A DNA stretch of 64,000 nt from positions 64,001-128,000 of the IMG/VR virus record IMGVR_UViG_3300026549_000038. One strand, written 5' to 3'. The position numbers were made by a program, and so were the translations under genes. The notes beneath the pieces are model-generated. The model did no database searches. It was not told the DNA's origin and saw nothing but the letters and a program-made list of their open reading frames with translations. Source of the DNA: a virus. Taxonomy: Duplodnaviria > Caudoviricetes. Positions within the stretch are counted from its first letter, which is position 1; every line of letters starts with the position of its first letter. Positions 1 through 64,000 of this stretch are shown in pieces.

Positions 1-348
1 ACTAAAAATTCCTCGTACAAACCTTGCTCCTTTTGGTATCTTACATTTGAATATTGCTGTTCTTGTTTCTCCGAAATATCCGAAGTTTTCAGTCAAAAAC
101 CTCTGTGCTGATGCTTGAGATACGAAGGAATGAAATCCTTCTTCAACAACTAGACCTGACCATGTGCTGTCTATTTCAAGAGATGAATTTTCTAAGGTAT
201 ACAATACATTGAAACTATATTGCACTCCTCGGTAGTATGATAAAAACATAAATCCCCCTGAATGATATACTATTTTGAAGACTTTGTAACAAATGATGTC
301 TTCTTGTGCTGTTTCAATTTTAGTATTATCTCTTACTGAAAGACACAT
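1..348 (-). CDS. Hypothetical protein, 3'-truncated by window edge; paralog of 351..764
   Basis: Manual translation MCLSVRDNTKIETAQEDIICYKV...EEGFHS...KCKIPKG matches the motifs of 351..764. Confidence 0.8.
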   Translation of the reverse strand, partial: MCLSVRDNTKIETAQEDIICYKVFKIVYHSGGFMFLSYYRGVQYSFNVLYTLENSSLEIDSTWSGLVVEEGFHSFVSQASAQRFLTENFGYFGETRTAIFKCKIPKGARFVRGIFS

Positions 349-350
349 AA

Positions 351-764
351 CTAAACTTCCTCCAATACTATTATTCGTTCTGAACATATACTGTTAAAAT
401 GCTCTCCAAAGTCGTTGAAAACCCCCACTGCATAACTTGTTCCTGCAGGAATCAAGCACTTTACCACCACATATTTGTAGTTGATAAGATTTAACAACGT
501 TGCATATGTCTGTAGGCCTGACTTTAAGCGTTCTGCTTCTTGTTCATTAGAAACAGAATGAAATCCTTCTTCTACGCATGGTCCTATTGCAAATATGTGT
601 TTTACTGTTATAGGAGTTTCTGACACACGCATGGTGCCACATTTATAGCGCATATTCTGATAAGGGGATGTTAAAATCTCACCCCATTTCTCCATTACCT
701 TATAACAAATGATATCTTCTTTCGCTACTTTTATTCCTGATTTTTCAGTTAAATACAAACACAT
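351..764 (-). CDS. Hypothetical phage protein (EDIICYKV/EEGFHS/CLIP family)
   Basis: 137-aa ORF, tandem paralog. Confidence 0.8.
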   Translation of the reverse strand: MCLYLTEKSGIKVAKEDIICYKVMEKWGEILTSPYQNMRYKCGTMRVSETPITVKHIFAIGPCVEEGFHSVSNEQEAERLKSGLQTYATLLNLINYKYVVVKCLIPAGTSYAVGVFNDFGEHFNSICSERIIVLEEV

Positions 765-766
765 AT

Positions 767-1132
767 CTAAATCAAATTGTTAAGACAATACTTTATTCCT
801 GCTTCAGCTGCTTCTTCGTAAGTGATATATATTGTATTGGATTCATATTCGCTAACTTGGGATGGGAAATTTACAATCTCAAACCACCACTTATCACATG
901 TTGGTGAATTTTGATGATATGGATATATTTCAAGTTTATGCACATCTCTTAACCACCTCATTGCCATTTGGAGAGTAGGCGCTAAAATAGAATTCGTAGG
1001 GTTGTTCATAATCAGTATACCTGTGGGAGCATATGTGTTGAACCCATAATTTACGGGAACTAAACTATCGTCAAACCCCTTCTCTTTTAATAGTTTTGCT
1101 GTTTCAAAACTTACGTAATCTTCTGTAATCAT
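767..1132 (-). CDS. Hypothetical protein (YVSFETAKLLKEKGF family of Bacteroidota phages)
   Basis: Recognisable N-terminal motif plus APTLQ and YEEA motifs. Confidence 0.75.
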   Translation of the reverse strand: MITEDYVSFETAKLLKEKGFDDSLVPVNYGFNTYAPTGILIMNNPTNSILAPTLQMAMRWLRDVHKLEIYPYHQNSPTCDKWWFEIVNFPSQVSEYESNTIYITYEEAAEAGIKYCLNNLI

Positions 1133-1180
1133 AACTCAAGTTCTTTACCAATTCTGCTCATATGTTATTTTTTGTTGGGT

Positions 1181-1867
1181 TTATTTCAACAACGCGAAAT
1201 AATCCTTAATCCAGTCTGAATTAATATATGTATTTATGCCGAGATTTCTCATGGTTTTAGTAATATTGATGTACCGAAGCATATATTTGTCGTATGGTTG
1301 ATGATTCTTATATTTTTTATACATGCTCAATCTTGCACTGAACTGTTTATTCCTCCATCTTTGAATCTCGACCTTTGTGAGATTACAAGAATCCACGTTT
1401 TTTTGAGGTTTAAATAATGACTCAATATCTTTATCAGTCAAGAGGAGATCTCTCAAATTTTCGCTGGTTTTGTTTGATTTATCAATAGATTTCGCTGGTT
1501 TAAGCTTCTTAGATTTCGGCTTTCCTGCATCTTTGCGCTTCATCCTTGGTTTCTTAATCAGTTTTTTGTCTATGATATACGGCACAACCTCTTTATATAT
1601 CTTACCCCAGTCCCAATCCCCGTTGGAGAAGATGTCGCTGTTCTTCCAAGAAAATGTTTTAACAACATCATCCCCTCGATACAAATCAAATTCAGTAACC
1701 CCGGTTTTCTCATTTGTCTCTAAGGCACCTGCGAGATTTCCAGCATCACAGAATACCTCCCAGCATCGGTTCCATGAAATATCAGCCAATGGTACTTCCT
1801 GATTTAAAGCGTATGTCATTTTTCTGTATGGAAGATCTGCTCGTTTTGTATATACTTCGTGTTCCAT
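1181..1867 (-). CDS. Hypothetical protein
   Basis: 228-aa ORF directly downstream of the promoter motif at 1901-1928. Confidence 0.7.
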   Translation of the reverse strand: MEHEVYTKRADLPYRKMTYALNQEVPLADISWNRCWEVFCDAGNLAGALETNEKTGVTEFDLYRGDDVVKTFSWKNSDIFSNGDWDWGKIYKEVVPYIIDKKLIKKPRMKRKDAGKPKSKKLKPAKSIDKSNKTSENLRDLLLTDKDIESLFKPQKNVDSCNLTKVEIQRWRNKQFSARLSMYKKYKNHQPYDKYMLRYINITKTMRNLGINTYINSDWIKDYFALLK

Positions 1868-1900
1868 TAATGTTTTCCGTTAAGACTATTGTTATGATTA

Positions 1901-1928
1901 TATATAACAAGATTTATAAAAAATTTAG
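1901..1928 (-). promoter_or_regulatory. Phage promoter motif CTAAA-N16-TTATAT(A/T) (representative copy)
   Basis: Same motif and spacing at 3545, 10896, 13789, 14799, 23466, 25254 (minus) and 25520, 26075 (plus); each lies upstream of a co-oriented gene or RNA block. Confidence 0.75.
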
Positions 1929-1945
1929 TAGAATGACGTATAAAT

Positions 1946-3286
1946 TTAAACCGTTCTTCCGTGTTCATACACGTATTTCAAGATAGGAAACCTGAGCGAG
2001 TATTCTCCTGTTTTCTTGTCCATAGTCTCTTCAAAATATTGCACTGTGATGGTTTTTCCGACGATCAAATTGCGGTCTTTTCTCCAGGCTATTCTCTGTT
2101 CCTTGCTGAGCCCGCTACCTACCTTCACTACATTTCCTTTATACCTTATACACAGAGCAGAGATTACATCGTATGTCTTCGTTCCTCCTTCGTTATATAC
2201 GGCTTGACCTTCTATCACGTCTTCCACTACAAATTCTGCGTCTTGCATCTTCTTTACTTTGATCAAGTCTTTGGTTCTGCCGGATTTGTATGGAACGTTC
2301 TTTCTAAGCATTAGGCCTTCCCATCCTTCTTTTTTAACTATCTCCTGAGCCTGATTAAACTGCTCTTCTGTCAGCAAAAGATCTTGCTTGAGAACTTCCA
2401 CATCGCTCGGAGTTCCGGATTCATAGTAGAGTTCACACATGTTCTGATATCTGATAGAAAAATCCGGACTTGTTGCCTGCCCAAGAAACTCATCATATTT
2501 TACTATATCGAACCACATAAATTTTGGGTTTGAAATGGTGTGGTTCTTTCTTGTCACTTCACTCATCAGACCGCGGAAGTTCTCCTGGTCCTTTTCATCT
2601 ATCAAACACACTTCTCCGTCGAGTACCCAATGCCCGTTGAGCATTTCTGTTATTTTTTTGATGGATGGGATGAGATTGTCTAACGTATTGAATTCCTTGC
2701 CTTGTCTGGAAATGAATTTAACTTCCTGATTCAAATTTCCATCTGGCTGTATCTCGTTGATAATGTGAATGTTACATCTGCAACCATCGAGCTTTCTGCT
2801 CATGTAATATGTTCCATCGAATATATCTACTCCTTTGACATCCTGGAGTTTCTCTGCAAGAGCCACCTGATACTTCTTTATAGCTTGTATTCCAACAGCA
2901 TTGTTATAGTTATCAAGACTGACACCTATTTTCAGATTGCGATCGAGGATTCTTGCAAGTATGTCGCGATCTTCCGCAACGAAACTTCCTATAGTCTCTT
3001 CAACCCAGTCTATTGCGGCTTGGCCCGTGACCTCTCTTTTGGAAAGCGAGATGAGCATGTCATGAAAGACGGCGTAATTCTCATCTATAGTGTTCACTCC
3101 TAAGATATCCGGATGTGGCATTTCAAACTTCTTTACATAATACTTCTTGCTTTTGTCATAAGTATCTTCAAAGATTTGATGCAACAGTTCTGAATTGTGG
3201 GCTTGTATCAGCGTCTTCTTGTCTGTTGCACCGGGAGTAGCAGCGATGATAGAAAATAAGTCTCGAATGTTCGGATAGATATTCAT
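1946..3286 (-). CDS. ATP-dependent DNA ligase
   Basis: KLDGCR motif I, LDGE, WFDI, EGLMLR, KVK, OB-fold VGSG and SLRFP. Confidence 0.95.
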   Translation of the reverse strand: MNIYPNIRDLFSIIAATPGATDKKTLIQAHNSELLHQIFEDTYDKSKKYYVKKFEMPHPDILGVNTIDENYAVFHDMLISLSKREVTGQAAIDWVEETIGSFVAEDRDILARILDRNLKIGVSLDNYNNAVGIQAIKKYQVALAEKLQDVKGVDIFDGTYYMSRKLDGCRCNIHIINEIQPDGNLNQEVKFISRQGKEFNTLDNLIPSIKKITEMLNGHWVLDGEVCLIDEKDQENFRGLMSEVTRKNHTISNPKFMWFDIVKYDEFLGQATSPDFSIRYQNMCELYYESGTPSDVEVLKQDLLLTEEQFNQAQEIVKKEGWEGLMLRKNVPYKSGRTKDLIKVKKMQDAEFVVEDVIEGQAVYNEGGTKTYDVISALCIRYKGNVVKVGSGLSKEQRIAWRKDRNLIVGKTITVQYFEETMDKKTGEYSLRFPILKYVYEHGRTV

Positions 3287-3297
3287 ATTAATATTTA

Positions 3298-3507
3298 TTA
3301 AAGTACTTTAATTACTGCATAAACCACGCACATTATTATAAAAATTCCAAATAATATACCACCGATCACCAATATTCTTGTGAGTGAATCCATACCCCTC
3401 CAACCGTTCTCTCTAATGACCTGTACTATTATCCAAGTTCCTAGCCCCAACGGGAACAAACTCAGCAGTGATACAAAAACGTAAAGTATAATTCTGAAAG
3501 TTGCCAT
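3298..3507 (-). CDS. Small two-TM membrane protein
   Basis: Two hydrophobic segments. Confidence 0.6.
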   Translation of the reverse strand: MATFRIILYVFVSLLSLFPLGLGTWIIVQVIRENGWRGMDSLTRILVIGGILFGIFIIMCVVYAVIKVL

Positions 3508-3636
3508 AGTTGTATGTTTTATAGCTGGTAATTATTTATGTTTATATATAATAGAAATCTCAGAAAATTTAGAAAAAATAAGTTAAAAAACCTAGGCGGT
3601 CTTCAGCCGCCTAGATGAATTAACTATTTCAACAGT

Positions 3637-4053
3637 TTAACTTTGATTTTTAATATATTCTAATACTTTATTTTCTGATACATTTCCTATAGTGGTTATA
3701 AAATAGGATTCAGACCATAATCGTTTTTTATTAGTCCAATAAAATTTCTTTAAATAATCATAATTGTTTCTATATAGGTAGTTTGTAGTATATTGTTTTA
3801 ATCTATTTACTGTTTGAGATATACTATATTTTGGAGGAAATGATATTAATAAATGAATATGATTTTTATCTAAATTCATTAAATGTATTTTTATATCAGA
3901 ATGTAAAGCACATTGATTAAATGATTCTAATACATCATTTTTTATTTGTTGTAAACAACTCCTTCTATATTTGGTTGTCAATATAAGATGATATCTTAAT
4001 CTAGTTTTTGAATGCCTATAACATTCATATATCATTTTCTGATCTTTATTCAT
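3637..4053 (-). CDS. tnpA: IS200/IS605 Y1 (HUH) transposase
   Basis: YHLILTTKYRR, NHIHLL HUH motif, LWSESYF, YIKNQ catalytic Tyr. Confidence 0.95.
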   Translation of the reverse strand: MNKDQKMIYECYRHSKTRLRYHLILTTKYRRSCLQQIKNDVLESFNQCALHSDIKIHLMNLDKNHIHLLISFPPKYSISQTVNRLKQYTTNYLYRNNYDYLKKFYWTNKKRLWSESYFITTIGNVSENKVLEYIKNQS

Positions 4054-4130
4054 ACTAAAATGTTTTTTATAATAAATTTAAAATGTTAGTAGTGTGTCTT
4101 TATTATATAAATATAAGATAATTCATTTAA

Positions 4131-5390
4131 ATGTTAAAAGAAGAGAAAAATAAAATATTAAAAGAAGCTATAAGTGCTACTCGCTCTAAGCGAGCTCTTC
4201 AAACATGTAAAACATTTAAATTTAAAATAGATAAATCATCCCTTTCTAAAGAACAAAAAGAATCCATTAAAATGTTCTTTGTTGAGGCAAAAAGAACATA
4301 CAATTATATATTAAATGATATAAATAATGGAGTTGATTTATTTGAATATGATTATAAAAAATTAAATCATATAACATATCTCGATAAAGATAAGAATCTT
4401 ATAGAATATGATAATAAATATATTAAAACGTCAGTTATTCAAGAAATAATAGCTGGTATGAAATATTCTATAAAAGGACTTTCAGCTTCGAAGAAAAACG
4501 GTAATAAAATTGGTGCTTTAAGATTTAAATCCGAATGTAATAGTATTAGTTTAAAACAATATGGTGTCACACATTCCATAAAAGGAAATAGAATTAAAAT
4601 ACAAGGTATTAAAAAACCAATAAGAGTAAACGGGTTAAAACAATTAAATCAATATGAAAATATAGATTATACCGTTGCTAATCTATTATATGATGGGTAT
4701 GATTACTTTATATCATTAACATGTTATATAGATAAAGAAAATAAGATAAAAAATAATAATATAATAGGAATCGATCTTGGTTGTGAAACTACTGTAACAA
4801 CTTCTGATGGTGGAAAGATGAAAATAACAATTGAAGAAAGTGAACGATTAAAAGGATTACAAGCCCGTCTTGCTACTCAAACAAAGCGTTCTAACAATTG
4901 GTATAAAACAGTTTCTAAAATCAGAAAAGAATACAATAGGATAAACAACAAAAAAGAAGATATCTCTAATAAGATAGTTAATAAGTTAACTCAAAACAGT
5001 ATTGTTGTCATGCAGGACGATCAAATAAATGAATGGCATGAAAGTGAACATATTTCTAGGACAGTACAACATTCTATTATCGGACGTATAAAATCCAAAT
5101 TAAAGAAGTGCGATAATGTTATTGTGTTGGATCAATGGTTCCCGACTACAAAACACTGTTTTGATTGTGGACATGATAATAATTTATCACTATCTGATAG
5201 AATATTTATATGCCCTCATTGTGGTGTTGAATATGATAGGGATGTACATGCTGCTAATAACATGATTGATTACTATATAAAAATAAAGTCGGCAGGAACT
5301 GTCGACTTAAAGCCTGGGAGAAAGGTTATTTATAGTAAATATAAGTATCTTTTCGAGCAGGAAGCTCAGTCGCCTTTAGCGGCTGAGTAG
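4131..5390 (+). CDS. tnpB: TnpB RNA-guided nuclease family protein
   Basis: GIDLG RuvC-I, CxxC/CxxC zinc finger, DRDVHAA RuvC-III; ORF runs into right-end hairpin. Confidence 0.93.
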   Translation: MLKEEKNKILKEAISATRSKRALQTCKTFKFKIDKSSLSKEQKESIKMFFVEAKRTYNYILNDINNGVDLFEYDYKKLNHITYLDKDKNLIEYDNKYIKTSVIQEIIAGMKYSIKGLSASKKNGNKIGALRFKSECNSISLKQYGVTHSIKGNRIKIQGIKKPIRVNGLKQLNQYENIDYTVANLLYDGYDYFISLTCYIDKENKIKNNNIIGIDLGCETTVTTSDGGKMKITIEESERLKGLQARLATQTKRSNNWYKTVSKIRKEYNRINNKKEDISNKIVNKLTQNSIVVMQDDQINEWHESEHISRTVQHSIIGRIKSKLKKCDNVIVLDQWFPTTKHCFDCGHDNNLSLSDRIFICPHCGVEYDRDVHAANNMIDYYIKIKSAGTVDLKPGRKVIYSKYKYLFEQEAQSPLAAE

Positions 5391-5407
5391 TTCACTGATT
5401 TGAAATA

Positions 5408-5440
5408 AAAAAGAGAACCCGATCGTAATCAGGTTCTCTC
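5408..5440 (-). terminator. Intrinsic terminator after queE
   Basis: GAGAACC/GGTTCTC stem followed by T run on minus strand. Confidence 0.65.
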
Positions 5441-5542
5441 GTGACAATATCCTGTCAAGTAAAGGGGTTACTTTAGAACACCATAATGACGGATATCAAA
5501 AGAAACGCAAGCGTTAAACCCCTCCAGCATATAAATAATAAT

Positions 5543-6388
5543 CTACACTCCTCGTTTTGTATCCCAGATTCTAATATGAAGTCTATCACTATACCCCCAG
5601 CCGTTCTCCAGTGCTTTCTCAGCAGTCTCGAGGCAAGCCGCATCGATATCTTCCTTAGTTATTCCTTCAGGCATTAAAAGTGTGTAGTTGTTTGGGTGGT
5701 TTCTCATCCACCAACGGAGCTGTGCACTGTCCCCCATGTCCACATGCTTGCTCATCAGAGCATAGATTTCTTTTATCTCGTCTATGCATTCTGGTCCGCT
5801 ATAAACAAACTTCATCTGATATGGAACCCCGGTACTGACTATATTAAATAAGACTTTTGGATTGATTCTCGAGCGATTGTGATTGTCTATTTGCTCTTGC
5901 GAAAGGATAGTTGTATCTTTGGCTACACTAGTACTAAGTTTTGGGCTAATGCTATAAAGACTCACCTTGTAATTTCGGGCAAGCGGATTCAGTGGCATCT
6001 GCGTTCCATTAGTTTCTATGGTAACTATCCAGTCCTTAATAGTGAATGCTCGTCCAAGAAATTCTTCCAATGCCTTATGATGCAGAAGCGGTTCTCCGCC
6101 AGTAATCACAAGATGCTTTACTTTTTGATGCTTATTAACGATTTCCTTCATCTTTTGAAGAGCTTCATCTTCACTATACGAAGGTTTCTCTGGGTTGAAA
6201 CTACTATATGGTGTATCACAACGCGTATGTCCAAACACACATCTCAGATTACACCCGCTCGTGCGGATAAAAATAGAAGGCTGCCCTGCATAAATTCCTT
6301 CTCCTTGAATACTATAAAACAATTCTATAATAGGAAGCATATTAATTATGTTATTTTTTGTCATTTGCTTTTCTGTCGTCGTACTCAA
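5543..6388 (-). CDS. queE: 7-carboxy-7-deazaguanine synthase (radical SAM)
   Basis: ELFYSIQGEG, GCNLRC..RCDT, VITGGEP, IETNG, SISPK, RLH. Confidence 0.92.
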   Translation of the reverse strand: MSTTTEKQMTKNNIINMLPIIELFYSIQGEGIYAGQPSIFIRTSGCNLRCVFGHTRCDTPYSSFNPEKPSYSEDEALQKMKEIVNKHQKVKHLVITGGEPLLHHKALEEFLGRAFTIKDWIVTIETNGTQMPLNPLARNYKVSLYSISPKLSTSVAKDTTILSQEQIDNHNRSRINPKVLFNIVSTGVPYQMKFVYSGPECIDEIKEIYALMSKHVDMGDSAQLRWWMRNHPNNYTLLMPEGITKEDIDAACLETAEKALENGWGYSDRLHIRIWDTKRGV

Positions 6389-6914
6389 ATACTCCTTTCT
6401 CCTTTTTGTAATTGTTCAAAAGCTCGCGTCTTTCGTCATAGAAGTTGCTCTGCTGGTAGATGTTTATATGTTCCCAATCAGCGTCTACCCAGCAGTTCGG
6501 TGTCTCGTACAATCGAACACTTTTCAACCAGATGTTGTCAGTGTTCATCAAAAGACTGATAGCCATGAAAAGCTCTTTAGATATATGTTCCGCGCTGGGG
6601 TTACAATAATTGGTCCCGTTGAGAGACATCTTCCAGAGTTTTAACCCCATTTCATTAATTACTTTGATCAATTTCTCATCTTTCGGGTTGGCAATCATCC
6701 CATGATCAAAATAATCATCAATAAAAGCACATGCAACTCTTTTAATTTCTTTGAAGTCGATAGCATATCCAAGACCTTCTTCTTCCTTGAATTCAAAAGT
6801 TAACTCATAGTCAAATCTATGACCGTGTAGATTAAAACATTTCACTCGTTCATTCATCACTCTGTGAGCGGCATCGAACGATCCTTTTCTTGTAATTGTT
6901 TGATAAATTCCCAT
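6351..6914 (-). CDS. queD: 6-carboxy-5,6,7,8-tetrahydropterin synthase
   Basis: FDAAHR, CFNLHGH, IDF, FDH, PSAE, LYETP. Confidence 0.92.
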   Translation of the reverse strand: MGIYQTITRKGSFDAAHRVMNERVKCFNLHGHRFDYELTFEFKEEEGLGYAIDFKEIKRVACAFIDDYFDHGMIANPKDEKLIKVINEMGLKLWKMSLNGTNYCNPSAEHISKELFMAISLLMNTDNIWLKSVRLYETPNCWVDADWEHINIYQQSNFYDERRELLNNYKKEKGVFEYDDRKANDKK

Positions 6915-7107
6915 ATTATAATATATTTTAACAGTCTGAGTTATTTATCTGTATTTGTATTTAAAGTTTATATATACTGTAAATACCAACCAATCGAAAA
7001 TGAGATACCTGTCTCCCCAGTCGTTCTCCCACCGAAGAGAAGGCAAGAAATAGAATGTCACGTGCTTGCATGCTTTGTTACATTTTCTTCTCTCAAACCA
7101 AACGCGT

Positions 7108-7704
7108 CTAACTCCTAGCATTTTCATGGTTTTCTATGGCTTCTTTTCTATATTCTTGCAAGCGTTTTACATACTCTGGAGTTTTATAATATCCGCAGCT
7201 TTTCAATTCTGGACAGAACCCGCGGTAGATGCATTCAGGAACCATTTTCGATGCAAGAACCGGGTCTATATCCTGTATTGCTGCTTTGACCTGTTTCCAA
7301 GCTTCTCGTGTTTCGGGAGAAGCACAACTACAGAGTCTTTTTCTTGAAATGTTTATCAATGATTGTGCGTTGGCAGACATAAGCATGTCATTCAAAGATC
7401 CTTGGGGCATCTCGTCTCTCGAAACTGGATTTTCTCTTCGATCGTCTCTTTGACTGTGCACGAACTTTTCGCAACCTTCGTGGTGTCGAACCAGATGAGT
7501 GGTTACCCATTGTTTTATGTCTTCCCATTTCCAGTCATACTCAACCAGTCTTATAGGAGAATGTTCGGCTAGAAGCATCTTTGCTTCCCAGTCAGAGCTA
7601 ACTTTGTGATTATCAGGCAGTTGCGACTTACCAACAGTCTGCCTGGCGGCGTTCAATGCACGAATCCAAGGTGTAACTTGTTGTATATTAATTACTTTCG
7701 ACAT
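7108..7704 (-). CDS. thyX: FAD-dependent thymidylate synthase
   Basis: AARxT, EHSPIR, HLVRH...SQR, RLC..A..ETR. Confidence 0.85.
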   Translation of the reverse strand: MSKVINIQQVTPWIRALNAARQTVGKSQLPDNHKVSSDWEAKMLLAEHSPIRLVEYDWKWEDIKQWVTTHLVRHHEGCEKFVHSQRDDRRENPVSRDEMPQGSLNDMLMSANAQSLINISRKRLCSCASPETREAWKQVKAAIQDIDPVLASKMVPECIYRGFCPELKSCGYYKTPEYVKRLQEYRKEAIENHENARS

Positions 7705-7709
7705 ATAAA

Positions 7710-7919
7710 TTAAAAATCGTATGTTTCTTCTTTTTCTATATCTCCGAGTTTATCAAATAACTTCCAATCTGTTTTGAAAAAATACTTTCCGTATCCTCCA
7801 TCAACTAACAACTCAAACGAATCATCATATTCTACAACAATTTCTTTTGGTGCACAAATAGATACGTCTGCGTTGTTTTTATTAATCAAAAATACAAAAT
7901 CTGTTATGCCGTCTATCAT
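7710..7919 (-). CDS. Hypothetical protein
   Basis: 69-aa co-oriented ORF. Confidence 0.55.
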   Translation of the reverse strand: MIDGITDFVFLINKNNADVSICAPKEIVVEYDDSFELLVDGGYGKYFFKTDWKLFDKLGDIEKEETYDF

Positions 7920-7940
7920 ATATTATTGAAAATTTAATTG

Positions 7941-8026
7941 TACCGGAGACGGGAATCGAACCCGCACGACCTTTTCGGATCATTGGATTTTAAGTCCAAA
8001 GCGTCTACCTATTCCGCCACCCCGGC
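7941..8026 (-). tRNA. tRNA-Leu(TAA)
   Basis: Full cloverleaf, long variable arm, CT-TAA-AA loop, no intron. Confidence 0.95.
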
Positions 8027-8179
8027 TCGTCTATCGAGTGCTTTGAGAACTTTCCTATCGTATTTTCTCTTGTTCTTAACAACTCTTGTAGGTCTTGTAC
8101 TAATAAGCTTCCCGAAGGTTTCAATTTCGAGCTTTCTATCTACAGCCTTTATACTTTTTATGTATGTTCTCTTTCTCAA
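8009..8179 (-). CDS. 56-aa basic protein, ArfA-like candidate; stop codon lies inside tRNA-Leu
   Basis: TTG start overlapping upstream TGA; MRKRTYIKSIKAVDRKLEIETFGKLISTRPTRVVKNKRKYDRKVLKALDRRAGVAE. Confidence 0.6.
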   Translation of the reverse strand: MRKRTYIKSIKAVDRKLEIETFGKLISTRPTRVVKNKRKYDRKVLKALDRRAGVAE

Positions 8180-8562
8180 TTTTCGTTGTTTGTAAATGGA
8201 GCCAATAAAGTAATTACATCGTTTAAATTATAAACGTTTATGTTTAACGATTGGTGCTGCTTATTGTCTGTGTTCCCACCAGGGACTGCCAAATACATAA
8301 AATAGCACTGTAAGAACTCATGTTTATTGCCTCCATCTGAATCAGAAACGTATCCAGGTTCTGCTCCCCACGAGAATACAACAGCATGTTGGTCTGCAGG
8401 ATTGATTACATCTTGTCTCTCTCCATTAATGATTATAGTTTGTGTTGTCCCTGGAGTCCACCAGATCTTATACCACCCCTCTAATCCTTTTTCTGGGTCT
8501 TTATGATACATGAATTTACGATCTTTCAACCAGACTTCTATTTGCTTTTTTAATTCTTCCAT
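8176..8562 (-). CDS. Hypothetical protein
   Basis: 128-aa co-oriented ORF. Confidence 0.7.
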   Translation of the reverse strand: MEELKKQIEVWLKDRKFMYHKDPEKGLEGWYKIWWTPGTTQTIIINGERQDVINPADQHAVVFSWGAEPGYVSDSDGGNKHEFLQCYFMYLAVPGGNTDNKQHQSLNINVYNLNDVITLLAPFTNNEN

Positions 8563-8566
8563 CTAT

Positions 8567-9334
8567 CTAAATAGTTAATTTAAAAGTAAACGGATCATAG
8601 GTTGGATGATAATCTTCATCAAGAAGAGAGACATTTCTCATCTTAGTCTCGTGCCCGGAATCAGTCACTATTGTTTCAACTTCGTGAAGTCCCGAGTGGA
8701 CATGCCCGGAAAGTACCCAATCTATCTGTCTTGGCCTAATTGTATCCGCAAGTTCCTGACATCCAAAATTTTTTCCGTAATTCCAGTTACCGTTCTGAGT
8801 AACCAATCCTTGAGATCCTATTCTAGGAGGAGTATGAGTCAACAACACTTCGCATTTCTTCGGAATACGACTAAACTTCTCTACCAGGGTTGAACTGTTT
8901 CCGTAGAATGCCCACCTGCTCAAATCAGGTATCCAAGGAGTCCCATAGAACTTATGCCCTTCTATCACGACGCTACTGTCGCAAAGAAGTTTTACAATAT
9001 GTTGTTTGTATTGATCTAGGTAGAGTTTCTTCAAGATATCAACCCCGGATCTTCGCGAACCTAGTTCTGCGCTTTCAAAAAAGAAATCATGGTTTCCGGG
9101 TATCACCAGAACATGTTTATATCCGTAATCCTTAAGCTTGTCTGTCCACGGAGTAAATTTTTGAAGCAACCAGGACACGGTTTCTAAACCACTCAGCTGA
9201 TATTTTAGCGGTACTATATCCCCACAGATACAGAGAACATCTCCAGCAGGGAAATCTGATACGCTTGGTAGATACCCATGAAGATCACTGATCGCCGTAA
9301 CATTGAGTTCTTTTTTGACTATTTTTTGATCCAT
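8567..9334 (-). CDS. Calcineurin-like metallophosphoesterase
   Basis: SDLH, CGD, GNHD, THTPP, GHVH. Confidence 0.92.
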   Translation of the reverse strand: MDQKIVKKELNVTAISDLHGYLPSVSDFPAGDVLCICGDIVPLKYQLSGLETVSWLLQKFTPWTDKLKDYGYKHVLVIPGNHDFFFESAELGSRRSGVDILKKLYLDQYKQHIVKLLCDSSVVIEGHKFYGTPWIPDLSRWAFYGNSSTLVEKFSRIPKKCEVLLTHTPPRIGSQGLVTQNGNWNYGKNFGCQELADTIRPRQIDWVLSGHVHSGLHEVETIVTDSGHETKMRNVSLLDEDYHPTYDPFTFKLTI

Positions 9335-9385
9335 ATATAAATATATAAATAGTGCGATATTAATTTAGTTTTAATACCATTTCGT

Positions 9386-9967
9386 TTATTTCATTAGTTC
9401 GTATTGTTCTTCCCAGAGTTTTTTGAGAGAGCTCCCACGGAAAAAATCGAGGATCAGTTCGTCTTCTGCAAATTCATCGAGCAAAAAATCAATCATTTTT
9501 ATTGTGGCCGGGTGGATCTTCGGATGGTCGTTTTGAATCTTTTTCCTAAACCATTCCTTCTCGTGCTTCAGGATAGAATCTTTTCCTACTCCGTTGTTGT
9601 ATGCTCTTCCTGCACCGAGATAATCTGCAATCAACTCCAGCAAGTCTTTCCAAGGCATCTTTATAGGGGTTCCACCCTGGTCGAGATTGTCCACCCAATA
9701 CTCATAGTGATGCCTATTTCTTCCTTTGTGATGCTGCCAGGCCAAAGAATATCCTTTGTCTGCCTTGCACTTAACTATAGGAGAAGTCTTTCCATCCCAG
9801 TATCTCACGCTCTCCCAGAACTCCACTGGAGAGAACTTGCTCAAGTCGTGCGTGAGCCCTCTCCAGGTAATTCCAAGCTTGCGGCAGTAGACTAGAACCC
9901 AGTACTTGTGTACCAGGACAGTCTTAAGGTGACCGAAGAATTTACGAATAGTTATTCTTGTATCCAT
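9386..9967 (-). CDS. HD-like protein (DUF5662 family)
   Basis: HK..V, HDLSKFSPVEF, AWQHHKGRNRHHYEYW. Confidence 0.8.
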   Translation of the reverse strand: MDTRITIRKFFGHLKTVLVHKYWVLVYCRKLGITWRGLTHDLSKFSPVEFWESVRYWDGKTSPIVKCKADKGYSLAWQHHKGRNRHHYEYWVDNLDQGGTPIKMPWKDLLELIADYLGAGRAYNNGVGKDSILKHEKEWFRKKIQNDHPKIHPATIKMIDFLLDEFAEDELILDFFRGSSLKKLWEEQYELMK

Positions 9968-9989
9968 AAGTGCTATTTATGTTGATTAA

Positions 9990-10859
9990 TTATGCTGCAA
10001 CCGGTACGTACTTTTCGATTTTATGCCAGAGGCTTGTGTTCAGCGCGAGGTCTTTCTCGATTGAGCTTACTCGACGTGCCTTTCTAAAACGACCCTTTTT
10101 CGTCTGATACATATAACCACCGTTTATCATCTTTTCCTGGCAGACGTTAAACAGACCCCAGAGATTATCGGCGTTGTCCTCCTTTCTGAGAGGAGCAAGG
10201 ATACTATCTACAGTAGATGTATCAATCTGGACCTTTTCTGTAGATGGGATATTGTTTCTAAGTCTGAAAACTTCTTCAGCCATATCTTTACGTACTGAAT
10301 CTGTGGTTTTAGTTACCATCATCACGTTCATCTTCTGCGCCATGGACGGAACATGTTTGATAACATCGGCAACAATACCTCTCAGCGTCTCGAAGTCATA
10401 GTTGATGTGTCTCACGCTGAAATTGGCCATTTCGTTTGTAGCAATCACAAGTCCGTTGCTGCATACCAGTCGGAACAAGCCTACCATAAACTTAAACGAA
10501 TGGGCTCCGTCGTGAGAATTAGTCAGGATAATCCTCGGGTAGCAGTCCACTACCTGTCCGCCCTGTCCATCTTCCTTCATAATACGAACTCCAGGATTCT
10601 GGAAAGCAATCATATGAAAACTATATATTCCTTTTGATTTCTTTGCTCTTTTCCTGTAAGCTGCCTGAACCGGTCTCCAACCGAGTTTCTCCAGGTCTTC
10701 TACAACTGTCATCGTGTTTGCAGTGACGTACTGCTGTGACAGTGCTGGGTTCGTAGGAGATTCACAAAATGCCACTGGGCAAAGTTCTTTGAGGTCTTCA
10801 CGAGAGAGAAAATTTGTGGAAAGATTGTCGTTTCCGAAGCAAAGCATAGTGTCTTTCAT
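9990..10859 (-). CDS. DUF932/DUF945-family protein
   Basis: ILTNSHDG, GLFRLVCSNGL, LW..FN..QE, N..LW. Confidence 0.85.
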   Translation of the reverse strand: MKDTMLCFGNDNLSTNFLSREDLKELCPVAFCESPTNPALSQQYVTANTMTVVEDLEKLGWRPVQAAYRKRAKKSKGIYSFHMIAFQNPGVRIMKEDGQGGQVVDCYPRIILTNSHDGAHSFKFMVGLFRLVCSNGLVIATNEMANFSVRHINYDFETLRGIVADVIKHVPSMAQKMNVMMVTKTTDSVRKDMAEEVFRLRNNIPSTEKVQIDTSTVDSILAPLRKEDNADNLWGLFNVCQEKMINGGYMYQTKKGRFRKARRVSSIEKDLALNTSLWHKIEKYVPVAA

Positions 10860-10953
10860 ATCTGTGGTGTTTTACTATTATTAAACTTACAGATATATAT
10901 AACAAAAAAGGAAAAATATTTAGTGGATTTTTAAATTGAATTGTTAACTTTTG

Positions 10954-11073
10954 TGACCCAGGCGGGGTTCGAACCCACGACCTTTGGTCTTAGTTCAAGG
11001 CTTTACGAGGATTTCTCCGCGGACACTCCCCAACCTTTACTTGCCAACGCTCTACCGACTGAGCTACTGGATC
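10954..11073 (-). ncRNA. tRNA-like RNA with 47-nt structured insertion in the anticodon loop
   Basis: Canonical acceptor GATCCAG/CTGGGTC, D and T arms; 54-nt segment in place of the 7-nt loop. Confidence 0.75.
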
Positions 11074-11078
11074 TCTCA

Positions 11079-11753
11079 TCAGTTAAAATAATAAATCACA
11101 CGAACCTTATCAAAATCAATCCAGCTATTTCCGCTGAACTGAGATGCTAAATTATACAATTCAGACGTTTCCTGTTCGAGTGTAACAATATCTGAAAGGT
11201 CCTCATCAAGAAGATAATCTATGTCGATTTCATCATCACATCCTTTCTTTTCTTTCATTGCCTTGTCTGTTTTCTTCAACGCAATCTTTTCAAGATGAGC
11301 AATTCTTCTTTTAATATCTTCCAACTGTTCATCGCGCACATGCTTTTTAACACTGTTTTTCCAATTATTGATTTTTTCTTTAGAAATCTTCCACATTTCA
11401 TCAATATATATGTAAGAGTATCTGCGTGAATAATCATAGTCACTTGGATATATGCCTTTGTTTTTCTCTTTCTCTGCCATCTCTTCAAGAAGTGTCTTCA
11501 GTTCTTCGCTCACATCCGATGGTAATCCATAAGGCGCGTCTTCCCTGCGCCACACAAGTTCATCGCGCCATGCAAGTCCAGTCCACAACTCGTATTTCTC
11601 TATCATCTTTTTTCCGTCGACATTCACAACCTTTTCAAAATCCCACTCGGTAGGTTCGTTTTCGACAAAAGCATAATCAGTATAATATTTAGCAAGATGC
11701 CACTTTTTTTCTTTGTCTTGAACCTCAACGAAAAAATAAATACTTGTACTCAT
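11079..11753 (-). CDS. Hypothetical phage protein
   Basis: 224-aa ORF with GLPSDVS and RVIYYF motifs. Confidence 0.75.
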   Translation of the reverse strand: MSTSIYFFVEVQDKEKKWHLAKYYTDYAFVENEPTEWDFEKVVNVDGKKMIEKYELWTGLAWRDELVWRREDAPYGLPSDVSEELKTLLEEMAEKEKNKGIYPSDYDYSRRYSYIYIDEMWKISKEKINNWKNSVKKHVRDEQLEDIKRRIAHLEKIALKKTDKAMKEKKGCDDEIDIDYLLDEDLSDIVTLEQETSELYNLASQFSGNSWIDFDKVRVIYYFN

Positions 11754-11778
11754 GTTATTTGATTATTGTTGATTGCTG

Positions 11779-11862
11779 CGGAGAGCGGAGGTCTCGAACC
11801 CCAACCGATAAACGATCCAACAGTTTAGCAAACTGCGCCTGCTCCTAGCAGATTCACTCTCC
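11779..11862 (-). tRNA. tRNA-Ser(GCT)
   Basis: GGAGAG acceptor, GCT anticodon, long variable arm, G73. Confidence 0.85.
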
Positions 11863-12077
11863 GTGGGCCCATCCATCTTTCATGTCGTCACAGCAAACAC
11901 TCCAGGACTTCGGAGTTTTTAAACCAATGTGGCCTCTTTATGATACTTCCACCCTTATGTTGGATTCGGGATTTACCTACATATACCCACCACAAATTTT
12001 AACCATGTACCATCCACACGCATTGTTCCAATCTACATGCTTCTTCTCACATGGGTGATAAGATGGCTAGCAAGACG

Positions 12078-12150
12078 TAGGACCGCCCGGATTCGAACCG
12101 GAGTTTTCAGAATGAAAATCTGAGAGCCTAACCAATTAGCTGACGGTCCC
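12078..12150 (-). tRNA. tRNA-Glu(TTC)
   Basis: Cloverleaf, TCAGA-TT-TTC-AT-TCTGA. Confidence 0.9.
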
Positions 12151-12376
12151 AAAATGCAACTTTTAAAATAACCCCAGAGTTGCCAACTGTGCCGACCTAC
12201 GATTCGGAGGAAAAGTATGCTTATATGAGAAGCCTTTCCCATCTTCGTTCCCTTGTACTTCGGGCTTTCTGAACAGAACTCACTATCGTTGAGCAACGCG
12301 CCACTTTACCTATAAGTGGTAACTACGAACTTGATAACGGATTAGTCGCCTCCGTCAGATGTTTTGCTAATCTGAG

Positions 12377-12449
12377 AGCCAGTAGAGGGACTCGAACCCC
12401 CGACCAATTCATTACAAATGAATCGCTCTACCAACTGAGCTATACTGGC
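12377..12449 (-). tRNA. tRNA-Thr(TGT)
   Basis: Canonical cloverleaf. Confidence 0.95.
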
Positions 12450-12574
12450 AAAAATGCCCTAAATTGAAATCTTGCAAGTAATTGTTAATTTTAGCAAACA
12501 TCAAAACGTGTCGAACCTTAATAACTGGCCGTACTTTCAATTAACAATCATTTCAACCGAGGGCAGTTGTCCTA

Positions 12575-12900
12575 TGTTGAAATCTCCGGAGTCGGTACAT
12601 GCGCTTATGCAACTAAAACCAGGCTTCCACTGGTACAAACCGTATTTCAACTTAGACTCTCTCCATCTAGTCTCTACACACTGTCTATTATTCTATATCT
12701 GCGGTCCCCTGTTCTCAGGACTATATTCATTATTGAAGTATAGCCTTGCAGTATAGATTTTAACATTGGCTCGGTGTTAGCATAACAGCCGGATTCGAAC
12801 CGGCTCCCCACTGTTAGTTGGGGGTGTCATATATCACTATGTTTTAGCCTTCACCGAATTTAGAGAGTTCTACTTCAGGAATTTCTTCCTGAGCGCTCAG
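12575..12900 (-). ncRNA. Orphan group I intron-like RNA (tRNA-Leu/IC3-like core), apparently truncated
   Basis: CTCTCTAAATTCGGTGAA, CACCGAGCCAA, GTAGAGACTAGATGGAGAG core signatures and P8-like GTTGAAAT/ATTTCAAC. Confidence 0.65.
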
Positions 12901-12902
12901 GT

Positions 12903-12918
12903 TTTTATTTCAATGAAC
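12903..12918 (-). promoter_or_regulatory. boxA-like leader element GTTCATTGAAATAAAA (copy 1)
   Basis: Identical 16-mer at 14778-14793; both sit between an AT-rich promoter region and an RNA block. Confidence 0.55.
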
Positions 12919-12948
12919 GTATAAATATATTTAACTCTCACAACTTAT

Positions 12949-13503
12949 TTAATTCTCTGGGTAGCCGCTAAGCTGGTATGCTTCGCGCAGGACCGTACGG
13001 ATATTATCCAGGCACTGTCCGAGGAGGTTCTTCCCCTGCCATTCGCTTGGCCAGTCAACTCTCGGGTCGGTGTAATGAATGCCTACACCCCAAATCTTAT
13101 CACTCGGACTTCCTTCGACGAAGTGTTTTCCTTCGAATTCTGGGTCGAGTATGAGATCTTTAAGTGCTGGATTTTGTATAAACTTTGCCATCAGGGCAAT
13201 CTCCATATATTCCTGCCTATGCTCAACCCAGTCGTCTTCTTTGAATCCCTTGACTTTTCTTCCGAGATACTTTGCATCTCTCGGGGTCTCGGCTGCACAG
13301 ATAAGACTCGCAGTCAGCTCATCGCCAAAATGAACTGCTTTAAGATACATAAACAACTGTTCAGAACTCTTAAAGACCTTGCCGTGGTATTCGACTCTAC
13401 AATTGTAAAAGTTTGACAGTCCGCTACCATAGAAAGCAACGTGTTTGTCATATATAATCAACCCGTGTCGAAGGCCAGATTCTCTTGTCTTTTCTGGTGT
13501 CAT
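12949..13503 (-). CDS. NADAR (YbiA/DUF1768) family protein
   Basis: LSNFY, SEQ.FM..KA..F.D, AK.LGR, KF.QN, EGSP.D.IWG.G, G.NLLG. Confidence 0.93.
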   Translation of the reverse strand: MTPEKTRESGLRHGLIIYDKHVAFYGSGLSNFYNCRVEYHGKVFKSSEQLFMYLKAVHFGDELTASLICAAETPRDAKYLGRKVKGFKEDDWVEHRQEYMEIALMAKFIQNPALKDLILDPEFEGKHFVEGSPSDKIWGVGIHYTDPRVDWPSEWQGKNLLGQCLDNIRTVLREAYQLSGYPEN

Positions 13504-13676
13504 AGCAAATCCATAGCTTTACATACCGCAGCATAGACCTTGCGGCAATAGGTCAAGTCTTCTTCTGAAACGTTTGCACTATCTGGAGAATAGTACAAGT
13601 GATTGTCAATGATGTTTCTGCATTCCTGTAATTTGTTGCGAACCTTCTCCAGGGCCAAAGTTGTCTGCCTTGTCAT
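13500..13676 (-). CDS. Small hypothetical protein (58 aa)
   Basis: MTRQTTLALEKVRNKLQECRNIID..., ATGA overlap with NADAR start. Confidence 0.55.
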   Translation of the reverse strand: MTRQTTLALEKVRNKLQECRNIIDNHLYYSPDSANVSEEDLTYCRKVYAAVCKAMDLL

Positions 13677-14104
13677 ATTATCTTACGATGTTAATAACTA
13701 CTAAAGCTACTATTGAAACGGCTATAAACGCCGCGTAAATGTAATCTGTCTTTGTCATAGTTGTGTGTGCTAAATCTAATTACATCTATATATAACAAAC
13801 TTTGGAAAATCTTTAGTGATTTGGGCTGAAATTTTGCAAATTTTTAAGCGTATTTTTCGCACTTTTTACATAAGAAAACACCCTTTCTGATATCTTATAT
13901 ATCATCGAGGGAGTTCTCTTAAAATTTCGCGGTTTTTGTGCGAAATTCATAAATCATCCTACCCGGTCGGCTCGTTCCATCCATGACCTCCACATCTACC
14001 CTATAGAGACAGTTGCATCTATCTTAAGGGGTCCTCTCAAGTCATTTCCAACCTACTTGATGCAAATTTTCGGTTAGCTTTCTTGAACCTCGGATGATTT
14101 ATTG

Positions 14105-14182
14105 CTTCCGATAAGGGAATCGAACCCTTACACTCCATTCAACGACTTACGATTCGTTCCAATGAGGAATCCAATTCGGAAG
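14105..14182 (-). ncRNA. tRNA-like element without a definable anticodon arm
   Basis: CTTCCGA/TCGGAAG closing stem, GATTC/GAATC arm, AAGGG-TTCGATT-CCCTT T arm. Confidence 0.55.
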
Positions 14183-14477
14183 TTTCACTTTTACGGAATA
14201 GTGAGAACCGTATAGGTGGGCAGACTCATATCGTACGCTACCCGTTATACGCAGGACTGATTTATTCACCTGAGGAAGACAGCAGGTATGAACTGCCTCC
14301 TGTTTTTTGTCAAAGTAACTTAGCGGAAGATGCGTCCATCTTGCCTCCGGCAGGCTCTTTGACTTATATTCACCCCTTTGTGGAAAACCATCGCATTGAA
14401 GAGTCGAACTCCGCTGCTTGCTGAATCGAACACGCGCCCAAGGGGACCCTACTATCCGTTCGGGATGTATCATTTTG

Positions 14478-14552
14478 TACTCCGGGTAGGATTCGAACCT
14501 ACACTGTCCAGATCCTAAGTCTGGTGCCTCCTGCCAGTTGGGCTACCGGAGC
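14478..14552 (-). tRNA. tRNA-Leu(TAG), short variable arm
   Basis: Cloverleaf, CT-TAG-GA loop. Confidence 0.92.
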
Positions 14553-14777
14553 AAACGGTTACCACCAAAATCAACTCTCGTCATAGCCCATACGGATTAC
14601 CTGCTATGCCCTCCGCCTCACTTCCCAGAGTCTTATTGGCCTTTATCCCTCTGGTTATAGAGACTTCACCAAGTGTACAGTAGCTTTTAATTGTGCACGA
14701 TCCCGGCCTGTACGCGAACGGCGAGTATTTGCAAGGTGTCTTCACACCTGAGTGCCCTTAATCTTGGAGTAACCTTA

Positions 14778-14793
14778 TTTTATTTCAATGAAC
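14778..14793 (-). promoter_or_regulatory. boxA-like leader element (copy 2)
   Basis: Identical to 12903-12918; just downstream of promoter motif 14799-14826. Confidence 0.55.
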
Positions 14794-14846
14794 AATTAAA
14801 TATAATAAATAACTTAAAATATTTAGTGTTTTCATTAAAAATATCG

Positions 14847-14919
14847 GGTGTTCTACTGGAATCGAACCAGTGTAGCTGGATCCACAATCCAGAACCTAAA
14901 CCTCTCGGCCAAGAACACC
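14847..14919 (-). tRNA. tRNA-His(GTG)
   Basis: Cloverleaf with G-1:C73. Confidence 0.92.
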
Positions 14920-14928
14920 ATAAATTAG

Positions 14929-14999
14929 CAGAACCTGTAGGAGTCAAACCCACATCTTTCGGGTTGGAGCCGAAAATGTTATCATTACACCAAGGTCCC
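14929..14999 (-). tRNA. tRNA-Trp(CCA)
   Basis: TTCGG-CT-CCA-AC-CCGAA, G73. Confidence 0.85.
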
Positions 15000-15001
15000 G
15001 G

Positions 15002-15089
15002 AGGAAGGAGTGGGATTCGAACCCACGGAAGTTTTTAGGCTCCAACGGTTTTCAAGACCGGTCCAATAATCCATCTCTGGCACCCTTCC
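15002..15089 (-). tRNA. tRNA-Ser(TGA)
   Basis: Cloverleaf with long variable arm. Confidence 0.92.
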
Positions 15090-15096
15090 TTATTTG

Positions 15097-15168
15097 AGAA
15101 GACACTCGGATTCGAACCAAGATAGTGACGCTTTGCAGGCGTACCCATAACCATTCTGGCATGTCTTC
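15097..15168 (-). tRNA. tRNA-Cys(GCA)
   Basis: GCA anticodon, U73. Confidence 0.88.
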
Positions 15169-15169
15169 G

Positions 15170-15243
15170 TGCTCCCCCTAAGATTCGAACTTAGACTTGA
15201 CTGGTTTTGAATCAGTTACCTCTGCCTGTTGGGTTAGAGGAGC
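15170..15243 (-). tRNA. tRNA-Leu(CAA), short variable arm
   Basis: TT-CAA-AA loop, Leu-type D loop. Confidence 0.88.
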
Positions 15244-15247
15244 TTTG

Positions 15248-15322
15248 TGGAAGTGGAGAGATTTGAACTCCCGACTTCAACTTTGTAAGAGTTGCACTCT
15301 GAACCAACTGAGTTACATTTCC
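15248..15322 (-). tRNA. tRNA-Val(TAC)
   Basis: Canonical cloverleaf. Confidence 0.92.
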
Positions 15323-15327
15323 TTATG

Positions 15328-15399
15328 CAGGCTATGAGGGAGTCGAACCCTCACCACAAGATAGACAGTCTAGTATCCTAACCGTTGGACCAATAGCCT
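15328..15399 (-). tRNA. tRNA-Asp(GTC)
   Basis: Cloverleaf, G73. Confidence 0.9.
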
Positions 15400-15404
15400 A
15401 TATT

Positions 15405-15482
15405 TGGTGGATCCAGTGAGATTCGAACTCACAACGACCTGAATGCAAATCAGGTGCTCTAGCCAATTGGAGCTATGGACCC
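15405..15482 (-). tRNA. tRNA-Ala(TGC), CCA encoded
   Basis: G3:U70 pair, TGC anticodon, ACCA end. Confidence 0.95.
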
Positions 15483-15486
15483 GGTG

Positions 15487-15560
15487 TAGACTTGCTTGGA
15501 CTCGAACCAAGGACCTCTTCGGTATCAGCGAAGCTCTCTAACCAACTGAGATACAAGTCT
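15487..15560 (-). tRNA. tRNA-Ile(GAT)
   Basis: Canonical cloverleaf. Confidence 0.93.
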
Positions 15561-15569
15561 ATACGTTTG

Positions 15570-15641
15570 AGCGGAATGCCGGAACTGCCCCGACCTCCCC
15601 AGCATGGCAAGCTGGTATAATAACTTCTATACGAATTCCGC
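15570..15641 (-). tRNA. tRNA-Gly(GCC), atypical T loop
   Basis: GCGGAAT acceptor, U73, T loop GGCAGTT. Confidence 0.8.
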
Positions 15642-15646
15642 GTGTG

Positions 15647-15708
15647 TTGAGAAGGCTGGACTTGAACCAGTATAAGCTTCCTGCGCTGACCATTTGCGTC
15701 ACTTCTCA
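15647..15708 (-). ncRNA. 62-nt anticodon-armless tRNA-like RNA
   Basis: TGAGAAG/CTTCTCA acceptor, D arm, T arm; only 11 nt between D and T arms. Confidence 0.7.
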
Positions 15709-15716
15709 GTTTCTTG

Positions 15717-15788
15717 TTGGGATACAAGGAGTCGAACCTCAATCTTCACGTTCAGAGCGTGATATGTTGACCATTGCACCATATCCCA
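15717..15788 (-). tRNA. tRNA-Gln(CTG)
   Basis: U1:A72, CT-CTG-AA loop. Confidence 0.92.
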
Positions 15789-15940
15789 ATGTTAACGCTT
15801 TACCCATTATCATACGTTAGGGCTATTTCAGGCTCTACGATCTCCATCCTCCTTAACTTTGAATCAGTACTTAGATATCATTGTAGCTGATTCATTTCAA
15901 GTGACTTTACGAGATTCGCTCTTCGTAGCTAAAGCGTTTG

Positions 15941-16015
15941 AGCAAGATATGGGAATCGAACCCACTAAGCCTTCTGGTTGGAAGCCAGACGTGCAACCAT
16001 TTACACCTATCTTGC
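15941..16015 (-). tRNA. tRNA-Gly(TCC)
   Basis: Cloverleaf, U73. Confidence 0.92.
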
Positions 16016-16020
16016 ATTTG

Positions 16021-16092
16021 TACCCTGACTGCGACTCGAACGTAGATTAACAGTTTAGAAAACTGTGGTTCTATCCTTTGAACTATCAGGGC
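16021..16092 (-). tRNA. tRNA-Arg(TCT)
   Basis: Cloverleaf, GGATA D loop. Confidence 0.9.
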
Positions 16093-16096
16093 TTTG

Positions 16097-16168
16097 TACC
16101 CCAGAAAGGAATCAAACCTCTACTTCTTGGTTCGTAGCCAAACGTTCTATTCGTTAAACTACTGGGGC
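16097..16168 (-). tRNA. tRNA-Arg(ACG)
   Basis: Cloverleaf, CT-ACG-AA loop. Confidence 0.85.
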
Positions 16169-16175
16169 ATTTTTG

Positions 16176-16248
16176 TGCTCCCGCCCGAACTCGAATCGGA
16201 ACCTCCCGGGTAAGAGTCGGGATGACTAACCAATTATCCTACAGGAGC
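16176..16248 (-). tRNA. tRNA-Lys(CTT)
   Basis: Cloverleaf, CT-CTT-AC loop. Confidence 0.85.
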
Positions 16249-16251
16249 TTG

Positions 16252-16327
16252 TGCCTCCGGTGGGTCCCGCCCCCACGATCACACATCTTAAAAGGATGGT
16301 GCTTTAATCCAACTCAGCTACAGAGGC
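16252..16327 (-). tRNA. tRNA-Lys(TTT), atypical T loop
   Basis: CT-TTT-AA loop; T loop GGCGGGA. Confidence 0.8.
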
Positions 16328-16341
16328 TTATATTTACTCTG

Positions 16342-16414
16342 TGCGGGAGATTGGTACCGCCCCAATTCCTCTTGATTTTCAGTCAAGCGCAATGACTTCA
16401 TCTGCCACTCCCGC
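16342..16414 (-). tRNA. tRNA-Phe(GAA), atypical T loop
   Basis: CTTGA-CT-GAA-AA-TCAAG; T loop GGCGGTA. Confidence 0.82.
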
Positions 16415-16524
16415 GTAATACCCTGGTTCGGAACCTCGGTAACTACTCAGGAGTCACCGAGGGCCTACTTAAACCTAAATCGTTTTATGCGTCTAAATCG
16501 TCTCATTTTTAGTCATTTATCCTG

Positions 16525-16618
16525 TGCCGAGAGCTAGATTCGAACTAACTTACTGCGAGACCAATACGGATATTTGTTAAAGCAGAACGGTTTTACAGAC
16601 CGTCTCCGTTATCTCGGC
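16525..16618 (-). tRNA. tRNA-Tyr(GTA) lacking D arm, enlarged variable region
   Basis: GCCGAGA/TCTCGGC acceptor, ACGGT-CT-GTA-AA-ACCGT, T arm; 8-nt linker instead of D arm. Confidence 0.7.
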
Positions 16619-16628
16619 TTATGTCTTG

Positions 16629-16702
16629 TCGAGAATACAGGATTCGAACCTGTGATCAGCTGCTTCCGCAGCAGCCCGCAAAAACCACTAGCGTAATTCT
16701 CT
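16629..16702 (-). tRNA. tRNA-Pro(CGG)-like, G33
   Basis: GCTGC-TG-CGG-AA-GCAGC, G72/A73, canonical T arm. Confidence 0.6.
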
Positions 16703-16793
16703 CATACCTGCTTGTACTTCACAGGCGTGTGTATTATAAAACTTTCAAATATAGATTTTCGCGACAATCCAATCTACTCATTTTATCAATACC

Positions 16794-16870
16794 TGGTCGA
16801 GTAGCCACGATTCGAACGTGGGGTCTCTACATCCCAAATGTAGCGCCTTAACCAACTCGGCTACTACTCG
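16794..16870 (-). tRNA. tRNA-Pro(TGG), CCA encoded
   Basis: C1:G72, canonical cloverleaf. Confidence 0.95.
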
Positions 16871-16879
16871 ATAGTCTTG

Positions 16880-16952
16880 CGGGTCTGGCAGGGCACGATC
16901 CTACAACCTACTGGTTAACAGCCAGTTGCTCTACCAATTGAGCTACAGACCC
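16880..16952 (-). tRNA. tRNA-Asn(GTT)
   Basis: Cloverleaf, G73. Confidence 0.92.
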
Positions 16953-17249
16953 ATCTCTTTACCGCAATGTAAGTGATTTAATATGTAATATGTGATTGTT
17001 TTGATCTGACCTGGTGGATTAAACCACCTACATTTGCGATTAATTAACCTCTGCTATAGGGCTTCTGAGCCAACGCGAGATTATCAAATCTATTATCGTC
17101 AGATCCAATAAATGATAGCCAACTATAGCCGCGATGATCTTTCACCGAGCGTTTACAGATAGATATGTTGACTATTCTCTTCATTTTAGATAGATATTAT
17201 GTTAAAATCAAATTCTAATAAATATAATAAAACAATACAAAAAATTTAG

Positions 17250-17296
17250 TAAATTTTATAAATTTCTAAATAAATTTTATAAATTTCTAAATAAAT
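17250..17296. repeat. 21-bp AT-rich tandem duplication TAAATTTTATAAATTTCTAAA
   Basis: Two copies adjacent to the promoter at 17221-17249. Confidence 0.7.
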
Positions 17297-17307
17297 TCTA
17301 ATAATAT

Positions 17308-17391
17308 TGGTAGCGGGAGGAGGGCTCGAACCTCCGAGGCTTTCGCTGCGGCTTATGGGACCGCCCAGATACCGACTTCTGACATCCCGCT
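17308..17391 (-). tRNA. tRNA-Met(CAT), atypical (C33, extended variable arm), CCA encoded
   Basis: AGCGGGA/TCCCGCT acceptor, GCGGT-CC-CAT-AA-GCCGC. Confidence 0.75.
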
Positions 17392-17393
17392 AG

Positions 17394-17492
17394 TGGTGGG
17401 AGAAGGATTCGAACCCCCAATAGGATTTAACCGAGAATTTACCCACAACCTACTCAATGAAGATTGCCTGTCTGCCATTCCAGCACCCCACC
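17394..17492 (-). ncRNA. Leu-type tRNA body with 11-nt anticodon loop
   Basis: GGTGGGG/TCCCACC acceptor, Leu-type D loop, CAATC-TTCATTGAGTA-GGTTG, long variable arm. Confidence 0.6.
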
Positions 17493-17499
17493 TTAATTG

Positions 17500-17571
17500 T
17501 AGCCCGGGTAAGAATCGAACTTACGCTTCAAAATTTGCAATTTTGCGCTCTGCCAACTGAGCTACCGGGCC
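17500..17571 (-). tRNA. Second tRNA with GCA (Cys) anticodon, A73
   Basis: CAAAA-TT-GCA-AA-TTTTG; canonical D and T arms; lacks the Cys U73 determinant. Confidence 0.75.
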
Positions 17572-17614
17572 TGGATTGATCATTCATATCCATCCTGATC
17601 AACCGAGTACATTC

Positions 17615-17796
17615 GCAAAGATACCTTCAGAGATTTTAGAATAAAGCTGTATACGTATTAGTATAAGACTCCTGCGATTGACCTCTTCGCCACAGCACCA
17701 TGTTTGAATATATTTATATTTAGAGGTGCTGATGGGATTCGAACCCACGAATTAGGAGTTTTTTTTTTGAAGTGTAAATCCTCTCTGGTACTTCGC
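17615..17796 (-). ncRNA. Circularly permuted tRNA mimic on an extended stem (YrlA/Y RNA-like)
   Basis: T arm plus CAGCACC precede GGTGCTG plus D arm; GGAGT/ACTCC and outer GCGAAGTACC/GGTATCTTTGC pairings. Confidence 0.7.
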
Positions 17797-17973
17797 TTGA
17801 CCTTAAATCTAAAGCTCTTGACCCAATTCTAAATCTGATTATCTCGGATTTTTAAAACTAAATCTAAAGCTGAAGCTTTGGTCAATATGTTTTGTCAATA
17901 ATTTCAAAAGAACATAAGCCTTTCACTTATTCGATTACATCCGCTTAAGCGCTGTAACTTCTGCGCTCTGCAA

Positions 17974-18819
17974 CTAACCCCTGTAGAGATAATCTACAAA
18001 CTGGTTTACATCCAGATTCGGTTGTTCGACCTCCGTGTCATTTACAACCTTGAGAGCCTCGATCACTGCTGCAAGCAAGTCAGAGCGTCTGCGAAGCAAC
18101 TCTGCTCTCTCCCTCTGAGTCCACTCACCAGTAAACATCTGCTGAGTATAGTCACCGGTCTCGACTGTCTTGCTTTTGACTGTGGTCTTTGCAGTGTAGT
18201 TTGACGGAAGATGTGACGGATCCAGGTTAGGGTCCTTAAGGATAACCTCCTCCTTCTCTGTCGTACGAGTGACACCCTTGACAAGCTCGGTCTCGAATAC
18301 TCTTCTACCAGCATACTCTGAGTCGGTTGTCTCTTTCCAAACCTCGCTGTCACTACGAACAGGAATGTTTGCAAAGACGGCCTCCAGGTCCTTATTTGTA
18401 AGGATGTTCTTGAGTCTCATAAGCTCCAGAGCGGTAAGGTTTCCGAATGAGTGTCCGTTAACTACAAGCTCGGTGGTTTTTGCTCCCTTGGAGTTCGTTG
18501 ACTCAACACTGAACACGTCTGTAAGCCAGTTCTTGAACTGCTTATTGAACCAGTCAAATTTCTCGTCTACTGTGGTAGCAACTACCTGAGTACCCATCTT
18601 TGAAGGGTCCTCGAAATATCCGTCTCTCGGAACAAATGTTTTCTTGTAACCGCGAAACATCCCCTGCTTATTCTTGAAGAAGCTTGCGTAATCGGCAAAT
18701 AACCTTGCAATACCTGCGCTTGAATGCTCAACCTTGGCGAGCATAGTATTCATCTTAATGTCTCTCATAAAGCTTAAAATATCATTAGTTATGTTAATAT
18801 ATATTAAATGATGATGCAA
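17974..18819 (-). CDS. Conserved helical/beta-hairpin protein (recalled as DUF7873-like; probable start 18768)
   Basis: Pattern G..KTF.P.D, L..L...L.......IP....E.W, T.K, G.....F.G, L...V..A...N, YL.G recalled from a widespread family. Confidence 0.75.
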   Translation of the reverse strand: MHHHLIYINITNDILSFMRDIKMNTMLAKVEHSSAGIARLFADYASFFKNKQGMFRGYKKTFVPRDGYFEDPSKMGTQVVATTVDEKFDWFNKQFKNWLTDVFSVESTNSKGAKTTELVVNGHSFGNLTALELMRLKNILTNKDLEAVFANIPVRSDSEVWKETTDSEYAGRRVFETELVKGVTRTTEKEEVILKDPNLDPSHLPSNYTAKTTVKSKTVETGDYTQQMFTGEWTQRERAELLRRRSDLLAAVIEALKVVNDTEVEQPNLDVNQFVDYLYRG

Positions 18820-18828
18820 AATTTAGTT

Positions 18829-19326
18829 TTATTTAAAAGAATCTCCCAACAATTTCTCACAGGAGGAATATTTCTTCAAATGATCTTGCCAGCCTTCGAT
18901 GTGCCCGTTTTCATCTATATTCATAAGGATATAATCTCCGTATGAATCTCCATAAAGGTCCAAAATAGGAGGAACATAATACTGTTCTATGTCTTCGTCA
19001 AGCGAATGACGTATGATATTGCCGTTTTCGTCTTCAAACCAATAGGTTCCTTCATCACAAACTTTGTAATGAACATCTGCGGTGGTTCCACGAGGCCAAT
19101 TCAAAATCATGCCGGTGTCCATTTCGATCTTCAATGTCCACTTCCACGCTTTTTCTTGTTCGCTATATACAGCCAGCGGCATCCTTGGACTTTTTCCATC
19201 TTCCTGTTCTTCAAAAGATATATCTTCTTCTCCGTTTATGTCTGCATCCTCCCAATATCTAGGCAGGCAGTCGATGCAAAAATATTTAACATCTCTTTCC
19301 TGTGTTGTTTTTGTTTTTAGTTTCAT
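18829..19326 (-). CDS. Hypothetical phage protein (HYKVCDEG...YGDYI family)
   Basis: 165-aa ORF with recurring phage motifs. Confidence 0.75.
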   Translation of the reverse strand: MKLKTKTTQERDVKYFCIDCLPRYWEDADINGEEDISFEEQEDGKSPRMPLAVYSEQEKAWKWTLKIEMDTGMILNWPRGTTADVHYKVCDEGTYWFEDENGNIIRHSLDEDIEQYYVPPILDLYGDSYGDYILMNIDENGHIEGWQDHLKKYSSCEKLLGDSFK

Positions 19327-19335
19327 AACGATAAT

Positions 19336-20589
19336 TTATTTATTTGTTGATATTATATGATACAAATCATACCTAGAATCAATCAAAAGTTTATTCACTG
19401 CATCATAATCTATATGATCTTTCAGTGTAGATGTCTTTTCAAGCATCATGAGCTCTTCTCTTTCCTTATTCACAATAGACATGATTTCATCATACTCATA
19501 CTTGTGATTACGGATATCTAGCAAGAAATCCCTGTCTTTATCTCGAACCACGTTAAATCCCTCACCCCGGAGAAGCTCATTGGACATTCTCAAGAGCCGG
19601 ACACAATGCATCATATTCTTTGAGTCATAATTCTTGTTCAGATTACTCTCATACCTGACCGGATTCCTATGTGCCTCCCACTCCTTGTATTCCTTGTAGT
19701 CTTTGCAGTGAGAAGTATACCCATCTCGGTTGAAGTAAAGATAACAAATCGGTGAATCTCCCTCTTTGACAGCGGAAAGTCTTATGTCATTGGATTTGGT
19801 ATAGTCATCAGGATTCACGATTCCTTCATAACCGTAGAACTCTTTTTCCCAAATACGATTTCGTATCCGGACTGCCTCTTGAGGATCTTTGATAAGCTTG
19901 TTATATGGGTAAGGGATACTTGGATAGGGGTTACATTTTGCCCAATCTGGCAGTGCTTCAAAGTGGAAAAATGCAGCCCAATCATAGTAAACTCCATAGA
20001 CATCTTTCATATTCGGTATGTTCACTAGACCGCAGTACCTTTGGTTTAGGTGGTTGTCTTGCAGGAATTTCTTTATGGGTTGAGATCCCTGATTCTTGAA
20101 GGTATAGCAAAAATCCAGCGGATCTTTTCTCTCACTGACAGGATTAACTATCTTCTTATTCAGCCCCCTGGCTTTATATATTTGACTAATAGCGTACCCA
20201 GAAAAGCTCTTCACACATTCTTTCGAGAGAAAGAGGTCCCTATGAGAGATTATATTCTGAATCACCGGATGTACTTCTCCAACTATACAGTCCTTCGGAA
20301 CGAACAGGCTTTCCAGAACAGAAGGATTTGACTTAAGCAGCAGTTCTATCCATCTCCCGAACTCCCAATAGACAGTGTCGTGCCTGCTGTCTGAGACTTG
20401 TTCTGTGTATGTAGAACGAAGTCCGATAATCTGCTGAACCGGAGCCACGAACACACCACCTATATCTTTATCTGATGTCTCTGTGTTGAGATGGTACATG
20501 TGAGATCCGCGGACATATTCAAAAATAATCAGTTTGTTTTTTCTAAGTCCTTCTATGGTCATAACTATTAATTTATATATTATATTCAA
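19336..20589 (-). CDS. Pol-beta superfamily nucleotidyltransferase (PF10127/RlaP-like)
   Basis: RGSHMYHLNTETSDKDIGGVF, NP..LE.L, GYA..Q, YDSKNMMHCVRL. Confidence 0.88.
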   Translation of the reverse strand: MNIIYKLIVMTIEGLRKNKLIIFEYVRGSHMYHLNTETSDKDIGGVFVAPVQQIIGLRSTYTEQVSDSRHDTVYWEFGRWIELLLKSNPSVLESLFVPKDCIVGEVHPVIQNIISHRDLFLSKECVKSFSGYAISQIYKARGLNKKIVNPVSERKDPLDFCYTFKNQGSQPIKKFLQDNHLNQRYCGLVNIPNMKDVYGVYYDWAAFFHFEALPDWAKCNPYPSIPYPYNKLIKDPQEAVRIRNRIWEKEFYGYEGIVNPDDYTKSNDIRLSAVKEGDSPICYLYFNRDGYTSHCKDYKEYKEWEAHRNPVRYESNLNKNYDSKNMMHCVRLLRMSNELLRGEGFNVVRDKDRDFLLDIRNHKYEYDEIMSIVNKEREELMMLEKTSTLKDHIDYDAVNKLLIDSRYDLYHIISTNK

Positions 20590-20924
20590 TTACATGTCAA
20601 ATTTTTTGTTATGTCTTCTAAAATTTTCACGTTTTTTAGAAGTGGTTCATTATCTGTTCCATAACCAATAAGTTCTCCTTCTACAAGATACGCTTTTTGT
20701 GGGTCTGCAACTTTGTAAATCAGGCCGAGTTGCGACAATAATCCGTAAAGGGTTGAAATTTTTGCCTCATTTATCGGTGAAGGTAATATGATATTCCAGC
20801 GTTTATTGGAAAACATACACTCATAACAAGATATTCCGATTTCTTCACCTATTTGTTCGCCGCCGTGCCATATCTTTGATTTACCATCTTTTGGAAGTTC
20901 TCCAATACGTATATATTTTTTCAT
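20586..20924 (-). CDS. Hypothetical protein
   Basis: YIRIGELP...GISCY...G.G.DNEPLL motifs. Confidence 0.7.
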   Translation of the reverse strand: MKKYIRIGELPKDGKSKIWHGGEQIGEEIGISCYECMFSNKRWNIILPSPINEAKISTLYGLLSQLGLIYKVADPQKAYLVEGELIGYGTDNEPLLKNVKILEDITKNLTCN

Positions 20925-20950
20925 AAACCCAAATTCCTTGGCATTTTAGT

Positions 20951-21355
20951 TTATTCATTTTTATACATTCCTTCAGGTGCTTCAAGAGCAAGACCTAACT
21001 TTATAAGATTGCGATAGTCAAAGTGATGTGCATTGAGCCAGTCTATAGCATCGGCATTTGCACAAGGTGCATCTTCCGTACCACAAAAATCTTTTAGATA
21101 GTAATCATAATGCCTACCATTTTCGGATTCTTCAACCTCATATCCAGCACACTTAATGAAATTCTTCCGTTCTTCCTCAGTCATACTTGACATTGGACGG
21201 AGATAGGGTTTAAAAACCACATCCTCTACTTGAAAAACGAAATAATTGGCAGCATCTAAAGTATAAACATTAGAATCTTCCCCTTGAAATTTTACTCCAT
21301 ATGGCAACCTGCCACAGAGATCTTTTAGCAATAACTGTTTTTCTTCTTGTGTCAT
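20951..21355 (-). CDS. LKDLxxRLPY-family hypothetical protein (copy 1)
   Basis: Paralog of 24193..24552 and 33277..33687. Confidence 0.8.
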   Translation of the reverse strand: MTQEEKQLLLKDLCGRLPYGVKFQGEDSNVYTLDAANYFVFQVEDVVFKPYLRPMSSMTEEERKNFIKCAGYEVEESENGRHYDYYLKDFCGTEDAPCANADAIDWLNAHHFDYRNLIKLGLALEAPEGMYKNE

Positions 21356-21356
21356 G

Positions 21357-21596
21357 CTAATAGTTTTTATTTGATTCCTTGAGGGAATTAATTGCGTTTT
21401 CTGTTTTACATTCCCTGAGACAACTATTAAGTATTGTTATTTCTCTTGTGTATCTGGAATAGTTTTTACCTGGAGAGTCATTTCTTTTTTCTTTCAACTG
21501 CTTTATTACATTTTGAAGTCCTGTTTCATCACGACGCAAAATCATTTCTTTCAGATTGAAAGGTGATATTAACTGTAATGTTAGTGGTAGTATCAT
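21357..21596 (-). CDS. Hypothetical protein
   Basis: 79-aa co-oriented ORF. Confidence 0.55.
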   Translation of the reverse strand: MILPLTLQLISPFNLKEMILRRDETGLQNVIKQLKEKRNDSPGKNYSRYTREITILNSCLRECKTENAINSLKESNKNY

Positions 21597-21614
21597 AAAT
21601 AAATTATTTGTGAT

Positions 21615-22394
21615 TCATTCAACAATAGTTGTTTTTTCTTCTTTACTCGTTCTTTTCAGTGTTTTATTTTCTTTATCCCATTCGTAACCCGATGCTTCCA
21701 TTAGGCGAAAGAAAAAATCTTTTTCTTTCCGGGTTGATGGTTTAAATTTAAAGAGGTGTGGATACCATAGTGCATTACAGCAAGCATTCGTAAAAACCCA
21801 TTTTGTGTCCCATTCTGTAATAATATCTTTTGTTATGTAGCAATATGGATAAAATGCATCTTGTGATAACATTTCTTTGAATATACACATATCACCGATA
21901 TCATTTGTAAGTACATCGCCCTCTTTTGCATCAGCCGTTGTCCAAAGATGATATTTATTTTCATCTTCAAAACTAATGAAGACTTGTTCTATACTAGAAC
22001 ATCTTTCAGCCAAATATCCATCTTCTAAAGTACCATTAATAACGATATGATATGAGACATTAAAGATATAATATGAGTTGCCGTTATCATCAGCAATCCA
22101 ATCACCAACCTTGAACTTCGGCTCTAAAGTATCAACGAGAACAAGGTCGTTGATACTAAATTCAGTAATAGAATCATACTTCCCATCTTCCATCCAAGTT
22201 GTGATGAATTCAGTATCATCGTTGGCTCGCAAACCAACTATTGGATATGGTCTGTCTCTTTTATCCTTTTTATCCCAACAGATAACCCTCACAGGTTTTC
22301 CGTCCCTTGTCTGTACTTTATACCTGCCAGTATATCCGTTTTCCACCGATTGAATCTGACTCTTAAGGTTTATATTAAAATCTACTATTCTCAT
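21615..22394 (-). CDS. Hypothetical modular protein (start revised to MRIVDF)
   Basis: N-terminal ENGYxGRYKVQTRxG domain shared with 27047..28285. Confidence 0.75.
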   Translation of the reverse strand: MRIVDFNINLKSQIQSVENGYTGRYKVQTRDGKPVRVICWDKKDKRDRPYPIVGLRANDDTEFITTWMEDGKYDSITEFSINDLVLVDTLEPKFKVGDWIADDNGNSYYIFNVSYHIVINGTLEDGYLAERCSSIEQVFISFEDENKYHLWTTADAKEGDVLTNDIGDMCIFKEMLSQDAFYPYCYITKDIITEWDTKWVFTNACCNALWYPHLFKFKPSTRKEKDFFFRLMEASGYEWDKENKTLKRTSKEEKTTIVE

Positions 22395-22395
22395 A

Positions 22396-22641
22396 TTATG
22401 ATTTTTTACAATACTCCAACGAAATTGTACAGCGGTGGCCACTGCGGTCTGGTTTATCTTCTTCAAAGAAAACATACCTGCTTCGAACATTACGCTCTTC
22501 GGTTTGTGGAATTTCAGAATCAGTCAATCGCCGAGCATATATATACCATCTCCAGAACTCCTCTTCGGCTTTATGTTCTTTGTTGAATTTTTTGTGGAAC
22601 GCTATGTTTCCGTCAACTGATACTGTAAGTTCTGCTTTCAT
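22396..22641 (-). CDS. Hypothetical protein
   Basis: 81-aa ORF exactly filling the gap. Confidence 0.6.
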   Translation of the reverse strand: MKAELTVSVDGNIAFHKKFNKEHKAEEEFWRWYIYARRLTDSEIPQTEERNVRSRYVFFEEDKPDRSGHRCTISLEYCKKS

Positions 22642-22643
22642 AT

Positions 22644-23438
22644 TTAAACGGTATTAATATTGCGGTTTGTCTTCTTTTCCAGTTCTCTAAAGTCCTTTGT
22701 CTTGACCTTAGTGATAATTCTGCGGCCCATCCTGTCGAGAAGTCCCAGAGGAGCCCTAAGAACAATTCCTTCTGCTTCCAGTGTCGGGTCTTCAGAAACT
22801 GCAGAAGCAAAACCAGCCTTCACTTTTTCGATTGCTTCCTGCAGGGTCATCTCTCCGAGGTAAGGTACAACATCGATACCGAGTTTACCACAGATATCTT
22901 CTACAGCTTCTCTCCTCAGCCAGGTATCTCCAATCTTAATGTCAAAGCAGATAAACTTGAGACGATCCTTGCAATACCTTCCTCCTGCTGCCTGCATCTT
23001 CTTGCCGTATGTCTCTCCGAAGATTATACACTCGCTTTCCGGCAGAACGATGTCTGTTTTTCCTTCTCCGTACTCAGGAGCAGGCCGCTCACAGCTGAAT
23101 GCTTTAATGAGCTTATCCTTGTCTCCGAGAGATTTCAGAAGCTCTACTTCATCCGGTCTCATATTTGCTTTGTCGGTCTTGCCATGTACTTCTACATCGT
23201 AGTATTCAACTTCTGACCACTTGCCAGGCATCACTTCCGTATCTACAGTCTTTGGAATAAGGTGGATGCTTGTGCACTCTCCATCTACCTTCTCTGTTGC
23301 TTCCCACTTAGCATTGAGCTTGTCCAACAGTTCAAACTCCGGAGTAGTCAACTCAGTAGGAATAATACAATTGTAGGTAGGGCTATTTTTATCTAAATCT
23401 CGCTTAAAACACGTGTTAATTTTCGTATACCACTGCAT
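22644..23438 (-). CDS. ATP-dependent RNA ligase-like nucleotidyltransferase (Rnl2-type core)
   Basis: TEKVDG motif I, FGE, FDIK, EGIVLR, TKVK; no OB domain. Confidence 0.82.
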   Translation of the reverse strand: MQWYTKINTCFKRDLDKNSPTYNCIIPTELTTPEFELLDKLNAKWEATEKVDGECTSIHLIPKTVDTEVMPGKWSEVEYYDVEVHGKTDKANMRPDEVELLKSLGDKDKLIKAFSCERPAPEYGEGKTDIVLPESECIIFGETYGKKMQAAGGRYCKDRLKFICFDIKIGDTWLRREAVEDICGKLGIDVVPYLGEMTLQEAIEKVKAGFASAVSEDPTLEAEGIVLRAPLGLLDRMGRRIITKVKTKDFRELEKKTNRNINTV

Positions 23439-23511
23439 AATCTCTTATAGTTAATATTATGATTAAATATAACAAATATTAGAATATATTTAGTAAAATA
23501 CAGTTTTTACA

Positions 23512-23538
23512 AAAAAAGAGATGGATATCCATCTCTTT
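23512..23538 (-). terminator. Intrinsic terminator
   Basis: AAAGAGATGG/CCATCTCTTT stem with T run on minus strand. Confidence 0.7.
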
Positions 23539-23564
23539 AAGGGTCTGACACATGAGCGCAGGCT

Positions 23565-23978
23565 TTACCAAGGCTTCTCGTCAAACCTCATCCTAAGGAC
23601 GGTAGAGTTGTATCTGAGGGTGTTCTCTGGCTGATACCCCTGCGAGTGGTATACATCCACAACGCAGTTGTTCCAATTGCCATTCCTCACGGAATCGAGT
23701 GTCTTCACAGCCCTCTCATCCAGGCTTCTGGTGTTGCGGATGGTTTCTGTTGGAAGGACGCCGTTTGCAATCTTGAACTTCACAGTCATCCCATCGTTTG
23801 CGCTCTTGTCTGCGAAGCAATATACAGGAGCAATCTCCTTTGCGCCATTCACCACGACACACTCAACGCAACCATTCCTCATGGAACGAATGTTTCTAAC
23901 CTTGTAACCTACGCCTGTGAGCACATCGCTCAAAAAATTCTGTTTGTTTGTCATAATACAATTTTTAAATGTTAACAA
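23565..23978 (-). CDS. Hypothetical protein
   Basis: ORF downstream of promoter-like motif 23982-24009. Confidence 0.65.
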   Translation of the reverse strand: MLTFKNCIMTNKQNFLSDVLTGVGYKVRNIRSMRNGCVECVVVNGAKEIAPVYCFADKSANDGMTVKFKIANGVLPTETIRNTRSLDERAVKTLDSVRNGNWNNCVVDVYHSQGYQPENTLRYNSTVLRMRFDEKPW

Positions 23979-24006
23979 AGATATATAACAACCTTTACGA
24001 AAAAAT

Positions 24007-24171
24007 TTAATCGTTCACCGGAAAATTTTTACCCCAGTTATTTTCATATGCTATAGATACATTCAACGAATCCTGAGGTGTCATAGCGACATTTGTACTT
24101 TTAACTTTTTGTTTGTTAGAACATGCCGCCAATATTATTACACACACTATTATAGTTAAAATCCTCTTCAT
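24007..24171 (-). CDS. Small lipoprotein (54 aa)
   Basis: MKRILTIIVCVIILAA-C lipobox. Confidence 0.6.
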   Translation of the reverse strand: MKRILTIIVCVIILAACSNKQKVKSTNVAMTPQDSLNVSIAYENNWGKNFPVND

Positions 24172-24192
24172 GTAAAATCTTGTGACAATGTT

Positions 24193-24552
24193 TTATTTCT
24201 CTGTATACATCCCCTTTGGTGCTTCCAATGCCAATCCTTTTTCAATCAATCCACGATAGTCAAAGTGATGAGCATTCATCCAATCAGCAAATTCCCACGC
24301 ATCAAGAGACTTATTGAATATCTTATTATACTCCTTTAGCTCTTTCTTGGTTATACTTTCCCTTGGTCTGAGATAGGGTTTAATTACTAATCCACCAACA
24401 TTAGGTATATATTGAACTAAACTATATACCATTGGGTCTAATATCTGATTATATGCTTCTCCTGTATCAGAATTCTTATAACTTACGACCACCTGATAAG
24501 GCAACCTTGCAGAAAGGTCCTTTAACAATAAATTTTTATCTTCCTGTGTCAT
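24193..24552 (-). CDS. LKDLxxRLPY-family hypothetical protein (copy 2)
   Basis: KPYLRP and HHFDYRGLI..GLALEAP motifs. Confidence 0.8.
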   Translation of the reverse strand: MTQEDKNLLLKDLSARLPYQVVVSYKNSDTGEAYNQILDPMVYSLVQYIPNVGGLVIKPYLRPRESITKKELKEYNKIFNKSLDAWEFADWMNAHHFDYRGLIEKGLALEAPKGMYTEK

Positions 24553-24560
24553 AGCTGTTT

Positions 24561-24797
24561 TTAACTATTTTCTTCATCATCCTCATCTTCATAGGTATCC
24601 ACATCTTCAGCAGCCATTTTCAGTCTCTCTGATAGTTCCTTGATATAATTTACTAGAGATTCTTTATCGTAGCACCGAGAATAAGCTCCTCTCTGGCAAT
24701 TCTCTATTTCATACTGTAGGTTGTAGATATCGCCCAAAACTTCTAAAACTTCCTGGAAATCGTCTTCATTCCAGCCATCGTAGTATTTTATGCTCAT
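24561..24797 (-). CDS. Acidic hypothetical protein
   Basis: 78-aa co-oriented ORF. Confidence 0.6.
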   Translation of the reverse strand: MSIKYYDGWNEDDFQEVLEVLGDIYNLQYEIENCQRGAYSRCYDKESLVNYIKELSERLKMAAEDVDTYEDEDDEENS

Positions 24798-24856
24798 AAT
24801 ATTCGATTTAATGTTTATTTACTGTTTACAATAATTGGAACCATCGTTTGTGTCTT

Positions 24857-25246
24857 CTACTCGTCTGGCACCAGTTTATATCCTTTATAAAAATGCTCCG
24901 CCACATAACCTATCACATATGCATAGGCTTCGGCTACGCCTTCTACCTCAACCCCCCGGTCTCTGAGCACTTCTCGCACGGAATGGAACATCTCATGTAT
25001 GTCTGAATTAAAATCCTTGCCGATCTCTGACTTTATGCAAACCGCATAGTGTCCGTGATACAAAGTAAACACCTGGCCGGCTGTGTCCTCGTCCTCGAAC
25101 CACTCAATGATTTCAGATTTAGTTTCTCTGTCCAGGGCCCCGAGCTCCGTCATATCTTTCATCCAAGAATTGAGCTCTCGGCGGCTTGGCGCTGATATAA
25201 AATGCACCTCTGCATCGTAGATTGGAATATCAATGTCTCGTATCAT
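24857..25246 (-). CDS. Hypothetical protein with HExxH zincin-like motif
   Basis: IHEMFH...EAYAY. Confidence 0.7.
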   Translation of the reverse strand: MIRDIDIPIYDAEVHFISAPSRRELNSWMKDMTELGALDRETKSEIIEWFEDEDTAGQVFTLYHGHYAVCIKSEIGKDFNSDIHEMFHSVREVLRDRGVEVEGVAEAYAYVIGYVAEHFYKGYKLVPDE

Positions 25247-25303
25247 ATGATGATATATAACCGGAATTGTAAAAAATTTAGTTATTGTTTTGGTTTATTT
25301 TAT

Positions 25304-25367
25304 AAACCAGTTTATGTTACAAACCAGTTTATGTTACAAACCAGTTTATGTTACAAACCAGTTTATA
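25304..25367. repeat. 17-bp tandem repeat AAACCAGTTTATGTTAC, 3 full copies plus 1 partial
   Basis: Direct observation; between divergent promoters 25254-25281 and 25520-25547. Confidence 0.9.
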
Positions 25368-25568
25368 TTGTAATTCATAACCCGGATTATAACCCGCGTT
25401 TATATGGCGTAAACAATAGATAAATCTCACAAAAACCATGTTATTTTAAGCGTTCCCTATTATATATAATATAGGTATACCAAACAAATAAATCTATTAA
25501 AAAACATATCAAAATTCCACTAAATATTTTGATTGGTTTGTTATATATAAACATAAACCGATTAGATT

Positions 25569-26069
25569 ATGAGTAGCAAGAACGAAATACGAGTAGAGGT
25601 GCTGAGAAGAACGCAGAACAACGCAGCTTTGGTTACAGACGGAGTCAGGGCAGCCTGGGTTCAGGGCAGGTCCGTTAGAGCAGACGGAACGCTGACAAAC
25701 TGGGGTCGCAAAATTATCTCAGCATCGACTATGACCGACGCCGAGGCAAGGGATTACGACGAAACCATAAAAAGGAATCGTCTGCAGAGGGAAAAAGAAA
25801 AGGAAGCCCGGAAGGAAGCCTGGTTGAAATCACAGAAGGCAGAAACGGTTGTTAGACTCAAAAGATGCTGTTGGTTTGGTGCCGCGGGAAAATCATTTAA
25901 GATTTGGCTGGGCCAGATGACGCGGAACATTTACAAGAAGCAGGTAAGAGAATTTGTATATCTCCCACAGAGCCTGGTACGCGCGCAGGAAGACGGCATG
26001 TTCGTTAACCTGTCTATGCCAACTTGGATTAAGAATAAATATAAGTGGGGCACAGCTATAGTGGAGTAA
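25569..26069 (+). CDS. Hypothetical protein
   Basis: 166 aa, downstream of promoter motif. Confidence 0.75.
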   Translation: MSSKNEIRVEVLRRTQNNAALVTDGVRAAWVQGRSVRADGTLTNWGRKIISASTMTDAEARDYDETIKRNRLQREKEKEARKEAWLKSQKAETVVRLKRCCWFGAAGKSFKIWLGQMTRNIYKKQVREFVYLPQSLVRAQEDGMFVNLSMPTWIKNKYKWGTAIVE

Positions 26070-26146
26070 TTCCGCTAAATGCTTTTCTTTTTTTGTTATA
26101 TATAGTCATAACTGAAAACTTTAACTCAGACTAAAGAGGAAAACAT

Positions 26147-26611
26147 ATGACACAGTTAAGCAAGTATTTGAGCAAAGAGACAACAAAGCCAGTGATGACA
26201 ATCGAGTACACCGACAGCAACGTAGCAGGTAGGATCTACGTCATCACAGGACCTATAGCGAGGACCTACAAATATAGCATTCCTAGAAAGAGTTACAAGG
26301 GGCACAGACTCGGAAGCTGGGGAGTGTGGCACCAGTGCCCTAGTGAGGAGTATCGCGAGCAGGTAGCAAAGCTCCAGGCTAAGGGTTGGGAAGAGGATTT
26401 CATCTACCCAGAGAGCGGCTACGAGATTCAGTGCCTCACAAAGACTGAGAAGTTCACCGAGCTTCCGAAGGGCAGACTCATAGGTATCATCAGCGGTACA
26501 GAGATTCTTGATGGGAGAGGAGCAATCCTGGACTACATTCGTAGTAATTTCAGGGGATTCAGTAGTGTAACAGTATATAAAGTACCAGATAACATCGAAG
26601 TGGGCTTGTAG
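26147..26611 (+). CDS. Hypothetical protein
   Basis: 154 aa, downstream of promoter motif 26075-26102. Confidence 0.75.
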   Translation: MTQLSKYLSKETTKPVMTIEYTDSNVAGRIYVITGPIARTYKYSIPRKSYKGHRLGSWGVWHQCPSEEYREQVAKLQAKGWEEDFIYPESGYEIQCLTKTEKFTELPKGRLIGIISGTEILDGRGAILDYIRSNFRGFSSVTVYKVPDNIEVGL

Positions 26612-26682
26612 GACCCACACTTTATTCTTACCTTTAGGTGTTGGAAGAGATAGACTAAAAAACTTATAAAAAACTTAAAACC

Positions 26683-26925
26683 ATGGATGAGATATTTAAG
26701 GCGCTTAAACAGATTACAGGAGCAAAACCTGAATGGATTGACAACGGTGTGTATGCATTCCGTGTAGATACCTTGGAGAAATTCAGTACTGTTGTTGCTG
26801 AGGTGGGTACAATGCTCAAGAGCGAGCTTGAACATATAGATGAAGATGAGGAAGGTAACTTTAACATTAAGTTTGGCTTTGACTTCGAAGATCAAAGTTA
26901 TAGTGTAATAGTAGAGGAATGGTAA
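26683..26925 (+). CDS. Hypothetical protein
   Basis: 80-aa acidic ORF. Confidence 0.6.
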   Translation: MDEIFKALKQITGAKPEWIDNGVYAFRVDTLEKFSTVVAEVGTMLKSELEHIDEDEEGNFNIKFGFDFEDQSYSVIVEEW

Positions 26926-26957
26926 ATAGTAAATAAATATTAAATATATTTAATCAT

Positions 26958-27029
26958 TGAGGCATGGTGTAATGGTTAGCACCGCAGATTTTGAGTCTGC
27001 TGGTTTGGGTTCGAGTCCCGATGCCTCAA
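26958..27029 (+). tRNA. tRNA-Gln(TTG)
   Basis: TGAGGCA/TGCCTCA, GCAGA-TT-TTG-AG-TCTGC. Confidence 0.93.
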
Positions 27030-27046
27030 CAACCAAAATAAATGTT

Positions 27047-28285
27047 ATGAAGACAATATCTTTTGACTTTAAATTAAGAAAAGACATTCAATCCGAAGAA
27101 AACGGATACAAAGGGAGATACAAAGTACAGACAAGGGAAGGAAATCCTGCGAGAATTATTTGCTGGAATAGAAAGGATGATGAGTATCCAATTGTGGCAC
27201 TTGTTGAGGCTTATTCCATTGAAGTCTCACTTTCATACCGCAAGAATGGAATGTATAATTCTACTGATTCTACTTGTGAGTATGATTTACTTCTTGTAGA
27301 TACCTGGGAACCGAAGTTCGAACTCTGGGATAGGATAGTAAACCGGGGAATAACCTTCGATATAGTATCAATTGATTACGCATCAAAGAAATACGGGGTG
27401 GTTTCTGATAGTCCATATACAGACATATGTCGTGTTACGTTTGATGACCAAGACGGATTCGAGCTTGTAAAGCCCTTATCAGGATTCAATTATAATGAAG
27501 GGACTGTTATGAGATGTGCTGAAGGTCCAAATAAAGGTTCTCTTTGGTTAAGATGCAGCGATAAGCTTGTCAAAAGCGATGGAGTCACATTTAGTCCTGC
27601 AGGACGTTACTCTGAGGGACTTTACTACCCGGCAAATAGAAAAGAAACTGATCTGTTCTTTGCTGAACTTGATGAAAATGGATATAAATACAGTCCCGTT
27701 TTGGGGGCCATCACTAAAAAGCCCAAATTCAAAATTGGAGATGGGGTGAGGTATAAGAACGGTGACGGAACTGAGTATAAGATTGTCGACATGCTAGAAG
27801 CCAGCTATCGAGTGATTCAATCAGATAAGAGAACCAAACTGATTTTATTTGATGATGATGACCATCTTGAAATCGCCCCAGCAAATACAGCTAAAGACTT
27901 TAAGGTAGGGCAAGTATTAAAATGTCTTAGTACCGGTCACCTGTGGTTAAACCGTGATGGGGACTGCCTTAAAAGTGATGGACATACTGTATCTATTGGA
28001 GGAACTTACGAAGCGGCCAGCCAGGAGGAGTCTGACAAGTTCTTCAAGGAACTTGATGAAAACGGGTATATATGGAATCCTGAGAAGAGAAAGGTAGAAA
28101 AGAAAGAACCGGAACTTACAGACTTCGAACAAGAAGTAAGAGATATTGTCACATCTGCTCTTACAGTGACTTCGGAAGACGGGTCTTGTTCTCTTACAGT
28201 AGCTGTAGATGATAAGACCGCAAGAAAGATAGCAGTAGGTATAAACAAACTGGTGACTAAAAAACTTTTTCATGAGCGTTTTTAA
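27047..28285 (+). CDS. Hypothetical modular protein (start revised to MKTISFDF)
   Basis: Shared domain with 21615..22394; internal PKF..GD and FF.ELDENGY repeats. Confidence 0.8.
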   Translation: MKTISFDFKLRKDIQSEENGYKGRYKVQTREGNPARIICWNRKDDEYPIVALVEAYSIEVSLSYRKNGMYNSTDSTCEYDLLLVDTWEPKFELWDRIVNRGITFDIVSIDYASKKYGVVSDSPYTDICRVTFDDQDGFELVKPLSGFNYNEGTVMRCAEGPNKGSLWLRCSDKLVKSDGVTFSPAGRYSEGLYYPANRKETDLFFAELDENGYKYSPVLGAITKKPKFKIGDGVRYKNGDGTEYKIVDMLEASYRVIQSDKRTKLILFDDDDHLEIAPANTAKDFKVGQVLKCLSTGHLWLNRDGDCLKSDGHTVSIGGTYEAASQEESDKFFKELDENGYIWNPEKRKVEKKEPELTDFEQEVRDIVTSALTVTSEDGSCSLTVAVDDKTARKIAVGINKLVTKKLFHERF

Positions 28286-28520
28286 GTGTGCAAAATGCGG
28301 CTGTGCCGAGAACTCCGCTTTGGGGTTTTATTGGCTGAGGAACGACCCCAAGATGATTGAATCTCTTGATTGGAGCGAGACTGGAGAAGAATATAAAGGG
28401 AAACCGCTTTGCTCTGAATGCGCTCCAAGAAAGTACCTTAACGGTAAAGAGACCGGGTGGGGTAAGTGGCACGGGAAATTTGATAAACTGCCTTATGATG
28501 AACAATTGAAATCTATTTAA
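28272..28520 (+). CDS. Small zinc-binding protein
   Basis: CAKCGCAEN...LCSEC. Confidence 0.7.
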   Translation: MSVFKCAKCGCAENSALGFYWLRNDPKMIESLDWSETGEEYKGKPLCSECAPRKYLNGKETGWGKWHGKFDKLPYDEQLKSI

Positions 28521-28521
28521 T

Positions 28522-28962
28522 ATGAAATTTATTAAGCAGCTTGATGAAAACCATTTCATAGTTGAAATGGGTAAAGAGGACACAAATGGCATTCCATCTG
28601 TAGATGTAGCTCATGATTATATACAATTCAATGGGTGGGACTGTCATTGTGAAGACTTTCAAACATATGGACCTTATGGTCATCACAATGTTGTAAGCAA
28701 TCAAGCATCTGTTCAAATACCCATTAGAATGGCTCAAGATATGTTAAAAACCATTCTTAAGCGAGAGTATATGCAACCAGACCATTTAGTGTTCAGTGAC
28801 GGAACATTAAGGTATCTAAATACAACAAATTGTGTCTATAGTTACAGTAATGATGAAGGCACTGAAATGGTTGCTGTAATGGATCCGAAAACAGGAGAAT
28901 TTATTCATTTGCCTTATCGAACTTATTGCGTTGTTAAAAACGAAACTGCTAAAGGAAAATAA
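28522..28962 (+). CDS. Hypothetical protein
   Basis: 146-aa co-oriented ORF. Confidence 0.65.
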   Translation: MKFIKQLDENHFIVEMGKEDTNGIPSVDVAHDYIQFNGWDCHCEDFQTYGPYGHHNVVSNQASVQIPIRMAQDMLKTILKREYMQPDHLVFSDGTLRYLNTTNCVYSYSNDEGTEMVAVMDPKTGEFIHLPYRTYCVVKNETAKGK

Positions 28963-29294
28963 CATGACAAAAGAAAAAACAACACTCAAACACGAAATTC
29001 CTGATTATCTACTGATGCCTTATCGCATTCCAGAATGTAAACTCCCTGTGTTTGAAACACTGTCAGGCAAGGAGAAGCGTAGGAGGCGCAGAGAGTTAGA
29101 ACGCCAAAAGAAGAAAAGAAAGTAACTATGAAAATTTTTAAGAAACGTAAATCTCTTCGTGATAAATGTATAGAAGCATATGGAGAAGAATTTGGAGAGA
29201 TCTATGATAATCTTTGTAGAGGAATTCCTGTTGGCGGCTTTATGGAAACTACTGTAATACTACAAATGATTGAAGATGTAAAAACAAACAAGTC

Positions 29295-29702
29295 ATGAAA
29301 ATTGATGCAGATAAACTAAAAAGGTTTGTGGGAGAATTAAAAGAACATGCCCAAAGGAATTGTTGCGATGTTTGGGGAATTGTACCAAATGCATTAGAGG
29401 AAGTAGAAGACTTCATCGACTCTCTCCAGAAGGAGCAAGATAGGATGAGGTATTGCATTGAGTATGTCAATCCCCAATATCCACTATTGGATAATGGAGA
29501 ATTGAATATTAGACATCTCCGTGTCCCTGACGAACATGGTGCCGAAATGGCTCTAACCCTTATGCTTTCTTTGGGGGCAAAGATATACAGACTTTATCGT
29601 GGAAATGTGCAGGAGGGAAAACTCGCGGAGTGGTCTACTCCTATGATTGTAGATGCTGATGATTGGTATTCTACAGAGTGGTTGCATAACATTTTAGATT
29701 GA
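29295..29702 (+). CDS. Mosaic-module hypothetical protein
   Basis: MKIDADKL and FIDSLQKEQ modules. Confidence 0.7.
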   Translation: MKIDADKLKRFVGELKEHAQRNCCDVWGIVPNALEEVEDFIDSLQKEQDRMRYCIEYVNPQYPLLDNGELNIRHLRVPDEHGAEMALTLMLSLGAKIYRLYRGNVQEGKLAEWSTPMIVDADDWYSTEWLHNILD

Positions 29703-30268
29703 GGATATTTACTATGAAAGATTATCCACACATACCCGGCTGGAGGCTAAATAAAAATGACAATAAACCAGCAATAAAACATTCTATCCTTATGCTCACA
29801 ACCCATGGCGTTGCTGAAGGAGAATGGGATGGAAACGAATGGATACAATATCGTTGGTCTGCTAAGGTCAAAGATTCAGATGTCTACTACTGGCTTTGTC
29901 TTGAAGATTTGACGCAACTTGAAAAAGAAGGAGACAGTCTCCAGCAAGAGCAGCCTGATTTCCCTTCTAATCTTGAAGAAGCAGCAGAAGAATATGCAAA
30001 TAAAGAATACCCAGATGAGCCATGTGTTGGACGATGGGGCACAGGTGATTATGAGCCACCTGTTGATAATGAATACCCAAGAGAAATTGCAAAAGATGCT
30101 TTCAAAGCAGGTGCAGATGCAATTGTCAATCAGAAAGTTTCTCTTGGATACTTGATTAGTTGGTACATACAATCTGTAGATAGACATCAGCCTATTTGGA
30201 CAGAAGATCACTTAAAAGAGTTAGATAAAGATTTTATACTAATACCGAAGTCTTTAAATAATCCCTAA
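29699..30268 (+). CDS. Mosaic-module hypothetical protein
   Basis: DSLQQEQP, LEEAAEEY, DAFKAGA modules. Confidence 0.7.
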   Translation: MRIFTMKDYPHIPGWRLNKNDNKPAIKHSILMLTTHGVAEGEWDGNEWIQYRWSAKVKDSDVYYWLCLEDLTQLEKEGDSLQQEQPDFPSNLEEAAEEYANKEYPDEPCVGRWGTGDYEPPVDNEYPREIAKDAFKAGADAIVNQKVSLGYLISWYIQSVDRHQPIWTEDHLKELDKDFILIPKSLNNP

Positions 30269-30274
30269 ACAAGG

Positions 30275-30565
30275 TTGGATATGAAATACATTGACGCAGA
30301 ACTGTTGGAAACTGAACTTAAAAGGAGAATCGAGGAAAGGGATAACATGATGAAGTTGGGGACTTACTTCTCTACTTCCTATGTGTATGAAGATATTCTC
30401 GACCTTATTGATTCTCTCCAGAAGGAGGAAAAAAGTGTTGCTGAAAGATTCGCAAGAATAGTTCGTGGGAATCTAATCGGAATAGACAAAGAGGTGCAAC
30501 AAAAGTTTGAGCAACTTTATTTTGAAGTTACAGGAAATAAAATGTATGGAGGATTCAATGACTAA
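30275..30565 (+). CDS. Mosaic-module hypothetical protein
   Basis: KYIDAELL and IDSLQKE modules. Confidence 0.65.
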   Translation: MDMKYIDAELLETELKRRIEERDNMMKLGTYFSTSYVYEDILDLIDSLQKEEKSVAERFARIVRGNLIGIDKEVQQKFEQLYFEVTGNKMYGGFND

Positions 30566-30728
30566 CTACATTAACGCAGAAAAACTAAAAGTAGAACTTA
30601 ATGAGGCAGCAGAAGAATACGCACCAGATTTTTCAGATAGCATTACTTCTAAAGCAGCAGTCGATGCTATAAGAGATGCTTTCAAGGCAGGTGCAGAGTG
30701 GGTAATAAAACAATTAAAGGAGGAATAG
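30558..30728 (+). CDS. Mosaic-module hypothetical protein
   Basis: YINAEKL, EAAEEY, DAFKAGAEW modules. Confidence 0.6.
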   Translation: MTNYINAEKLKVELNEAAEEYAPDFSDSITSKAAVDAIRDAFKAGAEWVIKQLKEE

Positions 30729-30730
30729 TT

Positions 30731-31084
30731 ATGAAAATTGACACAGAAAAACTGATTGCTGAGATAGAAAGGCTTTCCGCAGAACATACATCAAGGTGGG
30801 AGACGGATGAAGTTGCGATAGTCCTCGATAAACTTGAAGATTTCATCATCTCTCTCCAGCAAGAGCAACCAAATGTGGATTTGGATGTTGAGATTGAAAA
30901 AGAATTGCGAGCACACTATAATGACGACCAAGACGTATATTGGTGGAACTATCTCAAAAATAGTTTTCGTCATTTCTACGAACTTGGCAGAAAGGGAAAT
31001 AAAGAACCAAATAAGAAACTTAAGAGTTCTAATGATTCCGATATGGGAAGCCCTTGGAGAAATCACATAATAGAAGAATTGTGA
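30731..31084 (+). CDS. Mosaic-module hypothetical protein
   Basis: MKIDTEKLIAEIER, SLQQEQP, HFYELG modules. Confidence 0.7.
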   Translation: MKIDTEKLIAEIERLSAEHTSRWETDEVAIVLDKLEDFIISLQQEQPNVDLDVEIEKELRAHYNDDQDVYWWNYLKNSFRHFYELGRKGNKEPNKKLKSSNDSDMGSPWRNHIIEEL

Positions 31085-31467
31085 ATATGAGTAAATTGAG
31101 AGAAAAATTATCAAAGTGGTTTTTTGATACTGCAAAGAAACTGGATGAAAAAACAGTGATGAATAATTCTTTTGTTATTCCATCATCAACACAGCCTATC
31201 ATAATGTATGACCAGTATCATGTAGAGAGGATTCATGCCCAATATAAGATGAGTGATGCAGTATTGAATGCACATAGACATAATTTTAGTTATAATATTG
31301 ATGACGCAATAAGACGTGAACTTATTGATGAAATAAGTGTACTGCTTTATGACAGTCATAAAGATGATGTGAAAGAAACATTGCAAGCTGATAGTCCTTA
31401 TAATCCATCTACATTATTTACATTGGATGTATATGTTTGCAAACCACAGAAAAAAGAGAGTCAGTAA
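31054..31467 (+). CDS. Hypothetical protein
   Basis: Co-oriented ORF. Confidence 0.65.
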   Translation: MEKSHNRRIVNMSKLREKLSKWFFDTAKKLDEKTVMNNSFVIPSSTQPIIMYDQYHVERIHAQYKMSDAVLNAHRHNFSYNIDDAIRRELIDEISVLLYDSHKDDVKETLQADSPYNPSTLFTLDVYVCKPQKKESQ

Positions 31468-31526
31468 TAGAACAGGTTGGTTTTGAAAGAAAACAAGCGA
31501 TTTGTAGGAAAGAATGAGGAATAGGT

Positions 31527-31991
31527 ATGGCAAAGAAATATATTGACACAGAAAAACTGAAAGCAGAGATAGAAAGGCTATATGATGGTGAAGCACCAAA
31601 GCACGACCAACAATGTGACTTTGATGATGGATATTTTACGGGGATTGGGACAATATCCAGGTTTGTCGACTCTCTCCAGAAGGAGCAGAAGCCCGCAGAG
31701 TGGAGCGAAGAGGATGAAAAGAAAATTCACTTCCTCTCTCGGCTCATTGAGCTCCAAGTGAAGAATACCGAGTATTGTTTTAGCAAGGGATATTTTGTTT
31801 CCAAACAAGAGGCTATCGAAATGCTTAAATCACTCCGTCCACATCTAAAGCAGGAGCAACCTGATGTGGACTTGGAGAAAACGGTTGAATTTGAGTGTAT
31901 CGGGAAAAAAGTAAAAATGACCGTCCAAGAACTCATTAACTATTACATTGACTCGAAATGTGTTGATACGGTCGATGAATGTAGATTTTAA
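31527..31991 (+). CDS. Mosaic-module hypothetical protein
   Basis: YIDTEKLKAEIER, DSLQKEQKPAEWSEED, LKSLRP modules. Confidence 0.7.
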   Translation: MAKKYIDTEKLKAEIERLYDGEAPKHDQQCDFDDGYFTGIGTISRFVDSLQKEQKPAEWSEEDEKKIHFLSRLIELQVKNTEYCFSKGYFVSKQEAIEMLKSLRPHLKQEQPDVDLEKTVEFECIGKKVKMTVQELINYYIDSKCVDTVDECRF

Positions 31992-32499
31992 AACAGGAAA
32001 GGGGAAAAACAATGCCAGAAGAAATAAGAAAAACCATTGAACGGTTAAAAGAAGATATTTCAACTATTGAAAAATGGGATAGGTCGTTTTGGAATAAATC
32101 TCTTGGAACAAGTCATTTAAAATCCATGGCGACGATGCTGAAAAATGATGCCGACACCATTGCTGCTTATTTAAGAAACTTTTAATATATGATAGGTTAG
32201 AGTGCGATTATGCTTGTAACCTATCATATATTACCAATAGACGATATTCTTACTGAGCGAGATAAGTGTACACGGAAGGAAGTAGAGAAAGAAATAATAG
32301 AAAAATTGAAAAAGAAATAATATGACAGTAGGTGAATTAATACGAGAATTGCAGAAGTATGATGAAAAATTGCCCGTTGCTATAGATGGAGATATTTATT
32401 TTCCACCACAAACGCAAATAACAGTAAGCGTTAAAACTTGGGAGGATAGTAATTACCCATATGATTTACCGGATTTTGATTATCTAAATTTAGAGTAAT

Positions 32500-32763
32500 A
32501 TGACAAGAGAAGAAGCAAAACTGACATTACAGGAGAACTTTGGGTATCTAACAAATGAGCACCCAAGAATTACTGAAGCACTTAGAGTTGCTTTGGAAGT
32601 ACTTAATGAAGACATTCTTCCCTCCAATTTTGATGAAGCAGTGGCTAAGTACTTAGAATCTCAAACTCCTGCTGACCAAGGGGAAGAAATGACTATCTAC
32701 AATGCTTTCAAATCAGGTGCAGAGTGGGTAATAAAACAATTAAAGGGGAATAAAATAAAATAA
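32500..32763 (+). CDS. Mosaic-module hypothetical protein
   Basis: LPSNFDEA, AFKSGAEW modules. Confidence 0.65.
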   Translation: MTREEAKLTLQENFGYLTNEHPRITEALRVALEVLNEDILPSNFDEAVAKYLESQTPADQGEEMTIYNAFKSGAEWVIKQLKGNKIK

Positions 32764-32782
32764 AAAACAGTAAAAAATAATA

Positions 32783-33157
32783 ATGGAACTTAAAAGAAGA
32801 ATAAAACTCAATCCCGTTGTTGCGTTTCGTAGGTCGGAGCAGAATCCGTATATGTACGGATTGCAGATGAAGCGTAAATTGACTGTTCGTGAGGCTTGTC
32901 ACATTTATCGCAACATATTGCTGTTCAACATTGACCTTGCGATAGACGATATAAAATGTGACAGTTTTGTGAAAGAAGAACTTCGTAGATTTTACAACGA
33001 CATTACTGAAGCGATGAATAATTTCATCAAGGGTGACATTGGTTGGAGTGGGTTGTGTGATGCGACTTATTGCTATGATACGGATGAGGACGATGGACTT
33101 TCCGTGGCTGCTGCATTGAAACTAACTGAGTATCTACAACAGAAAGGAATTGTATAA
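32783..33157 (+). CDS. Hypothetical protein
   Basis: 124-aa co-oriented ORF. Confidence 0.65.
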   Translation: MELKRRIKLNPVVAFRRSEQNPYMYGLQMKRKLTVREACHIYRNILLFNIDLAIDDIKCDSFVKEELRRFYNDITEAMNNFIKGDIGWSGLCDATYCYDTDEDDGLSVAAALKLTEYLQQKGIV

Positions 33158-33276
33158 GATATGAGTGTAAAAGACTATGATTTTGTAGGAGAGTCTACCA
33201 TAGAGAAAAATGGAGACGATAACCCAATAGTGAGTTATTGGGTTATATATTCAAATATAAAAAAAGGAGATAACAA

Positions 33277-33687
33277 ATGACAAGAGAAGAAAAACAGTTA
33301 TTGCTCAAAGACCTCAGTGCAAGATTACCTTATGGTGTAATCTGCGACATGTGGTTTGAATATAACGAGGCCGACAAGATAACTGAAGTATTAAAATGCG
33401 GTGGATTGATGAGACTCATGAATAGTGAGTTTAATTTCATAGTTAAACCATATCTCCGCCCAATGTCAAGCATGACTGAAGAGGAAAAGGATGAATTAAG
33501 ACAAATAAGCGAGGTATATCTTGATGATTGGTTAACTGCAGGCAGTAATTTACTTAAATGGAAAATAGACGCTAAATTATTAAGCATGAGAACTACCTTT
33601 TATAATTCTCATCATTTTGATTGGAATGACTTGATTCCCATGGGTCTTGCATTGGAAGCACCAGAAGGAATGTATAAAGAAATTTAA
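33277..33687 (+). CDS. LKDLxxRLPY-family hypothetical protein (copy 3)
   Basis: Paralog motifs. Confidence 0.8.
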   Translation: MTREEKQLLLKDLSARLPYGVICDMWFEYNEADKITEVLKCGGLMRLMNSEFNFIVKPYLRPMSSMTEEEKDELRQISEVYLDDWLTAGSNLLKWKIDAKLLSMRTTFYNSHHFDWNDLIPMGLALEAPEGMYKEI

Positions 33688-33900
33688 TATGTCAATATGT
33701 CAAAATCTGAATTTAGACAACAGGTAGCTTTACAGGCTGTTCAGGGAGTTATAGAAGCCAAAGGAGGCATTATTGGTGAGCTGGACCCATGTCTTTTAGC
33801 TAAAGAGGTGATTAGAATAGCAGAATGTGTTACAGATAGGTATTTTGAAAAGTATCCAGAATAACGTTTTATTATAAAATAAATAAATATATAAGCAGCT

Positions 33901-34710
33901 ATGAAAACAGTTACAACCCTGGTTGCAGTATTTTTGTTAACTGCTTGTACTGCAATGTACTTTCCAACAAACTCCGGTTATACAAAGAATAGTATCTATT
34001 ACACATCTGTCGATGAAATAGAAAAGCCGGTTTCTGATACAGTGTCCATTGAGACTGAAAACTATACAGAAAAACTTCGTAAGTTTGATTCTCCAACCTA
34101 CGCTGTTGAATTAAATCTGACCCCATGGTACCCTTCCTACTATTGGAGATTTTCAGGATGGGCTTTATCTCCGTATGTATATTCTGAGATATACTGGAAC
34201 TGGAGATGGGGTACCCGTTACGGATACTGGGGATACTACAATCCTTACAGATATTACAATCCTTACAGACACTATTGGGACTGGAACAGACCATATTATA
34301 CCCACAGACCATATCGTCCAAATCATAAGCCGAGTAGAGAAGTAAGGTATACGAGAAGAGGAGGAATGGTGGGACCTACACCATCTTATAGGTCTAAAAG
34401 TGTAACCCGTTCAAATAGAACCACTTACAAGCAATCTACCAACAGGTCTAGTTCTTCTACAAGAACAGCCACTCAGAGAAGAAGCACTTCAACCAGATAC
34501 AGCTCTGGAAATCAAACACAAAGAACAGGTTACAGTAGATCCCAGAATACAGGCAGAGACTATTATCGCAGTTCTTCTTCCACTCCAAGAAACTATCAAC
34601 CATCTGTAAGATATAACGAAAGGAGTACAAAGAGTACAAGCAGCTATCAGGGAAGCCCGAAGAGTAATTCTGGCAATGGATCTGGCGGATCATCGACGAG
34701 AAGGAGATAA
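33901..34710 (+). CDS. Putative lipoprotein with Tyr/Trp-rich middle and Ser/Arg/Thr low-complexity tail
   Basis: Signal peptide with LTA-C lipobox. Confidence 0.7.
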   Translation: MKTVTTLVAVFLLTACTAMYFPTNSGYTKNSIYYTSVDEIEKPVSDTVSIETENYTEKLRKFDSPTYAVELNLTPWYPSYYWRFSGWALSPYVYSEIYWNWRWGTRYGYWGYYNPYRYYNPYRHYWDWNRPYYTHRPYRPNHKPSREVRYTRRGGMVGPTPSYRSKSVTRSNRTTYKQSTNRSSSSTRTATQRRSTSTRYSSGNQTQRTGYSRSQNTGRDYYRSSSSTPRNYQPSVRYNERSTKSTSSYQGSPKSNSGNGSGGSSTRRR

Positions 34711-34778
34711 TATAAAATCACTTTAAATATTTTGATGTTTATTTATATTTTTAATAAACATTTTAATAGATTTGTATT

Positions 34779-35294
34779 ATGGGATGGGGAACTTATTTTA
34801 CGATGACTCACTATTTCAACCGTGAGACCTATACTTGTTTGAGCCAGGTTGAGGATGCGATTAGCGAAACCAAAAGAAATATTCAGAGTATCGAATCAGA
34901 AATCAATGCTCTCGCTCTGATGACAGAACCTAAAAAATTTATCTCTGAAGAATCGGATCCTTTGTATACCATACAACACCGAGTCAAAGAGCTCATGGAG
35001 GAATATGGTCGACTTTCTATAGACATATATATGCTCTCGGATCTGAAAGAAAACTGGGACGAATGTCATAAGACTATCAACGGCGAGGTATACGGTATAG
35101 AACCAGACCCTAAAGAAGGCAGGAACAGCTGGGAGGGGCCTAGGTACTATTGTTCAGGAGACTTTATCAAGTCCGTTTACCCTGACGGAACCATAACGGA
35201 AGGCACCAAAAGCCTCGAAGAGGAACAGCGAGCTTGGAAGGAAACAATAGATGAGATGCGAGGTCCCGCACCTTCAGGATCACAAGGTAATTAA
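34779..35294 (+). CDS. Hypothetical protein
   Basis: 171-aa ORF. Confidence 0.7.
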   Translation: MGWGTYFTMTHYFNRETYTCLSQVEDAISETKRNIQSIESEINALALMTEPKKFISEESDPLYTIQHRVKELMEEYGRLSIDIYMLSDLKENWDECHKTINGEVYGIEPDPKEGRNSWEGPRYYCSGDFIKSVYPDGTITEGTKSLEEEQRAWKETIDEMRGPAPSGSQGN

Positions 35295-38200
35295 GACTTC
35301 AGAAGTTTAAACGCACTGTTTCTTCGTAGTTCTCGCGGTGTAGGATCAGACTTGAGCCGGTATCTAAAAATTATATCATAGAAACCTGGTTCAAGTTTTT
35401 CTTTTGCTGCCACAAACGGAGATTGGGTACTTATATTATTTCCATTCAATGATCTTACGAAATATGATTTGTTCTTAGAAACGTTCTTAAACTCCCATTC
35501 GACAGCCGCTATCTCATGGCTGTACTTTATATCCGGAACCACACAGAGGGTCTCGTTTGGTGCTATAAGACAGTCCTCAAAATTTGTATTTTCCATTTCT
35601 TTCGTGGAGTGTTTCCAGTTTATAAAACCATAATCATTTCTATATATATTATCTTTATAAGTACACATTACGTTTTGGGGGTTGTTGAGAAGGCTTGTAG
35701 GATCGAAATTAAATTCTTTTGAAACACCTACTACGTATTGTACAGTACTGCTCGGAACCCAATCGTTTCCCTCAAGTATTAGCTTGTACTTTTTAAATAC
35801 TTCATAGTATGGAGACATAGAATTAACCAAACTATTAACTTGGTCTTGTGAAGTGATACGATATATTAATATATTACTCATTCTTATACTAGAAGATTCT
35901 TCGCTGCTGTGTGGAATGAATATGTTGTATCTATAATTTTTTGTCCATTCTGTCCAAGATTCTTCATCTTTTGAGCCCCAAGACAAGTCGGTCTGAAGCT
36001 CATCGAATGGCTGCAGTCTCATCATGTAATCTGAAACTGGCAGTTTAATGCCATGTTCTTCTTGACTAAAACTCTCGACAGTGCGTGATTCATCTGCGTA
36101 TACTTTCATGATTTTTATAGTAGCGTTTGATATATCTACTGTGTTGATAATCAATGTTTTAACGATGTTTTCACCAGATGTCAATCTAAACTCAAATCTC
36201 AATTGCCACTTCGCATCTCTAGTAAAGAGGAGTTGAAACGAAATAGGTAATTTATATTTGTTTGTATCAGGATCTATTTCAGTTTCAGATGGGATTGAAA
36301 TATGACTTTCTCTATAAACTTCTGTCAGTGGCTGGTTGTTTTTATCGAGTTCGATCACATACAGCTTTTCTTCAAACACCGAATCCACCTCAGGTAGCCA
36401 CAAAGTCATGTTAAAAGGAACTATTACACCTACTCCGGCAAAGCGCTGTACCCAATAATTTCTTTGGTAGTTATCATATTGACTATTATATATATTATTG
36501 CCTGATGGACTTGCAGGCATAAGGTCCTGAGGACTATAGAAATTACTCTGCACTCCGACCACCACAGCTGTATTATAATCTCGGCTTTGTTTTTGAATTT
36601 CATACCCCTCCAATACTTCAGCCGAGTACTGGTCTGTACCATTTAATCCCCATGTTTCGTCATAGGTCTTATCATCGCTATATTCTCGCGGATAGTCCCA
36701 AGCAAAAAGAGTATTCCACGCTGTATATGTTTGGCAGTTATGAAGCGGGAAAGTATCGTCATCTTTTATGTTACATTCAATCTCTCGAGTTTGATAGGAA
36801 TAATCTATTCTTTGACAAGTTCCTGAAAAAATAGATCTGAATGAATCTGTATATACAATATCTTCAATTGTACAGTGAAGCAGTTCGAGATGGATAGGCA
36901 TGAAGAATGTTTCATAAAATGCTCCCAGCATCGCCAACTTTAAACTCAGGTCTTCTTTTGACCATAAAGTGACAACCGGTTCAAGTTCTGGTACTAATTG
37001 ATCTGGGTCATAAACTACATCACCATTTGATAGCTTGGCTTTTTGCAGCGCAGCGTATATCGATAGGTATGTTGTCTTTCTGAATACTGATAAAGATTCT
37101 TTGTAATTGTTGGTGAGCAAACTAGATAGTTCTTCGTCTGTAAAATATTTGTTATTCATGACACCATCCCTTGCCCAAATCTCACGCAGTCTTATTATAT
37201 CTCCCCATTCAAACCAGTTCAAGCTGTTTATCAAACTCTTATATGACCCTCTGCCAGCGAGAACATCCCAATACTGACTAATCAGTTCTTTTAATTTTCT
37301 GTTAATCAATATGTTATCTTTCTTTTCTTCCTGTATGTTGCTCGTATACAGAGCTTTCTGAATACTGTCAGGAAGTTCTACACCCATGTTGGCCAGATTT
37401 ATATATAGGTTTTCGTTTTCAGCATAAACATCGCAACCTACAAAAAATTCTTCATCTCCTACAGAAAATGGATGAACATACTGGCCTGGTTCAGAAGCCA
37501 TGGAGTATATATAAATAGGATATATATAACTATCATTTAGATATTGACCTGTGATTTCTAGAGTATCCACAAACATATCTGATATGCTAGAATACGAACT
37601 ATAATCCGCCAATTTTTCATTATCAATCAACTTAAAGACGCTGTTTGGATTCATGCTGACAGTTATTGTTTCTGATGTGCCCGCTGCCCATATGGTTTGA
37701 GAGTAGTTCATGGCTGTGCTTTGTCCCTGACCAGGCATCCAAAATATGTAAGGTTTGTTTCCGTCAAATAACACTCCAGATTCTGAGTCAACGAACCCAC
37801 GTAGTTTCTGACGACCTCGGAGTACAACAACTATGTACTCTGGTCCTTTATATGCTTCATGTGTCTCGGCCGGATCTTCATAAATCATTTCTATTTTGAA
37901 CACAATTTCAGTGTCTCCTATCAGATTTGAATTTCCAGGAAACTCCAAACCAACTATAGCCGAATTATTACGACTCGAAGCTTTAACTAAAAACCCAGTT
38001 CCTTTGATATCTGTTTGAACTATGTCTTGTAACACAGTCCAATCTTCTCCTCCGTTAAGACTATATGATACAACTCTGGATTCTCCTTCAGTGAACGGAC
38101 CGCCAAAAGGACTGCCATTCGCCCGTCCTGCCGTCACAAAGAGCGAAGTGGAACCGTTAACTACAAAATCATAATCAATAATAGTTTTCCAAGTAAATAC

Positions 38201-38317
38201 AGTTGTTCCATCTACCTGATGCTCATCTATTTTTGAAGTCCCAGGAAAATTTAAATTGTTTTGATTATTAATTCTAACACCAATTCTATTTGAATTATTG
38301 TGTAAAGTATCTATCAT
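35291..38317 (-). CDS. Large virion/baseplate-associated protein
   Basis: 1008 aa, follows gp6-like gene; RGSYKSLINSLNWF recalls baseplate wedge proteins. Confidence 0.6.
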   Translation of the reverse strand: MIDTLHNNSNRIGVRINNQNNLNFPGTSKIDEHQVDGTTVFTWKTIIDYDFVVNGSTSLFVTAGRANGSPFGGPFTEGESRVVSYSLNGGEDWTVLQDIVQTDIKGTGFLVKASSRNNSAIVGLEFPGNSNLIGDTEIVFKIEMIYEDPAETHEAYKGPEYIVVVLRGRQKLRGFVDSESGVLFDGNKPYIFWMPGQGQSTAMNYSQTIWAAGTSETITVSMNPNSVFKLIDNEKLADYSSYSSISDMFVDTLEITGQYLNDSYIYPIYIYSMASEPGQYVHPFSVGDEEFFVGCDVYAENENLYINLANMGVELPDSIQKALYTSNIQEEKKDNILINRKLKELISQYWDVLAGRGSYKSLINSLNWFEWGDIIRLREIWARDGVMNNKYFTDEELSSLLTNNYKESLSVFRKTTYLSIYAALQKAKLSNGDVVYDPDQLVPELEPVVTLWSKEDLSLKLAMLGAFYETFFMPIHLELLHCTIEDIVYTDSFRSIFSGTCQRIDYSYQTREIECNIKDDDTFPLHNCQTYTAWNTLFAWDYPREYSDDKTYDETWGLNGTDQYSAEVLEGYEIQKQSRDYNTAVVVGVQSNFYSPQDLMPASPSGNNIYNSQYDNYQRNYWVQRFAGVGVIVPFNMTLWLPEVDSVFEEKLYVIELDKNNQPLTEVYRESHISIPSETEIDPDTNKYKLPISFQLLFTRDAKWQLRFEFRLTSGENIVKTLIINTVDISNATIKIMKVYADESRTVESFSQEEHGIKLPVSDYMMRLQPFDELQTDLSWGSKDEESWTEWTKNYRYNIFIPHSSEESSSIRMSNILIYRITSQDQVNSLVNSMSPYYEVFKKYKLILEGNDWVPSSTVQYVVGVSKEFNFDPTSLLNNPQNVMCTYKDNIYRNDYGFINWKHSTKEMENTNFEDCLIAPNETLCVVPDIKYSHEIAAVEWEFKNVSKNKSYFVRSLNGNNISTQSPFVAAKEKLEPGFYDIIFRYRLKSDPTPRELRRNSAFKLLKS

Positions 38318-38333
38318 ATAATCTATTTAATAT

Positions 38334-40013
38334 TTATTCAAATGTTATTACAAGCGGATCAATAACATCAACCAATTGTTCAGAAGCATTTTTAAATTTC
38401 CAACCACCGATCAAAGCAGGATATTGTTCGTCGTTCAAAAGAAGGATGTTCCCATGACTATCAAGTCCTAGATTTGGATTTTGCCCTTCGTAAATCTTTA
38501 CTGTTTCTACTTTTTTGTTATATATGCCTCTACTTGGGTCATAAGTATATTGTACATCTTCGTATTGGCCTTCTATAATAGCTGTCTCATTCTTTTCAGA
38601 CAAGAAATAAAGATTGATTCCGTCAATACCAGATACTCTGTCCATAATATATTTTATAATTTCGGCTTTGGAAATATATGTATCTGATTGAATATCTGAG
38701 AAATATTCACCCATTAATGTTCTTATTCTAGTTTCGATATATGTCCTATCTTGTGCATTCTTTTTAAGTTTGATATACATATAGAGTGCATATCCGCAGA
38801 TTTCTGGGTCGAATATGTTATATGAAGCACCAGCAAGTTGACTACCACTCTTATCTATACAGTTTTTAATAGATTGCTTTTGAAGCTCTGTGAGAACGAA
38901 ATCGGATTTAGTAAGATTGAAATAATCCAAACTATTTTCCAGATTCTGCGCGTAGTTTCTCATCACCAAAGAGTTTACGACAAGACTTCCTTTTTCGCTC
39001 CAGGTTCTATTATATCCAACAAAAGAAAATTTATTTAAGAAATTTTTATAGTTCTCCGGACTTGCCAGCACAAGACTTCTGGAGTTAAGACCAATCATCT
39101 GGCGGACTTGCTCGACCTGTTCAGAGTTTGTCCCGGAAGCCACAGAATCCGGAGAAGCAAAAGTAACATTGAACATTGCGTTACCGTCAACAGTTCCTCC
39201 AGCTATATTGTTAAGAGGATCGTCAAATGTAAACCAAGTTTCTTTGTTGGTATTTAAATTACCAGCTTCTCCATCATGAAGAAGATAGGTAATTTGTATA
39301 ACATCTCCGTCTTTCAGAGCTGCCCCGTGTCTATCATTTCCGAAAATAAGATCGATTCCGCTTATATAGTTAACTTTTATTGTATATTGTTCTCCGGCTG
39401 GATCCATGTCATAAAAAGAATCCATCCGCTGCCACATTTTGTCATTTACCTTTACTTCTATGTAGTCTGCATCCAGGTTGCCGTTGAACTTAAAGTTCTG
39501 AGTATAATACATTCCTCCTCCACGACAAATGAAACTCTGACTTTCAAAACGTCCTTGCACAGCATAGAAATAACGAGTAGAACTATCTTTTCCTAGATTG
39601 ATAACGACAGCTTCCTGAGGAAGTATCATCACATATCCTAGACCATTTTGAGTACAAGTCAATCTCTCGTGATTATTTATAAGTATATTCAAAGAGCTTT
39701 CATTCGTTGGCGTGTAGGTAAGAGACAACTGGACACCCGCAGCCTTACCGTAAGATGGATTATACCCGCTTAACTCCGCAAGACCATATATACTCTTTTT
39801 TCTCTGAGCTGTGTATTTGTTTTGTTCTACTAAAGAGTCTTCTATATACAGCATCATATTTTGAATTACAGCACCAAGAGTATTAATGATTTGTCCGAAA
39901 ACCGTGGAGTTACCATACCTAGCCGCGTTAGTAGAAAGCATCTTAGATATAGATGACTGCACAGCAGACATGAATTCATTATACCGAGTTTGAAGTAAAT
40001 TAAAAAGTCTCAT
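38334..40013 (-). CDS. Baseplate wedge subunit, T4 gp6-like
   Basis: AQ.K.SIYGLAELSGYNP..G.AA, L.FG....G, Y....G..GN, E..EQVR...DY-like motifs. Confidence 0.8.
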   Translation of the reverse strand: MRLFNLLQTRYNEFMSAVQSSISKMLSTNAARYGNSTVFGQIINTLGAVIQNMMLYIEDSLVEQNKYTAQRKKSIYGLAELSGYNPSYGKAAGVQLSLTYTPTNESSLNILINNHERLTCTQNGLGYVMILPQEAVVINLGKDSSTRYFYAVQGRFESQSFICRGGGMYYTQNFKFNGNLDADYIEVKVNDKMWQRMDSFYDMDPAGEQYTIKVNYISGIDLIFGNDRHGAALKDGDVIQITYLLHDGEAGNLNTNKETWFTFDDPLNNIAGGTVDGNAMFNVTFASPDSVASGTNSEQVEQVRQMIGLNSRSLVLASPENYKNFLNKFSFVGYNRTWSEKGSLVVNSLVMRNYAQNLENSLDYFNLTKSDFVLTELQKQSIKNCIDKSGSQLAGASYNIFDPEICGYALYMYIKLKKNAQDRTYIETRIRTLMGEYFSDIQSDTYISKAEIIKYIMDRVSGIDGINLYFLSEKNETAIIEGQYEDVQYTYDPSRGIYNKKVETVKIYEGQNPNLGLDSHGNILLLNDEQYPALIGGWKFKNASEQLVDVIDPLVITFE

Positions 40014-40025
40014 ATTATATTGTTT

Positions 40026-40367
40026 TTATTCAATCACCTTATAAGTTTTTTCAAAAGAATAATCACCACGACTCATATGAATATCTAACAAAAGTATGTC
40101 GTTTTGCGTTCCGTGTAACAAATATACATTCACCGTTGGTTTATAACCAAAAAGCTGCAATTCATTAATATCATCAGTAACCTTTTGCCTTATGGCATCA
40201 TTAGATATAGTCAAATCATACAAAAACTTATCATATCTTGTTCCATACTCGCTCTGACCAAGAACATCTCCAGGCTTCGTATCAAACAAAATATCTAGCT
40301 GTTGCGTGATGAGTTCCTCGTCTGTTGATATAACAACAGAGTCTGTATTTAAGTTAAAATCTATCAT
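40026..40367 (-). CDS. Baseplate wedge subunit, gp25-like
   Basis: LFDTKPGDVLG..EYG motif, 113 aa, upstream of gp6-like gene. Confidence 0.75.
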   Translation of the reverse strand: MIDFNLNTDSVVISTDEELITQQLDILFDTKPGDVLGQSEYGTRYDKFLYDLTISNDAIRQKVTDDINELQLFGYKPTVNVYLLHGTQNDILLLDIHMSRGDYSFEKTYKVIE

Positions 40368-41887
40368 TACATATCATATGTGTATTTTCCTGTGGTCACC
40401 ATTGTACCAGTTTGATCCAAAATATAGTAGTTTCCATCCATCTGTTCTTTTGGAAGTCTGTTGCCTTGTATTTTAAAAATAACTCCGGAACTCAAACGTC
40501 CAATCTCCGGAAACAAAACTCCTTCCAGTTGTAATTGAAACGCTTCGACTTTCGACTTATATATGTCTAGGTTCAGACTTATGTTCTCGGTTACTGCTGG
40601 GTGAACAACAATAGACTCAAGATCAAAAGTTTTGAAGAAGACCGGTTGGATGATATTCGATTTAGAATCGGAAATATTATCATAGGAAATAACAGTCTTG
40701 TTAGTAATGTTAGGAATAGTTATATTATATGTATCCATATCAAGTTGTGATAGATCGTATTTTTTGTGGTTATTGTTATTTGTTGTTAAAAACCTAAACT
40801 CTTTTTGGGTGATAGGCAGCGGATTTGATTTTATGCTAAACAATTCATCCATGTCATCGACACTAGTTCCTTCATCGTAAAAACTCAAATCATATATGTT
40901 TATAGTTCCGTAGATGATCATGCCCGGGACGTATTCAGTCCAGTCGTTAAACATAAATGCGTTTATACTATAATGGTTTTCTGTGGTCAACGGGCTTTGC
41001 TTTTGGAGGATATCCAGGTGGTAATTTGTTGCAGCAACAGCTAAAAGCCTGTCTTTAGATACTATCAATTCATATCTTACAGCAGGATTTATCAATCCAT
41101 ATGTTTCTTTAAGATATAATACAAGATCATTATCATAGATTGGATTGAAGTTTGCTGTACAAACGATCATTGGTGTTCCAGAATAAGAATCACTATTGAT
41201 GTCGAATTGTAAGTTCAGTGATAAGTTGTTATCTGGTCCTGATACGTTTATTGAATTTTGAGAACCCACATAGCCCACTCTCATTATCCACTCGTCACGA
41301 GAATCGGTTGACTGTTCTACTGGGATAAGAGAAAATCCTATTTGAGAACCTTCGCTGTTGGAATCTTGAGGTTCTCCGCAGACATTTTTACGAAAACTAT
41401 CCCACCCATCATCATATATTATAGAACTAGGGTCGATTATATCAAAATCTGTATACTCTACATATTCGTTGTTACCAAATCTTTGAACACCATTCGGGCA
41501 AGCCAGCGCGTCTTCGATTCTTGAGACTATTCTGCTTGCAAGGACAATCTCGACTCCGGATATGTGAATAGATGCTGTAAACACATATTTAGTACGATCG
41601 TATACATCCACGCTGTCCGTAGGCCAATATATCCGCAAAGTGGACTTTTTATAATTTGTCAAAGACAATGTAATCGGATCCGACCATGTGGTTTTTATAA
41701 AATTGTTGACATTTCTGTTTATATTATTTATAGACCCGGGACAGAAAACAGCAATCTTTTCAGAGTCGATTTTAAAATAACTCAAGCTCTCTCCAGAGAC
41801 CATCGGCGTAGCAGATTCGTCTAGAGATACAACATAGGGATACAAGTACCCGTTGTTATTTGAGATATTTACATTTGCATATTTCAT
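40367..41887 (-). CDS. Putative structural protein
   Basis: 506 aa, coupled to baseplate genes. Confidence 0.55.
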   Translation of the reverse strand: MKYANVNISNNNGYLYPYVVSLDESATPMVSGESLSYFKIDSEKIAVFCPGSINNINRNVNNFIKTTWSDPITLSLTNYKKSTLRIYWPTDSVDVYDRTKYVFTASIHISGVEIVLASRIVSRIEDALACPNGVQRFGNNEYVEYTDFDIIDPSSIIYDDGWDSFRKNVCGEPQDSNSEGSQIGFSLIPVEQSTDSRDEWIMRVGYVGSQNSINVSGPDNNLSLNLQFDINSDSYSGTPMIVCTANFNPIYDNDLVLYLKETYGLINPAVRYELIVSKDRLLAVAATNYHLDILQKQSPLTTENHYSINAFMFNDWTEYVPGMIIYGTINIYDLSFYDEGTSVDDMDELFSIKSNPLPITQKEFRFLTTNNNNHKKYDLSQLDMDTYNITIPNITNKTVISYDNISDSKSNIIQPVFFKTFDLESIVVHPAVTENISLNLDIYKSKVEAFQLQLEGVLFPEIGRLSSGVIFKIQGNRLPKEQMDGNYYILDQTGTMVTTGKYTYDM

Positions 41888-41945
41888 GATTTAATAATAA
41901 TGTAGGATTAAATATATTTTTATGTAACATTAATATTAGATCTAA

Positions 41946-44765
41946 ATGATACTTGATTACAGTTATTCTAAAAATAAAAGAATATTTTCTATTTCTTATA
42001 TTAAAGAAAACGGTGCAAAAGACATAGTTCGATTCAATATAGACAAGTTTATATCTTTTTATAAAACCGCGGATGGGAAGTATAAGAACTGGGACGGTGC
42101 TCCATGCGACATCAAATATTCGCGAGACCCTGATTGGGCAGCAGAGAAGTATTTCATAAGAGAACTTCAAAATGGAAATCGGTTAACACCAGAAGTTAAA
42201 AAATATATATTCGAAGGCAAGACAATTCCAAAACTATATACTTTCGATATAGAAACATATATTCCTGACGATAATGAGTTCCCTGAGCCATGCGAAGCAA
42301 AGTTTCCAATCACAACCATATCCATAGCAAGCCCAGAGTGTAATGTGATTGTGTTGGGAACTCGGGATATAGAATCTGATGAACTTCTTCAGAAACGATT
42401 CGATGATTATGTAAATAACACGAAGTTTTTTTCCACGTTAGGACTTAAAAAACCATACATTAAATATATCAAGTTCGATTCGGAAAGAGACATGCTTGAA
42501 TATTTCTTGAAGAATATCGTAGCAAAAGTACCTGTGCTGGCAGGATGGAACTCACTGTTATTTGACTGGCAGTATATTCAAAACAGAATCAAAGGATATT
42601 ATAAAGATATATTTTTTAACTATTGTAGTCCTATATTGACTACACACAACCGCAAATACACGGACAGGAGAAACAACGATGTGTATTTGAGTTTACCGGA
42701 TCACACTGTGATTCTAGATATGATGGATGTGGTAGGTACATTTGACCTCGCAGTTATGCCTATAAAAGAAAGTCTCTCGTTGGATTATATAGCACATGAG
42801 AGCATAGGTGTAAATAAAATCGAGTATGACGGAACTCTAGGAGATTTATATAAAACAGATTACGATAAATATGTGTTTTATAATGCTATCGATAGTTTCT
42901 TGGTTCAGTTGATAGATAAGAGATTTAAGACCATGGATACTATCTATATGCAGGCTCTTTATTGTAAAGATAAGGTTAATAATTGTTTTAGTAAAATAGC
43001 TATTTCTGAAGCTTTGACATTTAACTATTTTTACGAAAGAGGAATCAAAGTGGTCACAGACGGATGGGAAAGACCAGAGAGAGGTGAGTTGGTTGGAGCA
43101 TATGTTAAAAACCCAATGCCTGGTAAACATAAATTCGTAGTATGTAATGACTTTGCAAGTCTGTATCCATCTACTATTATTACTTGTAACTTGTCATTTG
43201 AAAATTTCTTAGGAGGTGTAGGAGATGGAACTTTTAAAGAAAATGATTTGTTACAATACAAAGACGACCCGAACTATTTCGTGAGCGTAAATGGAAATGT
43301 ATACAAGAACGATAAAGATTATGCATTCCGAACAATCCAGGCAAAACTCAAAAGCGATCGAGGTAAAAGTAAGTATTTGGCTAAAGACTTGGATGCAACC
43401 GTAATGCTTGATATAGAGCATGCGTTGAAACACAAGCATAAAAAATTCCATGAATATGACGAAAGAATTCAAGGAGCGCTAAAAGAAATAGGTTATGAAG
43501 TGAAAAGTGGTAATGACTTCAGTGGGTGGGATGATAATCAGCTGCAAGAATTTAAACGCAAACTTAAAGATGAAATTACATATCACACTTGTAACGAACA
43601 GGCAATGAAGCTGTTAGGAAATAGTATGTATGGAGGATCGAGTCATGTCATGTTCTTTTGGTTTAATCTTTGGCTTGCAAATGATATTACCGGAGAGGCG
43701 AGAAATATCATCCATAAGATGGAACACCACGCACCGGAGTTCTTCCTTGGTTGGCCGCAATGGAAAGATGTTCATAAGAGTCTGGGTATTGAATTGATTG
43801 ACAACCCAGAAGAACTTTTAAAGGACGTAAAGATTCAAGAGGATGATCCGGATGCATCTAAGGTAAAGTCTTATGTATCAAGTGTTTACGGAGATACAGA
43901 TAGTATATACTCTTCATTTTCAACACTTTTGAAGACTATCAAAGGCATCGATAAGATGTCTCTGGAAGACAAAGCAAGAATCATCGTAGACCTTAATCTT
44001 AACGTTGTGGACAAGCATAACGAGGAGTTTATATCTGAATATTATAAATCGAGACATGCCAAGAGCGTTCATAAGTTTGAGATGGAAACACTTAGCCAGG
44101 CAGGTTGTTGGTTGGATGTAAAAAAGAGATATGCACAGATACTTCTCTGGAAAGATGGTAAGTACTATGATACAGATGACCTTCCCCTGAAAGTCAAAGG
44201 ACTTGAGATGGTGAAAGCAAGTATTCCAAAAGCAGCCAGAGAAAGCCTGAAGAGATTGGTTAGATACTTGCTTGAAGATGAAGATGATAGTTATTTGATT
44301 CAAAGACTTAACATAAAGATGCAAGAAGAGAAACAAAAGTTCTACAATGCATCTATAGAGGATATGAGCGCAAATATTAAAGTCAATAATTATACGAAAT
44401 ATATTATTGATGACAGTGGAAATGAACCACTTAAGTTTGCTCTAGGTACTCCATTCAATTGTAAGGCAGTAGGAAACTATAACTGGATAAGAAATCACTA
44501 TAAACTCCCTGGAGAACCAATCTACGGAGGTAAGTTAAAAGTATATCAGTATTATCCGAACAATAACGTTAAAAATCCAGAGTATTTCGCTTTTACGAGT
44601 ATGGACTATCCGAAGTGGGCTCCGAAGTATGCACCAGTGGCAAAGAACCTAATGTTCCAACAATACATTATAGACCCATTTAATAGAATACTTAACGCCA
44701 TAGGACTTAAGCAGCTCAACGCCGATGGTAGTATTCAGATGGATTTATTCGATGAATTGTTTTAG
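41946..44765 (+). CDS. Family B DNA polymerase with 3'-5' exonuclease
   Basis: FDIET, GWNSLLFD, YNAID, DFASLYPS, KLLGNSMYG, YGDTDS, KKRY, KGLE. Confidence 0.97.
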   Translation: MILDYSYSKNKRIFSISYIKENGAKDIVRFNIDKFISFYKTADGKYKNWDGAPCDIKYSRDPDWAAEKYFIRELQNGNRLTPEVKKYIFEGKTIPKLYTFDIETYIPDDNEFPEPCEAKFPITTISIASPECNVIVLGTRDIESDELLQKRFDDYVNNTKFFSTLGLKKPYIKYIKFDSERDMLEYFLKNIVAKVPVLAGWNSLLFDWQYIQNRIKGYYKDIFFNYCSPILTTHNRKYTDRRNNDVYLSLPDHTVILDMMDVVGTFDLAVMPIKESLSLDYIAHESIGVNKIEYDGTLGDLYKTDYDKYVFYNAIDSFLVQLIDKRFKTMDTIYMQALYCKDKVNNCFSKIAISEALTFNYFYERGIKVVTDGWERPERGELVGAYVKNPMPGKHKFVVCNDFASLYPSTIITCNLSFENFLGGVGDGTFKENDLLQYKDDPNYFVSVNGNVYKNDKDYAFRTIQAKLKSDRGKSKYLAKDLDATVMLDIEHALKHKHKKFHEYDERIQGALKEIGYEVKSGNDFSGWDDNQLQEFKRKLKDEITYHTCNEQAMKLLGNSMYGGSSHVMFFWFNLWLANDITGEARNIIHKMEHHAPEFFLGWPQWKDVHKSLGIELIDNPEELLKDVKIQEDDPDASKVKSYVSSVYGDTDSIYSSFSTLLKTIKGIDKMSLEDKARIIVDLNLNVVDKHNEEFISEYYKSRHAKSVHKFEMETLSQAGCWLDVKKRYAQILLWKDGKYYDTDDLPLKVKGLEMVKASIPKAARESLKRLVRYLLEDEDDSYLIQRLNIKMQEEKQKFYNASIEDMSANIKVNNYTKYIIDDSGNEPLKFALGTPFNCKAVGNYNWIRNHYKLPGEPIYGGKLKVYQYYPNNNVKNPEYFAFTSMDYPKWAPKYAPVAKNLMFQQYIIDPFNRILNAIGLKQLNADGSIQMDLFDELF

Positions 44766-44815
44766 TAAAGTAAACATGCGAATTTAATATTTTAAATTAA
44801 TTAAATGATATAAAT

Positions 44816-45136
44816 ATGATTAGTGTAAACGATAACAATTTTGATGAAATGGTGTTCAACAACATCAAGCCAACTATAGTTGAATTTTGGGCACCGTGGT
44901 GTGGACCTTGTAAGATGTATGGACCGATTGTTGAAGAGGTTGTTGGAAAGTTTTCAAATGACTTGATTGGATTCCAATGTAATGCCGAAGACGCTCCAGA
45001 TACTATAGAAAGATTTGGTATAAGAAATATCCCAACCATACTTTTCTTCCGTGGGGATGATCTCGTAGACAAGCTCGTTGGAGCCAACATGAAGGATACT
45101 TTAATAGAAAAGGTACGAGGGTTTATAGGAGAATAA
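44816..45136 (+). CDS. trxA: Thioredoxin
   Basis: FWAPWCGPCK, IPT. Confidence 0.95.
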   Translation: MISVNDNNFDEMVFNNIKPTIVEFWAPWCGPCKMYGPIVEEVVGKFSNDLIGFQCNAEDAPDTIERFGIRNIPTILFFRGDDLVDKLVGANMKDTLIEKVRGFIGE

Positions 45137-45162
45137 AAAAGGAAGACATTGTCTTCCTTTTT
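45136..45162. terminator. Bidirectional terminator
   Basis: AAAAAGGAAGAC/GTCTTCCTTTTT between convergent genes. Confidence 0.8.
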
Positions 45163-45922
45163 AATTTCTAAAGTTCTTCATAATATAATCCCATTCATCA
45201 CCAGTAAGGGTTGTTTGCTTGTATGTATAATTCGTAATTTTTGCGTCTAGTAAATCATATATTTTCGAACCGCAACCTGCATCTTTACAAACGTCGGAAA
45301 GAAACTTTCCGTTTTCAGCCCAAAAAAATTTTTTTATAATTTTTTTTGGAAGATTAGTTATTTCAAATTTATTACTCTTAATAAGTTTTGGGCATTTATC
45401 AATCGTCAGAGTATTTATCGTTTTTGGAAGATAATTAATATCTATTAAGTTTGGACAGTTTGTAAAATGATATCCGACGTATTTGGAGTCTGTGAATTTT
45501 AGATTTTCCAGACCAGACAAAGAAACCAATTCTGAATCTTGTATCTCAATTGTTACTGGCCAAGTGCGAGCGTTCTTTGTATTCATGGTGCATCCCAGTG
45601 TAAACAACCCTTCGAGATTTTTTATTTTACAATTCCTTAAGTATATGTTTGTTGGGTTAACAATACGAGAAATGCTAAAATTAGGAGTATTATCGAGTCC
45701 GTCAATATATAGTATGCTACCAATTGGTGCATCTATTTCAATCTTTCCGTTTTTGCAGGTTATGTTTCCCTTTTCCCATATCGAATACTCTTTGAGAAAG
45801 TCGTCTGGATGATATGTATATTTCTTGAACTCTGTCATTACTATATCATTATCAATCTTTTCGAAGTTCGGGTCCTCCGCACCGAACAGAGTCTCATTCA
45901 AATATATTGGTAACTGCTTCAT
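45161..45922 (-). CDS. Leucine-rich-repeat protein with capsid-targeting-like leader
   Basis: MKQLPIYLNE leader; LxSLxGL and NCPNL repeats. Confidence 0.7.
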   Translation of the reverse strand: MKQLPIYLNETLFGAEDPNFEKIDNDIVMTEFKKYTYHPDDFLKEYSIWEKGNITCKNGKIEIDAPIGSILYIDGLDNTPNFSISRIVNPTNIYLRNCKIKNLEGLFTLGCTMNTKNARTWPVTIEIQDSELVSLSGLENLKFTDSKYVGYHFTNCPNLIDINYLPKTINTLTIDKCPKLIKSNKFEITNLPKKIIKKFFWAENGKFLSDVCKDAGCGSKIYDLLDAKITNYTYKQTTLTGDEWDYIMKNFRN

Positions 45923-45937
45923 AATTAATTCTTTCTT

Positions 45938-46732
45938 TTATTTTTTAAAGTTCTTTATGAGTTGTCTCCACTCATGAGAATATAACTGGAACTCACTATT
46001 TGCATTTATTTCATATGGGCTACGGGAGTGGCGTTGTTGTAGATCTTCCAAATATATAACGGTTTTCGGACCACAGTCCATCTTCTTACAAAAATCTATA
46101 AAAGATATGCCGTTGTCCTTCCAATAAAACCCTTGGAATCCCGACAATGTCTTCGGAAACTGTGATATATTAAAATTGTTTTTGCCGATGCTCGGACATT
46201 TCACAATAGATAGATGATTCATTACACTAGGTAACTGCCCTAGTTCAGACAATTTATTACAATCGTTTATGAAATACATTGTGTTTTCCGGATTCTTGTA
46301 TTTTAGGTTTTCTAGCCCTTTAATAGAAGTTAGATTGTTACATCTATTTATAAGTATCTCGATTTGATCTCCGGGGCCTGTGTTTTGTATAATACAATTT
46401 GGGGCAAATATACCTTTGAGATCCTTTATTTTGCTATCTGATATTTGTATAGCGGAACATTGTTCGATACTGGATATATTAAAATCTGGCGTATGATCTA
46501 GATCGTGTATACGAATTGAACGAGTTAGTGAGGGGTGTGCCGGATGATAAAGCCCAATGATTTTGATTTCGCCGTCTTTGCAAGACACCTGAACCGGTGC
46601 CCATTTTTGACCACAGTCTACATATTTTTGAAATTCTTCCAATCTCAATTGATCATTAGCAGAATTTACGAAAACGTCCTCGCCGCCACCACTAAATAAA
46701 GATTCATTCAAATATCTTTGCAGGTTGTTCAT
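45938..46732 (-). CDS. Leucine-rich-repeat protein, paralog of 45161..45922
   Basis: MNNLQRYLNE leader; CNNLTSIKGL, DCNKL repeats. Confidence 0.7.
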   Translation of the reverse strand: MNNLQRYLNESLFSGGGEDVFVNSANDQLRLEEFQKYVDCGQKWAPVQVSCKDGEIKIIGLYHPAHPSLTRSIRIHDLDHTPDFNISSIEQCSAIQISDSKIKDLKGIFAPNCIIQNTGPGDQIEILINRCNNLTSIKGLENLKYKNPENTMYFINDCNKLSELGQLPSVMNHLSIVKCPSIGKNNFNISQFPKTLSGFQGFYWKDNGISFIDFCKKMDCGPKTVIYLEDLQQRHSRSPYEINANSEFQLYSHEWRQLIKNFKK

Positions 46733-46783
46733 AAATATAATATGGGTGTTTGATATTTTATACTATATAATAAAACAACTTAT

Positions 46784-47320
46784 ATGCAATTAACAGGAAA
46801 ACAAATAATAGAAAGAGGAATTGTCACTGGGGTAGAAGCCCCGGAGCAGGTACAACAGCAAGGAATCGACGTGAGAGTGTTCTCTATATACAGTGTCGGT
46901 GGGAGGTATGGGTTCATTCCTAAGTCTGGGAAGACTATAACACCAAAACGAGAAGTGATACCGACTTCTTTTTCTGATGGAAGTGCAGTATGTTCAATCC
47001 CAGCAGGAGTAAAATATTGGTATTTAGAACCAGGTTATTACGAACTTGAACTTATGGAAGGATGTTCTATTCCAGATAATGCAACTTTGCATTTTAAATC
47101 CAGAAGCAGTTTGGTTAGATGTGGATGTCAAGTATTTAGTGGTCAGTTTGACGCAGGATTCAAAACAGACTTTATGGGCTGTTATCTGCTCGTAACTCTT
47201 CCTGTGTACATAGAACGCGGAGCAAGAGTAGCACAGGCGATAGTCTTTGAAAGCGATCCGGTATCAAAAGATAATTTATATAACGGTCAGTGGCAAGGAG
47301 ATAAACAAAGAAACTCGTAA
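46784..47320 (+). CDS. Trimeric dUTPase/dCTP deaminase family protein
   Basis: GIDVR, SRSSLVRCG, GQFDAGF, RVAQ, Y.GQWQ. Confidence 0.85.
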   Translation: MQLTGKQIIERGIVTGVEAPEQVQQQGIDVRVFSIYSVGGRYGFIPKSGKTITPKREVIPTSFSDGSAVCSIPAGVKYWYLEPGYYELELMEGCSIPDNATLHFKSRSSLVRCGCQVFSGQFDAGFKTDFMGCYLLVTLPVYIERGARVAQAIVFESDPVSKDNLYNGQWQGDKQRNS

Positions 47321-47323
47321 GGA

Positions 47324-47594
47324 TATGTCAATTTTTGCAGAAAATTCAGAAGAAACTATAAATAAAACATTTCGCGAATTTGATGAAAAGGCGCTAGAGG
47401 ATCATATTGTGGAAAAATATATAAAACCACTAATTGAGGCAACCCGCAATGATATAAAACATATTAAAATTGACTTACAAGAATTGCGGGCCAAAGTAGA
47501 TAGATGCGAACTGCAGTTAAAGAATAACACCCTGTGGCGTCTTGAAAGTGTAGAAAATGAAATATATAACATCAAGTCAACGTTAAATCTTTAG
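47324..47594 (+). CDS. Hypothetical coiled-coil protein (start approximate)
   Basis: MSIFAENSE... ORF. Confidence 0.5.
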
Positions 47595-47603
47595 TAGAAG
47601 ACT

Positions 47604-47813
47604 TTACTGATTGACTACTGCCACGTTTAACTTGGGGTGGTTTTCTGATATGTCTATAAATTTATTTTCAACCGCAACTTTGAATATAATCTCATTGTTT
47701 TCTATAACATAGGACATTATGGTTCCAACGGTATCGATTGGAAAGAGACAGTCACATTTAAAATGTAGTTTCTTTCCAATCATTTGTTTTGCTATAAACT
47801 CTTTAAATTGCAT
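47604..47813 (-). CDS. Small hypothetical protein
   Basis: 69 aa, coupled to 47813..48517. Confidence 0.6.
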   Translation of the reverse strand: MQFKEFIAKQMIGKKLHFKCDCLFPIDTVGTIMSYVIENNEIIFKVAVENKFIDISENHPKLNVAVVNQ

Positions 47814-48517
47814 CAGTTATACTCTTGTTGTTTGATTTTTTTGTGTTTTTTGGAAAGCTTTTCTTTCTTTGGGCTAGGCATTCTTTGAAACGAATCTCCG
47901 CTGCCCAGCTCACCGTTTTCTCCTGGAAGTGCTGGGTCGCCGGCGCCCATGGTATTCCCGGGAGTAGCTCCACCAGCATCTCCACATTCTTTCACAATAT
48001 CAAGTGAGGACAGTTCTTTATAAAATACATTTATCAATTCTGGTGATATTTCATATACTGTTTCTTTTGTCATTCCAAATTCCTTCATAGAAGTCAGTTC
48101 TTCTTTCGGGTCGCACTTGTTAACAATTCTTTTTGTGTAATTGTCTATTTCAGAACTACCATCTATCGACGCCCAGTCTCCGCCAATCACTATAGTTTTA
48201 TCAACATTAGCCATATAGATATGTATAGCCCAATGCGGAGCAGTCACTTCGCCGGTTTGAACATTGTCTATGAAAGCAATGTAATTCTTGTCGTTGTCGA
48301 TATTATCATAGTCATCTGGTTTTATTATTCCCAGCTCAGAATTGTCTTGTTTACCTGGTTGCTGTTCTGCAACAAAATTTTTGAGTTCTTCAAACCCATC
48401 AGAGAATGTAGACTTACTTTTAAATTTTTTAAAAATATCTGTGAGGTCTATACTTTTAATCATCTCTATAGGATCTTTAAAAATACTTTCTTTAATATAA
48501 TTTACCAGCGATTTCAT
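47813..48517 (-). CDS. Putative internal head protein
   Basis: MKSLVNYIKE leader; ATPGNTMGAG motif and basic tail. Confidence 0.65.
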   Translation of the reverse strand: MKSLVNYIKESIFKDPIEMIKSIDLTDIFKKFKSKSTFSDGFEELKNFVAEQQPGKQDNSELGIIKPDDYDNIDNDKNYIAFIDNVQTGEVTAPHWAIHIYMANVDKTIVIGGDWASIDGSSEIDNYTKRIVNKCDPKEELTSMKEFGMTKETVYEISPELINVFYKELSSLDIVKECGDAGGATPGNTMGAGDPALPGENGELGSGDSFQRMPSPKKEKLSKKHKKIKQQEYN

Positions 48518-48586
48518 ATCTATTTGTTGAATTTTCGTTATAAAATAATAATCATAATTTTAATATATTAATTCAACGGAATAAAA

Positions 48587-51500
48587 GTGGAAAAATTGGA
48601 GTCTAAAAAAATAACACTTGAAAAATCGCTGCAGAAGTATAGAGTAATGAATACTCCAACAGAGTATTCATGGAAGCAGCATTTTGTGAAAGAAAAATTC
48701 TCGAAGGATAACGCTCTCGAGCTTAACGAGGAAGATTTTGAGCAGTTTTCAAAAAGACTTGAAGAATGCCAAATAACACTAGGTACTGGTTATACAATGC
48801 CGGTTGGTTCTCCTTGTAAGATCGGAACTCTAAAGGACTTGGTGAATATAGTCAGAGACCCAAAGAATGAAAAAGTTACAAAGGAACGAAGAACAATAGT
48901 TTTCAGCAATTCAGCCGGGACGAGACTATCTGGAAAAGACGCATATGCTCAGTGGAATGGATTTCAGACTATAGACTTGGATATCAAAGATAGTGTCCAG
49001 GCAGGCAGGTTAAAAAATCACATATTTCAAAAACTCCACAAATGTAATTGGTTTTTAGGTGTTGGATTTTCTTCTAGCGGGAAAGGCTTACACGTGTGGA
49101 CAAAAATAAGCGTTCCGGAGACAGATGATTATTCAAAAAGAAAACTGTTGTATTTAGTCAATTTCCGCCATAAATATAGTTATGTATATCTTGCACTTTT
49201 AAGTGCAGCAGAATTGTATCTTTTTACAAAAGATGATATTCTGAATTGGATGGACTTAGCTATGGCGCGCCCACAACAGGGAAGTTTGTTGGGATATGAC
49301 CCAGCAGTTCTTATCAATTCAAGCTTCTTTGAAGACTTTATATATGTTAACTTTGATAATGTTGACGATATAGGTCATCCTGATGTAGACTGGGTTACGT
49401 ACCCAGACCTCAAAGAAATTTTTAAGAGGTGGGAATGGTTCGAAGATGGAGATGGGGATCAAGACAACATCAGTACAAATGTTGTTAGCAAAGAAGGACC
49501 GGACGATCCAAGCAATGTATTAAAGGTCCACTATAAACACTTTGAACGATGGAGACTTGCGAATACACTTGTTGGGTTATTTGGAAAAGATCAGGGAAAG
49601 GCTTACATGAGAATGATATGTTCGAATACTATCCGAGATCAGGAGCTGATCGCAGACTGTGAAACAGCAGCCAGGCACAAAAAACCTATCGATCCCTGGG
49701 CAGTGCAGAGACTGAATACACAGCATGGGTTTAAAATAAAGCTCAATATTACCAAAGAGCTTAATGAAGACGAGGTATATATAGCGATGGAAGATGCCGG
49801 AAACCCTACTATAATTAAAGAGTCTCCGAACCTGATAAACTTTCATCTTAACAAAAACCAATATCTTGGTGATATCCGAAATGATATACTTCAAAAAGTC
49901 TCAGAGTCTTGTGTTAACATAACTCTTCTAGAAGCCGGTCCGGGGTTGGGAAAAACAGAAATGGTTAAACAGCTGGTTCGAGATGGAAAAAAGATTATGA
50001 TGGTTATGCCATTTACGAGTACCATCAAATCCAAAGTAGAGAATGATGACAAATGGTATTATAGTTATGGGAACAGGCAACCGAAACTTAATGAGTGTCC
50101 TGGGCTGGCTTTGACAATCGATAAATTTTCGTATCTTAACATGATGGATGTCAAAACATCTGGATATGATTATATATTTATAGACGAGAGTCACCTCCTG
50201 TTCTTGAGTGAGTATAGGCCGGTTATGTCTAAAGTAGTAGACCTGATAAAGAGCTCTGAGGTACCTATTGTGATGATGAGCGGAACTCCTTGCGGAGAAC
50301 TGGTTTTCTTCCCAGACGCCACGCACATACATGTAATTAAAGACGATGATAGAATCAAGGAGTTTACTGTTCATATGGTAGATTCCCCGTCGGATCTTAT
50401 TTTTCATATGTGCAGAAAGATGGCAGAAGACATCTCGCAAGGAAGAAGGATTCTTTTTCCGACCAACTCGGGAACTCTGTATAGTAAACAGATAGAAGCC
50501 GCGGTGAACTATTTTCTTAAGAACGACTATCAAATGTTCGAGCCGGTGAACCTCAAATATTATAAAAAGTCTAATATCGGAGAAAAGTTTATGGATGATG
50601 TTAACTTTGAAAAGACCGTAAAAGATGTGCAAGTTCTTCTATGTTCTAATTATTTGAGTGTTGGTGTAGATGTGATGGATAGGCTCAAGTTTAGTATATA
50701 TTTCGCAGACCTGATACTTCCTCATGAGATAGATCAGTTCTGTAATAGATTGAGAAAGAATGACTTATATGCAAATCTTTATATATCAAAAAATGATGCA
50801 GATGGTAACACTAGAAATCTAAATCATTTTAAACCGTTGAATTTCAAATTAAACGACGAAGAAATAAAGAACATTCATGCAATCTTAAGATTGTGTAACA
50901 ATACCATAGAACGCAATCCGATAGAATATAAGTATAACAGTTTGATATCAAGTATCATCTATGATAACAAATTTATAGAATATAACGATGTCGAAAATAA
51001 ATATTTCCTTAACGAAACTTCGTATAAGATTCTTCAGTTTGAAAGGAAGTACAGAGATTATGCTCAACAGCTGCCAGTTGTCATGGCTGGTATGAAAGCG
51101 TATGGATATCGAGTGAAGTCTGAGAACATGAAAAGTTGTACGGAAGAAGGCGATGGACTTTTGTTTACTAACTTAAAGGACATGGTTAAACTGGCATACG
51201 ATGAAGGTCTTGAGATGAACTCAGAACATATTAGTGAGTTAATACAAATCATCAATGAAAATGATTTGCAGAATTACAAAGACATATTGGCTGGCAAATA
51301 CGATGTCAAGAAAGGAGATAAGTGGGCTATAGATATAAGTAATAAGAAGGTTACGGTTAGAAACATGGAAATATTTGAAAAAGTGGTGCCTATATTCATA
51401 TCTCTTTCAAAACTGTTTAGGTTTTCAGATATACCAAAAATTTTCGAGTTCTGTAGAACCAAGGGAGGAACCTATAATTTTGCTGCCATAAGTCGTATTA

Positions 51501-51919
51501 GGATGCTTGCTAACATAAAGTATAATAATAAGATCAATAGACTTGACCTTCCTATTCAAGAATTTATGAATGAGGCATACAAATTCTCAGAAAGAAAGGT
51601 TGCTTCAAAATCAGATATAGGGGCTTTTCTGAGAGGGTTTGCAAACAGATATGCGGGCCAAGCCTCAACAGATTCGGTCAAAGTCGAGCTGGCAAATATG
51701 ACGATGGACAACGTGATAAAAAATCTCGAAAAAATATTCAAATGTCTTATAAAAACATCGAGACCTAAGAAAAACGGAAATATAGAAATGACTAAAATGG
51801 AATTGATATGGAAAGAAAAAACACATACAGACTCCTCAGGAAATAATGTTCCGTCTTTTATACTCAATGATTTTTTGAATATAGTGAAGGAGCCAGATGA
51901 ACAACAGCCTAAAGAATAA
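48587..51919 (+). CDS. Primase (VirE-N/PrimPol-like) - SF2 helicase fusion
   Basis: IDLD and SSSGKGLHVW primase motifs; AGPGLGKT, DESH, SGT, GVD, QF.NRLR helicase motifs. Confidence 0.8.
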   Translation: MEKLESKKITLEKSLQKYRVMNTPTEYSWKQHFVKEKFSKDNALELNEEDFEQFSKRLEECQITLGTGYTMPVGSPCKIGTLKDLVNIVRDPKNEKVTKERRTIVFSNSAGTRLSGKDAYAQWNGFQTIDLDIKDSVQAGRLKNHIFQKLHKCNWFLGVGFSSSGKGLHVWTKISVPETDDYSKRKLLYLVNFRHKYSYVYLALLSAAELYLFTKDDILNWMDLAMARPQQGSLLGYDPAVLINSSFFEDFIYVNFDNVDDIGHPDVDWVTYPDLKEIFKRWEWFEDGDGDQDNISTNVVSKEGPDDPSNVLKVHYKHFERWRLANTLVGLFGKDQGKAYMRMICSNTIRDQELIADCETAARHKKPIDPWAVQRLNTQHGFKIKLNITKELNEDEVYIAMEDAGNPTIIKESPNLINFHLNKNQYLGDIRNDILQKVSESCVNITLLEAGPGLGKTEMVKQLVRDGKKIMMVMPFTSTIKSKVENDDKWYYSYGNRQPKLNECPGLALTIDKFSYLNMMDVKTSGYDYIFIDESHLLFLSEYRPVMSKVVDLIKSSEVPIVMMSGTPCGELVFFPDATHIHVIKDDDRIKEFTVHMVDSPSDLIFHMCRKMAEDISQGRRILFPTNSGTLYSKQIEAAVNYFLKNDYQMFEPVNLKYYKKSNIGEKFMDDVNFEKTVKDVQVLLCSNYLSVGVDVMDRLKFSIYFADLILPHEIDQFCNRLRKNDLYANLYISKNDADGNTRNLNHFKPLNFKLNDEEIKNIHAILRLCNNTIERNPIEYKYNSLISSIIYDNKFIEYNDVENKYFLNETSYKILQFERKYRDYAQQLPVVMAGMKAYGYRVKSENMKSCTEEGDGLLFTNLKDMVKLAYDEGLEMNSEHISELIQIINENDLQNYKDILAGKYDVKKGDKWAIDISNKKVTVRNMEIFEKVVPIFISLSKLFRFSDIPKIFEFCRTKGGTYNFAAISRIRMLANIKYNNKINRLDLPIQEFMNEAYKFSERKVASKSDIGAFLRGFANRYAGQASTDSVKVELANMTMDNVIKNLEKIFKCLIKTSRPKKNGNIEMTKMELIWKEKTHTDSSGNNVPSFILNDFLNIVKEPDEQQPKE

Positions 51920-51959
51920 CGCATTGTGAAATATTTTATATAAATACAATTATTTTAAC

Positions 51960-53159
51960 ATGAATATACAGGATAAAATTCAACAATATATAGACCACAA
52001 TTCACAACTTGTAGAACAGTATGATTCTAATCACGACAATATCCCTTTGGAGTTAAGTGCAGATGATATAGAAGAATCATATATTAGATACCGGAAATCG
52101 GGTGGCCAATTAAATTTACTATCGACATTGGCTTATGCAGTGCAGTATTCTATAGATTATGGCGTGAATATAGTAGACGCATATGACAATCTGATAGCTA
52201 AGGGTTCTGTAGATCGTTCAAATTCGGAAAATGTTATTCAATCATACTTTAAAGAAGTGAATGACATATATAATAAGAATGATAATAATTATGACATTGA
52301 ATATTGCCCAGAAAACCGAGACAAGCTTATTGAGATGAACCTCAAGACCGTAATCAGTATAGCTAAGAAATACCAGGGTCTGGGATTAGATTTAGCTGAT
52401 TTGATCAGTGCCGGCAATGTCGGGTTGGTCACGGCTTGGGAGAAATATGACCCATCCAGGATGAAGATTAAAGATCAGATTATCAAAGAGTTAGAAGATC
52501 TTCCGAATAAAATTTCTTCAGTAGATTTCAAGAACATAATCAGTAAATATATGGAATACGGAGACGCCACATTAAAACTCTACGAATCAGAAATTTTCAA
52601 TAAGCAAAAGATAACCAAAGAGGAAGCATTGAAATTTGTAGAAGACAACATCAAAAATGCAAAGTTCAATAGTATTGCAGTAATGTGGATTAGGGCATAT
52701 ATTCTTATAGAAATAGATAAGTACAGCAGGGTTGTAAAAAAGCCTAAATCCGAAATCATAGCAGACAAAGAACTTCACGGTGCTTATAGGCGGGAATCTT
52801 TAATCAATATAGATGAACCGATAGGCGACGATGACGGTATGACAATAGGGGATAAAATTTTAGGTACAGATGACGATCCCAGTAGTATTGATATCGGAGA
52901 GGCTTACGACACATTTAAATCCGGTCTCAAGAAACTTTTAGACGGGGTGAAAACTAGAGACCGAGCAATATTCTTAAAGAAGTTCGGAATCGGCATTCCA
53001 AGACCGATGACTCCTAAAGAAATAGCTGAACAGGAAGAACTTTCAATAGCACGCGTAAGTCAGATACTTCAAAATGTATTGGAAACCATTAGGAAAAATC
53101 AGGTCAAGTATAATATCGATCCTGAGATGATGTATGACGCACTTGAAAAATTCCAATAA
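51960..53159 (+). CDS. Sigma70-family RNA polymerase sigma factor
   Basis: NLKTVISIAKKYQGLGLDLADLISAGNVGL region 2; KF...A..WIR; region 4 HTH EIAE..ELS..RVSQI. Confidence 0.9.
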   Translation: MNIQDKIQQYIDHNSQLVEQYDSNHDNIPLELSADDIEESYIRYRKSGGQLNLLSTLAYAVQYSIDYGVNIVDAYDNLIAKGSVDRSNSENVIQSYFKEVNDIYNKNDNNYDIEYCPENRDKLIEMNLKTVISIAKKYQGLGLDLADLISAGNVGLVTAWEKYDPSRMKIKDQIIKELEDLPNKISSVDFKNIISKYMEYGDATLKLYESEIFNKQKITKEEALKFVEDNIKNAKFNSIAVMWIRAYILIEIDKYSRVVKKPKSEIIADKELHGAYRRESLINIDEPIGDDDGMTIGDKILGTDDDPSSIDIGEAYDTFKSGLKKLLDGVKTRDRAIFLKKFGIGIPRPMTPKEIAEQEELSIARVSQILQNVLETIRKNQVKYNIDPEMMYDALEKFQ

Positions 53160-53239
53160 ATCAAACAAAACCTACGAAAATTTAAGAGATCTATACAGAG
53201 ATATATTATTTTATATATAAACAAAAATAACTAAAAATA

Positions 53240-54028
53240 ATGAGTTTAATTGGAATTAGAGGACATAGAGGTAGCGGCAAAAAAACTGTTGCATATCTCC
53301 TTGGACAGACGATAGAGTATCTGGCAGAGCGTTCAAATCAAACAATAGACATCGAAGAGTTCCGAGAGTATTTTAAACTCTGGTGCAAGGATATTTGTGA
53401 GAATGAAGACATTATATATAATATAGATCTGAAACGGGTGTACTTTGACTCATTTGGAGATGCTCCTAGGATTCATGTAAAGATGTTGCTGGGATGTAAC
53501 ACTGATTGGTTGTATAGTGACTATATGAAAGATCATGTGGTGGTTTGTTTGAATGACTTTACATGCAAAGAGTACGATGAGGTTCCGAGTTCAGTCAAGA
53601 CCGCAGCCGAAGTGAACAAACTTATGATTGAAAAGTCTAAGAACGGACCTGCAGATCTCAGCAAAGAAGAACCCATATTTATGACTCTGCGAGAATTTAT
53701 ACTTTATTTTGGAATCTTTGTTATGCAGATGGGATTTGGGAAAAATGTCTGGGTAAAGTCATACAAAGCCAATTCAAATATGTTTATAAACATCTTTAAC
53801 GAAGAGTATAAATATAGAATATATATGGATATTAAGTCTATCTCCGAGTTAATGTTTGTTAAGGATAGCGGAGGGGTAATAATTAACGTAGAAAGACCAG
53901 GTCATAAAAAGAAAGATACAGAGTTATCATTCAATAACTTTCAAGACGACGATTATAAAATAAAAATCGGGCCTAAACTAGAAGAATTAGCAGACCCGAT
54001 TCTAAAAATTGCTCGAGATATTATTTAA
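53240..54028 (+). CDS. Deoxynucleoside monophosphate kinase (T4 gp1-like)
   Basis: LIGIRGHRGSGK.T P-loop, SFGD, TLRE....FG, NVWV. Confidence 0.75.
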   Translation: MSLIGIRGHRGSGKKTVAYLLGQTIEYLAERSNQTIDIEEFREYFKLWCKDICENEDIIYNIDLKRVYFDSFGDAPRIHVKMLLGCNTDWLYSDYMKDHVVVCLNDFTCKEYDEVPSSVKTAAEVNKLMIEKSKNGPADLSKEEPIFMTLREFILYFGIFVMQMGFGKNVWVKSYKANSNMFINIFNEEYKYRIYMDIKSISELMFVKDSGGVIINVERPGHKKKDTELSFNNFQDDDYKIKIGPKLEELADPILKIARDII

Positions 54029-54753
54029 GATCTCAGCCAATCCCGCTTGATTTTAGAGTATGTGTCTGCATATGGAGATGTTCGAATAGAGTTTTCTAAA
54101 ACACGACTCCAGCGATGCATATCTGCGCGTGCCTTTCTCGAGATTTCTACATCCTCGTTATTTTTAACATCAATATAATATTTTAAATATTCAACATCTT
54201 CGATAAAACTGCAGCGCCTTACAGATAGTATTGTATCTATGCATTTACGGTTAATCTGACTGAGTTTGCCATATAAAATTGAACATATAATATCCACCCT
54301 TTTGGATGCAATTTCTTTGGGGTAAGCTATAATCATCTTTTTAAGATCTTGTTCGTCATGATTGAGGTTCGGTTTTCCATCCTTCACAACCAGATCATCA
54401 AACTCAAATGAATAACGCCTATCTCCTGGAACTGCATTCGGGAGAGAACGTGCAATATCTTTCATGTTCGAATCTACCTGCTTCAACTTCGATGTATTTA
54501 AACTAAAATTTGGCAAGTTATTTAAATACAGCTCAACCAAATACTGCGCCAAATCTTTCCCATCTTTGTAGTTATCCTCAAAAAGCGTCAACATATTAAA
54601 AGTATCAAGCCAAGCAGCCAAATAATTCATGTATTCAAATTTGGTTTTTGGCAGTTCAGATAGGACTAAAGAATTATTTATGTTTTTAACAGTACGATTT
54701 ATGTCACCGTCTGCAAAGAGACTTTCGCTTATATGAGATTGTAATGTTTTCAT
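54025..54753 (-). CDS. Putative internal head protein (start revised)
   Basis: MKTLQSHISE leader; upstream in-frame extension is a terminator. Confidence 0.65.
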   Translation of the reverse strand: MKTLQSHISESLFADGDINRTVKNINNSLVLSELPKTKFEYMNYLAAWLDTFNMLTLFEDNYKDGKDLAQYLVELYLNNLPNFSLNTSKLKQVDSNMKDIARSLPNAVPGDRRYSFEFDDLVVKDGKPNLNHDEQDLKKMIIAYPKEIASKRVDIICSILYGKLSQINRKCIDTILSVRRCSFIEDVEYLKYYIDVKNNEDVEISRKARADMHRWSRVLENSIRTSPYADTYSKIKRDWLRS

Positions 54754-54777
54754 GTATATATAATAAAAAAAGAATAA

Positions 54778-54804
54778 AAAAAGGAACCCGTATGGGCTCC
54801 TTTT
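54778..54804 (-). terminator. Intrinsic terminator
   Basis: AAAAGGAGCCC/GGGTTCCTTTTT. Confidence 0.7.
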
Positions 54805-54823
54805 AGTTAAGAAAGATGAAATG

Positions 54824-56134
54824 TTATTCATTTTCGGTCAGTTCTTGAGCTAGTTTACTTAGGACTGCTAATTTTACAGGGTCATTCTTGAACTTCTCTG
54901 TCAAGTCCGCAATTCTTGTACGAATATCATCTTTCTTTTTTGTCTCCAGTTCTTCTTCGACTTTCTTGCGGTCTTCTTCATCTGCTTTGGCCATGTAACT
55001 TTCTACAAGTTCCTTATACTTGTCTCCAAGATTAACATTGGTTTTGCTTTGGATGAAACTGATGGCCTTAACCACATCCTCGTTAATTGACCAACCAGCT
55101 GGCTGATGTTTTGAACTTAGTGACATGGCATAGATGTTGGTGTCTCCGCTTTCAATAACCATGAATGTATCACGAGCAGTTTCGTAAATACCTACGTTAT
55201 CCAAAGTAGCCACGCTGTCATAGTTCTCGGCCAAGAGCGCAACAGCCTCGAGCTGTCCTGCAATCTGATACTTGAATCTAGGATTGGTTGTAGCAACGAT
55301 CATGTTGTTATCTTCACGAAGTTGTTCACAAGTGACTTCTTTTGCATTGCAAGCCTTTAGAACCTCAGGGTCTTTGCAGTTGCAACCGCGAAGTCTTTCA
55401 AGAGCCTTTTTCTGACATTTGATGCAGCTGCCATCCTCACTGATGATATAAGCGTTGTTTCCAACGGTTACATAGATGTTATTATCATCAATCTCAGCAA
55501 GATTGCTTTCGAGCAGGTTGCTAATAGTCTTAAATGTATTGGATACTTCGTTCCAAGATGCCTCTACTACGTTTTTGTCTTCTCCGATTTTGAAAAGTCG
55601 CCCGAGAACTTCAAAACAATATCCATCACCAGTATTTTCTATGAGTGAAACTGGATGTTTGCAAGTATATTCAGCTGTAGCCTCTACAACAGGAGAAGAA
55701 GCATAAACCTGTTTTGCTATATTACGGAATGCTTCGCAGTACATGACGTTTTTTAGAGCCCCGGCTTTGATATACTTCACAACGTTTTCCTCATCCATCT
55801 CAAGAAGTTTTTCTACCTGAGAAGCGGCGTTGCGGTTAAGATAGTTATAATGAGAAGTGTTTTCGTTGATTTTCTCTACTGCGCTTGCGAGTGCCCAGGA
55901 GGTCTTGTTAGAGTTTACATAATCAAGTACACTTTCAAGCGCCTCGTTTACACCATTATCATAGCGGCACTGTGATGCTTCTTTGATAAAACTGTTTACA
56001 AGGGAACAAGTAGACTCATTAGCCATGAGCCATTTTTTGTAATTAGTTAAAAGTGTAGAACCTGTAGTTGTTTGAGCTGATGACTCACCGATGATCTTGT
56101 CAAACTCAAGATCTGCTAAAATCTTTTTGTTCAT
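54824..56134 (-). CDS. Putative prohead core/structural protein
   Basis: 436 aa, helical, many [ILV]xE sites, coiled-coil C-terminus. Confidence 0.5.
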   Translation of the reverse strand: MNKKILADLEFDKIIGESSAQTTTGSTLLTNYKKWLMANESTCSLVNSFIKEASQCRYDNGVNEALESVLDYVNSNKTSWALASAVEKINENTSHYNYLNRNAASQVEKLLEMDEENVVKYIKAGALKNVMYCEAFRNIAKQVYASSPVVEATAEYTCKHPVSLIENTGDGYCFEVLGRLFKIGEDKNVVEASWNEVSNTFKTISNLLESNLAEIDDNNIYVTVGNNAYIISEDGSCIKCQKKALERLRGCNCKDPEVLKACNAKEVTCEQLREDNNMIVATTNPRFKYQIAGQLEAVALLAENYDSVATLDNVGIYETARDTFMVIESGDTNIYAMSLSSKHQPAGWSINEDVVKAISFIQSKTNVNLGDKYKELVESYMAKADEEDRKKVEEELETKKKDDIRTRIADLTEKFKNDPVKLAVLSKLAQELTENE

Positions 56135-56217
56135 ATCAATTATTTGGTATATTTAATCTAATAATAAAATATGAAGTGATGAAAAGAAAAATGACTATTT
56201 TTGTACATTGATATTAA

Positions 56218-56472
56218 TTACCAAATTCTACAATATATAGCACCAGAAACGTGGAAGAGAGATTCACCCACTTTGAGCTTCTCTAGTTTTTTAGCCCAGT
56301 CCTCGTCCTCTCCAAAGTCATTAACTAAATCTTTATAACTATTCATACCATAAACCCCGACGAGACCAGAGTTATCATCATAATACATGTATCCATATTT
56401 TCCGTTTTCATCGACTTCGATCATTTCCTGATTAGAGTATCCTTCTTTAATGTAACTTTGAATATTTTTCAT
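56218..56472 (-). CDS. Putative small internal head protein
   Basis: MKNIQSYIKE leader; LxxGES..G..Y/W C-terminus shared with 62157..62528. Confidence 0.6.
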   Translation of the reverse strand: MKNIQSYIKEGYSNQEMIEVDENGKYGYMYYDDNSGLVGVYGMNSYKDLVNDFGEDEDWAKKLEKLKVGESLFHVSGAIYCRIW

Positions 56473-56493
56473 TTTTTATTAATTTAATTTAAT

Positions 56494-57096
56494 TTAATAT
56501 TCTATATTTATAATAACACTTTTCGATTTAAGATATTTCTGCACATTTTCTATTGTCGGCTCCATGTCTTTTTTTGGTTTTTCTTTTGAGTGTCTTCCGT
56601 TGTAAGCCCAGTAGAAAAATTTACATTCTCTCGGTGCTCCTTCAATTGAATTTAAAAGTCTGTTATGTTGACATTCAAAAACGCGGACTTTCTTTGGGCA
56701 CCCTTCAAGACTAGTAAGACAATCACAACAATTTATTGAGAGCCTACTATCAAACTCACAATCAGGTGTGAACACTGTTGTAAGATCAACACATCCCGAC
56801 GATCTTAAATCTAAACATCTTGCCTTATCGCCAACGAATTGGGAGATTTTATATTTAAGTCCTTTTTCCGGAAACTTAAATATTGACACTCCACTCACAT
56901 TCGAGGGGCAAGTAATCACATATCCTTTCGAATCCAAATCCAATCGGACACCAAGACGCTTCAGTTCACGATATTGATATATGTATTTAGCCAGTTCATC
57001 TATAGCCTCTTGCTTCAACACATTTTCTGTATTTTTGACTATATCGACATTTCCGCTAAAGATACTTTCGTCTATATACTCTTTAATATCCTTCAT
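56494..57096 (-). CDS. LRR-like (LTSLEGCP) protein with capsid-targeting-like leader
   Basis: MKDIKEYIDE leader; LTSLEGCP and LNSIEGAP repeats. Confidence 0.7.
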   Translation of the reverse strand: MKDIKEYIDESIFSGNVDIVKNTENVLKQEAIDELAKYIYQYRELKRLGVRLDLDSKGYVITCPSNVSGVSIFKFPEKGLKYKISQFVGDKARCLDLRSSGCVDLTTVFTPDCEFDSRLSINCCDCLTSLEGCPKKVRVFECQHNRLLNSIEGAPRECKFFYWAYNGRHSKEKPKKDMEPTIENVQKYLKSKSVIINIEY

Positions 57097-57132
57097 GATT
57101 TGGATCTTATTTTTTATATAATAAACGCCATA

Positions 57133-58044
57133 TTATTTTACATAAATATAAAGATATTCGTCGTGTTTATGTGGGGTTTTGTTGTTGATGTGTACGGAGC
57201 GGTTTTTTGAGAGTTTGAAAGAATATTGCGGAGTTGGTTGTGATTTCATCAGGTCTTCTCTCATGACCAAAGCATAGACCATACAAGAATCTTTCGCTAA
57301 AAATTTATTATACAAGCACGTTAAAAATTCATCAAACTCATCTGTACACGTGAATCTCCCACACTCATATATTTCGAGATTATAATATGGTGGACAGGTG
57401 AACATAACGTTAAAATCTTCTTGTGGAGTATATGATCTCGCATCTTCATTGTGGAGCTCAGCATTCCAAAAATCAAAATAAGACTTTATGCTATCTACCT
57501 TATCATATGTGTGATACGAGAGATCGTTGTATATGTACTTTTTGATTTCTGTCGAGCCAATCATCCTATGCCCCCAACCCCCGCACGGATCAAACACAAT
57601 CATCTGTTTCATGTTGATCCCCACATTATCTTGAATCCATTGATAGACCCACTTGCAGAGTTGTGGATTAAATCCTCCATAACCGTAGTAAATCGCGCTT
57701 TTTTTGAATCCAGAGAGTATATCATAAGTATTAAGTTGATCCGGGGTTTTATTCAGGTAATACATGCGATTTTCGAGGATTTTCTTACGGATGTCCAAAT
57801 CATACCACATTGTCTTTTCAACACAGAAATAATTATCTTGTTGAAAAGCCTTCACTATCTTATTTCTGTTACAGTTCAGCGTGAGTTGTCCCCGAGGGTG
57901 ATCGAGATACCAAAAGAATTCCTGGTGTAGTTCTTCGCTAGTAGGACTCCACCAGAGTTCTGGGTCGATATTCGGAAACATTTTTTCAAAGTTCGTAGTT
58001 ACGTCTTCGTCTGTCAAAAAATGTTTTATATTACTATTGTTCAT
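57133..58044 (-). CDS. Amino-DNA methyltransferase-like protein
   Basis: FDPCGGWG SAM motif then FTCPPYY catalytic motif. Confidence 0.8.
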   Translation of the reverse strand: MNNSNIKHFLTDEDVTTNFEKMFPNIDPELWWSPTSEELHQEFFWYLDHPRGQLTLNCNRNKIVKAFQQDNYFCVEKTMWYDLDIRKKILENRMYYLNKTPDQLNTYDILSGFKKSAIYYGYGGFNPQLCKWVYQWIQDNVGINMKQMIVFDPCGGWGHRMIGSTEIKKYIYNDLSYHTYDKVDSIKSYFDFWNAELHNEDARSYTPQEDFNVMFTCPPYYNLEIYECGRFTCTDEFDEFLTCLYNKFLAKDSCMVYALVMREDLMKSQPTPQYSFKLSKNRSVHINNKTPHKHDEYLYIYVK

Positions 58045-59359
58045 ATAAAAATATATTTAAAACTTCTTTAAGATTTGTGGAGAATACCTCTTTCCAGTTC
58101 AATTTATGTTCTTTAACCCAGAGCCGTTTCTTAGGATCTCGGATCGTCCAAGTCTCTATGGCATTATCATAGAAGTCGCTGTGTTTGTCTTTCCAGCTTT
58201 GAAGGGTCTTCTGGTCTTGAGCCGATTCCGGATCGAACGGGTGATGACCATGAACCCAACTGCCTTGTATCTCAAGATAAAGGTTCTTATCCGGAAAATA
58301 AAAGTCACAGTTAAAAGGATACTCTTCGCTTCTGTATTGATACTTATAGTTTATATTATTCGAATCAAGCCAGTCTTTAAATTCCTTCTCGATCTTAGAC
58401 GAGTTGAATGTCCCGTTGAGTTTTTTTGTCTCATAGGATTTCTTTTGAATTTCTGATTGAATGTGTTTTATATGTTCTTTATAATTATCTGTTTGAGAAT
58501 ATGATTCGGCGCCGTATCGTTCGAGATTGGTCTGTCTGATTTTAGATTTGATCTCTGAAGAAGCAAATGGGTTCTCAGCACCGTATCGTTCGAGATTGGT
58601 CTTCTTTGCCTTGGACTGCACAGTCTCGTTCTGCATAGGATTCTCTGTTCCGTATCGTTCGAGATTGGTCTGTCTGATTTTAGATTTGATCTCTGAAGAA
58701 GCAAATGGGTGAGAGACCCCGTAGTGTTCAATGCTTGTGGAGCGGATCTTTTCTTTAAAAGATTTTGTTTTGCTGTAGTGATCTACGCCGTATGTGTCCA
58801 ACAGGGATTCTTTAAAGTTTTGTCGCACAGTCTCGTTCTGCATAGGATTCTCTGTTCCGTATCGTTCGAGATTGGTCTTCTTTGTCTTAGATCGCACAGT
58901 CTCGTTCTGCATAGGATTCTCTGTTCCGTATCGTTCGAGATTGGTCTTCTTTGTCTTAGATCGTATGGTGTAGTATTTTTCTTTAAAAATATTATTGAAC
59001 TCTTTGGTTTTAGAAAAGTTATCTACACCGTATCGTTCGAGACAGGACGTGCGCGACAGGTCTTTTTTGTTTGGGTCGTTGTTGGAACATCGTCTGCAGC
59101 AGTATTTGCGGTAGCCAACCGTACGATTTTCGAAAACAACCCTGCTACTGCAGACTCTACAGACCGGTCGGACATCTAAATTATTCTGAAAACGATAGAG
59201 CCTCTCAGAGAACGAATCGCTGTCAGTATAATGAGTCATTAGGTATGAATAGAGTTCTGGATAGTTCCTTTGGAAGTATCTTGAGTCGATCGATGGAAAT
59301 TTTTTGTGTTTGAATTGTTCCAAATCCTGCATTATATTAATATAATGAAAGTCCAACAT
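58034..59359 (-). CDS. Putative homing endonuclease: Zn module, TNLERYG repeats, PD-(D/E)xK domain
   Basis: CRVC/YCCRRC, 23-aa repeats, CDFY...LEIQG.W.H. Confidence 0.8.
   Translation of the reverse strand: MLDFHYINIMQDLEQFKHKKFPSIDSRYFQRNYPELYSYLMTHYTDSDSFSERLYRFQNNLDVRPVCRVCSSRVVFENRTVGYRKYCCRRCSNNDPNKKDLSRTSCLERYGVDNFSKTKEFNNIFKEKYYTIRSKTKKTNLERYGTENPMQNETVRSKTKKTNLERYGTENPMQNETVRQNFKESLLDTYGVDHYSKTKSFKEKIRSTSIEHYGVSHPFASSEIKSKIRQTNLERYGTENPMQNETVQSKAKKTNLERYGAENPFASSEIKSKIRQTNLERYGAESYSQTDNYKEHIKHIQSEIQKKSYETKKLNGTFNSSKIEKEFKDWLDSNNINYKYQYRSEEYPFNCDFYFPDKNLYLEIQGSWVHGHHPFDPESAQDQKTLQSWKDKHSDFYDNAIETWTIRDPKKRLWVKEHKLNWKEVFSTNLKEVLNIFLYEQ
58500..59045 (-). repeat. 69-bp coding tandem repeats (TNLERYGTENP)
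   Basis: Near-exact units, e.g. 58824-58892 and 58893-58961. Confidence 0.85.
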
Positions 59360-59376
59360 GTATTTATTAAATATAC

Positions 59377-59403
59377 AAAAAAAGACCTCAGAGAGGTCTT
59401 TTT
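59377..59403 (-). terminator. Intrinsic terminator after tail tube gene
   Basis: AAAAAGACCTC/GAGGTCTTTTT. Confidence 0.75.
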
Positions 59404-59430
59404 AAAAATCGGTAAGTATAAGTTGGGCGA

Positions 59431-60003
59431 TTATGCGTTGGTTTCGCTCCACCAGTCGCTTACGAAGCTTACGCTGACGTTGAAAGTTTCGCGAGACTCG
59501 TAATCGAAGCTTGATGTGACATCCTCAGGACCTTTAGACATCATAACGTCCTTCAACACGATATCTTGGTAAATATCTCCAACTCTGTTGGCAACTACAA
59601 CCCTCATCCAATCAGCACAGTAATCTTTCTTCAGAACTTTCTCACCAGTACTGATATCATATCCGAGTTTTCCCCAAGCCTTCAAAAGCTTATAAATGTA
59701 GTTGTCGATTCCGTTACGGAGGTTAAGAGAAAACTCTACAGTAATCTCTACTCGAGTCTGGTCAAGACCACTCTGAATGTAAGAACGGTCGGTTCCCATA
59801 AACCTCTGCTGGCTAACAGCAGGAACTTTATTTAAATTATTCAGACCATCAATCTTCAGAACATGCTCTGTAAGAATTGCTTCATCTTGAGCAAACTGAC
59901 TACGAAGTGCCTCTGGGAGAGTAAAATACACTTCGAAGAGGTTTCGGTGTATAGGATCCCATTTGTTCACTCCTGCTTTACTATTTGTAATGTGTGGTAA
60001 CAT
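59431..60003 (-). CDS. Tail tube protein (T4 gp19-like)
   Basis: 190 aa; P...NLFEV.F, W....YD..TG...LKKDY, F.SD.W.E. Confidence 0.8.
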   Translation of the reverse strand: MLPHITNSKAGVNKWDPIHRNLFEVYFTLPEALRSQFAQDEAILTEHVLKIDGLNNLNKVPAVSQQRFMGTDRSYIQSGLDQTRVEITVEFSLNLRNGIDNYIYKLLKAWGKLGYDISTGEKVLKKDYCADWMRVVVANRVGDIYQDIVLKDVMMSKGPEDVTSSFDYESRETFNVSVSFVSDWWSETNA

Positions 60004-60127
60004 AATTTTATCTCGTTTATTTAATTAAATAAATAATAAATGTATAGATCAAAAAGTTGTAAACAGTTTTAATTAAAAACTTGTAACTTATTTATTATAT
60101 TTATATGAAATATAATTTATATTTAAT

Positions 60128-62110
60128 ATGAAAATCCCAAAAATAGAAGAACTAGATTCCCCAAAGAAAATGGGAAGCCTATATTTGAAGAAACACTACC
60201 CGGAATTTTACCAATACCTTTGTAACAAATATAAAGGTTATCCTATAAAAAAGACCACCGAACTTGTATACCTTTATTACAATGAATTGTCTGAACCACA
60301 CAGGTGCCCGGTCTGTGACAAATACACCACATTTCTCGACTACAAAAGAGGATATCAAAAGTACTGTGGGCTCAAATGTTCTAATTCTGACCCGGAAGTC
60401 AAAGCCAAAAAAGACGCAACATCAATAAAGAAATTCGGAGTTGCTCACGCGGCTCAAAATGCGTCCATAAAAGAAAAACTCATCAAGACTTACACTGAGA
60501 GACATGGTGGCATGGGCAACGCTAGTTCGGCCGTGCAGAAGAAACAGCAGGCCACTATGGAAGAAACTTATGGTCATAAACACGCCATGCAGAACCCAGA
60601 GATACTTAAGAAATCTCAAGACACTCTCGAGAGCCATTACGGAGTCAGAAACACTTTCAAATCGGATCAAATTAGAGAAAAAATTAAGCAGACTAATTTA
60701 GAAAGATATGGAGTAGAATATGGTCTTATGGCAGAAGAAATTAGAGAAAAAATTAAGCAGACTAATTTAGAAAGATATGGGGCAGAATGTAACTTGTGTT
60801 TGCCAGCAATGCGCGAGAAAATCCGAAGGACTAATATAGAAAAATACGGCTCGTCAGAACCGTTTAAAGCCAAAGACATTAAAGAAAAAATCAAACAAAC
60901 CAATCTCGAAAGATACGGAGACGTTATTCCGATGAGAACCGATAACATAAAGAAAAAAGTCCAACAAACCAATCTCGAAAGATATGGAGTAGACAACCCT
61001 TCTAAATCACAGGATGTTGTAAACAAAATAATTGAAATCAAACGAGCAGCTGCAATTGATAAAATAGAAGATTTGTTGGGATATACAGAAGAAGGGGATT
61101 GGATTCGTAAGTGTCCGCACCAGGGATGTAATAAGTGTAATGAAAAAACTTATATAATATCTCCCGAACATTATCGCACACGTAAAGCATCCAACACAGA
61201 GCCATGCACAAATATTCTTCCCGTTCAACAAGGAAGATTATCTGGTACGTCTATAGAATTGTTTGTAAGAGATGTGCTTGATAAAAACCATATTGAATAT
61301 ATTACTAATGATCGTACAGTTCTAGAAGGTAAAGAACTTGATATATATATTCCAAAATATCGTCTTGCAATAGAATGTAATGGTATTTACTGGCATTCAT
61401 CAGCATGGAAAGATGTTAAATATCACTTTGATAAATACATCAAGTGCGCCCAGGCTGGAATTCAACTGCTTACTATCTGGGAAGATCAAATAGTTAACAA
61501 ACCAGAAATAGTAGAATCCATCATCTGTTCTAAATTGGGAATATATGATATTCATGTTGGTGCTCGATTATGTAGCGCACGTGAAATTCCACAGAGCACA
61601 GCCAAACAATTCCTGAACAAATATCATCTTCAAGGTTCTGTAGTGTCTAAATATAATATAGGTTTATTTTACAAAGATGAACTGGTGTCTGTTATGACGT
61701 TCGGGAGAAAACGCAGGGCTCTTGGAAACAAATCTGCAAGACCTACAGAGTTTGAATTATATCGTTATTGCACAAAATCTGGTGTTCAAATTATTGGCGG
61801 TGCCTCAAAATTATTGAAATATTTTATAGATCACTACAACCCGACTATCATCGAATCATTTTCCTCTAATGATATTTCAAACGGCTCTCTTTATGGATCT
61901 CTTGGTTTTTCCAGGGTCAGCGAAACATATGGTTCTTATTGGTACATAGATGAAAACCTAAGAAGATATCATAGGTTTAACTTTACCAAAGGAAAACTAG
62001 TGAAAGAAGGAGCAGACCCAAACTTATCAGAATCTGAAATCATGATGAACTTAGGATATACGAGGATTTATGATAGTGGTCAGACTAAATGGATTTTAAA
62101 ATTACATTAA
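60128..62110 (+). CDS. Hef-like homing endonuclease: Zn module, TNLERYG repeats, PD-(D/E)xK and GNAT-like C-terminal domain
   Basis: ELDIYIP...AIECNG.YWHS, IWED; ARLC, HLQG, VMTFG, GGASKL, IYDSG..KW. Confidence 0.85.
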   Translation: MKIPKIEELDSPKKMGSLYLKKHYPEFYQYLCNKYKGYPIKKTTELVYLYYNELSEPHRCPVCDKYTTFLDYKRGYQKYCGLKCSNSDPEVKAKKDATSIKKFGVAHAAQNASIKEKLIKTYTERHGGMGNASSAVQKKQQATMEETYGHKHAMQNPEILKKSQDTLESHYGVRNTFKSDQIREKIKQTNLERYGVEYGLMAEEIREKIKQTNLERYGAECNLCLPAMREKIRRTNIEKYGSSEPFKAKDIKEKIKQTNLERYGDVIPMRTDNIKKKVQQTNLERYGVDNPSKSQDVVNKIIEIKRAAAIDKIEDLLGYTEEGDWIRKCPHQGCNKCNEKTYIISPEHYRTRKASNTEPCTNILPVQQGRLSGTSIELFVRDVLDKNHIEYITNDRTVLEGKELDIYIPKYRLAIECNGIYWHSSAWKDVKYHFDKYIKCAQAGIQLLTIWEDQIVNKPEIVESIICSKLGIYDIHVGARLCSAREIPQSTAKQFLNKYHLQGSVVSKYNIGLFYKDELVSVMTFGRKRRALGNKSARPTEFELYRYCTKSGVQIIGGASKLLKYFIDHYNPTIIESFSSNDISNGSLYGSLGFSRVSETYGSYWYIDENLRRYHRFNFTKGKLVKEGADPNLSESEIMMNLGYTRIYDSGQTKWILKLH

Positions 62111-62137
62111 AAAAGAGCCCTTGTGAGCTCTTTTTTT
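62109..62137. terminator. Bidirectional terminator
   Basis: AAAAAAGAGC/GCTCTTTTTT between convergent genes. Confidence 0.8.
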
Positions 62138-62156
62138 GATCATTTAAAGAATATAC

Positions 62157-62528
62157 TTATCTCTGCAGACAAACCCACACATATCCATAAGGATCTGTAT
62201 AACTCTCGCCTGGTTCTAGGCTATCTATTTCTTCTCCTTCAGTCCACCAATCGTTTATGCCAATAGCAGAACACATATTGTCAAAGCTTCCGTCGTCTTC
62301 ACCATTTCTGACATCGCTCATATCAAATTGTCCCATATCAATAGTTATAAAACTGATTGCTTCTTGTCCTGGGTGTTTTCCTGTATCAATTTTTAGATAC
62401 TGGCTTCCATTTGTACGAGTGCCAATAGGCAGTCTCTTGAGAACTGATCTCTTTGTATATCCCTTTCCTTCTTCAATAGCAGCTTCATTGACAGCCGATT
62501 TATTCAAGTAATCTTTAATATTTTCCAT
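62157..62528 (-). CDS. Putative internal head protein (start revised)
   Basis: MENIKDYLN leader; paralogous C-terminus with 56218..56472. Confidence 0.6.
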   Translation of the reverse strand: MENIKDYLNKSAVNEAAIEEGKGYTKRSVLKRLPIGTRTNGSQYLKIDTGKHPGQEAISFITIDMGQFDMSDVRNGEDDGSFDNMCSAIGINDWWTEGEEIDSLEPGESYTDPYGYVWVCLQR

Positions 62529-62571
62529 AAATAAAATGATTAATTTATTAAAAAATAATAATATCAATATT

Positions 62572-62672
62572 CAATTTTTAATCCATTCCCAGCGTATATG
62601 CCCACTGTCATATACTTTTAGGTATGGAATCCGAATTTATGATAGCGGACAAACTAAATGGCCCTTAAAGAT
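62572..62672. pseudogene. Two back-to-back remnants of Hef-like endonuclease C-termini
   Basis: Minus: PYLKVYDSGHIRWEW; plus: IRIYDSGQTKW. Confidence 0.65.
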
Positions 62673-62712
62673 AAGTTAACATTTATTTCACGGACTAAAT
62701 GGGTATCGAAGG

Positions 62713-63939
62713 TTATTTAATAAACATATAAAGATACTCTCCATTCTTCGCAGTCGCCCCATTCGTAAGATGAATTGCGCGATTTTTCGAAAGTAAAAAC
62801 TTCTGATCTGGCTTATGAATATTTTCATCTATAAGATTTTCTTGAATCACTAAAGCAAAAACTTTTGCAGGACCTGTCCAAAATACTTCAAATAACCTAT
62901 TCATAAACAGATCGAAATCTGTTCTTGATGAGAAATCTCCACAAGGATAAGATTCAAGATTAAAATAAGGAGGACACGTAAACATAACATCATAATCTTC
63001 TTCTGGTATCCACCGAAGACAATCTTCGTTGTGAAGCTCCACATTAAAAAACTCAAAGTAATCCTTTATAGATTGCACCCCATTATATGTTGGGCGAGAT
63101 AAATCATTATAAATGTATTTTTTAATCTCTGTTGATCCAATCATTCGGTGACCCCAACCACCACAAGGGTCGTACACCACCATATCATCCATCTTGATAC
63201 CTACGTTTTCTTCTATCCAAGCATACACCCATTTACAAAGCTGGGGGTTAAAACCACTATAACCATAATGTATTGCGGATTTTTTGAATCCACTCAATAT
63301 GTCATATGTATTGAGTGTTTCAGGCGTTTTGTCTAGGTATTTGAGCCTGTTGAGAAGAATCTTTTGTTTAATTTCCGGCTCTTGCCAAAGCTCTTTTTCT
63401 CTCTTATAGAAAGTATCCTGCTGGAAGAACTTGACAATTTTATTCTTATTACAGCGGAGGGTAAGTTCCCCAACTGGATGATCCAGATACCAAAAAAATT
63501 CATCATAGAGTTCTTCTCGTGTGAGATTCCAATGAAGATCCGGATCAACGTTTGGAAATGAGAGTGTTAGTGATGTTGACGTATTATTCGCCTGTCTCCA
63601 CTTTTGTACAACCTTGCTGAATTGCATGGGGTGTTCGGTTCCATAATGAGATAAGGATGTTTGTTTCTTCAGAAGTTGAACTTGAGAAGATCGTTGTGCA
63701 CAGGATTTAGAACAATACATATGGTAACCCTTTTTAGAATTTATAAATTTAACAGGATTACCACAGATGCAACAGGTTGGTGTTGTTGTTATATTGTTGT
63801 AATACCAATACAGTCTTTCTTGAAATTTCAAGTTCGGATATACGTTCAAAAGATGTTGATAGAAGTCGGGATATTTTTGTTTTACCTGATCTTCGCGGCA
63901 ACTATATTTATTTAATTTATTATAATCAGGAACATCCAT
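62713..63939 (-). CDS. Methyltransferase fused to homing-endonuclease-type N-terminal Zn module
   Basis: YPDFY..ERLY..CCICG..YCSKSC, then paralog of 57133..58044 (YDPCGGWG, FTCPPY). Confidence 0.82.
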   Translation of the reverse strand: MDVPDYNKLNKYSCREDQVKQKYPDFYQHLLNVYPNLKFQERLYWYYNNITTTPTCCICGNPVKFINSKKGYHMYCSKSCAQRSSQVQLLKKQTSLSHYGTEHPMQFSKVVQKWRQANNTSTSLTLSFPNVDPDLHWNLTREELYDEFFWYLDHPVGELTLRCNKNKIVKFFQQDTFYKREKELWQEPEIKQKILLNRLKYLDKTPETLNTYDILSGFKKSAIHYGYSGFNPQLCKWVYAWIEENVGIKMDDMVVYDPCGGWGHRMIGSTEIKKYIYNDLSRPTYNGVQSIKDYFEFFNVELHNEDCLRWIPEEDYDVMFTCPPYFNLESYPCGDFSSRTDFDLFMNRLFEVFWTGPAKVFALVIQENLIDENIHKPDQKFLLSKNRAIHLTNGATAKNGEYLYMFIK

Positions 63940-64000
63940 ATATGATTTCTTTATATTTTTGAATAACTACATCCAAGTCCGTTGAAAAAACTTCAACCCA

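Follow-up and report, generated by a model that had tools for sequence, protein, structure and literature searches.

The window analysed here is a stretch of 64,000 nucleotides and forms part of a 160,192-bp viral contig, whose nearest DNA relatives are crAss-like phages from the gut and the rumen. On its minus strand, the ORF list and the family profile described below define a small-basic-protein ORF of 56 codons and a TAG stop (8009..8179). Its TTG start codon (8179-8177, minus strand) overlaps the TGA (8178-8176) of an upstream gene of 128 aa (8176..8562, minus strand), an arrangement that suggests translational coupling of the two. At its other end the ORF reads into a type II tRNA-Leu(TAA) with a long variable arm (7940..8026, minus strand), which was called by ARAGORN and by Rfam RF00005. 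The RF00005 match has 57.1 bits against a cut-off of 29 and is full length (7941-8026, model positions 1-71), and according to folding the cloverleaf forms in the transcript context. The ORF enters the tRNA at a codon boundary: 8027 is the last base of codon 51, tRNA nucleotides 1-3 make up codon 52, and the TAG (8011-8009, minus strand) corresponds to tRNA nucleotides 16-18 in the D loop. Given where the tRNA begins and what RNase P generally does, a cleavage site for this enzyme is predicted between 8027 and 8026 (minus strand). Processing of the tRNA 5' end at this site would leave the part of the ORF that lies 5' of the tRNA, 51 codons (8027..8179, minus strand), as a stop-less message. 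The coordinates given in a first-pass annotation made from the DNA letters are all correct, and its claim that a cut at the 5' end of the tRNA would leave an mRNA without a stop is supported.

A co-oriented ORF of 69 aa (7710..7919, minus strand) starts 20 nt past the tRNA-Leu, which thus sits within a string of genes. A scan of the phage locus found no terminator between the small ORF and the tRNA-Leu, nor in the ORF itself. Because the tRNA-Leu must leave a transcript that also carries the ORF, the predicted RNase P cut would leave a message ending at codon 51. The phage contig holds 26 tRNA genes, and at the other 25 no conserved gene reads into a tRNA. Neither a suppressor tRNA nor a tmRNA or release factor was found in the phage genome, in which PF00472 (the RF-1/GGQ domain) also had no match. 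The TAG is therefore a stop, and its recoding was rejected on the lack of a suppressor tRNA and a release factor.

Several other features of the region were recorded. The neighbour at 7108-7704 (minus strand) is ThyX-like, with a partial PF02511 match (E 2.8e-8) confined to the C-terminal part of the profile, and the gene at 8567-9334 (minus strand) encodes a calcineurin-like metallophosphoesterase (PF00149, E 6.8e-12). Between 11778 and 17571 of the window (minus strand), 24 tRNA genes in one orientation form a bank; it contains two tRNA-Cys(gca) genes and an unusually long tRNA-Met of 84 nt (17308-17391). Mechanical ORFs of up to 89 codons cross some of the tRNAs of this bank, for example from tRNA-Ile into tRNA-Ala, and are probably spurious. 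Elsewhere, a 442-codon open frame (26957-28285, plus strand) opens with a tRNA-Gln(ttg) (26958-27030, plus strand; Rfam 59.7 bits); the mechanical TTG start of the frame falls at the tRNA, and the true start is probably further downstream. This is a gene directly after a tRNA and not a stop within one.

The phage ORF had no match in Pfam or NCBIfam. A word-indexed search gave one homologue, which was then used as a seed and led to 34 close homologues of about 58 aa from metagenome-assembled genomes of rumen and gut Bacteroidales, all labelled hypothetical and sharing an almost invariant core. With an exhaustive profile search, 78 distant representatives of clusters formed at 50% identity were obtained. 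Against the family profile, the phage ORF has an E-value of 3.9e-28 over profile positions 2-54 of 59; the match spans 8185-8027 and ends one base before the tRNA-Leu. The phage protein is 55-64% identical to its homologues in rumen Bacteroidales, and the invariant columns are common to both. For 32 distinct core DNA sequences, the entropy at codon positions 1, 2 and 3 was 0.54, 0.39 and 1.21 bits, and synonymous and non-synonymous codon differences across the core DNA of the family stood at 6052:2862. The variability of the third position and the synonymous excess identify the protein, and not an RNA, as the conserved unit, and a reading of the element as a small RNA was rejected on the codon-position statistics.

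Three phage contigs carry the family, namely the contig studied here, a short contig from a related phage (L058) and a 221-kb IMG/VR contig of a jumbo phage (L059). In L058 the ATG of the small gene overlaps the TGA of the upstream gene at the position of the phage TTG, and this common position and overlap validate the unusual TTG start; the upstream 128-aa gene is 37% identical (E 2e-25) to its counterpart in L058. The phage ORF is thus a real gene. IMG/VR was scanned with profile and sequence queries built from the family, the 128-aa gene and the L059 protein, and one family profile recovered L059. Beyond this, IMG/VR, JGI metagenomes and GenBank phages (tblastn) yielded no new phage copies or phage relatives. 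In the ESM Atlas, the nearest cluster by language-model features (score 0.91) comprises 51 viral (Uroviricota) hypothetical proteins of 60 aa, which suggests that there are more phage copies than IMG/VR or GenBank showed.

The family consists of basic proteins of roughly 50-90 aa and is restricted to Bacteroidales and phages; no name or description of it was found in the literature or databases searched. It was present in 33 of 401 sampled Bacteroidales genomes (about 8%) and in 6 of 401 genomes sampled across the Bacteroidota. One rumen Bacteroidales genome (G002) holds two copies, at C15:22614-22793 (E 2.5e-22) and C8:59088-59279 (E 1.3e-17). In family members a charged helix at the N terminus is followed by an extended, invariant segment around GKLISTRP and by the basic tail KSKKxYxRK, and the GGQ motif is absent from all of them. 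AlphaFold2, run with the family alignment, gave a model with a mean pLDDT of 70, in which residues 3-22 are predicted to form a helix, residues 23-41, including the invariant core and KSKKxYxRK, an extended stretch, and residues 42-52 a short helix. Some members are labelled 'uncharacterized C2H2 Zn-finger protein' by JGI/IMG; their sequences have no Cys/His pattern, and the label appears to be an error of automatic annotation.

The 3' ends of the bacterial genes were then compared. At the first three loci, an A-tract, a GC-containing hairpin and a T6-T9 run lie within the ORF, few codons past the core, and the stop codon follows 50-110 nt beyond; in two of the three the tail of the ORF overlaps the end of a convergent gene. 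Of 43 distinct bacterial loci in an HMM-anchored survey, 20 have a terminator (dG -12 to -26 kcal/mol) ahead of the stop. Under the same criteria (last 150 nt scanned, dG -12 or lower), only 1 of 176 ordinary ORFs of at least 120 aa from the same loci had one (Fisher p 1.7e-15). The T-run begins 32-50 nt after the YxR motif, and the hairpins vary in sequence between lineages while their position is constant. Twelve fresh loci that had not been used to form the terminator idea, all of them additional copies in the taxonomic family to which genome G739 belongs, were also inspected. At all 12 the terminator precedes the stop, with cores and hairpins conserved, and the tails diverge completely right past the T-run, with stops at +51 to +162. 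The surveyed and fresh loci together give 32 terminator-type loci out of 55.

At one locus (L078, G818:C172:4417-5129) the frame across the hairpin differs from that of close relatives and the hairpin and T-run are intact, which shows directly that selection acts there on the RNA structure and not on the peptide. Distant members have unconserved C-terminal tails of very different length, often with runs of Phe, because the terminator precedes these tails in the ORF. A simple terminator scanner missed the in-ORF terminators, whose stems are extended by A/T pairing; they were detected with RNAfold and a custom scan. At L017:1889-1940 and L019:2693-2743 the tail of the ORF reaches about 50 nt into the 3' end of a convergent gene, and with A-tracts upstream and T-tracts downstream the terminators may act bidirectionally for both genes. 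For brfA, the same arrangement has been demonstrated experimentally to yield a non-stop mRNA, the product of which is held low by trans-translation, and the only characterised genes of this terminator-in-ORF design are rescue factors (PMC6881298).

The remaining 23 of the 55 bacterial loci are stop-type, with ordinary stops 27-48 nt after YxR, so that non-stop expression is not obligatory for the family. Apart from a few singletons, they belong to the close rumen clade or to a clade whose members have short acidic ends. RNAalifold applied to the 3' ends of the stop-type rumen clade detected no conserved hairpin, and a hidden RNase III site in the style of arfA was rejected for this clade on that result. 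In a poorly resolved tree of 42 columns the terminator design is scattered, with at least 7 changes, and occupies the unresolved base. At one bacterial locus (L045, G508:C256) the frame runs 240 codons past the core into an apparent next gene and no terminator was found, which could reflect a fusion, a lost terminator or an assembly issue.

In the same 42-column tree, with the placement of L058 disregarded, the phage copy nests within the stop-type rumen Bacteroidales clade with 100/99 support. Its nearest homologues, in the rumen clade, L058 (TAA) and the jumbo phage L059, all have their own stops, and the tRNA read-in is therefore a single derived case. The first-pass annotation had proposed to test whether homologues run into tRNAs or terminators; the outcome is positive for the wider family, with its 32 terminator-type bacterial loci, and not for the nearest homologues. 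In the family as a whole, 9-19 residues follow YxR, with 9-16 in stop-type and about 13-19 in terminator-type members. The phage form cut at the tRNA would have 9 residues, and the 56-aa form has 14, of which 5 are encoded by the tRNA, compared with 13-16 in the rumen clade.

The distribution of the family was compared with that of ArfB, called by NF006718 above the curated cut-off. Among the 401 sampled Bacteroidales genomes, ArfB was present in none of the 33 family carriers and in 131 of the 368 others (p 2.1e-6); the exclusivity is phylogenetically clustered and the genomes in this and the following test are not phylogenetically independent. Neither the family nor ArfB was found in 237 of the 401. 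In a single taxonomic family represented by 33 genomes, the small protein is present in 13, ArfB in 12, neither in 8 and both in none (p 5e-4), a pattern that suggests one or two replacements at the level of sub-clades. The two never occur together among the 434 genomes examined, which suggests functional redundancy. All five carrier genomes tested contain tmRNA. A census of the FCB group reported ArfB in 1,426 of 1,956 genomes and ArfA or BrfA in none (PMC11633108), which leaves the niche of a backup rescue factor of the ArfA or BrfA kind open in this group.

The non-stop design, the exclusion of ArfB and the lack of a GGQ motif together make the family a candidate release-factor-dependent rescue factor of Bacteroidales. 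In most bacterial lineages, the terminator within the frame just past the core would give an mRNA without a stop, as in brfA. The product would be SsrA-tagged and destroyed as long as trans-translation works, and would accumulate upon its failure. The phage gene would have been captured from rumen Bacteroidales. Its frame now runs 15 nt into the tRNA-Leu before it stops, and unprocessed transcripts would be translated into the 56-aa protein. Where RNase P releases the tRNA-Leu, the remaining message would be a 51-codon non-stop mRNA, and the tRNA cut would thereby restore the usual regulatory logic of the family by different means. We put the probability that the family is a rescue factor and that, in addition, the non-stop message made by the tRNA matters to the phage at roughly 0.5. 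The phage-specific mechanism, which rests on one case, is plausible. A more far-reaching version is offered tentatively: an independently evolved, release-factor-dependent factor would have replaced ArfB in Bacteroidales under the control of trans-translation, and phages would have captured it, the phage studied here having rebuilt the gate with a tRNA, so that production would be tied to the maturation of the tRNA-Leu during infection. The earlier proposal of a phage ribosome-rescue backup is thus strengthened as a functional analogy at the level of the family, by the non-stop design and the ArfB exclusivity, and has lost its footing as a claim of homology to ArfA.

Genome compaction offers another account of the junction, in which the 3' end of the gene was clipped on an abutting tRNA. 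The 56-aa form would then be the one that matters, or the gene would be on its way to loss, and the stop-less fragment would be waste handled by tmRNA, although the family may still be a rescue factor. Such an accident fits the nearest relatives, which all have their own stops and no processing hairpin, and it fits the single occurrence of the junction, with no further relatives in the three collections searched. A tail of 14 residues, those encoded by the tRNA counted, is also what the rumen clade would lead one to expect, and any frame that enters a tRNA reaches a stop within few codons. Yet homology stops precisely where the tRNA begins, which is also a codon boundary, and in the wider family a stop-less 3' end near this position has been selected repeatedly. 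Clipping into a tRNA would moreover cost both tRNA folding and protein yield, and purging would be expected unless the arrangement is tolerated or useful. We regard an accident of this kind as possible, albeit doubtful. That the ORF is a chance frame in a tRNA leader could have been argued from its TTG start, its absence from the lists of gene callers and its overlap with the tRNA; the profile match, the start position syntenic with L058 and the protein-level selection across the family refute this, and we give it practically no credence.

It is also conceivable that the family acts in some other way, for instance as a small basic regulator that binds ribosomes or nucleic acids or as a toxin-like effector, and that trans-translation gates it for another purpose, such as sensing stress in translation or attack by phages. 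No homology or fold match links it to ArfA, BrfA or ArfB: PDB chains searched by sequence (phmmer) and by profile (hmmsearch) gave no rescue factor at E<=10, and Foldseek of the AlphaFold2 model (pLDDT 70) against the PDB gave no match. The 23 stop-type loci, the many Bacteroidales with neither the small protein nor ArfB, the zinc-finger label and weak, sub-threshold profile matches to nucleic-acid-binding proteins in the PDB point in the same direction. Against this stand the characterised genes of the design, all of them rescue factors, the redundancy suggested by the ArfB exclusivity, and the basic C-terminal tail and lack of GGQ, which fit the logic of ArfA and BrfA; carriage by three phages argues further against a host suicide toxin. 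A function other than rescue is judged unlikely. Still less probable, to the point of being hardly credible, is that the family is a true and very distant homologue of ArfA, with the K/R-rich stretch ending in YxRK shared by common descent. The best hhalign register does set the YxRK of the family on the YMRK of ArfA, and in a language-model feature search an ArfA-labelled cluster came at rank 18 (score 0.88, 174/256 features), which is below the 0.9 line of the tool and is taken as a lead only. However, the hhalign probability is 0.6%, BLASTP of the phage protein against E. coli ArfA aligned nothing at E<=100, the ArfA profile (PF03889) matched none of the 81 family members at E<=10, and the N-terminal halves are unlike. 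The ArfA motif quoted in the first-pass annotation is correct, but the resemblance carries no significance and 'ArfA-like' does not survive as a statement of homology; judged by sequence, the family appears to be at best an analogue of ArfA and not a homologue. A complex prediction of phage residues 1-51 with RF2 from a rumen Bacteroidales genome scored 0.00 and was counted neither way.

The main value of the locus is that it exposes a candidate rescue-factor family of Bacteroidales and phages. With the gene design of brfA and its exclusivity with ArfB, the family is a concrete and testable candidate for the backup of trans-translation in the Bacteroidales, which are abundant bacteria of the gut and rumen. 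Confirmation would make it one more case in which the same regulatory trick was invented independently. It may also be the first factor of this kind seen in the phylum and in any phage; no report of a phage-borne rescue factor was found in the literature searched. A phage rescue factor, if true, would add ribosome rescue to the translation functions that phages carry beside their tRNA banks, and removal of a stop codon by tRNA excision, if true, would parallel, in bacteria and phages, the tRNA punctuation of mitochondria. The locus is also a warning for annotation, since pipelines discard ORFs that overlap tRNAs and mis-extend genes through internal terminators.

Among known systems, ArfT of Francisella is reported to recruit RF1 or RF2 (bioRxiv 10.1101/465609). 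It is a small rescue factor that is confined to its lineage and has no sequence relationship to ArfA, and it provides a precedent for independent inventions. In ArfA (E. coli YhdL), as in the family, a stop-less mRNA is the gate of expression, the K-rich stretch of the basic tail closes with YxRK, and the protein is complementary to other rescue systems. The ArfA message is cut by RNase III at a hairpin within the ORF, whereas the family would use a terminator in bacteria and presumptively RNase P in the phage, and the N terminus of ArfA is unstructured whereas that of the family is predicted to be helical. ArfB (YaeJ) has the same presumed role as the family, that of a backup to trans-translation, but it has its own GGQ hydrolase domain and is made from a normal mRNA, neither of which applies to the family. 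BrfA (B. subtilis YqkK) is an RF2-dependent rescue factor made from a non-stop mRNA. Like the family it is small, has no GGQ and consists of an N-terminal helix followed by a basic C-terminal tail, and like most bacterial members it has an intrinsic terminator in the coding region few codons before the end, so that the stop is never transcribed. No sequence or profile similarity between BrfA and the family is detectable, and the phage copy differs in having no terminator, the place of which is taken by the 5' end of the tRNA. In mitochondria, an mRNA upstream of a tRNA receives its 3' end when the tRNA is excised, and its stop codon can be lost or shortened in the process; polyadenylation then completes the stop. 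The last codon of the phage message, in contrast, is CGA, from which no stop can be created, and the message cut at the tRNA-Leu would therefore stay stop-less.

Follow-up and report, generated by a model that had tools for sequence, protein, structure and literature searches.

What is the core of a group I intron doing in front of an intact tRNA gene, with no exon on either side of it? The question arises in a phage record of 160 kb in IMG/VR, for which completeness is estimated at 81%. The DNA analyzed here (the window) is a stretch of 64,000 nucleotides, bases 64001-128000 of that record, and its minus strand carries a long tRNA array as judged by both Rfam and ARAGORN. An earlier note made from the letters alone had placed at 12575-12900 a group I core without exons, resembling that of tRNA-Leu(UAA) introns. 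The core is there, but the element to which it belongs is longer, running from 12918 to 12455 and including a second P8-like hairpin that abuts the tRNA-Thr gene.

Structure of the Locus

The element, which we call the remnant, occupies a 499-nt gap between a NADAR-domain gene (12949-13503) and the tRNA-Thr gene (12376-12449). The gap is free of open reading frames other than short chance ones. The remnant (12455-12918, minus strand) comprises an IGS, P2, P3 to P6, J6/7, the 5' strand of P7, P3' and P8. It lacks exons, J8/7, the 3' strand of P7, P9 and the omega-G, and amounts to about three-quarters of an intron. The parts of the locus, from 5' to 3' on the minus strand, are as follows.

12949-13503, minus: NADAR-domain gene (Pfam PF08719, 131.5 bits), the left border of a variable slot
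12908-12918, minus: boxA-like leader motif GTTCATTGAAA, adjoining the intron remnant on its 5' side
12893-12899, minus: IGS remnant TGAGCGC (family consensus TGAGTGC), from the family block alignment
12875-12892, minus: P2 hairpin of 7 bp with a GAAA tetraloop (Rfam and family alignment)
12862-12867, minus: P3 5' strand, paired with 12659-12664 (Rfam alignment)
12852-12858, minus: P4 5' strand, paired with 12770-12776
12781-12841, minus: cloverleaf-like tRNA mimic on P5 (fold z-score -2.9)
12806-12823, minus: anticodon-like hairpin of the mimic
12788-12804, minus: T arm of the mimic, GCCGG-TTCGAAT-CCGGC
12686-12769, minus: P6 with a lineage-specific three-way extension (fold z-score -2.5)
12718-12725, minus: TATAGTCC word within the P6 extension, locally paired, missing from the ortholog L118 (below)
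12668-12685, minus: J6/7 and P7 5' strand (GACTA at 12668-12672), an exact 18-mer common to 34 loci
12659-12664, minus: P3 3' strand (Rfam and family alignment)
12569-12657, minus: P8a hairpin, with the 11-nt GAAA receptor of the family degenerate at its base
12455-12566, minus: terminal P8-like hairpin (fold z-score -2.2) with a conserved CTTGCAAG bulge at 12471-12478
12450-12454, minus: U-run joining the terminal hairpin to tRNA-Thr
12376-12449, minus: tRNA-Thr(tgt) (ARAGORN and Rfam), beginning directly after the U-run

Large expansions of P6 and P8, as well as of P5, agree with the earlier description, and the tRNA-Leu(taa) gene of the phage (7940-8026) is without an intron, as had also been stated. 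Two tRNAs detected by Rfam elsewhere on the minus strand, at 10954-11073 (120 nt) and 17394-17492 (99 nt), are absent from the ARAGORN list and are probably tRNA bodies with inserted domains.

Homology to the Group I Introns of tRNA Genes

At the Rfam gathering score only tRNAs were detected in the window; GOLLD, ROOL and the other Rfam families gave no covariance-model match at that score. A permissive search of the gap with the Intron_gpI model (RF00028) matched 12651-12926 (minus strand) with 29.2 bits and a local E-value of 1.4e-5, and no other family reached a notable E-value on the remnant. The alignment covers P2, P3, P4, P5, P6, J6/7 with the P7 5' strand, and P3', placing the conserved P3-P4-P5-P6 helices, J6/7 and P3' in the canonical group I order. 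It contains a big insertion in P5, and the P8 and P9 positions of the model are deleted. The covariance-model search proposed earlier thus returned a group I match, but one short of the gathering score of 50. That model is a weak one for this intron family, since an intact relative of the remnant scores just 17.4 bits. The Rfam seed contains no bacterial sequence, and for bacterial tRNA introns hits of at least 18 bits have been retained, with a pipeline threshold of 20 bits (Williams 2020). The cut-off of 50 is therefore a poor guide here.

The relatives themselves were more informative. The PolB protein of the phage led to related phage records at 50-55% identity, one of which contains two loci that match the J6/7-P7 and P4'-P6 stretches at 87-92%, both inside tRNA genes. 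The exact 18-mer of J6/7 and the P7 5' strand recurs at 34 IMG/VR loci and a 15-mer of P4'-P6 at 70. The hosts are large gut and rumen phages, and the introns interrupt the anticodon loops of tRNA genes. Complete copies begin with a tRNA 5' half ending in the anticodon loop, followed by P1 with an IGS near TGAGTGC, P2 with a GAAA loop, P3 to P6, P8 with an 11-nt GAAA receptor, a conserved J8/7-P7' block, P9 with a P9.0 block and the tRNA 3' half. Split tRNAs rebuilt by ARAGORN include Leu-taa, Ser-tga, Lys-ttt, Arg-tct and Gln-ttg. P7 covaries within the family (GACTA/TAGTC, GAGCA/TGCTC and GAACA/TGTTC), P3 shows matched changes on both strands, and at least one intron, that of L110, has an HNH endonuclease ORF in the P1 loop. 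Layout, split tRNAs, P7 covariation and the HNH ORF together indicate that the family is mobile and IC3-like and belongs with the classical tRNA-Leu(UAA) introns, in agreement with the type assigned to the core in the earlier note.

The remnant retains 77 of the 79 family-invariant columns, through the 3' strand of P8, where the likeness ends. On these alignments we regard its homology to the tRNA-intron group I family as firm. In blastn searches of GenBank phages the remnant had no match, and an intact family member matched tRNAs and short 3'-core stretches only.

Recombination between introns can be read directly from one locus. In L084 (IMGVR_UViG_3300021399_001898) an intron lies between a 5' exon of the tRNA-Arg(tct) type and a 3' exon of the tRNA-Leu type, an apparent recombinant that, judged by its exons, is incapable of giving a normal tRNA. 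Two further observations were made among the records. At L050, an intron-split tRNA predicted by ARAGORN (introns allowed) has the anticodon tta, which would read the TAA stop codon. In L006, L007 and L008, 936 residues of PolB are matched over about 4.1 kb; the polymerase gene would therefore contain an insertion of about 1.3 kb (an intron or intein).

Absence of Exons and of the 3' Catalytic Block

Downstream of P8 neither a TAGTC-type strand nor a J8/7 block was found, and the loss of the P7 3' strand after P8 noticed earlier is thereby upheld. A TAGTC-type word does occur elsewhere in the remnant, TATAGTCC in the P6 extension. The P9.0 block is also absent from the locus, where tRNA-Thr begins 5 nt past the terminal hairpin. 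Family profiles of J8/7-P7' and P9.0, run on the 160-kb genome (81% complete), found only the P8 3' strand at 12463-12480, and a search for the P7' word with one mismatch allowed gave hits at control level. No separate P7'/P9 piece of the kind that had been suggested was thus recovered. In the terminal hairpin (12455-12566) nhmmer matches the P8 3' strand only, and the base of the hairpin is a fully paired helix where the receptor would stand.

The 5' flank contains no tRNA half. With introns allowed, ARAGORN found split tRNAs around most of the relatives and none at the remnant. As the earlier note had it, the 5' side is not an exon; it carries the boxA-like motif. The IGS remnant could form a 6-bp pairing with 12914-12919, which falls within that motif; the pairing is weaker in L118 and involves no exon. 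Among the first 34 loci, the remnant is the only complete copy without the J8/7-P7' block. With J8/7, the P7 3' strand, P9, the omega-G and both exons gone, the remnant cannot bind guanosine or splice, and it is certainly not a working intron. The description of a group I core without exons therefore holds: the Intron_gpI match and the retained invariant columns attest to the core, and no tRNA half flanks it.

A tRNA Mimic Within P5

The segment 12781-12841 folds as a four-way junction closed by P5, with a perfect T arm alongside two further hairpins, one small and D-like, the other anticodon-like with a loop of 8 nt. The T arm lies exactly where it had been reported and has the 5-bp stem and TTCRANY loop by which we define one. 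The graft had been described as a single tRNA-like arm; the arm is real, but it is one branch of a cloverleaf-like junction. Neither ARAGORN nor Rfam calls the segment as a tRNA. It differs from a tRNA in being closed by P5, and it has no free acceptor end, no variable region and only a small D-like loop.

The same P5 module is present in the intact intron of L110. Four paired columns differ between the two copies; all four differences preserve pairing, and three are double compensatory changes. Across the family, 6 of 36 distinct introns have T-loop hairpins in their peripheral arms, where shuffled sequences would lead one to expect 0.3. The L110 module, the compensatory changes and the enrichment together argue that the P5 graft is a real, conserved peripheral module of a subfamily. 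As its presence in an intact intron indicates, the module is not tied to the exon-less state.

Related arrangements were seen elsewhere. An intact intron in L037 (about 1390-1500) has in its P5 an almost complete tRNA-Leu-like insert, in which a long interior separates the D arm from the T arm, GTAGG-TTCGAAT-CCTAC. L119 (about 990-1010) has a T-arm-like hairpin of its own, GTTGG-TTCGAGT-CCAAC, in its terminal P8-like hairpin. The segment 12758-12845 (minus strand) has a weak Rfam likeness to the Streptococcus sRNA SpF41 (18.8 bits, E-value 2.4), the consensus of which has the same layout of closing stem, C-rich hairpin and T-arm.

The boxA-like Leader

The motif GTTCATTGAAA upstream of the remnant, which we read as boxA-like from its likeness to rrn leader consensus sequences, is a recurrent element. 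In related phages it precedes the 5' ends of mature tRNAs by 1-27 nt. It is also found in the P1 loop of CAU-type introns, 8 nt from the IGS, and the IGS of the remnant follows the motif at the same 8-nt spacing. The leader of the remnant differs from that of L118 at 1 of 44 bases and from that of L064 at 2 of 46 (compared by eye). No convincing site was found by a sigma-70 promoter scan from the NADAR gene to the remnant, and a literature search on the boxA-like word returned nothing useful.

A second copy of the motif in the window, at 14783-14793 (minus strand), heads another part of the tRNA/RNA array and has a similar AT-rich upstream region; a further one lies at 969-979 of L064. In L018, L045, L047 and L028 several tRNA genes are preceded by the boxA-like motif and, 15-25 nt farther upstream, by a word TTGGCAYGAT..TTG(C/T) that resembles a sigma-54 -24/-12 promoter.

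The Orthologous Slot in Related Phages

Orthologous loci were retrieved through NADAR homologs; one NADAR-based locus search in IMG/VR gave no result. Three contigs from other samples are 100% identical to the remnant locus over 2.8 kb, and an identical copy is present in a 201-kb contig (ENA ERZ27252065, k141_930615). Beyond these copies the slot is hypervariable among phages with NADAR genes 88-93% identical. L118 is a diverged ortholog with the same junctions as the remnant. In its copy the GAAA of L2 has become AAAA, 2 nt are deleted, P5 carries a 40-nt insertion, the P6 extension is replaced, and a 13-nt deletion removes the P7 5' strand. The suggestion that relatives might show a decaying relic is thus borne out in part, by this further eroded copy. 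L064 and L119 keep the leader and the base of the terminal hairpin and lack the whole core; the interior of their slot is only a hairpin of about 110 nt built around the P5 extension module of another type of intron. The L056 group (L055-L063) has three small ORFs in the slot and no RNA element, and more distant NADAR contexts have protein genes there. The base and end of the terminal hairpin are common to L064, L119 and L071, with differing interiors.

Exact-word scans of IMG/VR for the remnant's own junctions and P8a interior found nothing. When metagenomes were scanned for the truncated junction, L071 was the one relevant contig, and three more hits fell by chance within coding genes. On the minus strand of L071, immediately downstream of a tRNA-Thr gene (9043-9126, plus-strand coordinates), there is an exon-less unit. 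It begins at P3 behind a similar leader, shares the P8a interior of the remnant with one compensatory pair, has the P7 5' strand replaced by a local hairpin (GTAGA-TTAAT-TCTAC), and ends with a duplicated P3'-P8 and the same closed hairpin end. In L088/L116, a complete phage of 104 kb, small ORFs flank an exon-less stretch that runs from P3 to P9.0 and has both strands of P7. Behind the exon-less core of L116 (2335-2800; G006:C1, about 19.8-20.3 kb) stands a P2-like hairpin with a GAAA loop, as though the 5' end had been carried over to the 3' side.

Sequence divergence between the remnant and L118 is uneven. At four-fold sites of the NADAR gene the two phages differ at 19 of 66 positions (0.29), whereas the RNA differs at 1 of 88 positions from the T-arm module through the base of P6 (12755-12842) and at 1 of 100 in P8a and the following spacer (12551-12650). 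Strong purifying selection was at one stage read from this contrast (about 1% against 29%), and the reading was dropped because the distribution of the cassette conflicts with the gene tree. By NADAR four-fold sites the present phage is the most distant of the set (0.24-0.29), and L118 is closer to L064 and L119 (0.15), which lack the remnant. A recent transfer of the cassette between backgrounds is therefore probable and would explain most of the identity. Within the RNA, substitutions relative to L118 number 7 in 91 positions of the IGS, P2, P3 and receptor parts, against 2 in 188 of the T-arm/P4-P6 module and P8a (Fisher p 0.006, from small numbers and a partition chosen post hoc).

Origin and Possible Function of the Remnant

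The reading we put first, at about an even chance, is that the remnant is a by-product, unable to splice, that was left when mobile tRNA introns recombined, and that it is transcribed as the leader of a tRNA-Thr/Glu/Ser unit. Recombination among intron copies would have left only the stretch from the P1 loop and IGS through P8, set between a boxA-like leader and a resident P8-like hairpin before tRNA-Thr. A direct-repeat deletion between two boxA-like motifs, one upstream of a tRNA and one in a P1 loop, would remove exactly the 5' exon; the spacing to the IGS, 8 nt, is the same in both settings. The remnant would most likely be transcribed as a long folded 5' leader and most likely released by RNase P cleavage at tRNA-Thr; it would have no selected function of its own and would travel in a swappable cassette. 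All other complete copies checked have the tRNA 5' exon, J8/7-P7', P9.0 and 3' exon, of which the remnant has none, and the genome searched yielded no 3' piece. The Arg/Leu chimera of L084, the hypervariable slot, the eroding L118 copy and the recent cassette exchange that near-identical RNA blocks imply beside diverged NADAR genes all favor this origin. Against it, the remnant folds well and keeps nearly all invariant columns, an intact appearance that on this reading would be a matter of youth. The clustering of substitutions in the former core and docking parts fits the by-product reading less well. So do the exon-less cores of L071 and L088/L116, which stand right after an AT-rich or boxA-like leader, and the 100% identical sequence in three other samples; a useless stretch of 470 nt is, moreover, unusual for a phage.

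The main rival is an exapted scaffold, a reading we consider plausible at somewhat less than even chances. The ribozyme would have been lost, and P4-P6 with its cloverleaf-like tRNA mimic would have been kept, together with P8a, as a folded RNA made from the head of the tRNA-Thr transcript and bound by a tRNA-recognizing protein of host or phage. Candidate partners are an elbow-reading enzyme (RNase P, TruB or TrmA), a repair enzyme of the neighboring Rnl2/RlaP set, or a tRNA-targeting defense nuclease for which the remnant would be a decoy. Conservation within the cassette is uneven, erosion being so far confined to catalytic and docking parts, and the mimic has kept its fold through three compensatory changes relative to L110. 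T-loop hairpins are enriched in peripheral arms of the family, and the terminal hairpin of L119 offers another T-arm-like element. Other exon-less cores stand behind similar leaders, and the slot resembles a phage accessory locus with alternative cargo. However, the comparison rests on just two diverged copies, probably of recent common origin; the compensatory changes may predate the loss, when both copies would have been working introns; and the cassette is missing or replaced in sister phages. More broadly, and at similar odds, the remnant could be a member of a class of free-standing group I intron-derived RNAs in large phages, kept for a job other than splicing. On that view a P4-P6 domain bearing the cloverleaf-like tRNA mimic, and with it a P8 hairpin, would be expressed from a swappable accessory cassette at the head of a tRNA operon. 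A protein that binds or cleaves tRNA would find in it a handle or a decoy of the tRNA elbow.

Continued activity through a rewired P7 is very unlikely. The 3' strand would then come from TATAGTCC in the P6 extension, an 8-mer that is the P7' word of the nearest subfamily, and the extension is weakly collinear with a P8'-J8/7-P7' block (z about 3). Nevertheless, the word is paired within a local hairpin, the P6 extension of one intact intron scores higher in the same collinearity test, and neither an omega-G nor a substrate is present. The idea is weakened above all because L118 has neither the P6 extension nor the P7 5' strand. Least probable of all is that the remnant is the 5' half of a split intron, with the J8/7-P7'-P9 half and 3' exon encoded elsewhere. 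In its favor, split introns, engineered and natural alike, are commonly broken after P8, and the genome at hand is only 81% complete. However, no 5' exon or tRNA half lies upstream, neither J8/7-P7' nor P9.0 has a match in 160 kb, and L118 has lost the P7 5' strand and L064 the whole core. The earlier suggestion of half a trans-assembling intron is not supported by these results.

If the remnant is debris, it records the recombination and decay of homing-endonuclease-driven tRNA introns in phage tRNA arrays, and it cautions annotators against taking every group I core in a phage as the sign of a split gene. If it has been retained, a ribozyme fold would have found a new use, in a phage accessory locus, as a structural RNA that mimics tRNA, a form of RNA-based host manipulation with few known examples. 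The conserved T-arm module, present in an intact intron as well, provides a direct handle for binding experiments.

Comparison with Known Systems

The classical tRNA-Leu(UAA) intron shares with the remnant its core sequence, the order P2-P3-P4-P5-P6-J6/7-P7-P3'-P8 and the GAAA loop of L2. Intact relatives of the remnant are, in addition, inserted after U34 (CUU/...) like the classical intron and have the 11-nt receptor in P8. The remnant differs from the classical intron in its missing exons, J8/7, P7 3' strand, P9 and omega-G, in its greatly expanded P5, P6 and P8, and in its degenerate receptor. The intron of L110 (IMGVR_UViG_3300038345_000251, a 393-kb phage) is 85% identical to the remnant over 150 nt, from the IGS to P4', and has the same P5 module. 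Unlike the remnant, it is flanked by both tRNA exons, encodes an HNH endonuclease in its P1 loop and retains J8/7-P7', P9 and a P9.0 block.

The exon-less units of L071 and L088/L116 share with the remnant descent from the tRNA-intron family, the lack of tRNA exons, an AT-rich or boxA-like leader and a position in or near tRNA clusters. In contrast to the remnant, L088 has the whole P3-P9.0 fold with both P7 strands, and L071 keeps J8/7 and P9 and has a hairpin in place of the P7 5' strand; the remnant, for its part, keeps remnants of P1 and P2 and is missing the 3' domain.

The GIR1 lariat-capping ribozyme, which resides inside a twin-ribozyme intron, is likewise a group I-derived fold that no longer splices. 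However, GIR1 has kept its catalytic core, which the remnant has not. The CYT-18 tyrosyl-tRNA synthetase recognizes a tRNA-like surface of the P4-P6 domain of group I introns. In the remnant, where any such partner is hypothetical, the mimicry is literal, a T arm set within a cloverleaf-like junction.

What the first reader, a model, noticed from the sequence alone, without database searches (positions are those of the whole stretch)
17615..17796. Circularly permuted tRNA mimic with YrlA (bacterial Y RNA) architecture
Seen (minus, in order): ACTCC (17759-17755), T arm GTGGG-TTCGAAT-CCCAT, acceptor 3' strand CAGCACC-T, a 24-nt linker, acceptor 5' strand GGTGCTG (17699-17693), D arm GCG/CGC, then GGAGT pairing back with ACTCC. 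The flanks pair as a bulged outer helix (GCGAAG-TACC with GGTA-T-CTTTGC; CAGAGA with TCTCTG). Known: YrlA RNAs have this permuted tRNA module on a Ro60-binding stem, and two-piece tmRNAs are similarly permuted. The body is Cys-like (U73). No Ro60 gene was seen in the window. Inference: a phage Y-like RNA, possibly processed to a two-piece chargeable RNA, whose partner may be the adjacent protein.
Basis: partly seen in the sequence, partly recalled or inferred. Interest (0 to 1): 0.85.

Follow-up and report, generated by a model that had tools for sequence, protein, structure and literature searches.

The report
Phage tRNA-mimic Y-like RNA
The flagged stretch is a real, conserved phage RNA built like a transfer RNA turned inside out on a bulged stem, the design of bacterial Y RNAs; it always follows one unstudied protein gene (DUF7873), and this phage has no Ro60 gene, the usual partner of such RNAs.

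Summary
Observation confirmed. On the minus strand, 17796-17615, a tRNA 3' half, a 24-nt linker and a tRNA 5' half form a complete cloverleaf body without an anticodon loop, closed by a bulged outer helix. It is the only such unit in the 160-kb phage record.

It is not a relic. A covariance model finds it at the same place, 100-250 nt after a DUF7873 gene, in at least 59 of 62 viral loci and 8 of 8 metagenome loci. All four tRNA stems and the outer helix covary.

It has YrlA (Y RNA) architecture but fails Rfam's YrlA threshold and lacks a conserved Ro60-binding motif. No TROVE or Ro60-like gene is in this record. In sister clades a divergent Ro60-like gene (DUF2828 + vWA) lies beside DUF7873 or 5-7 kb away. 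Ro60-like loci without DUF7873 also carry such RNAs.

The unit is the core of a roughly 315-nt structured RNA (17885-17574). That RNA starts about 90 nt after the DUF7873 stop codon in this window (10-30 nt in most relatives).

Most likely it is a Y-RNA-type tRNA-mimic scaffold in an RNA-protein complex tied to tRNA repair or conflict. Cleavage at the acceptor end is plausible; charging is untested.

This scan has already found the DUF7873-RNA pair in many other genomes. I found no publication describing it. New variant of a known kind.

The parts
17974..18819 (-). DUF7873 protein gene. The ORF is 281 aa from a TTG; homologs are about 264 aa, so the true start is probably about 17 codons further in. 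It sits immediately upstream of the RNA.
   Evidence: Pfam PF25283, 101 bits. More than 500 homologs at 64-85% identity. AF2 model pLDDT 83 with no fold match.
17818..17885 (-). 5' domain of the RNA. Helix TTGACC (17885-17880) / GGTCAA (17823-17818) encloses phased NNTNAG hexamers and a conserved ATCCGAGATA tip.
   Evidence: 98.5% of cells paired, against 21-56% when slid, with two covarying pairs. Layout conserved across clades. RNAalifold found no convincing inner structure.
17781..17796 (-). Outer helix, 5' strand: GCGAAG (17796-17791), TACC (17790-17787), AGAGA(G) (17786-17781).
   Evidence: MFE fold. RNAalifold predicts it independently in two clades, with compensatory changes.
17724..17759 (-). 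tRNA-like 3' half: anticodon-stem 3' strand ACTCC, variable TAATTC, T arm GTGGG-TTCGAAT-CCCAT, acceptor 3' strand CAGCACC, discriminator T73.
   Evidence: R1 alignment. Covariation.
17700..17723 (-). 24-nt AT-rich linker closing the acceptor stem. It starts with CTA (the C-N-A that is conserved in relatives). In relatives it is 14-130 nt long, and the longer ones carry an extra hairpin.
17668..17699 (-). tRNA-like 5' half: acceptor 5' strand GGTGCTG, U8 G9, D arm GCGA-AGAGGTCAA-TCGC, A26, anticodon-stem 5' strand GGAGT.
17650..17665 (-). Small hairpin on the 3' side of the junction: TATAC-TAATAC-GTATA.
   Evidence: MFE fold. Equivalent hairpins with different sequences are visible in L141, L143 and L147 (read by eye).
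17615..17633 (-). Outer helix, 3' strand: TCTCT (17633-17629), bulge GAA (17628-17626), GGTA (17625-17622), bulge T (17621), CTTTGC (17620-17615). YTGAA is conserved.
17574..17604 (-). Terminal hairpin GGTTGATCA-GGATGGATATGAA-TGATCAATC with the conserved GGAT(A/T)T loop. It abuts tRNA-Cys (17571-17499).
   Evidence: A hairpin with this loop motif is present in 22 of 32 distinct relatives. A T-run follows it only in distant clades.
19336..20589 (-). RlaP-family RNA-repair nucleotidyltransferase, two genes upstream. This is context only; it is not conserved next to the RNA.
   Evidence: Pfam PF10127 and phrog_388. 19 RlaP loci elsewhere have no such RNA.

Best explanation
SHOWN. The stretch encodes the core of a conserved, structured phage RNA spanning about 17885-17574 on the minus strand. 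Its centre is a circularly permuted tRNA body in the order T arm, closed 7-bp acceptor stem, D arm. The 'anticodon stem' of that body opens into a junction and a bulged outer helix, which is the architecture of YrlA-class bacterial and phage Y RNAs. In relatives the RNA begins within about 10-30 nt of the stop codon of a DUF7873 gene, so it is probably made as that gene's 3' extension, at the head of or inside the phage tRNA array. In sister clades a divergent Ro60-like protein (DUF2828 + vWA with a DxSGS site) is encoded next to the pair or a few kb away. This phage's 160-kb record has none.

INFERRED. The RNA works as a tRNA-mimicking scaffold of a ribonucleoprotein. The bulged outer helix (conserved YUGAA bulge), the hexamer-repeat domain and the GGAUAU loop would be protein-docking sites, for DUF7873 and, where present, for the Ro60-like protein or the host's Ro60. 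The tRNA-like elbow and acceptor end would present a tRNA look-alike to tRNA-handling enzymes. By analogy with Ro60-Y RNA particles and with the rsr-yrlBA-rtcBA repair operon, the particle would serve quality control, repair or protection of the phage's own tRNA pool during infection. Two features make RNase P and 3'-end cleavage into a two-piece RNA plausible, as in M. smegmatis YrlA: the acceptor stem is always 7 bp, and it is followed by N73-C-N-A like the resident tRNAs. This cleavage is not shown.
For: Anatomy. Unique in the genome. Not a copy of a resident tRNA.

Conservation at a syntenic site: 52 of 62 loci by my scanner, at least 59 of 62 by model R1 at 37-100 bits, and 8 of 8 closer metagenome relatives at 64-90 bits.

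Covariation: 20 of 21 pairs change on both sides, with 89.7% of cells paired against 38-48% when slid. RNAalifold predicts the outer helix independently in two clades, with compensatory changes. The 5' domain helix is supported.

YrlA likeness: sub-threshold but full-length Rfam YrlA matches on two relatives, 34 and 27.5 bits. The published YrlA layout, and the RNase P/CCA processing of the 7-bp-stem M. smegmatis YrlA, are in PMC4201824.

Ro60-like neighbour in relatives: Pfam DUF2828 + DUF7788, weak vWA_Ro60 and phrog_850. It is adjacent in 26 loci and nearby in clade B. Ro60/TROVE structures are the top hits of both fold searches. Permuted units lie right after Ro60-like genes that have no DUF7873.

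Repair context: RlaP and RtcB. 'ROT/TROVE platform for RNA repair with a tRNA-like partner' is from PMC7824862. Phage Ro60 with Y-like RNAs and host PNPase is from PMC12135203.

Trailer pattern N73-C-N-A shared with the resident tRNAs.
Against: No expression, processing or binding data exist.

The window copy gets no Rfam YrlA hit even at E <= 10.

The Ro60-binding CGAA/GNCGAANG motif is present only in this copy (AGCGAAG) and is not conserved in relatives.

This genome (81% complete) and one complete relative genome lack any Ro60-like gene, so a Ro60-type partner is not general.

The link to DUF7873 is partly an ascertainment effect, because most loci were fetched through DUF7873. Two DUF7873 loci lack the RNA.

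The DUF7873 fold gives no hint of RNA binding.

The Ro60-like assignment rests on a low-confidence model, pLDDT 52.

An earlier check in this scan priced the 'DUF7873 binds the RNA and needs no Ro60' reading at only 22/100.
Confidence: 0.6

Rival explanations
1. Two-piece, chargeable tRNA-like RNA. RNase P and a 3' nuclease excise the linker, CCA is added, and the acceptor end is aminoacylated (Cys-like U73). The RNA then acts in translation or ribosome rescue like a minimal two-piece tmRNA, or as an aminoacyl carrier.
For: The 7-bp acceptor stem is invariant, G+1 is present in most copies, and the discriminator is followed by C-N-A as in the resident tRNAs. The linker tolerates inserts of 14-130 nt. 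Rfam tmRNA_permuted is the best Rfam hit on the window copy, 21.5 bits. M. smegmatis YrlA is cleaved and receives CCA.
Against: There is no G3:U70. No tag frame is conserved: the hexamer region reads differently in each clade, with stops. There are no pseudoknots. The hit is below the tmRNA threshold, and ARAGORN finds no tmRNA. There is no anticodon. The encoded end is mostly CUA, which would not function in the peptidyl-transferase centre unless repaired (established knowledge). The phage encodes no CCA-adding enzyme. Relatives already carry a normal tmRNA.
Confidence: 0.12
2. Protein-independent decoy. The anticodon-less tRNA look-alike soaks up host anti-phage enzymes that recognise the tRNA elbow or acceptor end (nucleases, nucleotidyltransferase or acetyltransferase toxins), so sparing the phage tRNA pool.
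For: The RNA lies at the head of, or inside, large phage tRNA arrays, next to repair enzymes. The full set of tRNA tertiary-contact nucleotides is kept, yet there is no anticodon loop.
Against: A decoy would not need the conserved, covarying outer helix with its invariant bulge, the 5' domain or the GGAUAU hairpin. Nor would it need tight linkage to DUF7873 and Ro60-like genes.
Confidence: 0.13
3. Cis-acting processing or stability element. A tRNA-shaped structure in the 3' end of the DUF7873 mRNA recruits RNase P or RNase Z to separate the mRNA from the downstream tRNA array, or protects the mRNA 3' end.
For: The RNA starts within 10-30 nt of the stop codon in most relatives (about 90 nt here) and runs into the first tRNA with no terminator in this clade.
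Against: An ordinary tRNA would do this job. The permuted order, the covarying outer helix and the occurrence after Ro60-like genes without DUF7873 all argue for a trans-acting RNA. In distant clades the RNA has its own terminator.
Confidence: 0.1
4. Evolutionary relic: leftover halves of two tandem copies of a tRNA, with no function.
For: Permuted tRNA genes are thought to arise from tandem duplicates (established idea from work on algal permuted tRNA genes). One relative, L043, carries a deleted copy.
Against: The unit is conserved at the same site in 67 of 70 loci whose flanking protein has diverged to as little as 25% identity. All stems, including the outer helix, carry compensatory changes. 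It resembles no resident tRNA.
Confidence: 0.01

Closest known systems
YrlA-class Y RNAs of bacteria and phages with Ro60/Rsr (Rfam RF02553; Chen et al. 2014, PMC4201824)
   Same: The 5' and 3' ends form a long bulged stem. The tRNA-like module has the order T arm, acceptor-like stem-loop, D arm, and keeps the tRNA tertiary-contact nucleotides. As in M. smegmatis YrlA, the acceptor stem is 7 bp. In relatives it is encoded beside a Ro60-like gene. It sits in an RNA-repair gene context (RtcB, RlaP).
   Different: It fails the Rfam threshold: no hit on the window copy, and 27-34 bits on relatives against a threshold of 69. No GNCGAAN0-1G motif is conserved on the 5' strand; instead a YUGAA bulge is conserved on the 3' strand. 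It is part of a larger RNA, about 315 nt here (17885-17574), with a hexamer-repeat 5' domain and a GGAUAU hairpin. It always follows DUF7873. The Ro60-like protein of relatives is not detected by Pfam TROVE and is absent from this phage.
Thermus phage phiLo Ro60 with Yrl1/Yrl2 (PMC12135203; PDB 9KOP, 9L5Y)
   Same: A phage-encoded Ro60-type protein with adjacent Y-like RNAs. These phiLo structures are the best structural matches of the relatives' 600-aa protein.
   Different: In the paper the phiLo Yrls are described by a stem-bulge-stem with a CGAA motif, not as tRNA mimics. The present phage has no such protein.
Two-piece (circularly permuted) tmRNA (Rfam RF04321)
   Same: The gene order is T arm, acceptor 3' strand, intervening segment, acceptor 5' strand. 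This region gives the best, but sub-threshold, Rfam hit on the window copy.
   Different: There is no G3:U70, no tag reading frame and no pseudoknots, and a full D arm is present. The hit is 21.5 bits against a threshold of 47.
Circularly permuted tRNA genes of red and green algae (Cyanidioschyzon type)
   Same: The 3' half lies upstream of the 5' half, and the acceptor ends are joined by a short intervening sequence.
   Different: Those yield normal tRNAs after circularisation at a bulge-helix-bulge site. Here no anticodon loop can be reconstituted, and the ends form a conserved long helix instead.

Membership tests
YrlA (Rfam RF02553) | tRNA-like module in the order T arm, acceptor-like stem-loop, D arm, carried on a stem formed by the RNA's two ends | tested here: met
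YrlA (Rfam RF02553) | Conserved tRNA tertiary-contact nucleotides (U8, A14, G18G19, T54-T55-C56, 15:48 Levitt pair) | tested here: met
   Read directly from the parsed sequences: U8, A14, G15/C48, GG in the D loop, TTCGAAT T loop.
YrlA (Rfam RF02553) | Score at or above the curated gathering threshold (69 bits) | tested here: not met
   No YrlA hit on the window copy at E <= 10. Relatives L074 and L072 score 34 and 27.5 bits, full length.
YrlA (Rfam RF02553) | Encoded next to a Ro60/TROVE gene | tested here: not met
   There is no TROVE, DUF2828, phrog_850 or homolog of the relatives' Ro60-like protein in the 160-kb record, which is 81% complete. Sister clades do have a divergent Ro60-like gene, adjacent or 5-7 kb away.
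YrlA (Rfam RF02553) | GNCGAAN0-1G (CGAA) motif in the 5' strand of the Ro60-binding stem | tested here: inconclusive
   The window has AGCGAAG at 17797-17791, one mismatch from the motif. The motif is not conserved in relatives of any clade.
YrlA (Rfam RF02553) | Bound by Ro60/Rsr in vivo | not testable with these tools
   Needs immunoprecipitation or EMSA.
Two-piece tmRNA (Rfam RF04321) | G3:U70 alanine identity pair | tested here: not met
   U3:A70 here; G:C, C:G or U:A in relatives.
Two-piece tmRNA (Rfam RF04321) | Tag reading frame, pseudoknots and a score at or above the gathering threshold (47 bits) | tested here: not met
   21.5 bits, covering only the T arm, acceptor and linker. ARAGORN finds no tmRNA. 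No frame is conserved in the flanks.
Permuted tRNA genes (algal type) | The halves rejoin into a complete tRNA with a 7-nt anticodon loop | tested here: not met
   ARAGORN accepts the body at any artificial join. But the natural flanks of the anticodon stem are an A-rich tract on one side and a hairpin plus single strand on the other, leading into a conserved helix; no anticodon loop is conserved.
Ro60/TROVE (600-aa protein of relatives, not in this window) | TROVE HEAT-repeat ring plus a vWA domain with MIDAS | tested here: inconclusive
   Pfam TROVE finds nothing in genomes that carry the protein. Pfam gives DUF2828 + DUF7788 and weak vWA_Ro60. A DxSGS motif is invariant. Ro60 structures are the top hits of Foldseek (E 9e-4, ranks 1-8) and of VIA-align (Z 7.5), but the model has pLDDT 52.

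The most novel reading that the evidence does not exclude
DUF7873 is the dedicated protein partner of this tRNA-mimic RNA. Together they form a ribonucleoprotein that works without Ro60, which is only an optional add-on in some clades. After RNase P cleavage and 3'-end processing at the acceptor stem, the RNA becomes a two-piece tRNA look-alike. The particle uses it to protect or repair the phage's own tRNA pool against host tRNA-targeting defences. This would be an undescribed class of phage RNA-protein counter-defence or repair module, embedded in tRNA arrays.
Probability: 0.2. Interest if true: 0.8.

Novelty: new variant of a known kind. Interest (0 to 1): 0.6.

Why it matters
Y RNAs are understood only as partners of Ro60. 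Here a Y-RNA-type tRNA mimic is conserved across a large group of gut and rumen phages of about 130-270 kb. It is welded to the 3' end of an unstudied gene (DUF7873), lies inside tRNA arrays, and occurs with a Ro60-like gene only in some clades. If DUF7873 binds the RNA, this defines a second kind of protein platform for tRNA-mimic RNAs. It would also make testable what the tRNA-like module of Y RNAs is for, a question left open since 2014. And it would point to how large phages guard their private tRNA pools against host tRNA-cutting defences. The RNA family is absent from Rfam, and I found no paper on DUF7873.

Tried and rejected
1. blastn of the region against 50,697 phage records gave no match.

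2. An exact-pattern scan for the T arm plus acceptor string found only ordinary tRNA-Asp genes of unrelated viral contigs.

3. A single-sequence search for DUF7873 loci in viral contigs found none. An alignment-based search worked.

4. Nineteen RlaP loci carry no such RNA and no tRNA arrays, so RlaP is not the conserved neighbour.

I used the one metagenome scan instead.

6. The DUF7873 structure was searched with Foldseek against PDB and BFVD and with VIA-align wide. Nothing was convincing: best Z 6.5, helical bundles. The profile against PDB sequences found nothing. The ESM Atlas returned only DUF7873 clusters.

7. The AF2 model of the relatives' Ro60-like protein came out at low confidence, pLDDT 52. 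The profile search listed only close homologs.

8. A duplexfold z-score test of the outer helix was noisy, median z -1.7. I replaced it with RNAalifold on two clades.

9. RNAalifold on the 5' hexamer domain gave no convincing inner structure.

10. A second tRNA-like module, which earlier scan notes report in other genomes, was looked for with the filters off. The window has none.

11. The sigma-70 promoter and terminator scan gave nothing above shuffles.

12. The Burroughs and Aravind 2016 paper could not be read; it is not held.

13. Reading the hexamer repeats as a tmRNA-like tag (Ala-Leu-Ala-stop) was rejected, because frames and stops are not conserved between clades.

Full report
CONTEXT. 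The window is bases 64001-128000 of a 160,192-bp IMG/VR phage record that is 81% complete. The minus strand carries an array of 25 or more tRNA genes. The flagged stretch lies at the upstream end of that array, between a DUF7873 gene (17974-18819, Pfam PF25283) and tRNA-Cys (17571-17499). An RlaP-family RNA-repair nucleotidyltransferase lies two genes further up. An RtcB ligase is about 22 kb away in the genome.

OBSERVATION. In order on the minus strand: ACTCC, a 6-nt variable region, a canonical T arm, the acceptor 3' strand CAGCACC, T73, a 24-nt linker, the acceptor 5' strand GGTGCTG, U8-G9, a 4-bp D arm with GG in its loop, A26 and GGAGT. The flanks form a helix with bulges on the 3' strand. 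The MFE fold recovers both the helix and the tRNA-like stems (z = -3.4).
- Rejoining the halves in silico gives an ARAGORN tRNA call for all 38 joins tried.
- A purpose-built scanner (7-bp acceptor hairpin, then ARAGORN on the rejoined halves) gives one hit in the whole genome, and it is this unit.
- The unit resembles none of the resident tRNAs.

IS IT A RELIC? No.
- An alignment of DUF7873 homologs fetched 62 viral loci at 25-71% protein identity. The scanner found a permuted tRNA body 100-250 nt after the gene in 52 of them.
- Covariance model R1, built from 22 distinct copies, raised this to at least 59 of 62 loci, at 37-100 bits. tRNA-tRNA junctions, the known false positive for such models (PMC4201824), stay at or below 56 bits.
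- Eight closer relatives from metagenomes (57-85% identity) all have the unit.
- Of the three exceptions, one is a copy with its 3' half deleted, and two have ORFs in its place.
- Acceptor stems differ completely between clades. On a plain MAFFT alignment, 20 of 21 pairs show changes on both sides, and 89.7% of cells pair against 38-48% when partners are slid. The acceptor, T and anticodon stems were part of the detection criteria, so that count is partly built in.
- The outer helix was not used for detection. RNAalifold predicts it independently in clade A and in the window's own clade, with compensatory changes and a conserved YUGAA bulge on the 3' strand.

EXTENT OF THE RNA. The unit is the core of a longer conserved RNA.
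- Upstream, a helix UUGACN/NGUCAA (window 17885-17880 with 17823-17818) covaries. It encloses phased NNUNAG hexamers and an invariant AUCC(G/U)AGAUA tip.
- In most relatives this helix starts 10-30 nt after the DUF7873 stop codon, so the RNA is probably the 3' extension of that transcript.
- Downstream, a hairpin with a conserved GGAU(A/U)U loop (window 17604-17574) is present in 22 of 32 distinct relatives. In this clade it abuts the first tRNA. In distant clades it is followed by a T-run.
- Unlike copies that earlier scan notes report in other genomes, the window has only one tRNA-like module.

WHAT IS IT LIKE? The order T arm, acceptor stem-loop, D arm on a terminal stem is the published design of YrlA Y RNAs. 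M. smegmatis YrlA, the one with a 7-bp acceptor stem, is cleaved by RNase P and receives CCA.
- Rfam gives no YrlA hit on the window copy even at E <= 10. The best hit there is permuted tmRNA at 21.5 bits against a threshold of 47.
- Two distant relatives give full-length YrlA matches of 34 and 27.5 bits, below the threshold of 69.
- The Ro60-binding CGAA motif occurs in the window copy (AGCGAAG) but is not conserved in relatives.
- tmRNA is excluded: no G3:U70, no conserved tag frame, no pseudoknots.

PARTNERS. No TROVE gene is found in this record or in four complete relative genomes.
- In 26 clade-A loci the gene immediately upstream of DUF7873 is a 600-aa protein with DUF2828 + DUF7788, weak vWA_Ro60 similarity, a phrog_850 'RNA-binding protein' match and an invariant DxSGS site.
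- In clade B this gene lies 5-7 kb downstream on the same strand.
- Its AF2 model is poor, pLDDT 52. Even so, Ro60/TROVE structures fill Foldseek ranks 1-8 (best E 9e-4) and rank 1 of VIA-align (phage phiLo Ro60, Z 7.5). I read it as a divergent Ro60-like protein, with moderate confidence.
- Loci fetched through this protein that lack DUF7873 still carry permuted tRNA-like units right after it. Some of these have a 4-nt loop on the acceptor stem.
- The window's genome, its close relatives' loci (+/-6 kb) and one complete relative genome have no such gene.
- DUF7873 itself folds confidently, pLDDT 83, but matches nothing known.

MECHANISM. Shown: a conserved, covarying, YrlA-like structured RNA fused to the 3' side of DUF7873 at or inside phage tRNA arrays, with a Ro60-like gene in some clades. 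Inferred: it is the RNA scaffold of a ribonucleoprotein that presents a tRNA look-alike, by analogy with three published systems:
- Ro60-Y RNA particles;
- the 'ROT/TROVE platform for RNA repair with a tRNA-like partner' (PMC7824862);
- phage phiLo Ro60-Yrl-PNPase complexes (PMC12135203).

The invariant 7-bp acceptor stem, and the N73-C-N-A trailer shared with 22 of 26 resident tRNAs, make cleavage into two pieces plausible. Charging has no support. The rivals (chargeable two-piece RNA, free decoy, cis processing signal, relic) are weighed in their own sections.

NOVELTY. Phage Y-like RNAs beside Ro60 have been known since 2014. What is not described in the papers I could search is the following:
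- this Rfam-negative family;
- its obligate position after DUF7873;
- its extra domains;
- its occurrence without any Ro60-type gene.

Earlier notes of this same scan report the DUF7873-RNA pair in at least 156 other genomes, and a later check priced the Ro60-independent partnership at 22/100. My data agree with those notes.

Noticed in passing
window 10954-11073 (-), 16252-16327 (-), 17394-17492 (-): Rfam tRNA hits that ARAGORN does not call. One is a 120-nt match (50.6 bits, probably with an insert or intron). One is a 76-nt match (42.7 bits). One is a 99-nt match right at the threshold (29.1 bits), directly downstream of tRNA-Cys.
   Followed up: no
window 7940-17571 (-), tRNA array: 22 of 26 resident tRNAs have C after the discriminator, mostly followed by A(A). 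Only three encode CCA. The phage record has no class II CCA-adding enzyme gene (PF01743).
   Followed up: partly
window 17818-17885 (-): Phased NNTNAG hexamers (AGCTTT type; AAAGCTTT is self-complementary) lie inside a covarying UUGACN/NGUCAA helix with an invariant ATCC(G/T)AGATA tip. This 5' domain of the RNA is conserved across clades. What binds it is unknown.
   Followed up: partly
window 17574-17604 (-): A hairpin whose loop carries a conserved GGAT(A/T)T motif (GAAGGATATTGAA in distant clades). It is present in 22 of 32 distinct relatives. It acts as an apparent terminator (T-run) only in the distant clades.
   Followed up: partly
L117 9813-9906 and 10386-10471; L118 9917-10001; L119 2651-2746; L114 4656-4753: Viral contigs have a Ro60-like gene but no DUF7873 and still carry permuted tRNA-like units just downstream of that gene. 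In L117 and L118 at least two lie in tandem. Some have a 4-nt GTAA loop on the acceptor stem. Each of the L114, L117 and L118 units is preceded by an AACAGCAWWTTTAAA-like motif.
   Followed up: partly
L026 1-140 and 1368-1472; L031 1278-1379; L081 2215-2510: Relatives carry the 3' part of a tmRNA, RAGATH-34 RNAs above the Rfam threshold, and a group I intron, all within a few kb of the DUF7873-RNA pair.
   Followed up: no
L043 about 4283-4480: A natural deletion variant. The 3' half of the tRNA-like unit and part of the 5' domain are missing, while the linker hairpin and the 5' half remain.
   Followed up: partly
window 17972-17974 (-): The DUF7873 ORF of this phage ends in TAG, while all 24 relatives I checked end in TAA. 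I did not examine whether this bears on stop-codon usage.
   Followed up: no
genome C1:58828-59940 (-), outside the window: RtcB RNA ligase gene (169 bits), matched in two pieces within one 403-aa open frame. Together with RlaP it gives the phage an RNA-repair set.
   Followed up: no

What the first reader, a model, noticed from the sequence alone, without database searches (positions are those of the whole stretch)
17797..18819. Conserved protein followed by a hexamer-repeat RNA leading into the permuted tRNA mimic: candidate ribonucleoprotein system
Seen: right after the stop codon, ~180 apparently non-coding nt contain phased AGxTTy hexamers: AGCTTC-AGCTTT-AGATTT-AGTTTT, then AGATTT-AGAATT, then AGCTTT-AGATTT. 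They are bracketed by TTGACC and two alternative GGTCAA partners, and run without a visible terminator into the YrlA-like unit. Recalled, not verified: this protein family (DUF7873-like) occurs in diverse bacteria and phages. Inference: an oligomer binds the periodic AG repeats, as TRAP binds NAG repeats, and is tethered to a tRNA mimic for RNA repair, decay or anti-defence.
Basis: partly seen in the sequence, partly recalled or inferred. Interest (0 to 1): 0.8.

Follow-up and report, generated by a model that had tools for sequence, protein, structure and literature searches.

The report
Phage tRNA-mimic RNA with DUF7873 partner
A rumen giant-phage gene of unknown function (DUF7873) is followed by a conserved folded RNA, made of a hairpin of six-letter repeats plus a back-to-front tRNA look-alike, that heads the phage's tRNA gene array; it is probably an undescribed relative of the Ro60/Y-RNA particles used in RNA quality control and repair.

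Summary
On the minus strand, the 264-aa DUF7873 gene (18768-17974) is followed by phased AGxTTy hexamers. AG..AG at spacing 6 occurs 6 times against 1.3 expected (0 of 2000 shuffles). A covarying TTGACC/GGTCAA helix brackets the hexamers. Next come a long covarying stem enclosing a circularly permuted tRNA-like domain, and then a 25-tRNA array.

The layout recurs downstream of DUF7873 in about 60 phage loci, down to 28% protein identity. Lak-type megaphages hold gene and RNA about 180 kb apart. DNA-pattern scans for the RNA alone returned almost only contigs that also carry DUF7873.

In several sister clades a divergent Ro60-like (TROVE+vWA) gene lies beside DUF7873. I found none in this record or in three complete relatives.

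DUF7873 models at pLDDT 96.6. No similar fold was found, it is not basic, and it is predicted to self-associate. Hexamers also abut its start codon here and in some relatives.

Best reading: a YrlA-type phage Y RNA with an extra hexamer domain and DUF7873 as its dedicated partner. Direct TRAP-like binding is untested.

This scan has already reported the same DUF7873/tRNA-mimic pair on other genomes. I found no paper or Rfam family that describes it.

The parts
17974..18768 (-). DUF7873 protein gene, 264 aa, ATG to TAG
   Evidence: Translation. Pfam PF25283, E 7.4e-29. 619 near-length homologs. AF2 pLDDT 96.6.
18769..18774 (-). AGCTTT hexamer directly abutting the DUF7873 start codon; a possible autoregulatory site
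   Evidence: Sequence. A hexamer motif starts exactly at -6 in 5 of 39 non-redundant DUF7873 starts, against 3% of control ORF starts (p 0.006).
17886..17973 (-). Clade-specific spacer between the stop codon and the conserved RNA. Holds a small hairpin and TTCTTTTGAAAT, shared with L019/L021/L027. May hold the RNA's promoter.
   Evidence: Not aligned outside the closest clade. No terminator found by the scan.
17818..17885 (-). 5' hairpin domain. P1 helix TTGACC (17885-17880) with GGTCAA (17823-17818). It encloses hexamer block 1 (17877-17854), the apical AAUCCGAGAU loop region (17853-17837) and hexamer block 2 (17836-17825).
   Evidence: On A4, P1 is 89.6% paired, 4 of 6 pairs change on both sides, and covariation is 0.198 against 0.085 (0 of 500 shuffles). 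CM R1 scores 92.9 bits, E 7.7e-15, and this is the single strong copy in the genome.
17797..17817 (-). Linker with hexamer block 3 (AGCTTT AGATTT, 17816-17805) and the second GGTCAA (17802-17797)
   Evidence: A-AGCTTTAG directly 3' of P1 is nearly invariant in 29 loci. The second GGTCAA recurs only in the window's own clade.
17782..17796 (-). 5' strand of the long closing stem P2 (GCGAAGUAC-CAGAGA)
   Evidence: Pairs with 17633-17615. Strong covariation in the RNAalifold columns 204-213 x 373-385.
17668..17759 (-). Circularly permuted tRNA-like domain, in order: anticodon-stem-like 3' strand ACUCC (17759-17755), T arm (17748-17732), acceptor 3' strand (17731-17725), 24-nt insert, acceptor 5' strand (17699-17693), D arm (17690-17674), GGAGU (17672-17668)
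   Evidence: T, acceptor and D stems are canonical in 30 of 30 loci, with many pair types. The anticodon-like stem has 5 or more bp in 30 of 30 loci, with 26 different sequences. Weak tmRNA_permuted hit, 21.5 bits.
17615..17648 (-). Hexamer block 4 (17648-17631) and the 3' strand of P2 (UCUCUG 17633-17628, GUAUCUUUGC 17624-17615)
   Evidence: AGCWUUAGC-UAAA before the P2 3' strand is conserved across clades. P2 pair counts.
17499..17571 (-). First canonical tRNA (Cys-GCA) of the 25-gene tRNA array headed by the RNA
   Evidence: ARAGORN and Rfam.
18829..19326 (-). 165-aa ORF of unknown function between RlaP and DUF7873
   Evidence: No Pfam or PADLOC family. A 44%-identical copy sits in front of DUF7873 in L113.
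19336..20589 (-). RlaP-family nucleotidyltransferase (RNA repair)
   Evidence: PF10127, E 6.8e-18. Also directly upstream of DUF7873 in L023.
22644..23438 (-). RNA ligase
   Evidence: PF09414, E 7e-16.

Best explanation
The stretch encodes a two-part module: the DUF7873 protein and a structured non-coding RNA of about 270 nt (roughly 17890 to 17615, minus strand) that heads the phage's tRNA array.

The RNA has the plan of a YrlA-type bacterial/phage Y RNA. A tRNA-like domain has its halves in swapped order (T arm, closed acceptor stem, D arm). Its anticodon-side stem opens into an internal loop and is closed by a long bulged helix made from the flanks. In front of that helix sits an extra 5' hairpin. 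AGCUUU-type hexamers are displayed at four places: both sides of the hairpin, the linker, and the internal loop.

Shown: the RNA's conservation and covarying helices; its one-copy-per-genome co-occurrence with DUF7873; a Ro60-like neighbour in some clades; RNA-repair neighbours here.

Inferred:
- DUF7873, as a pair or higher oligomer, is the RNA's dedicated protein partner and recognises the hexamer motifs, including one at its own start codon.
- Ro60-like protein, where present, takes the closing stem.
- The 7-bp acceptor stem is probably cut by RNase P and given CCA, as in Mycobacterium smegmatis YrlA.
- The particle serves tRNA surveillance, repair or protection during infection, for instance against host tRNA-cutting defences, alongside RlaP, RNA ligase and RtcB.
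For: RNA structure:
- P1 covaries. The pair nearest the hexamers occurs as C-G, U-A, G-C and A-U in different clades.
- P2, T, acceptor and D stems covary.
- The anticodon-like stem is present in 30 of 30 loci with 26 different sequences.
- G-U pairs occur in P1 and P2, so the fold belongs to this strand as RNA.

Linkage to DUF7873:
- The same layout follows DUF7873 in nearly all non-Lak loci from 82% down to 28% protein identity. The upstream genes are not conserved.
- Two DNA-pattern scans for the RNA alone gave 27 and 29 loci. All lie in contigs that I checked to carry DUF7873, except L107, whose record is not held, and a 61%-complete fragment.
- Model R1 finds one strong copy in each of Lak-A1, Lak-B4, G013, G014, G015 and the window's own genome. 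In Lak it lies about 180 kb from the gene and is preceded by AT-rich non-coding DNA.

Ro60 link:
- The 600-aa gene directly upstream of DUF7873 in the L005 clade folds to Ro60. Foldseek gives 2i91, 1yvr, 9kop, 2nvo and phage phiLo Ro60 9l5y, E 4.5e-7 to 2.5e-5, probability 1.0, about 570-585 aligned columns.
- It lies within 0-6 kb of DUF7873 in five or more clades.

Protein:
- pLDDT 96.6.
- Self-association model: score 0.68, best of 3 controls 0.00. That mark was reached by 20 of 30 proteins solved as pairs of one chain and by 1 of 23 solved as single chains. The runs share at least 71% of contacts and the partner's pLDDT is at least 84. Caveat: my job had three copies and my own alignment, unlike the calibration.

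Hexamer at the start codon: enriched, 11 of 39 against 10% of controls, p 0.0015.

Context: RlaP and RNA ligase in the same gene string; RtcB in the genome.

Expression: contigs from RNA libraries of two studies cover the RNA, although DNA carry-over is not excluded.

YrlA plan and the RNase P/CCA precedent: PMC4201824.
Against: - No binding was tested.
- DUF7873 is not basic: median pI 6.3, net charge about -1, and only two well-conserved Arg.
- Its conserved Glu/Asn/Thr/Arg residues could equally mark an enzyme.
- The window's record (81% complete) has no Ro60-like or TROVE gene. Neither do complete relatives G002, G003, G009 or Lak-A1. Ro60 therefore cannot be an obligate part.
- No Rfam family, YrlA included, matches at E up to 10.
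- The GNCGAAN0-1G Ro-site motif is not conserved in the family.
- The AG periodicity is weak in several clades.
- The fold inside P1 is unresolved. RNAalifold prefers a block 1 with block 3 pairing that crosses P1, and it shows no compensatory changes.
- Adjacency to the tRNA array is as constant as the link to DUF7873, so a cis role for the array is a live rival.
Confidence: 0.55

Rival explanations
1. The hexamer hairpin and the tRNA-like unit are a cis-acting leader of the tRNA array. It could be a processing platform (RNase P, RNase E/III entry), an antitermination element or a transcription-control element. DUF7873 would be either merely syntenic or a regulator of array expression that binds the repeats as DNA or nascent RNA.
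For: - The element heads a tRNA array in every locus examined, including Lak phages where DUF7873 is far away.
- GCUUU fits the RNase E preference RN|WUU (my own knowledge).
- Regulators are often encoded beside their sites, and a hexamer at the gene's own start fits autoregulation.
- Another first-reader note points to boxA-like motifs in front of the RNA units (not tested).
Against: - A plain leader would not need a complete L-shaped tRNA mimic with covarying D, T, acceptor and anticodon-like stems inside a 15-bp closing helix.
- It would also not be expected to keep a one-to-one genome-level co-occurrence with one protein family.
- A Ro60-like neighbour points to a trans-acting Y RNA.
- A six-base spacing puts successive sites on different faces of duplex DNA.
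Confidence: 0.25
2. It is a circularly permuted tRNA gene. The transcript's ends would be cut and joined by the phage RNA ligase or RtcB, and RNase P/Z would then open the acceptor end, giving a working tRNA as in red-alga permuted tRNA genes.
For: - Complete acceptor (7 bp), D, T and 5-6 bp anticodon-like stems.
- The insert ends in AACAU before G1, and UCUA follows the acceptor 3' strand.
- RNA ligases are present in the genome.
Against: - The bases after the anticodon-like stem show no conserved anticodon-loop pattern. U33 is absent in several clades and there is no purine 37.
- The stem runs into a conserved internal loop and a long helix instead.
- No bulge-helix-bulge splice motif was seen.
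Confidence: 0.07
3. It is a two-piece (permuted) tmRNA that tags stalled proteins.
For: Weak Rfam hits to tmRNA_permuted and cyano_tmRNA over the T arm plus the closed acceptor (21.5 bits against gathering 47, E 0.036).
Against: - The acceptor has U3-A70 rather than G3-U70.
- A true D stem is present.
- ARAGORN calls no tmRNA.
- No conserved tag reading frame. The Ser-Phe frame through the hexamers is closed by a stop in L005 (sequence).
Confidence: 0.02
4. The hexamers are chance low-complexity sequence in an AT-rich spacer.
For: AT-rich intergenic DNA often shows short repeats.
Against: - 0 of 2000 shuffles reach the observed phasing.
- The motif copies are nearly invariant across 29 diverged loci.
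- One hexamer unit is lost in phase in L017.
Confidence: 0.01

Closest known systems
YrlA-type Y RNAs with Ro60/Rsr (Chen et al. 2014, PMC4201824; Rfam RF02553), especially the M. smegmatis form
   Same: - Order T arm, closed acceptor-like stem, D arm.
- T-loop and D-loop tRNA nucleotides.
- RNA ends paired into a long stem.
- A 7-bp acceptor stem like the M. smegmatis RNA, which is cut by RNase P and gets CCA.
- Found in phages.
- Encoded next to a Ro60-like gene in sister clades.
- RNA-repair genes nearby, as in the Salmonella rsr-yrlBA-rtcBA operon.
   Different: - No covariance-model match.
- A retained 5-6 bp anticodon-like stem.
- About twice the size.
- An added 5' hairpin and four sets of AGCUUU hexamers.
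- Sits at the head of a tRNA array.
- Its constant companion is DUF7873 rather than Ro60, which is missing from this record and from complete relatives.
- The Ro60-like protein, where present, belongs to the divergent DUF2828/DUF7788 type.
TRAP (trp RNA-binding attenuation protein) on (G/U)AG repeats; HutP on UAG repeats
   Same: - AG dinucleotides at a regular 5-7 nt spacing in single-stranded RNA.
- A repeat set overlapping a start codon, as TRAP uses at trpG and trpP.
   Different: - DUF7873 is 264 aa, mostly a helical bundle with a beta hairpin, against TRAP's ring of about 75-aa subunits.
- It is modelled as a symmetric pair.
- The repeats come in blocks of 2-6 units rather than 11.
- There is no amino-acid pathway context.
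Two-piece (circularly permuted) tmRNA
   Same: Permuted gene order, with T arm and acceptor 3' strand before the acceptor 5' strand, and an intervening segment of variable length.
   Different: No G3-U70, no tag frame, and a true D arm. Only a sub-threshold Rfam match.
Circularly permuted tRNA genes of Cyanidioschyzon and other algae
   Same: The 3' half is encoded before the 5' half, with an intervening linker.
   Different: No conserved anticodon loop or splice motif. The flanks form a long helix instead.

Membership tests
Pfam DUF7873 (PF25283) | Profile match above the curated cut-off over the full length | tested here: met
   E 7.4e-29, 101.6 bits against 27; residues 5-261 on profile positions 3-241 of 244.
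YrlA-type Y RNA | tRNA-like domain in the order T arm, closed acceptor-like stem-loop, D arm, with tRNA-type T and D loops | tested here: met
   Window 17759-17668. All three stems are canonical in 30 of 30 loci with many pair types. T loop UUCGAAU; D loop with GG.
YrlA-type Y RNA | 5' and 3' flanks pair into a long stem (the Ro60-binding module) | tested here: met
   P2, 17796-17782 with 17633-17615, with compensatory changes across clades. Whether it binds Ro60 cannot be tested here.
YrlA-type Y RNA | Encoded next to a Ro60/Rsr (TROVE) gene | tested here: not met
   No TROVE or Ro60-like gene in the 160-kb record, which is 81% complete. The feature is met in sister clades, where a Ro60-like gene lies 0-6 kb from DUF7873.
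YrlA-type Y RNA | GNCGAAN0-1G motif on the 5' strand of the Ro-binding helix (PMC4201824) | tested here: inconclusive
   The window has AGCGAAG at 17797-17791, one base off the motif. It is not conserved in the other clades.
YrlA-type Y RNA | Match to the Rfam covariance model | tested here: not met
   cmscan at E up to 10 lists no Y-RNA family for window 17200-18100 or L016 3780-4120.
TRAP-like repeat-binding oligomer | Small beta-sandwich subunits forming an 11-mer ring; TrpBP Pfam family | tested here: not met
   Pfam at E up to 1 gives only DUF7873. The model is 264 aa with five long helices and a beta hairpin. Fold-search lists cannot exclude a remote relation.
TRAP-like repeat-binding oligomer | Protein binds phased NAG triplets in RNA | not testable with these tools
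   Only indirect support: co-occurrence, phasing, and a hexamer at the gene's own start codon.
Two-piece tmRNA | G3-U70 alanine identity pair, tag reading frame, no D stem | tested here: not met
   Acceptor GGUGCUG/CAGCACC has U3-A70. A D stem of 4 bp is present. ARAGORN makes no tmRNA call. Rfam gives 21.5 bits against 47.
Functional circularly permuted tRNA gene | Conserved 7-nt anticodon loop (U33, purine 37) reconstituted from the two ends | tested here: not met
   The bases after the anticodon-like stem differ freely among clades, and several lack U33.
Ro60/TROVE (the neighbour gene in relatives, L005:1193-2995) | HEAT-repeat ring plus vWA domain fold | tested here: met
   Foldseek top 13 rows are Ro60/Rsr/TROVE entries, E down to 4.5e-7, probability 1.0, about 500-610 aligned columns. 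Model pLDDT is only 71. Pfam DUF2828 + DUF7788, with a faint vWA_Ro60 hit.

The most novel reading that the evidence does not exclude
DUF7873 is a new RNA-binding fold. Its pairs or oligomers would read AGCUUU-type hexamers in a six-base register at four sites of a Y-RNA-like scaffold, and at the gene's own start codon as feedback. This would build a Ro60-independent particle that presents a tRNA decoy or handle, and large gut and rumen phages, Lak megaphages included, would use it to protect or repair their own tRNA pool against host tRNA-cutting defences.
Probability: 0.3. Interest if true: 0.85.

Novelty: new variant of a known kind. Interest (0 to 1): 0.7.

Why it matters
Y RNAs and Ro60 are a long-studied but functionally murky RNA-surveillance system. 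What the tRNA-like module of bacterial Y RNAs binds is still open (PMC4201824).

This finding gives a large natural family in which the tRNA-mimic RNA keeps one unknown protein as its constant companion, while Ro60 comes and goes. It carries an extra, highly patterned domain that invites a direct binding test.

It sits at the head of the tRNA arrays of giant phages and next to RNA-repair enzymes. That ties it to the arms race over tRNA cleavage.

It also supplies an unannotated, widely conserved RNA gene for Lak megaphages and many rumen and gut phages, and a candidate function for a Pfam family of unknown function.

Tried and rejected
- DUF7873 had no PHROG, PADLOC or PDB-sequence match.
- Fold searches of the DUF7873 model found nothing convincing. 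Foldseek against PDB and BFVD gave nothing at E <= 1e-3. VIA wide gave a best Z of 6.3, helical bundles only.
- A run of weak Cascade/Cas7 rows (TM about 0.1) raised the idea of a Cas7-like six-base reader. I dropped it as noise.
- Coding potential of the hexamers: the Ser-Phe frame is closed by TAA in L005, and the TTG-started frame is not conserved.
- Sigma-70 promoter or terminator in the spacer: nothing above shuffles. I saw no clear Bacteroidota -7/-33 motif by eye.
- P1 as a Ro60 site: the duplex resembles the metazoan GGUC/UUGAC helix, but its connectivity is reversed and it covaries freely. Rejected.
- Apical stem inside P1: different registers in different clades, so no single consensus. 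Only the AUCCUAGAU loop motif is constant.
- Block 1 with block 3 pairing: no compensatory support, and it crosses P1 with very short linkers. Left open.
- Profile-based locus scans failed: viral contigs, alignment A1; bacterial genomes. The single-protein scan found one MAG contig that looks like phage.
- Distant homologs P0211 and P0229 gave no usable flanks.
- In one RNA library (X17) contigs lay only over the RNA and the first tRNA, not over the gene. With contigs this says nothing about relative expression.
- The X3 contig ends at 17733 with adaptor sequence. I read this as an assembly break in the shared T-loop sequence.
- No paper in the library mentions DUF7873.

Full report
**What is there**

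The window is bases 64001-128000 of a 160-kb, about 81% complete IMG/VR phage record. Public runs place it in the bovine rumen. Its nearest deposited DNA relatives are the Prevotella Lak megaphages, and they match only inside the gene in question.

On the minus strand an ORF runs from ATG 18768 to TAG 17974 (264 aa). It is a full-length member of Pfam DUF7873 (E 7.4e-29). Downstream lies a 25-gene tRNA array, 17571 down to 7940. Upstream lie a 165-aa ORF, an RlaP nucleotidyltransferase and an RNA ligase. RtcB is about 22 kb away.

**The observation**

- AG..AG at spacing 6 occurs six times in the 99-nt domain, against 1.27 expected. None of 2000 dinucleotide shuffles reached six.
- Other spacings give 0-2.
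- TTGACC (17885-17880) and two GGTCAA copies (17823-17818, 17802-17797) are present.
- The scan found no terminator.
- The first 88 nt after the stop codon are clade-specific spacer and are not part of the conserved unit.

**Comparative evidence**

Searches gave 619 near-length homologs and 271 representatives at the 50% level. I fetched about 70 loci.

In nearly all non-Lak loci, from 82% down to 28% protein identity, the gene is followed by the same series:
- a bracket helix;
- AGCTTT-type hexamers;
- an apical loop AUCCUAGAU;
- A-AGCUUUAGC again just after the bracket;
- a long-range stem;
- a circularly permuted tRNA-like domain with an insert of 18-245 nt in its acceptor loop;
- a further AGCWUUAGC-UAAA block;
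- a tRNA array.

The genes upstream of DUF7873 are not conserved.

**Helices**

- The bracket helix P1 is 89.6% paired. Four of its six pairs change on both sides, and its covariation exceeds all 500 shuffles and all slid controls.
- Its inner pair occurs as C-G, U-A, G-C and A-U. L069 has a wholly different helix.
- The closing stem P2 and the T, acceptor and D stems covary.
- The anticodon-like stem is kept in 30 of 30 loci with 26 sequences.
- G-U pairs show that the fold belongs to this strand as RNA.

**Is the RNA tied to the protein or only to the spot?**

- Two scans for the RNA's DNA pattern alone returned 27 and 29 loci. All lie in contigs that I checked to carry DUF7873, apart from L107, whose record is not held, and one 61%-complete fragment.
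- In Lak-type megaphages the gene ends in a plain terminator with no tRNAs nearby.
- A covariance model of the hairpin still finds one strong copy in Lak-A1 and in Lak-B4, about 180 kb away. Each has the tRNA mimic and a tRNA array behind it and AT-rich non-coding DNA in front.
- The window's own genome has exactly one copy.
- In L113 an OmpA-like gene is inserted between the gene and the RNA.

The RNA is therefore its own unit, always at the head of a tRNA array, and it co-occurs with DUF7873 genome by genome.

**Ro60**

In the L005 clade the 600-aa gene directly before DUF7873 carries DUF2828 + DUF7788. It folds (pLDDT 71) to a Ro60/TROVE+vWA protein: the top Foldseek rows are Ro60, Rsr, a TROVE domain and phage phiLo Ro60, with E down to 4.5e-7.

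It lies within 0-6 kb of DUF7873 in several clades. It is absent from this record and from complete relatives G002, G003, G009 and Lak-A1.

Y RNAs of the YrlA type are defined by this very plan and by lying next to Ro60. The M. smegmatis form, which also has a 7-bp acceptor stem, is cut by RNase P and given CCA (PMC4201824). No Rfam model matches.

**The protein**

- AF2 gives pLDDT 96.6.
- It is near-neutral, median pI 6.3.
- A three-copy model passes the self-association mark: 0.68 against a best control of 0.00. The mark was reached by 20 of 30 proteins solved as pairs of one chain and by 1 of 23 solved as single chains. The runs agree in at least 71% of contacts and pLDDT is at least 84. 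The calibration used two copies.
- In that model the C-terminal helix 242-264 packs on residues 71-119 of the neighbour.

Following a lead from earlier notes of this scan, I found an AGCTTT hexamer directly before the start codon (18774-18769). The enrichment in relatives is modest: 11 of 39 against 10% of control starts, p 0.0015; exactly at -6, 5 of 39 against 3%.

**Expression**

Contigs from RNA libraries of two rumen studies cover the RNA. These are contigs, so they cannot show ends, strand or level, and DNA carry-over is possible.

**Reading**

The RNA is best read as a phage Y RNA of the YrlA plan, enlarged by a hexamer-bearing 5' hairpin, with DUF7873 as its constant partner and Ro60-like protein as an optional one. 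It would work with RlaP, RNA ligase and RtcB on tRNA upkeep during infection.

That DUF7873 binds the hexamers is an inference from co-occurrence, phasing and the start-codon copy. I put it near 0.3-0.35.

The main rival is a cis-acting leader for the tRNA array. Permuted tRNA, tmRNA and chance readings fail specific tests.

**Prior record**

The scan's own index holds follow-up reports of the same DUF7873 plus permuted tRNA-mimic pair on other genomes. I found no paper naming DUF7873.

Noticed in passing
L016 4193-4270, L023, L047, L048, L054, L057, L077 (first or second tRNA after the element); window 17974-17976: Many related phages carry an amber-suppressor tRNA (anticodon CUA) right behind the tRNA-mimic RNA. 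L057's upstream region is almost ORF-free under code 11, which suggests TAG recoding. The window's DUF7873 gene ends in TAG where most homologs use TAA; read-through would add 13 aa up to TAA near 17937. ARAGORN found no CUA tRNA in the window.
   Followed up: partly
L035 3287-3420: A natural deletion variant. The hairpin breaks off after block 2 and joins sequence that in sister loci lies inside the acceptor-loop insert, at a shared AGCATAAG word. It has lost the P1 3' strand, P2, the T arm and the acceptor 3' strand.
   Followed up: no
Acceptor-loop insert, window 17723-17700; L010, L014, L045: The insert between the two acceptor strands varies from 18 to 245 nt and is structured in some clades. 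It always begins after UCUA and ends in AACAU before G1.
   Followed up: partly
window 10954-11073, 16252-16327, 17394-17492: Rfam calls three tRNAs that ARAGORN does not. One is 120 nt (possible intron). One is 99 nt with a long extra arm and sits just after tRNA-Cys.
   Followed up: no
G005 193475-194524 plus 27-809; G008 17523-19319: The Ro60-like gene runs across the ends of contig G005, so that record is circularly permuted. It shows one in-frame TGA (G005) or TAA (G008), which could reflect recoding, a sequencing error or decay.
   Followed up: no
L113 3800-5040: An OmpA-like ORF is inserted between DUF7873 and the RNA in a contig binned as a Bacillota MAG from rumen. The contig looks like phage.
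   Followed up: partly
window 17758-17770: The A10 run just before the tRNA-like domain varies in length among rumen samples: +1, +2 or -3 bases in contigs of three runs.
   Followed up: no
W02 (Lak-B4) 226207-226299: A second, weak match of the hairpin model (35.8 bits, E 0.002), 23 kb from the strong copy.
   Followed up: no
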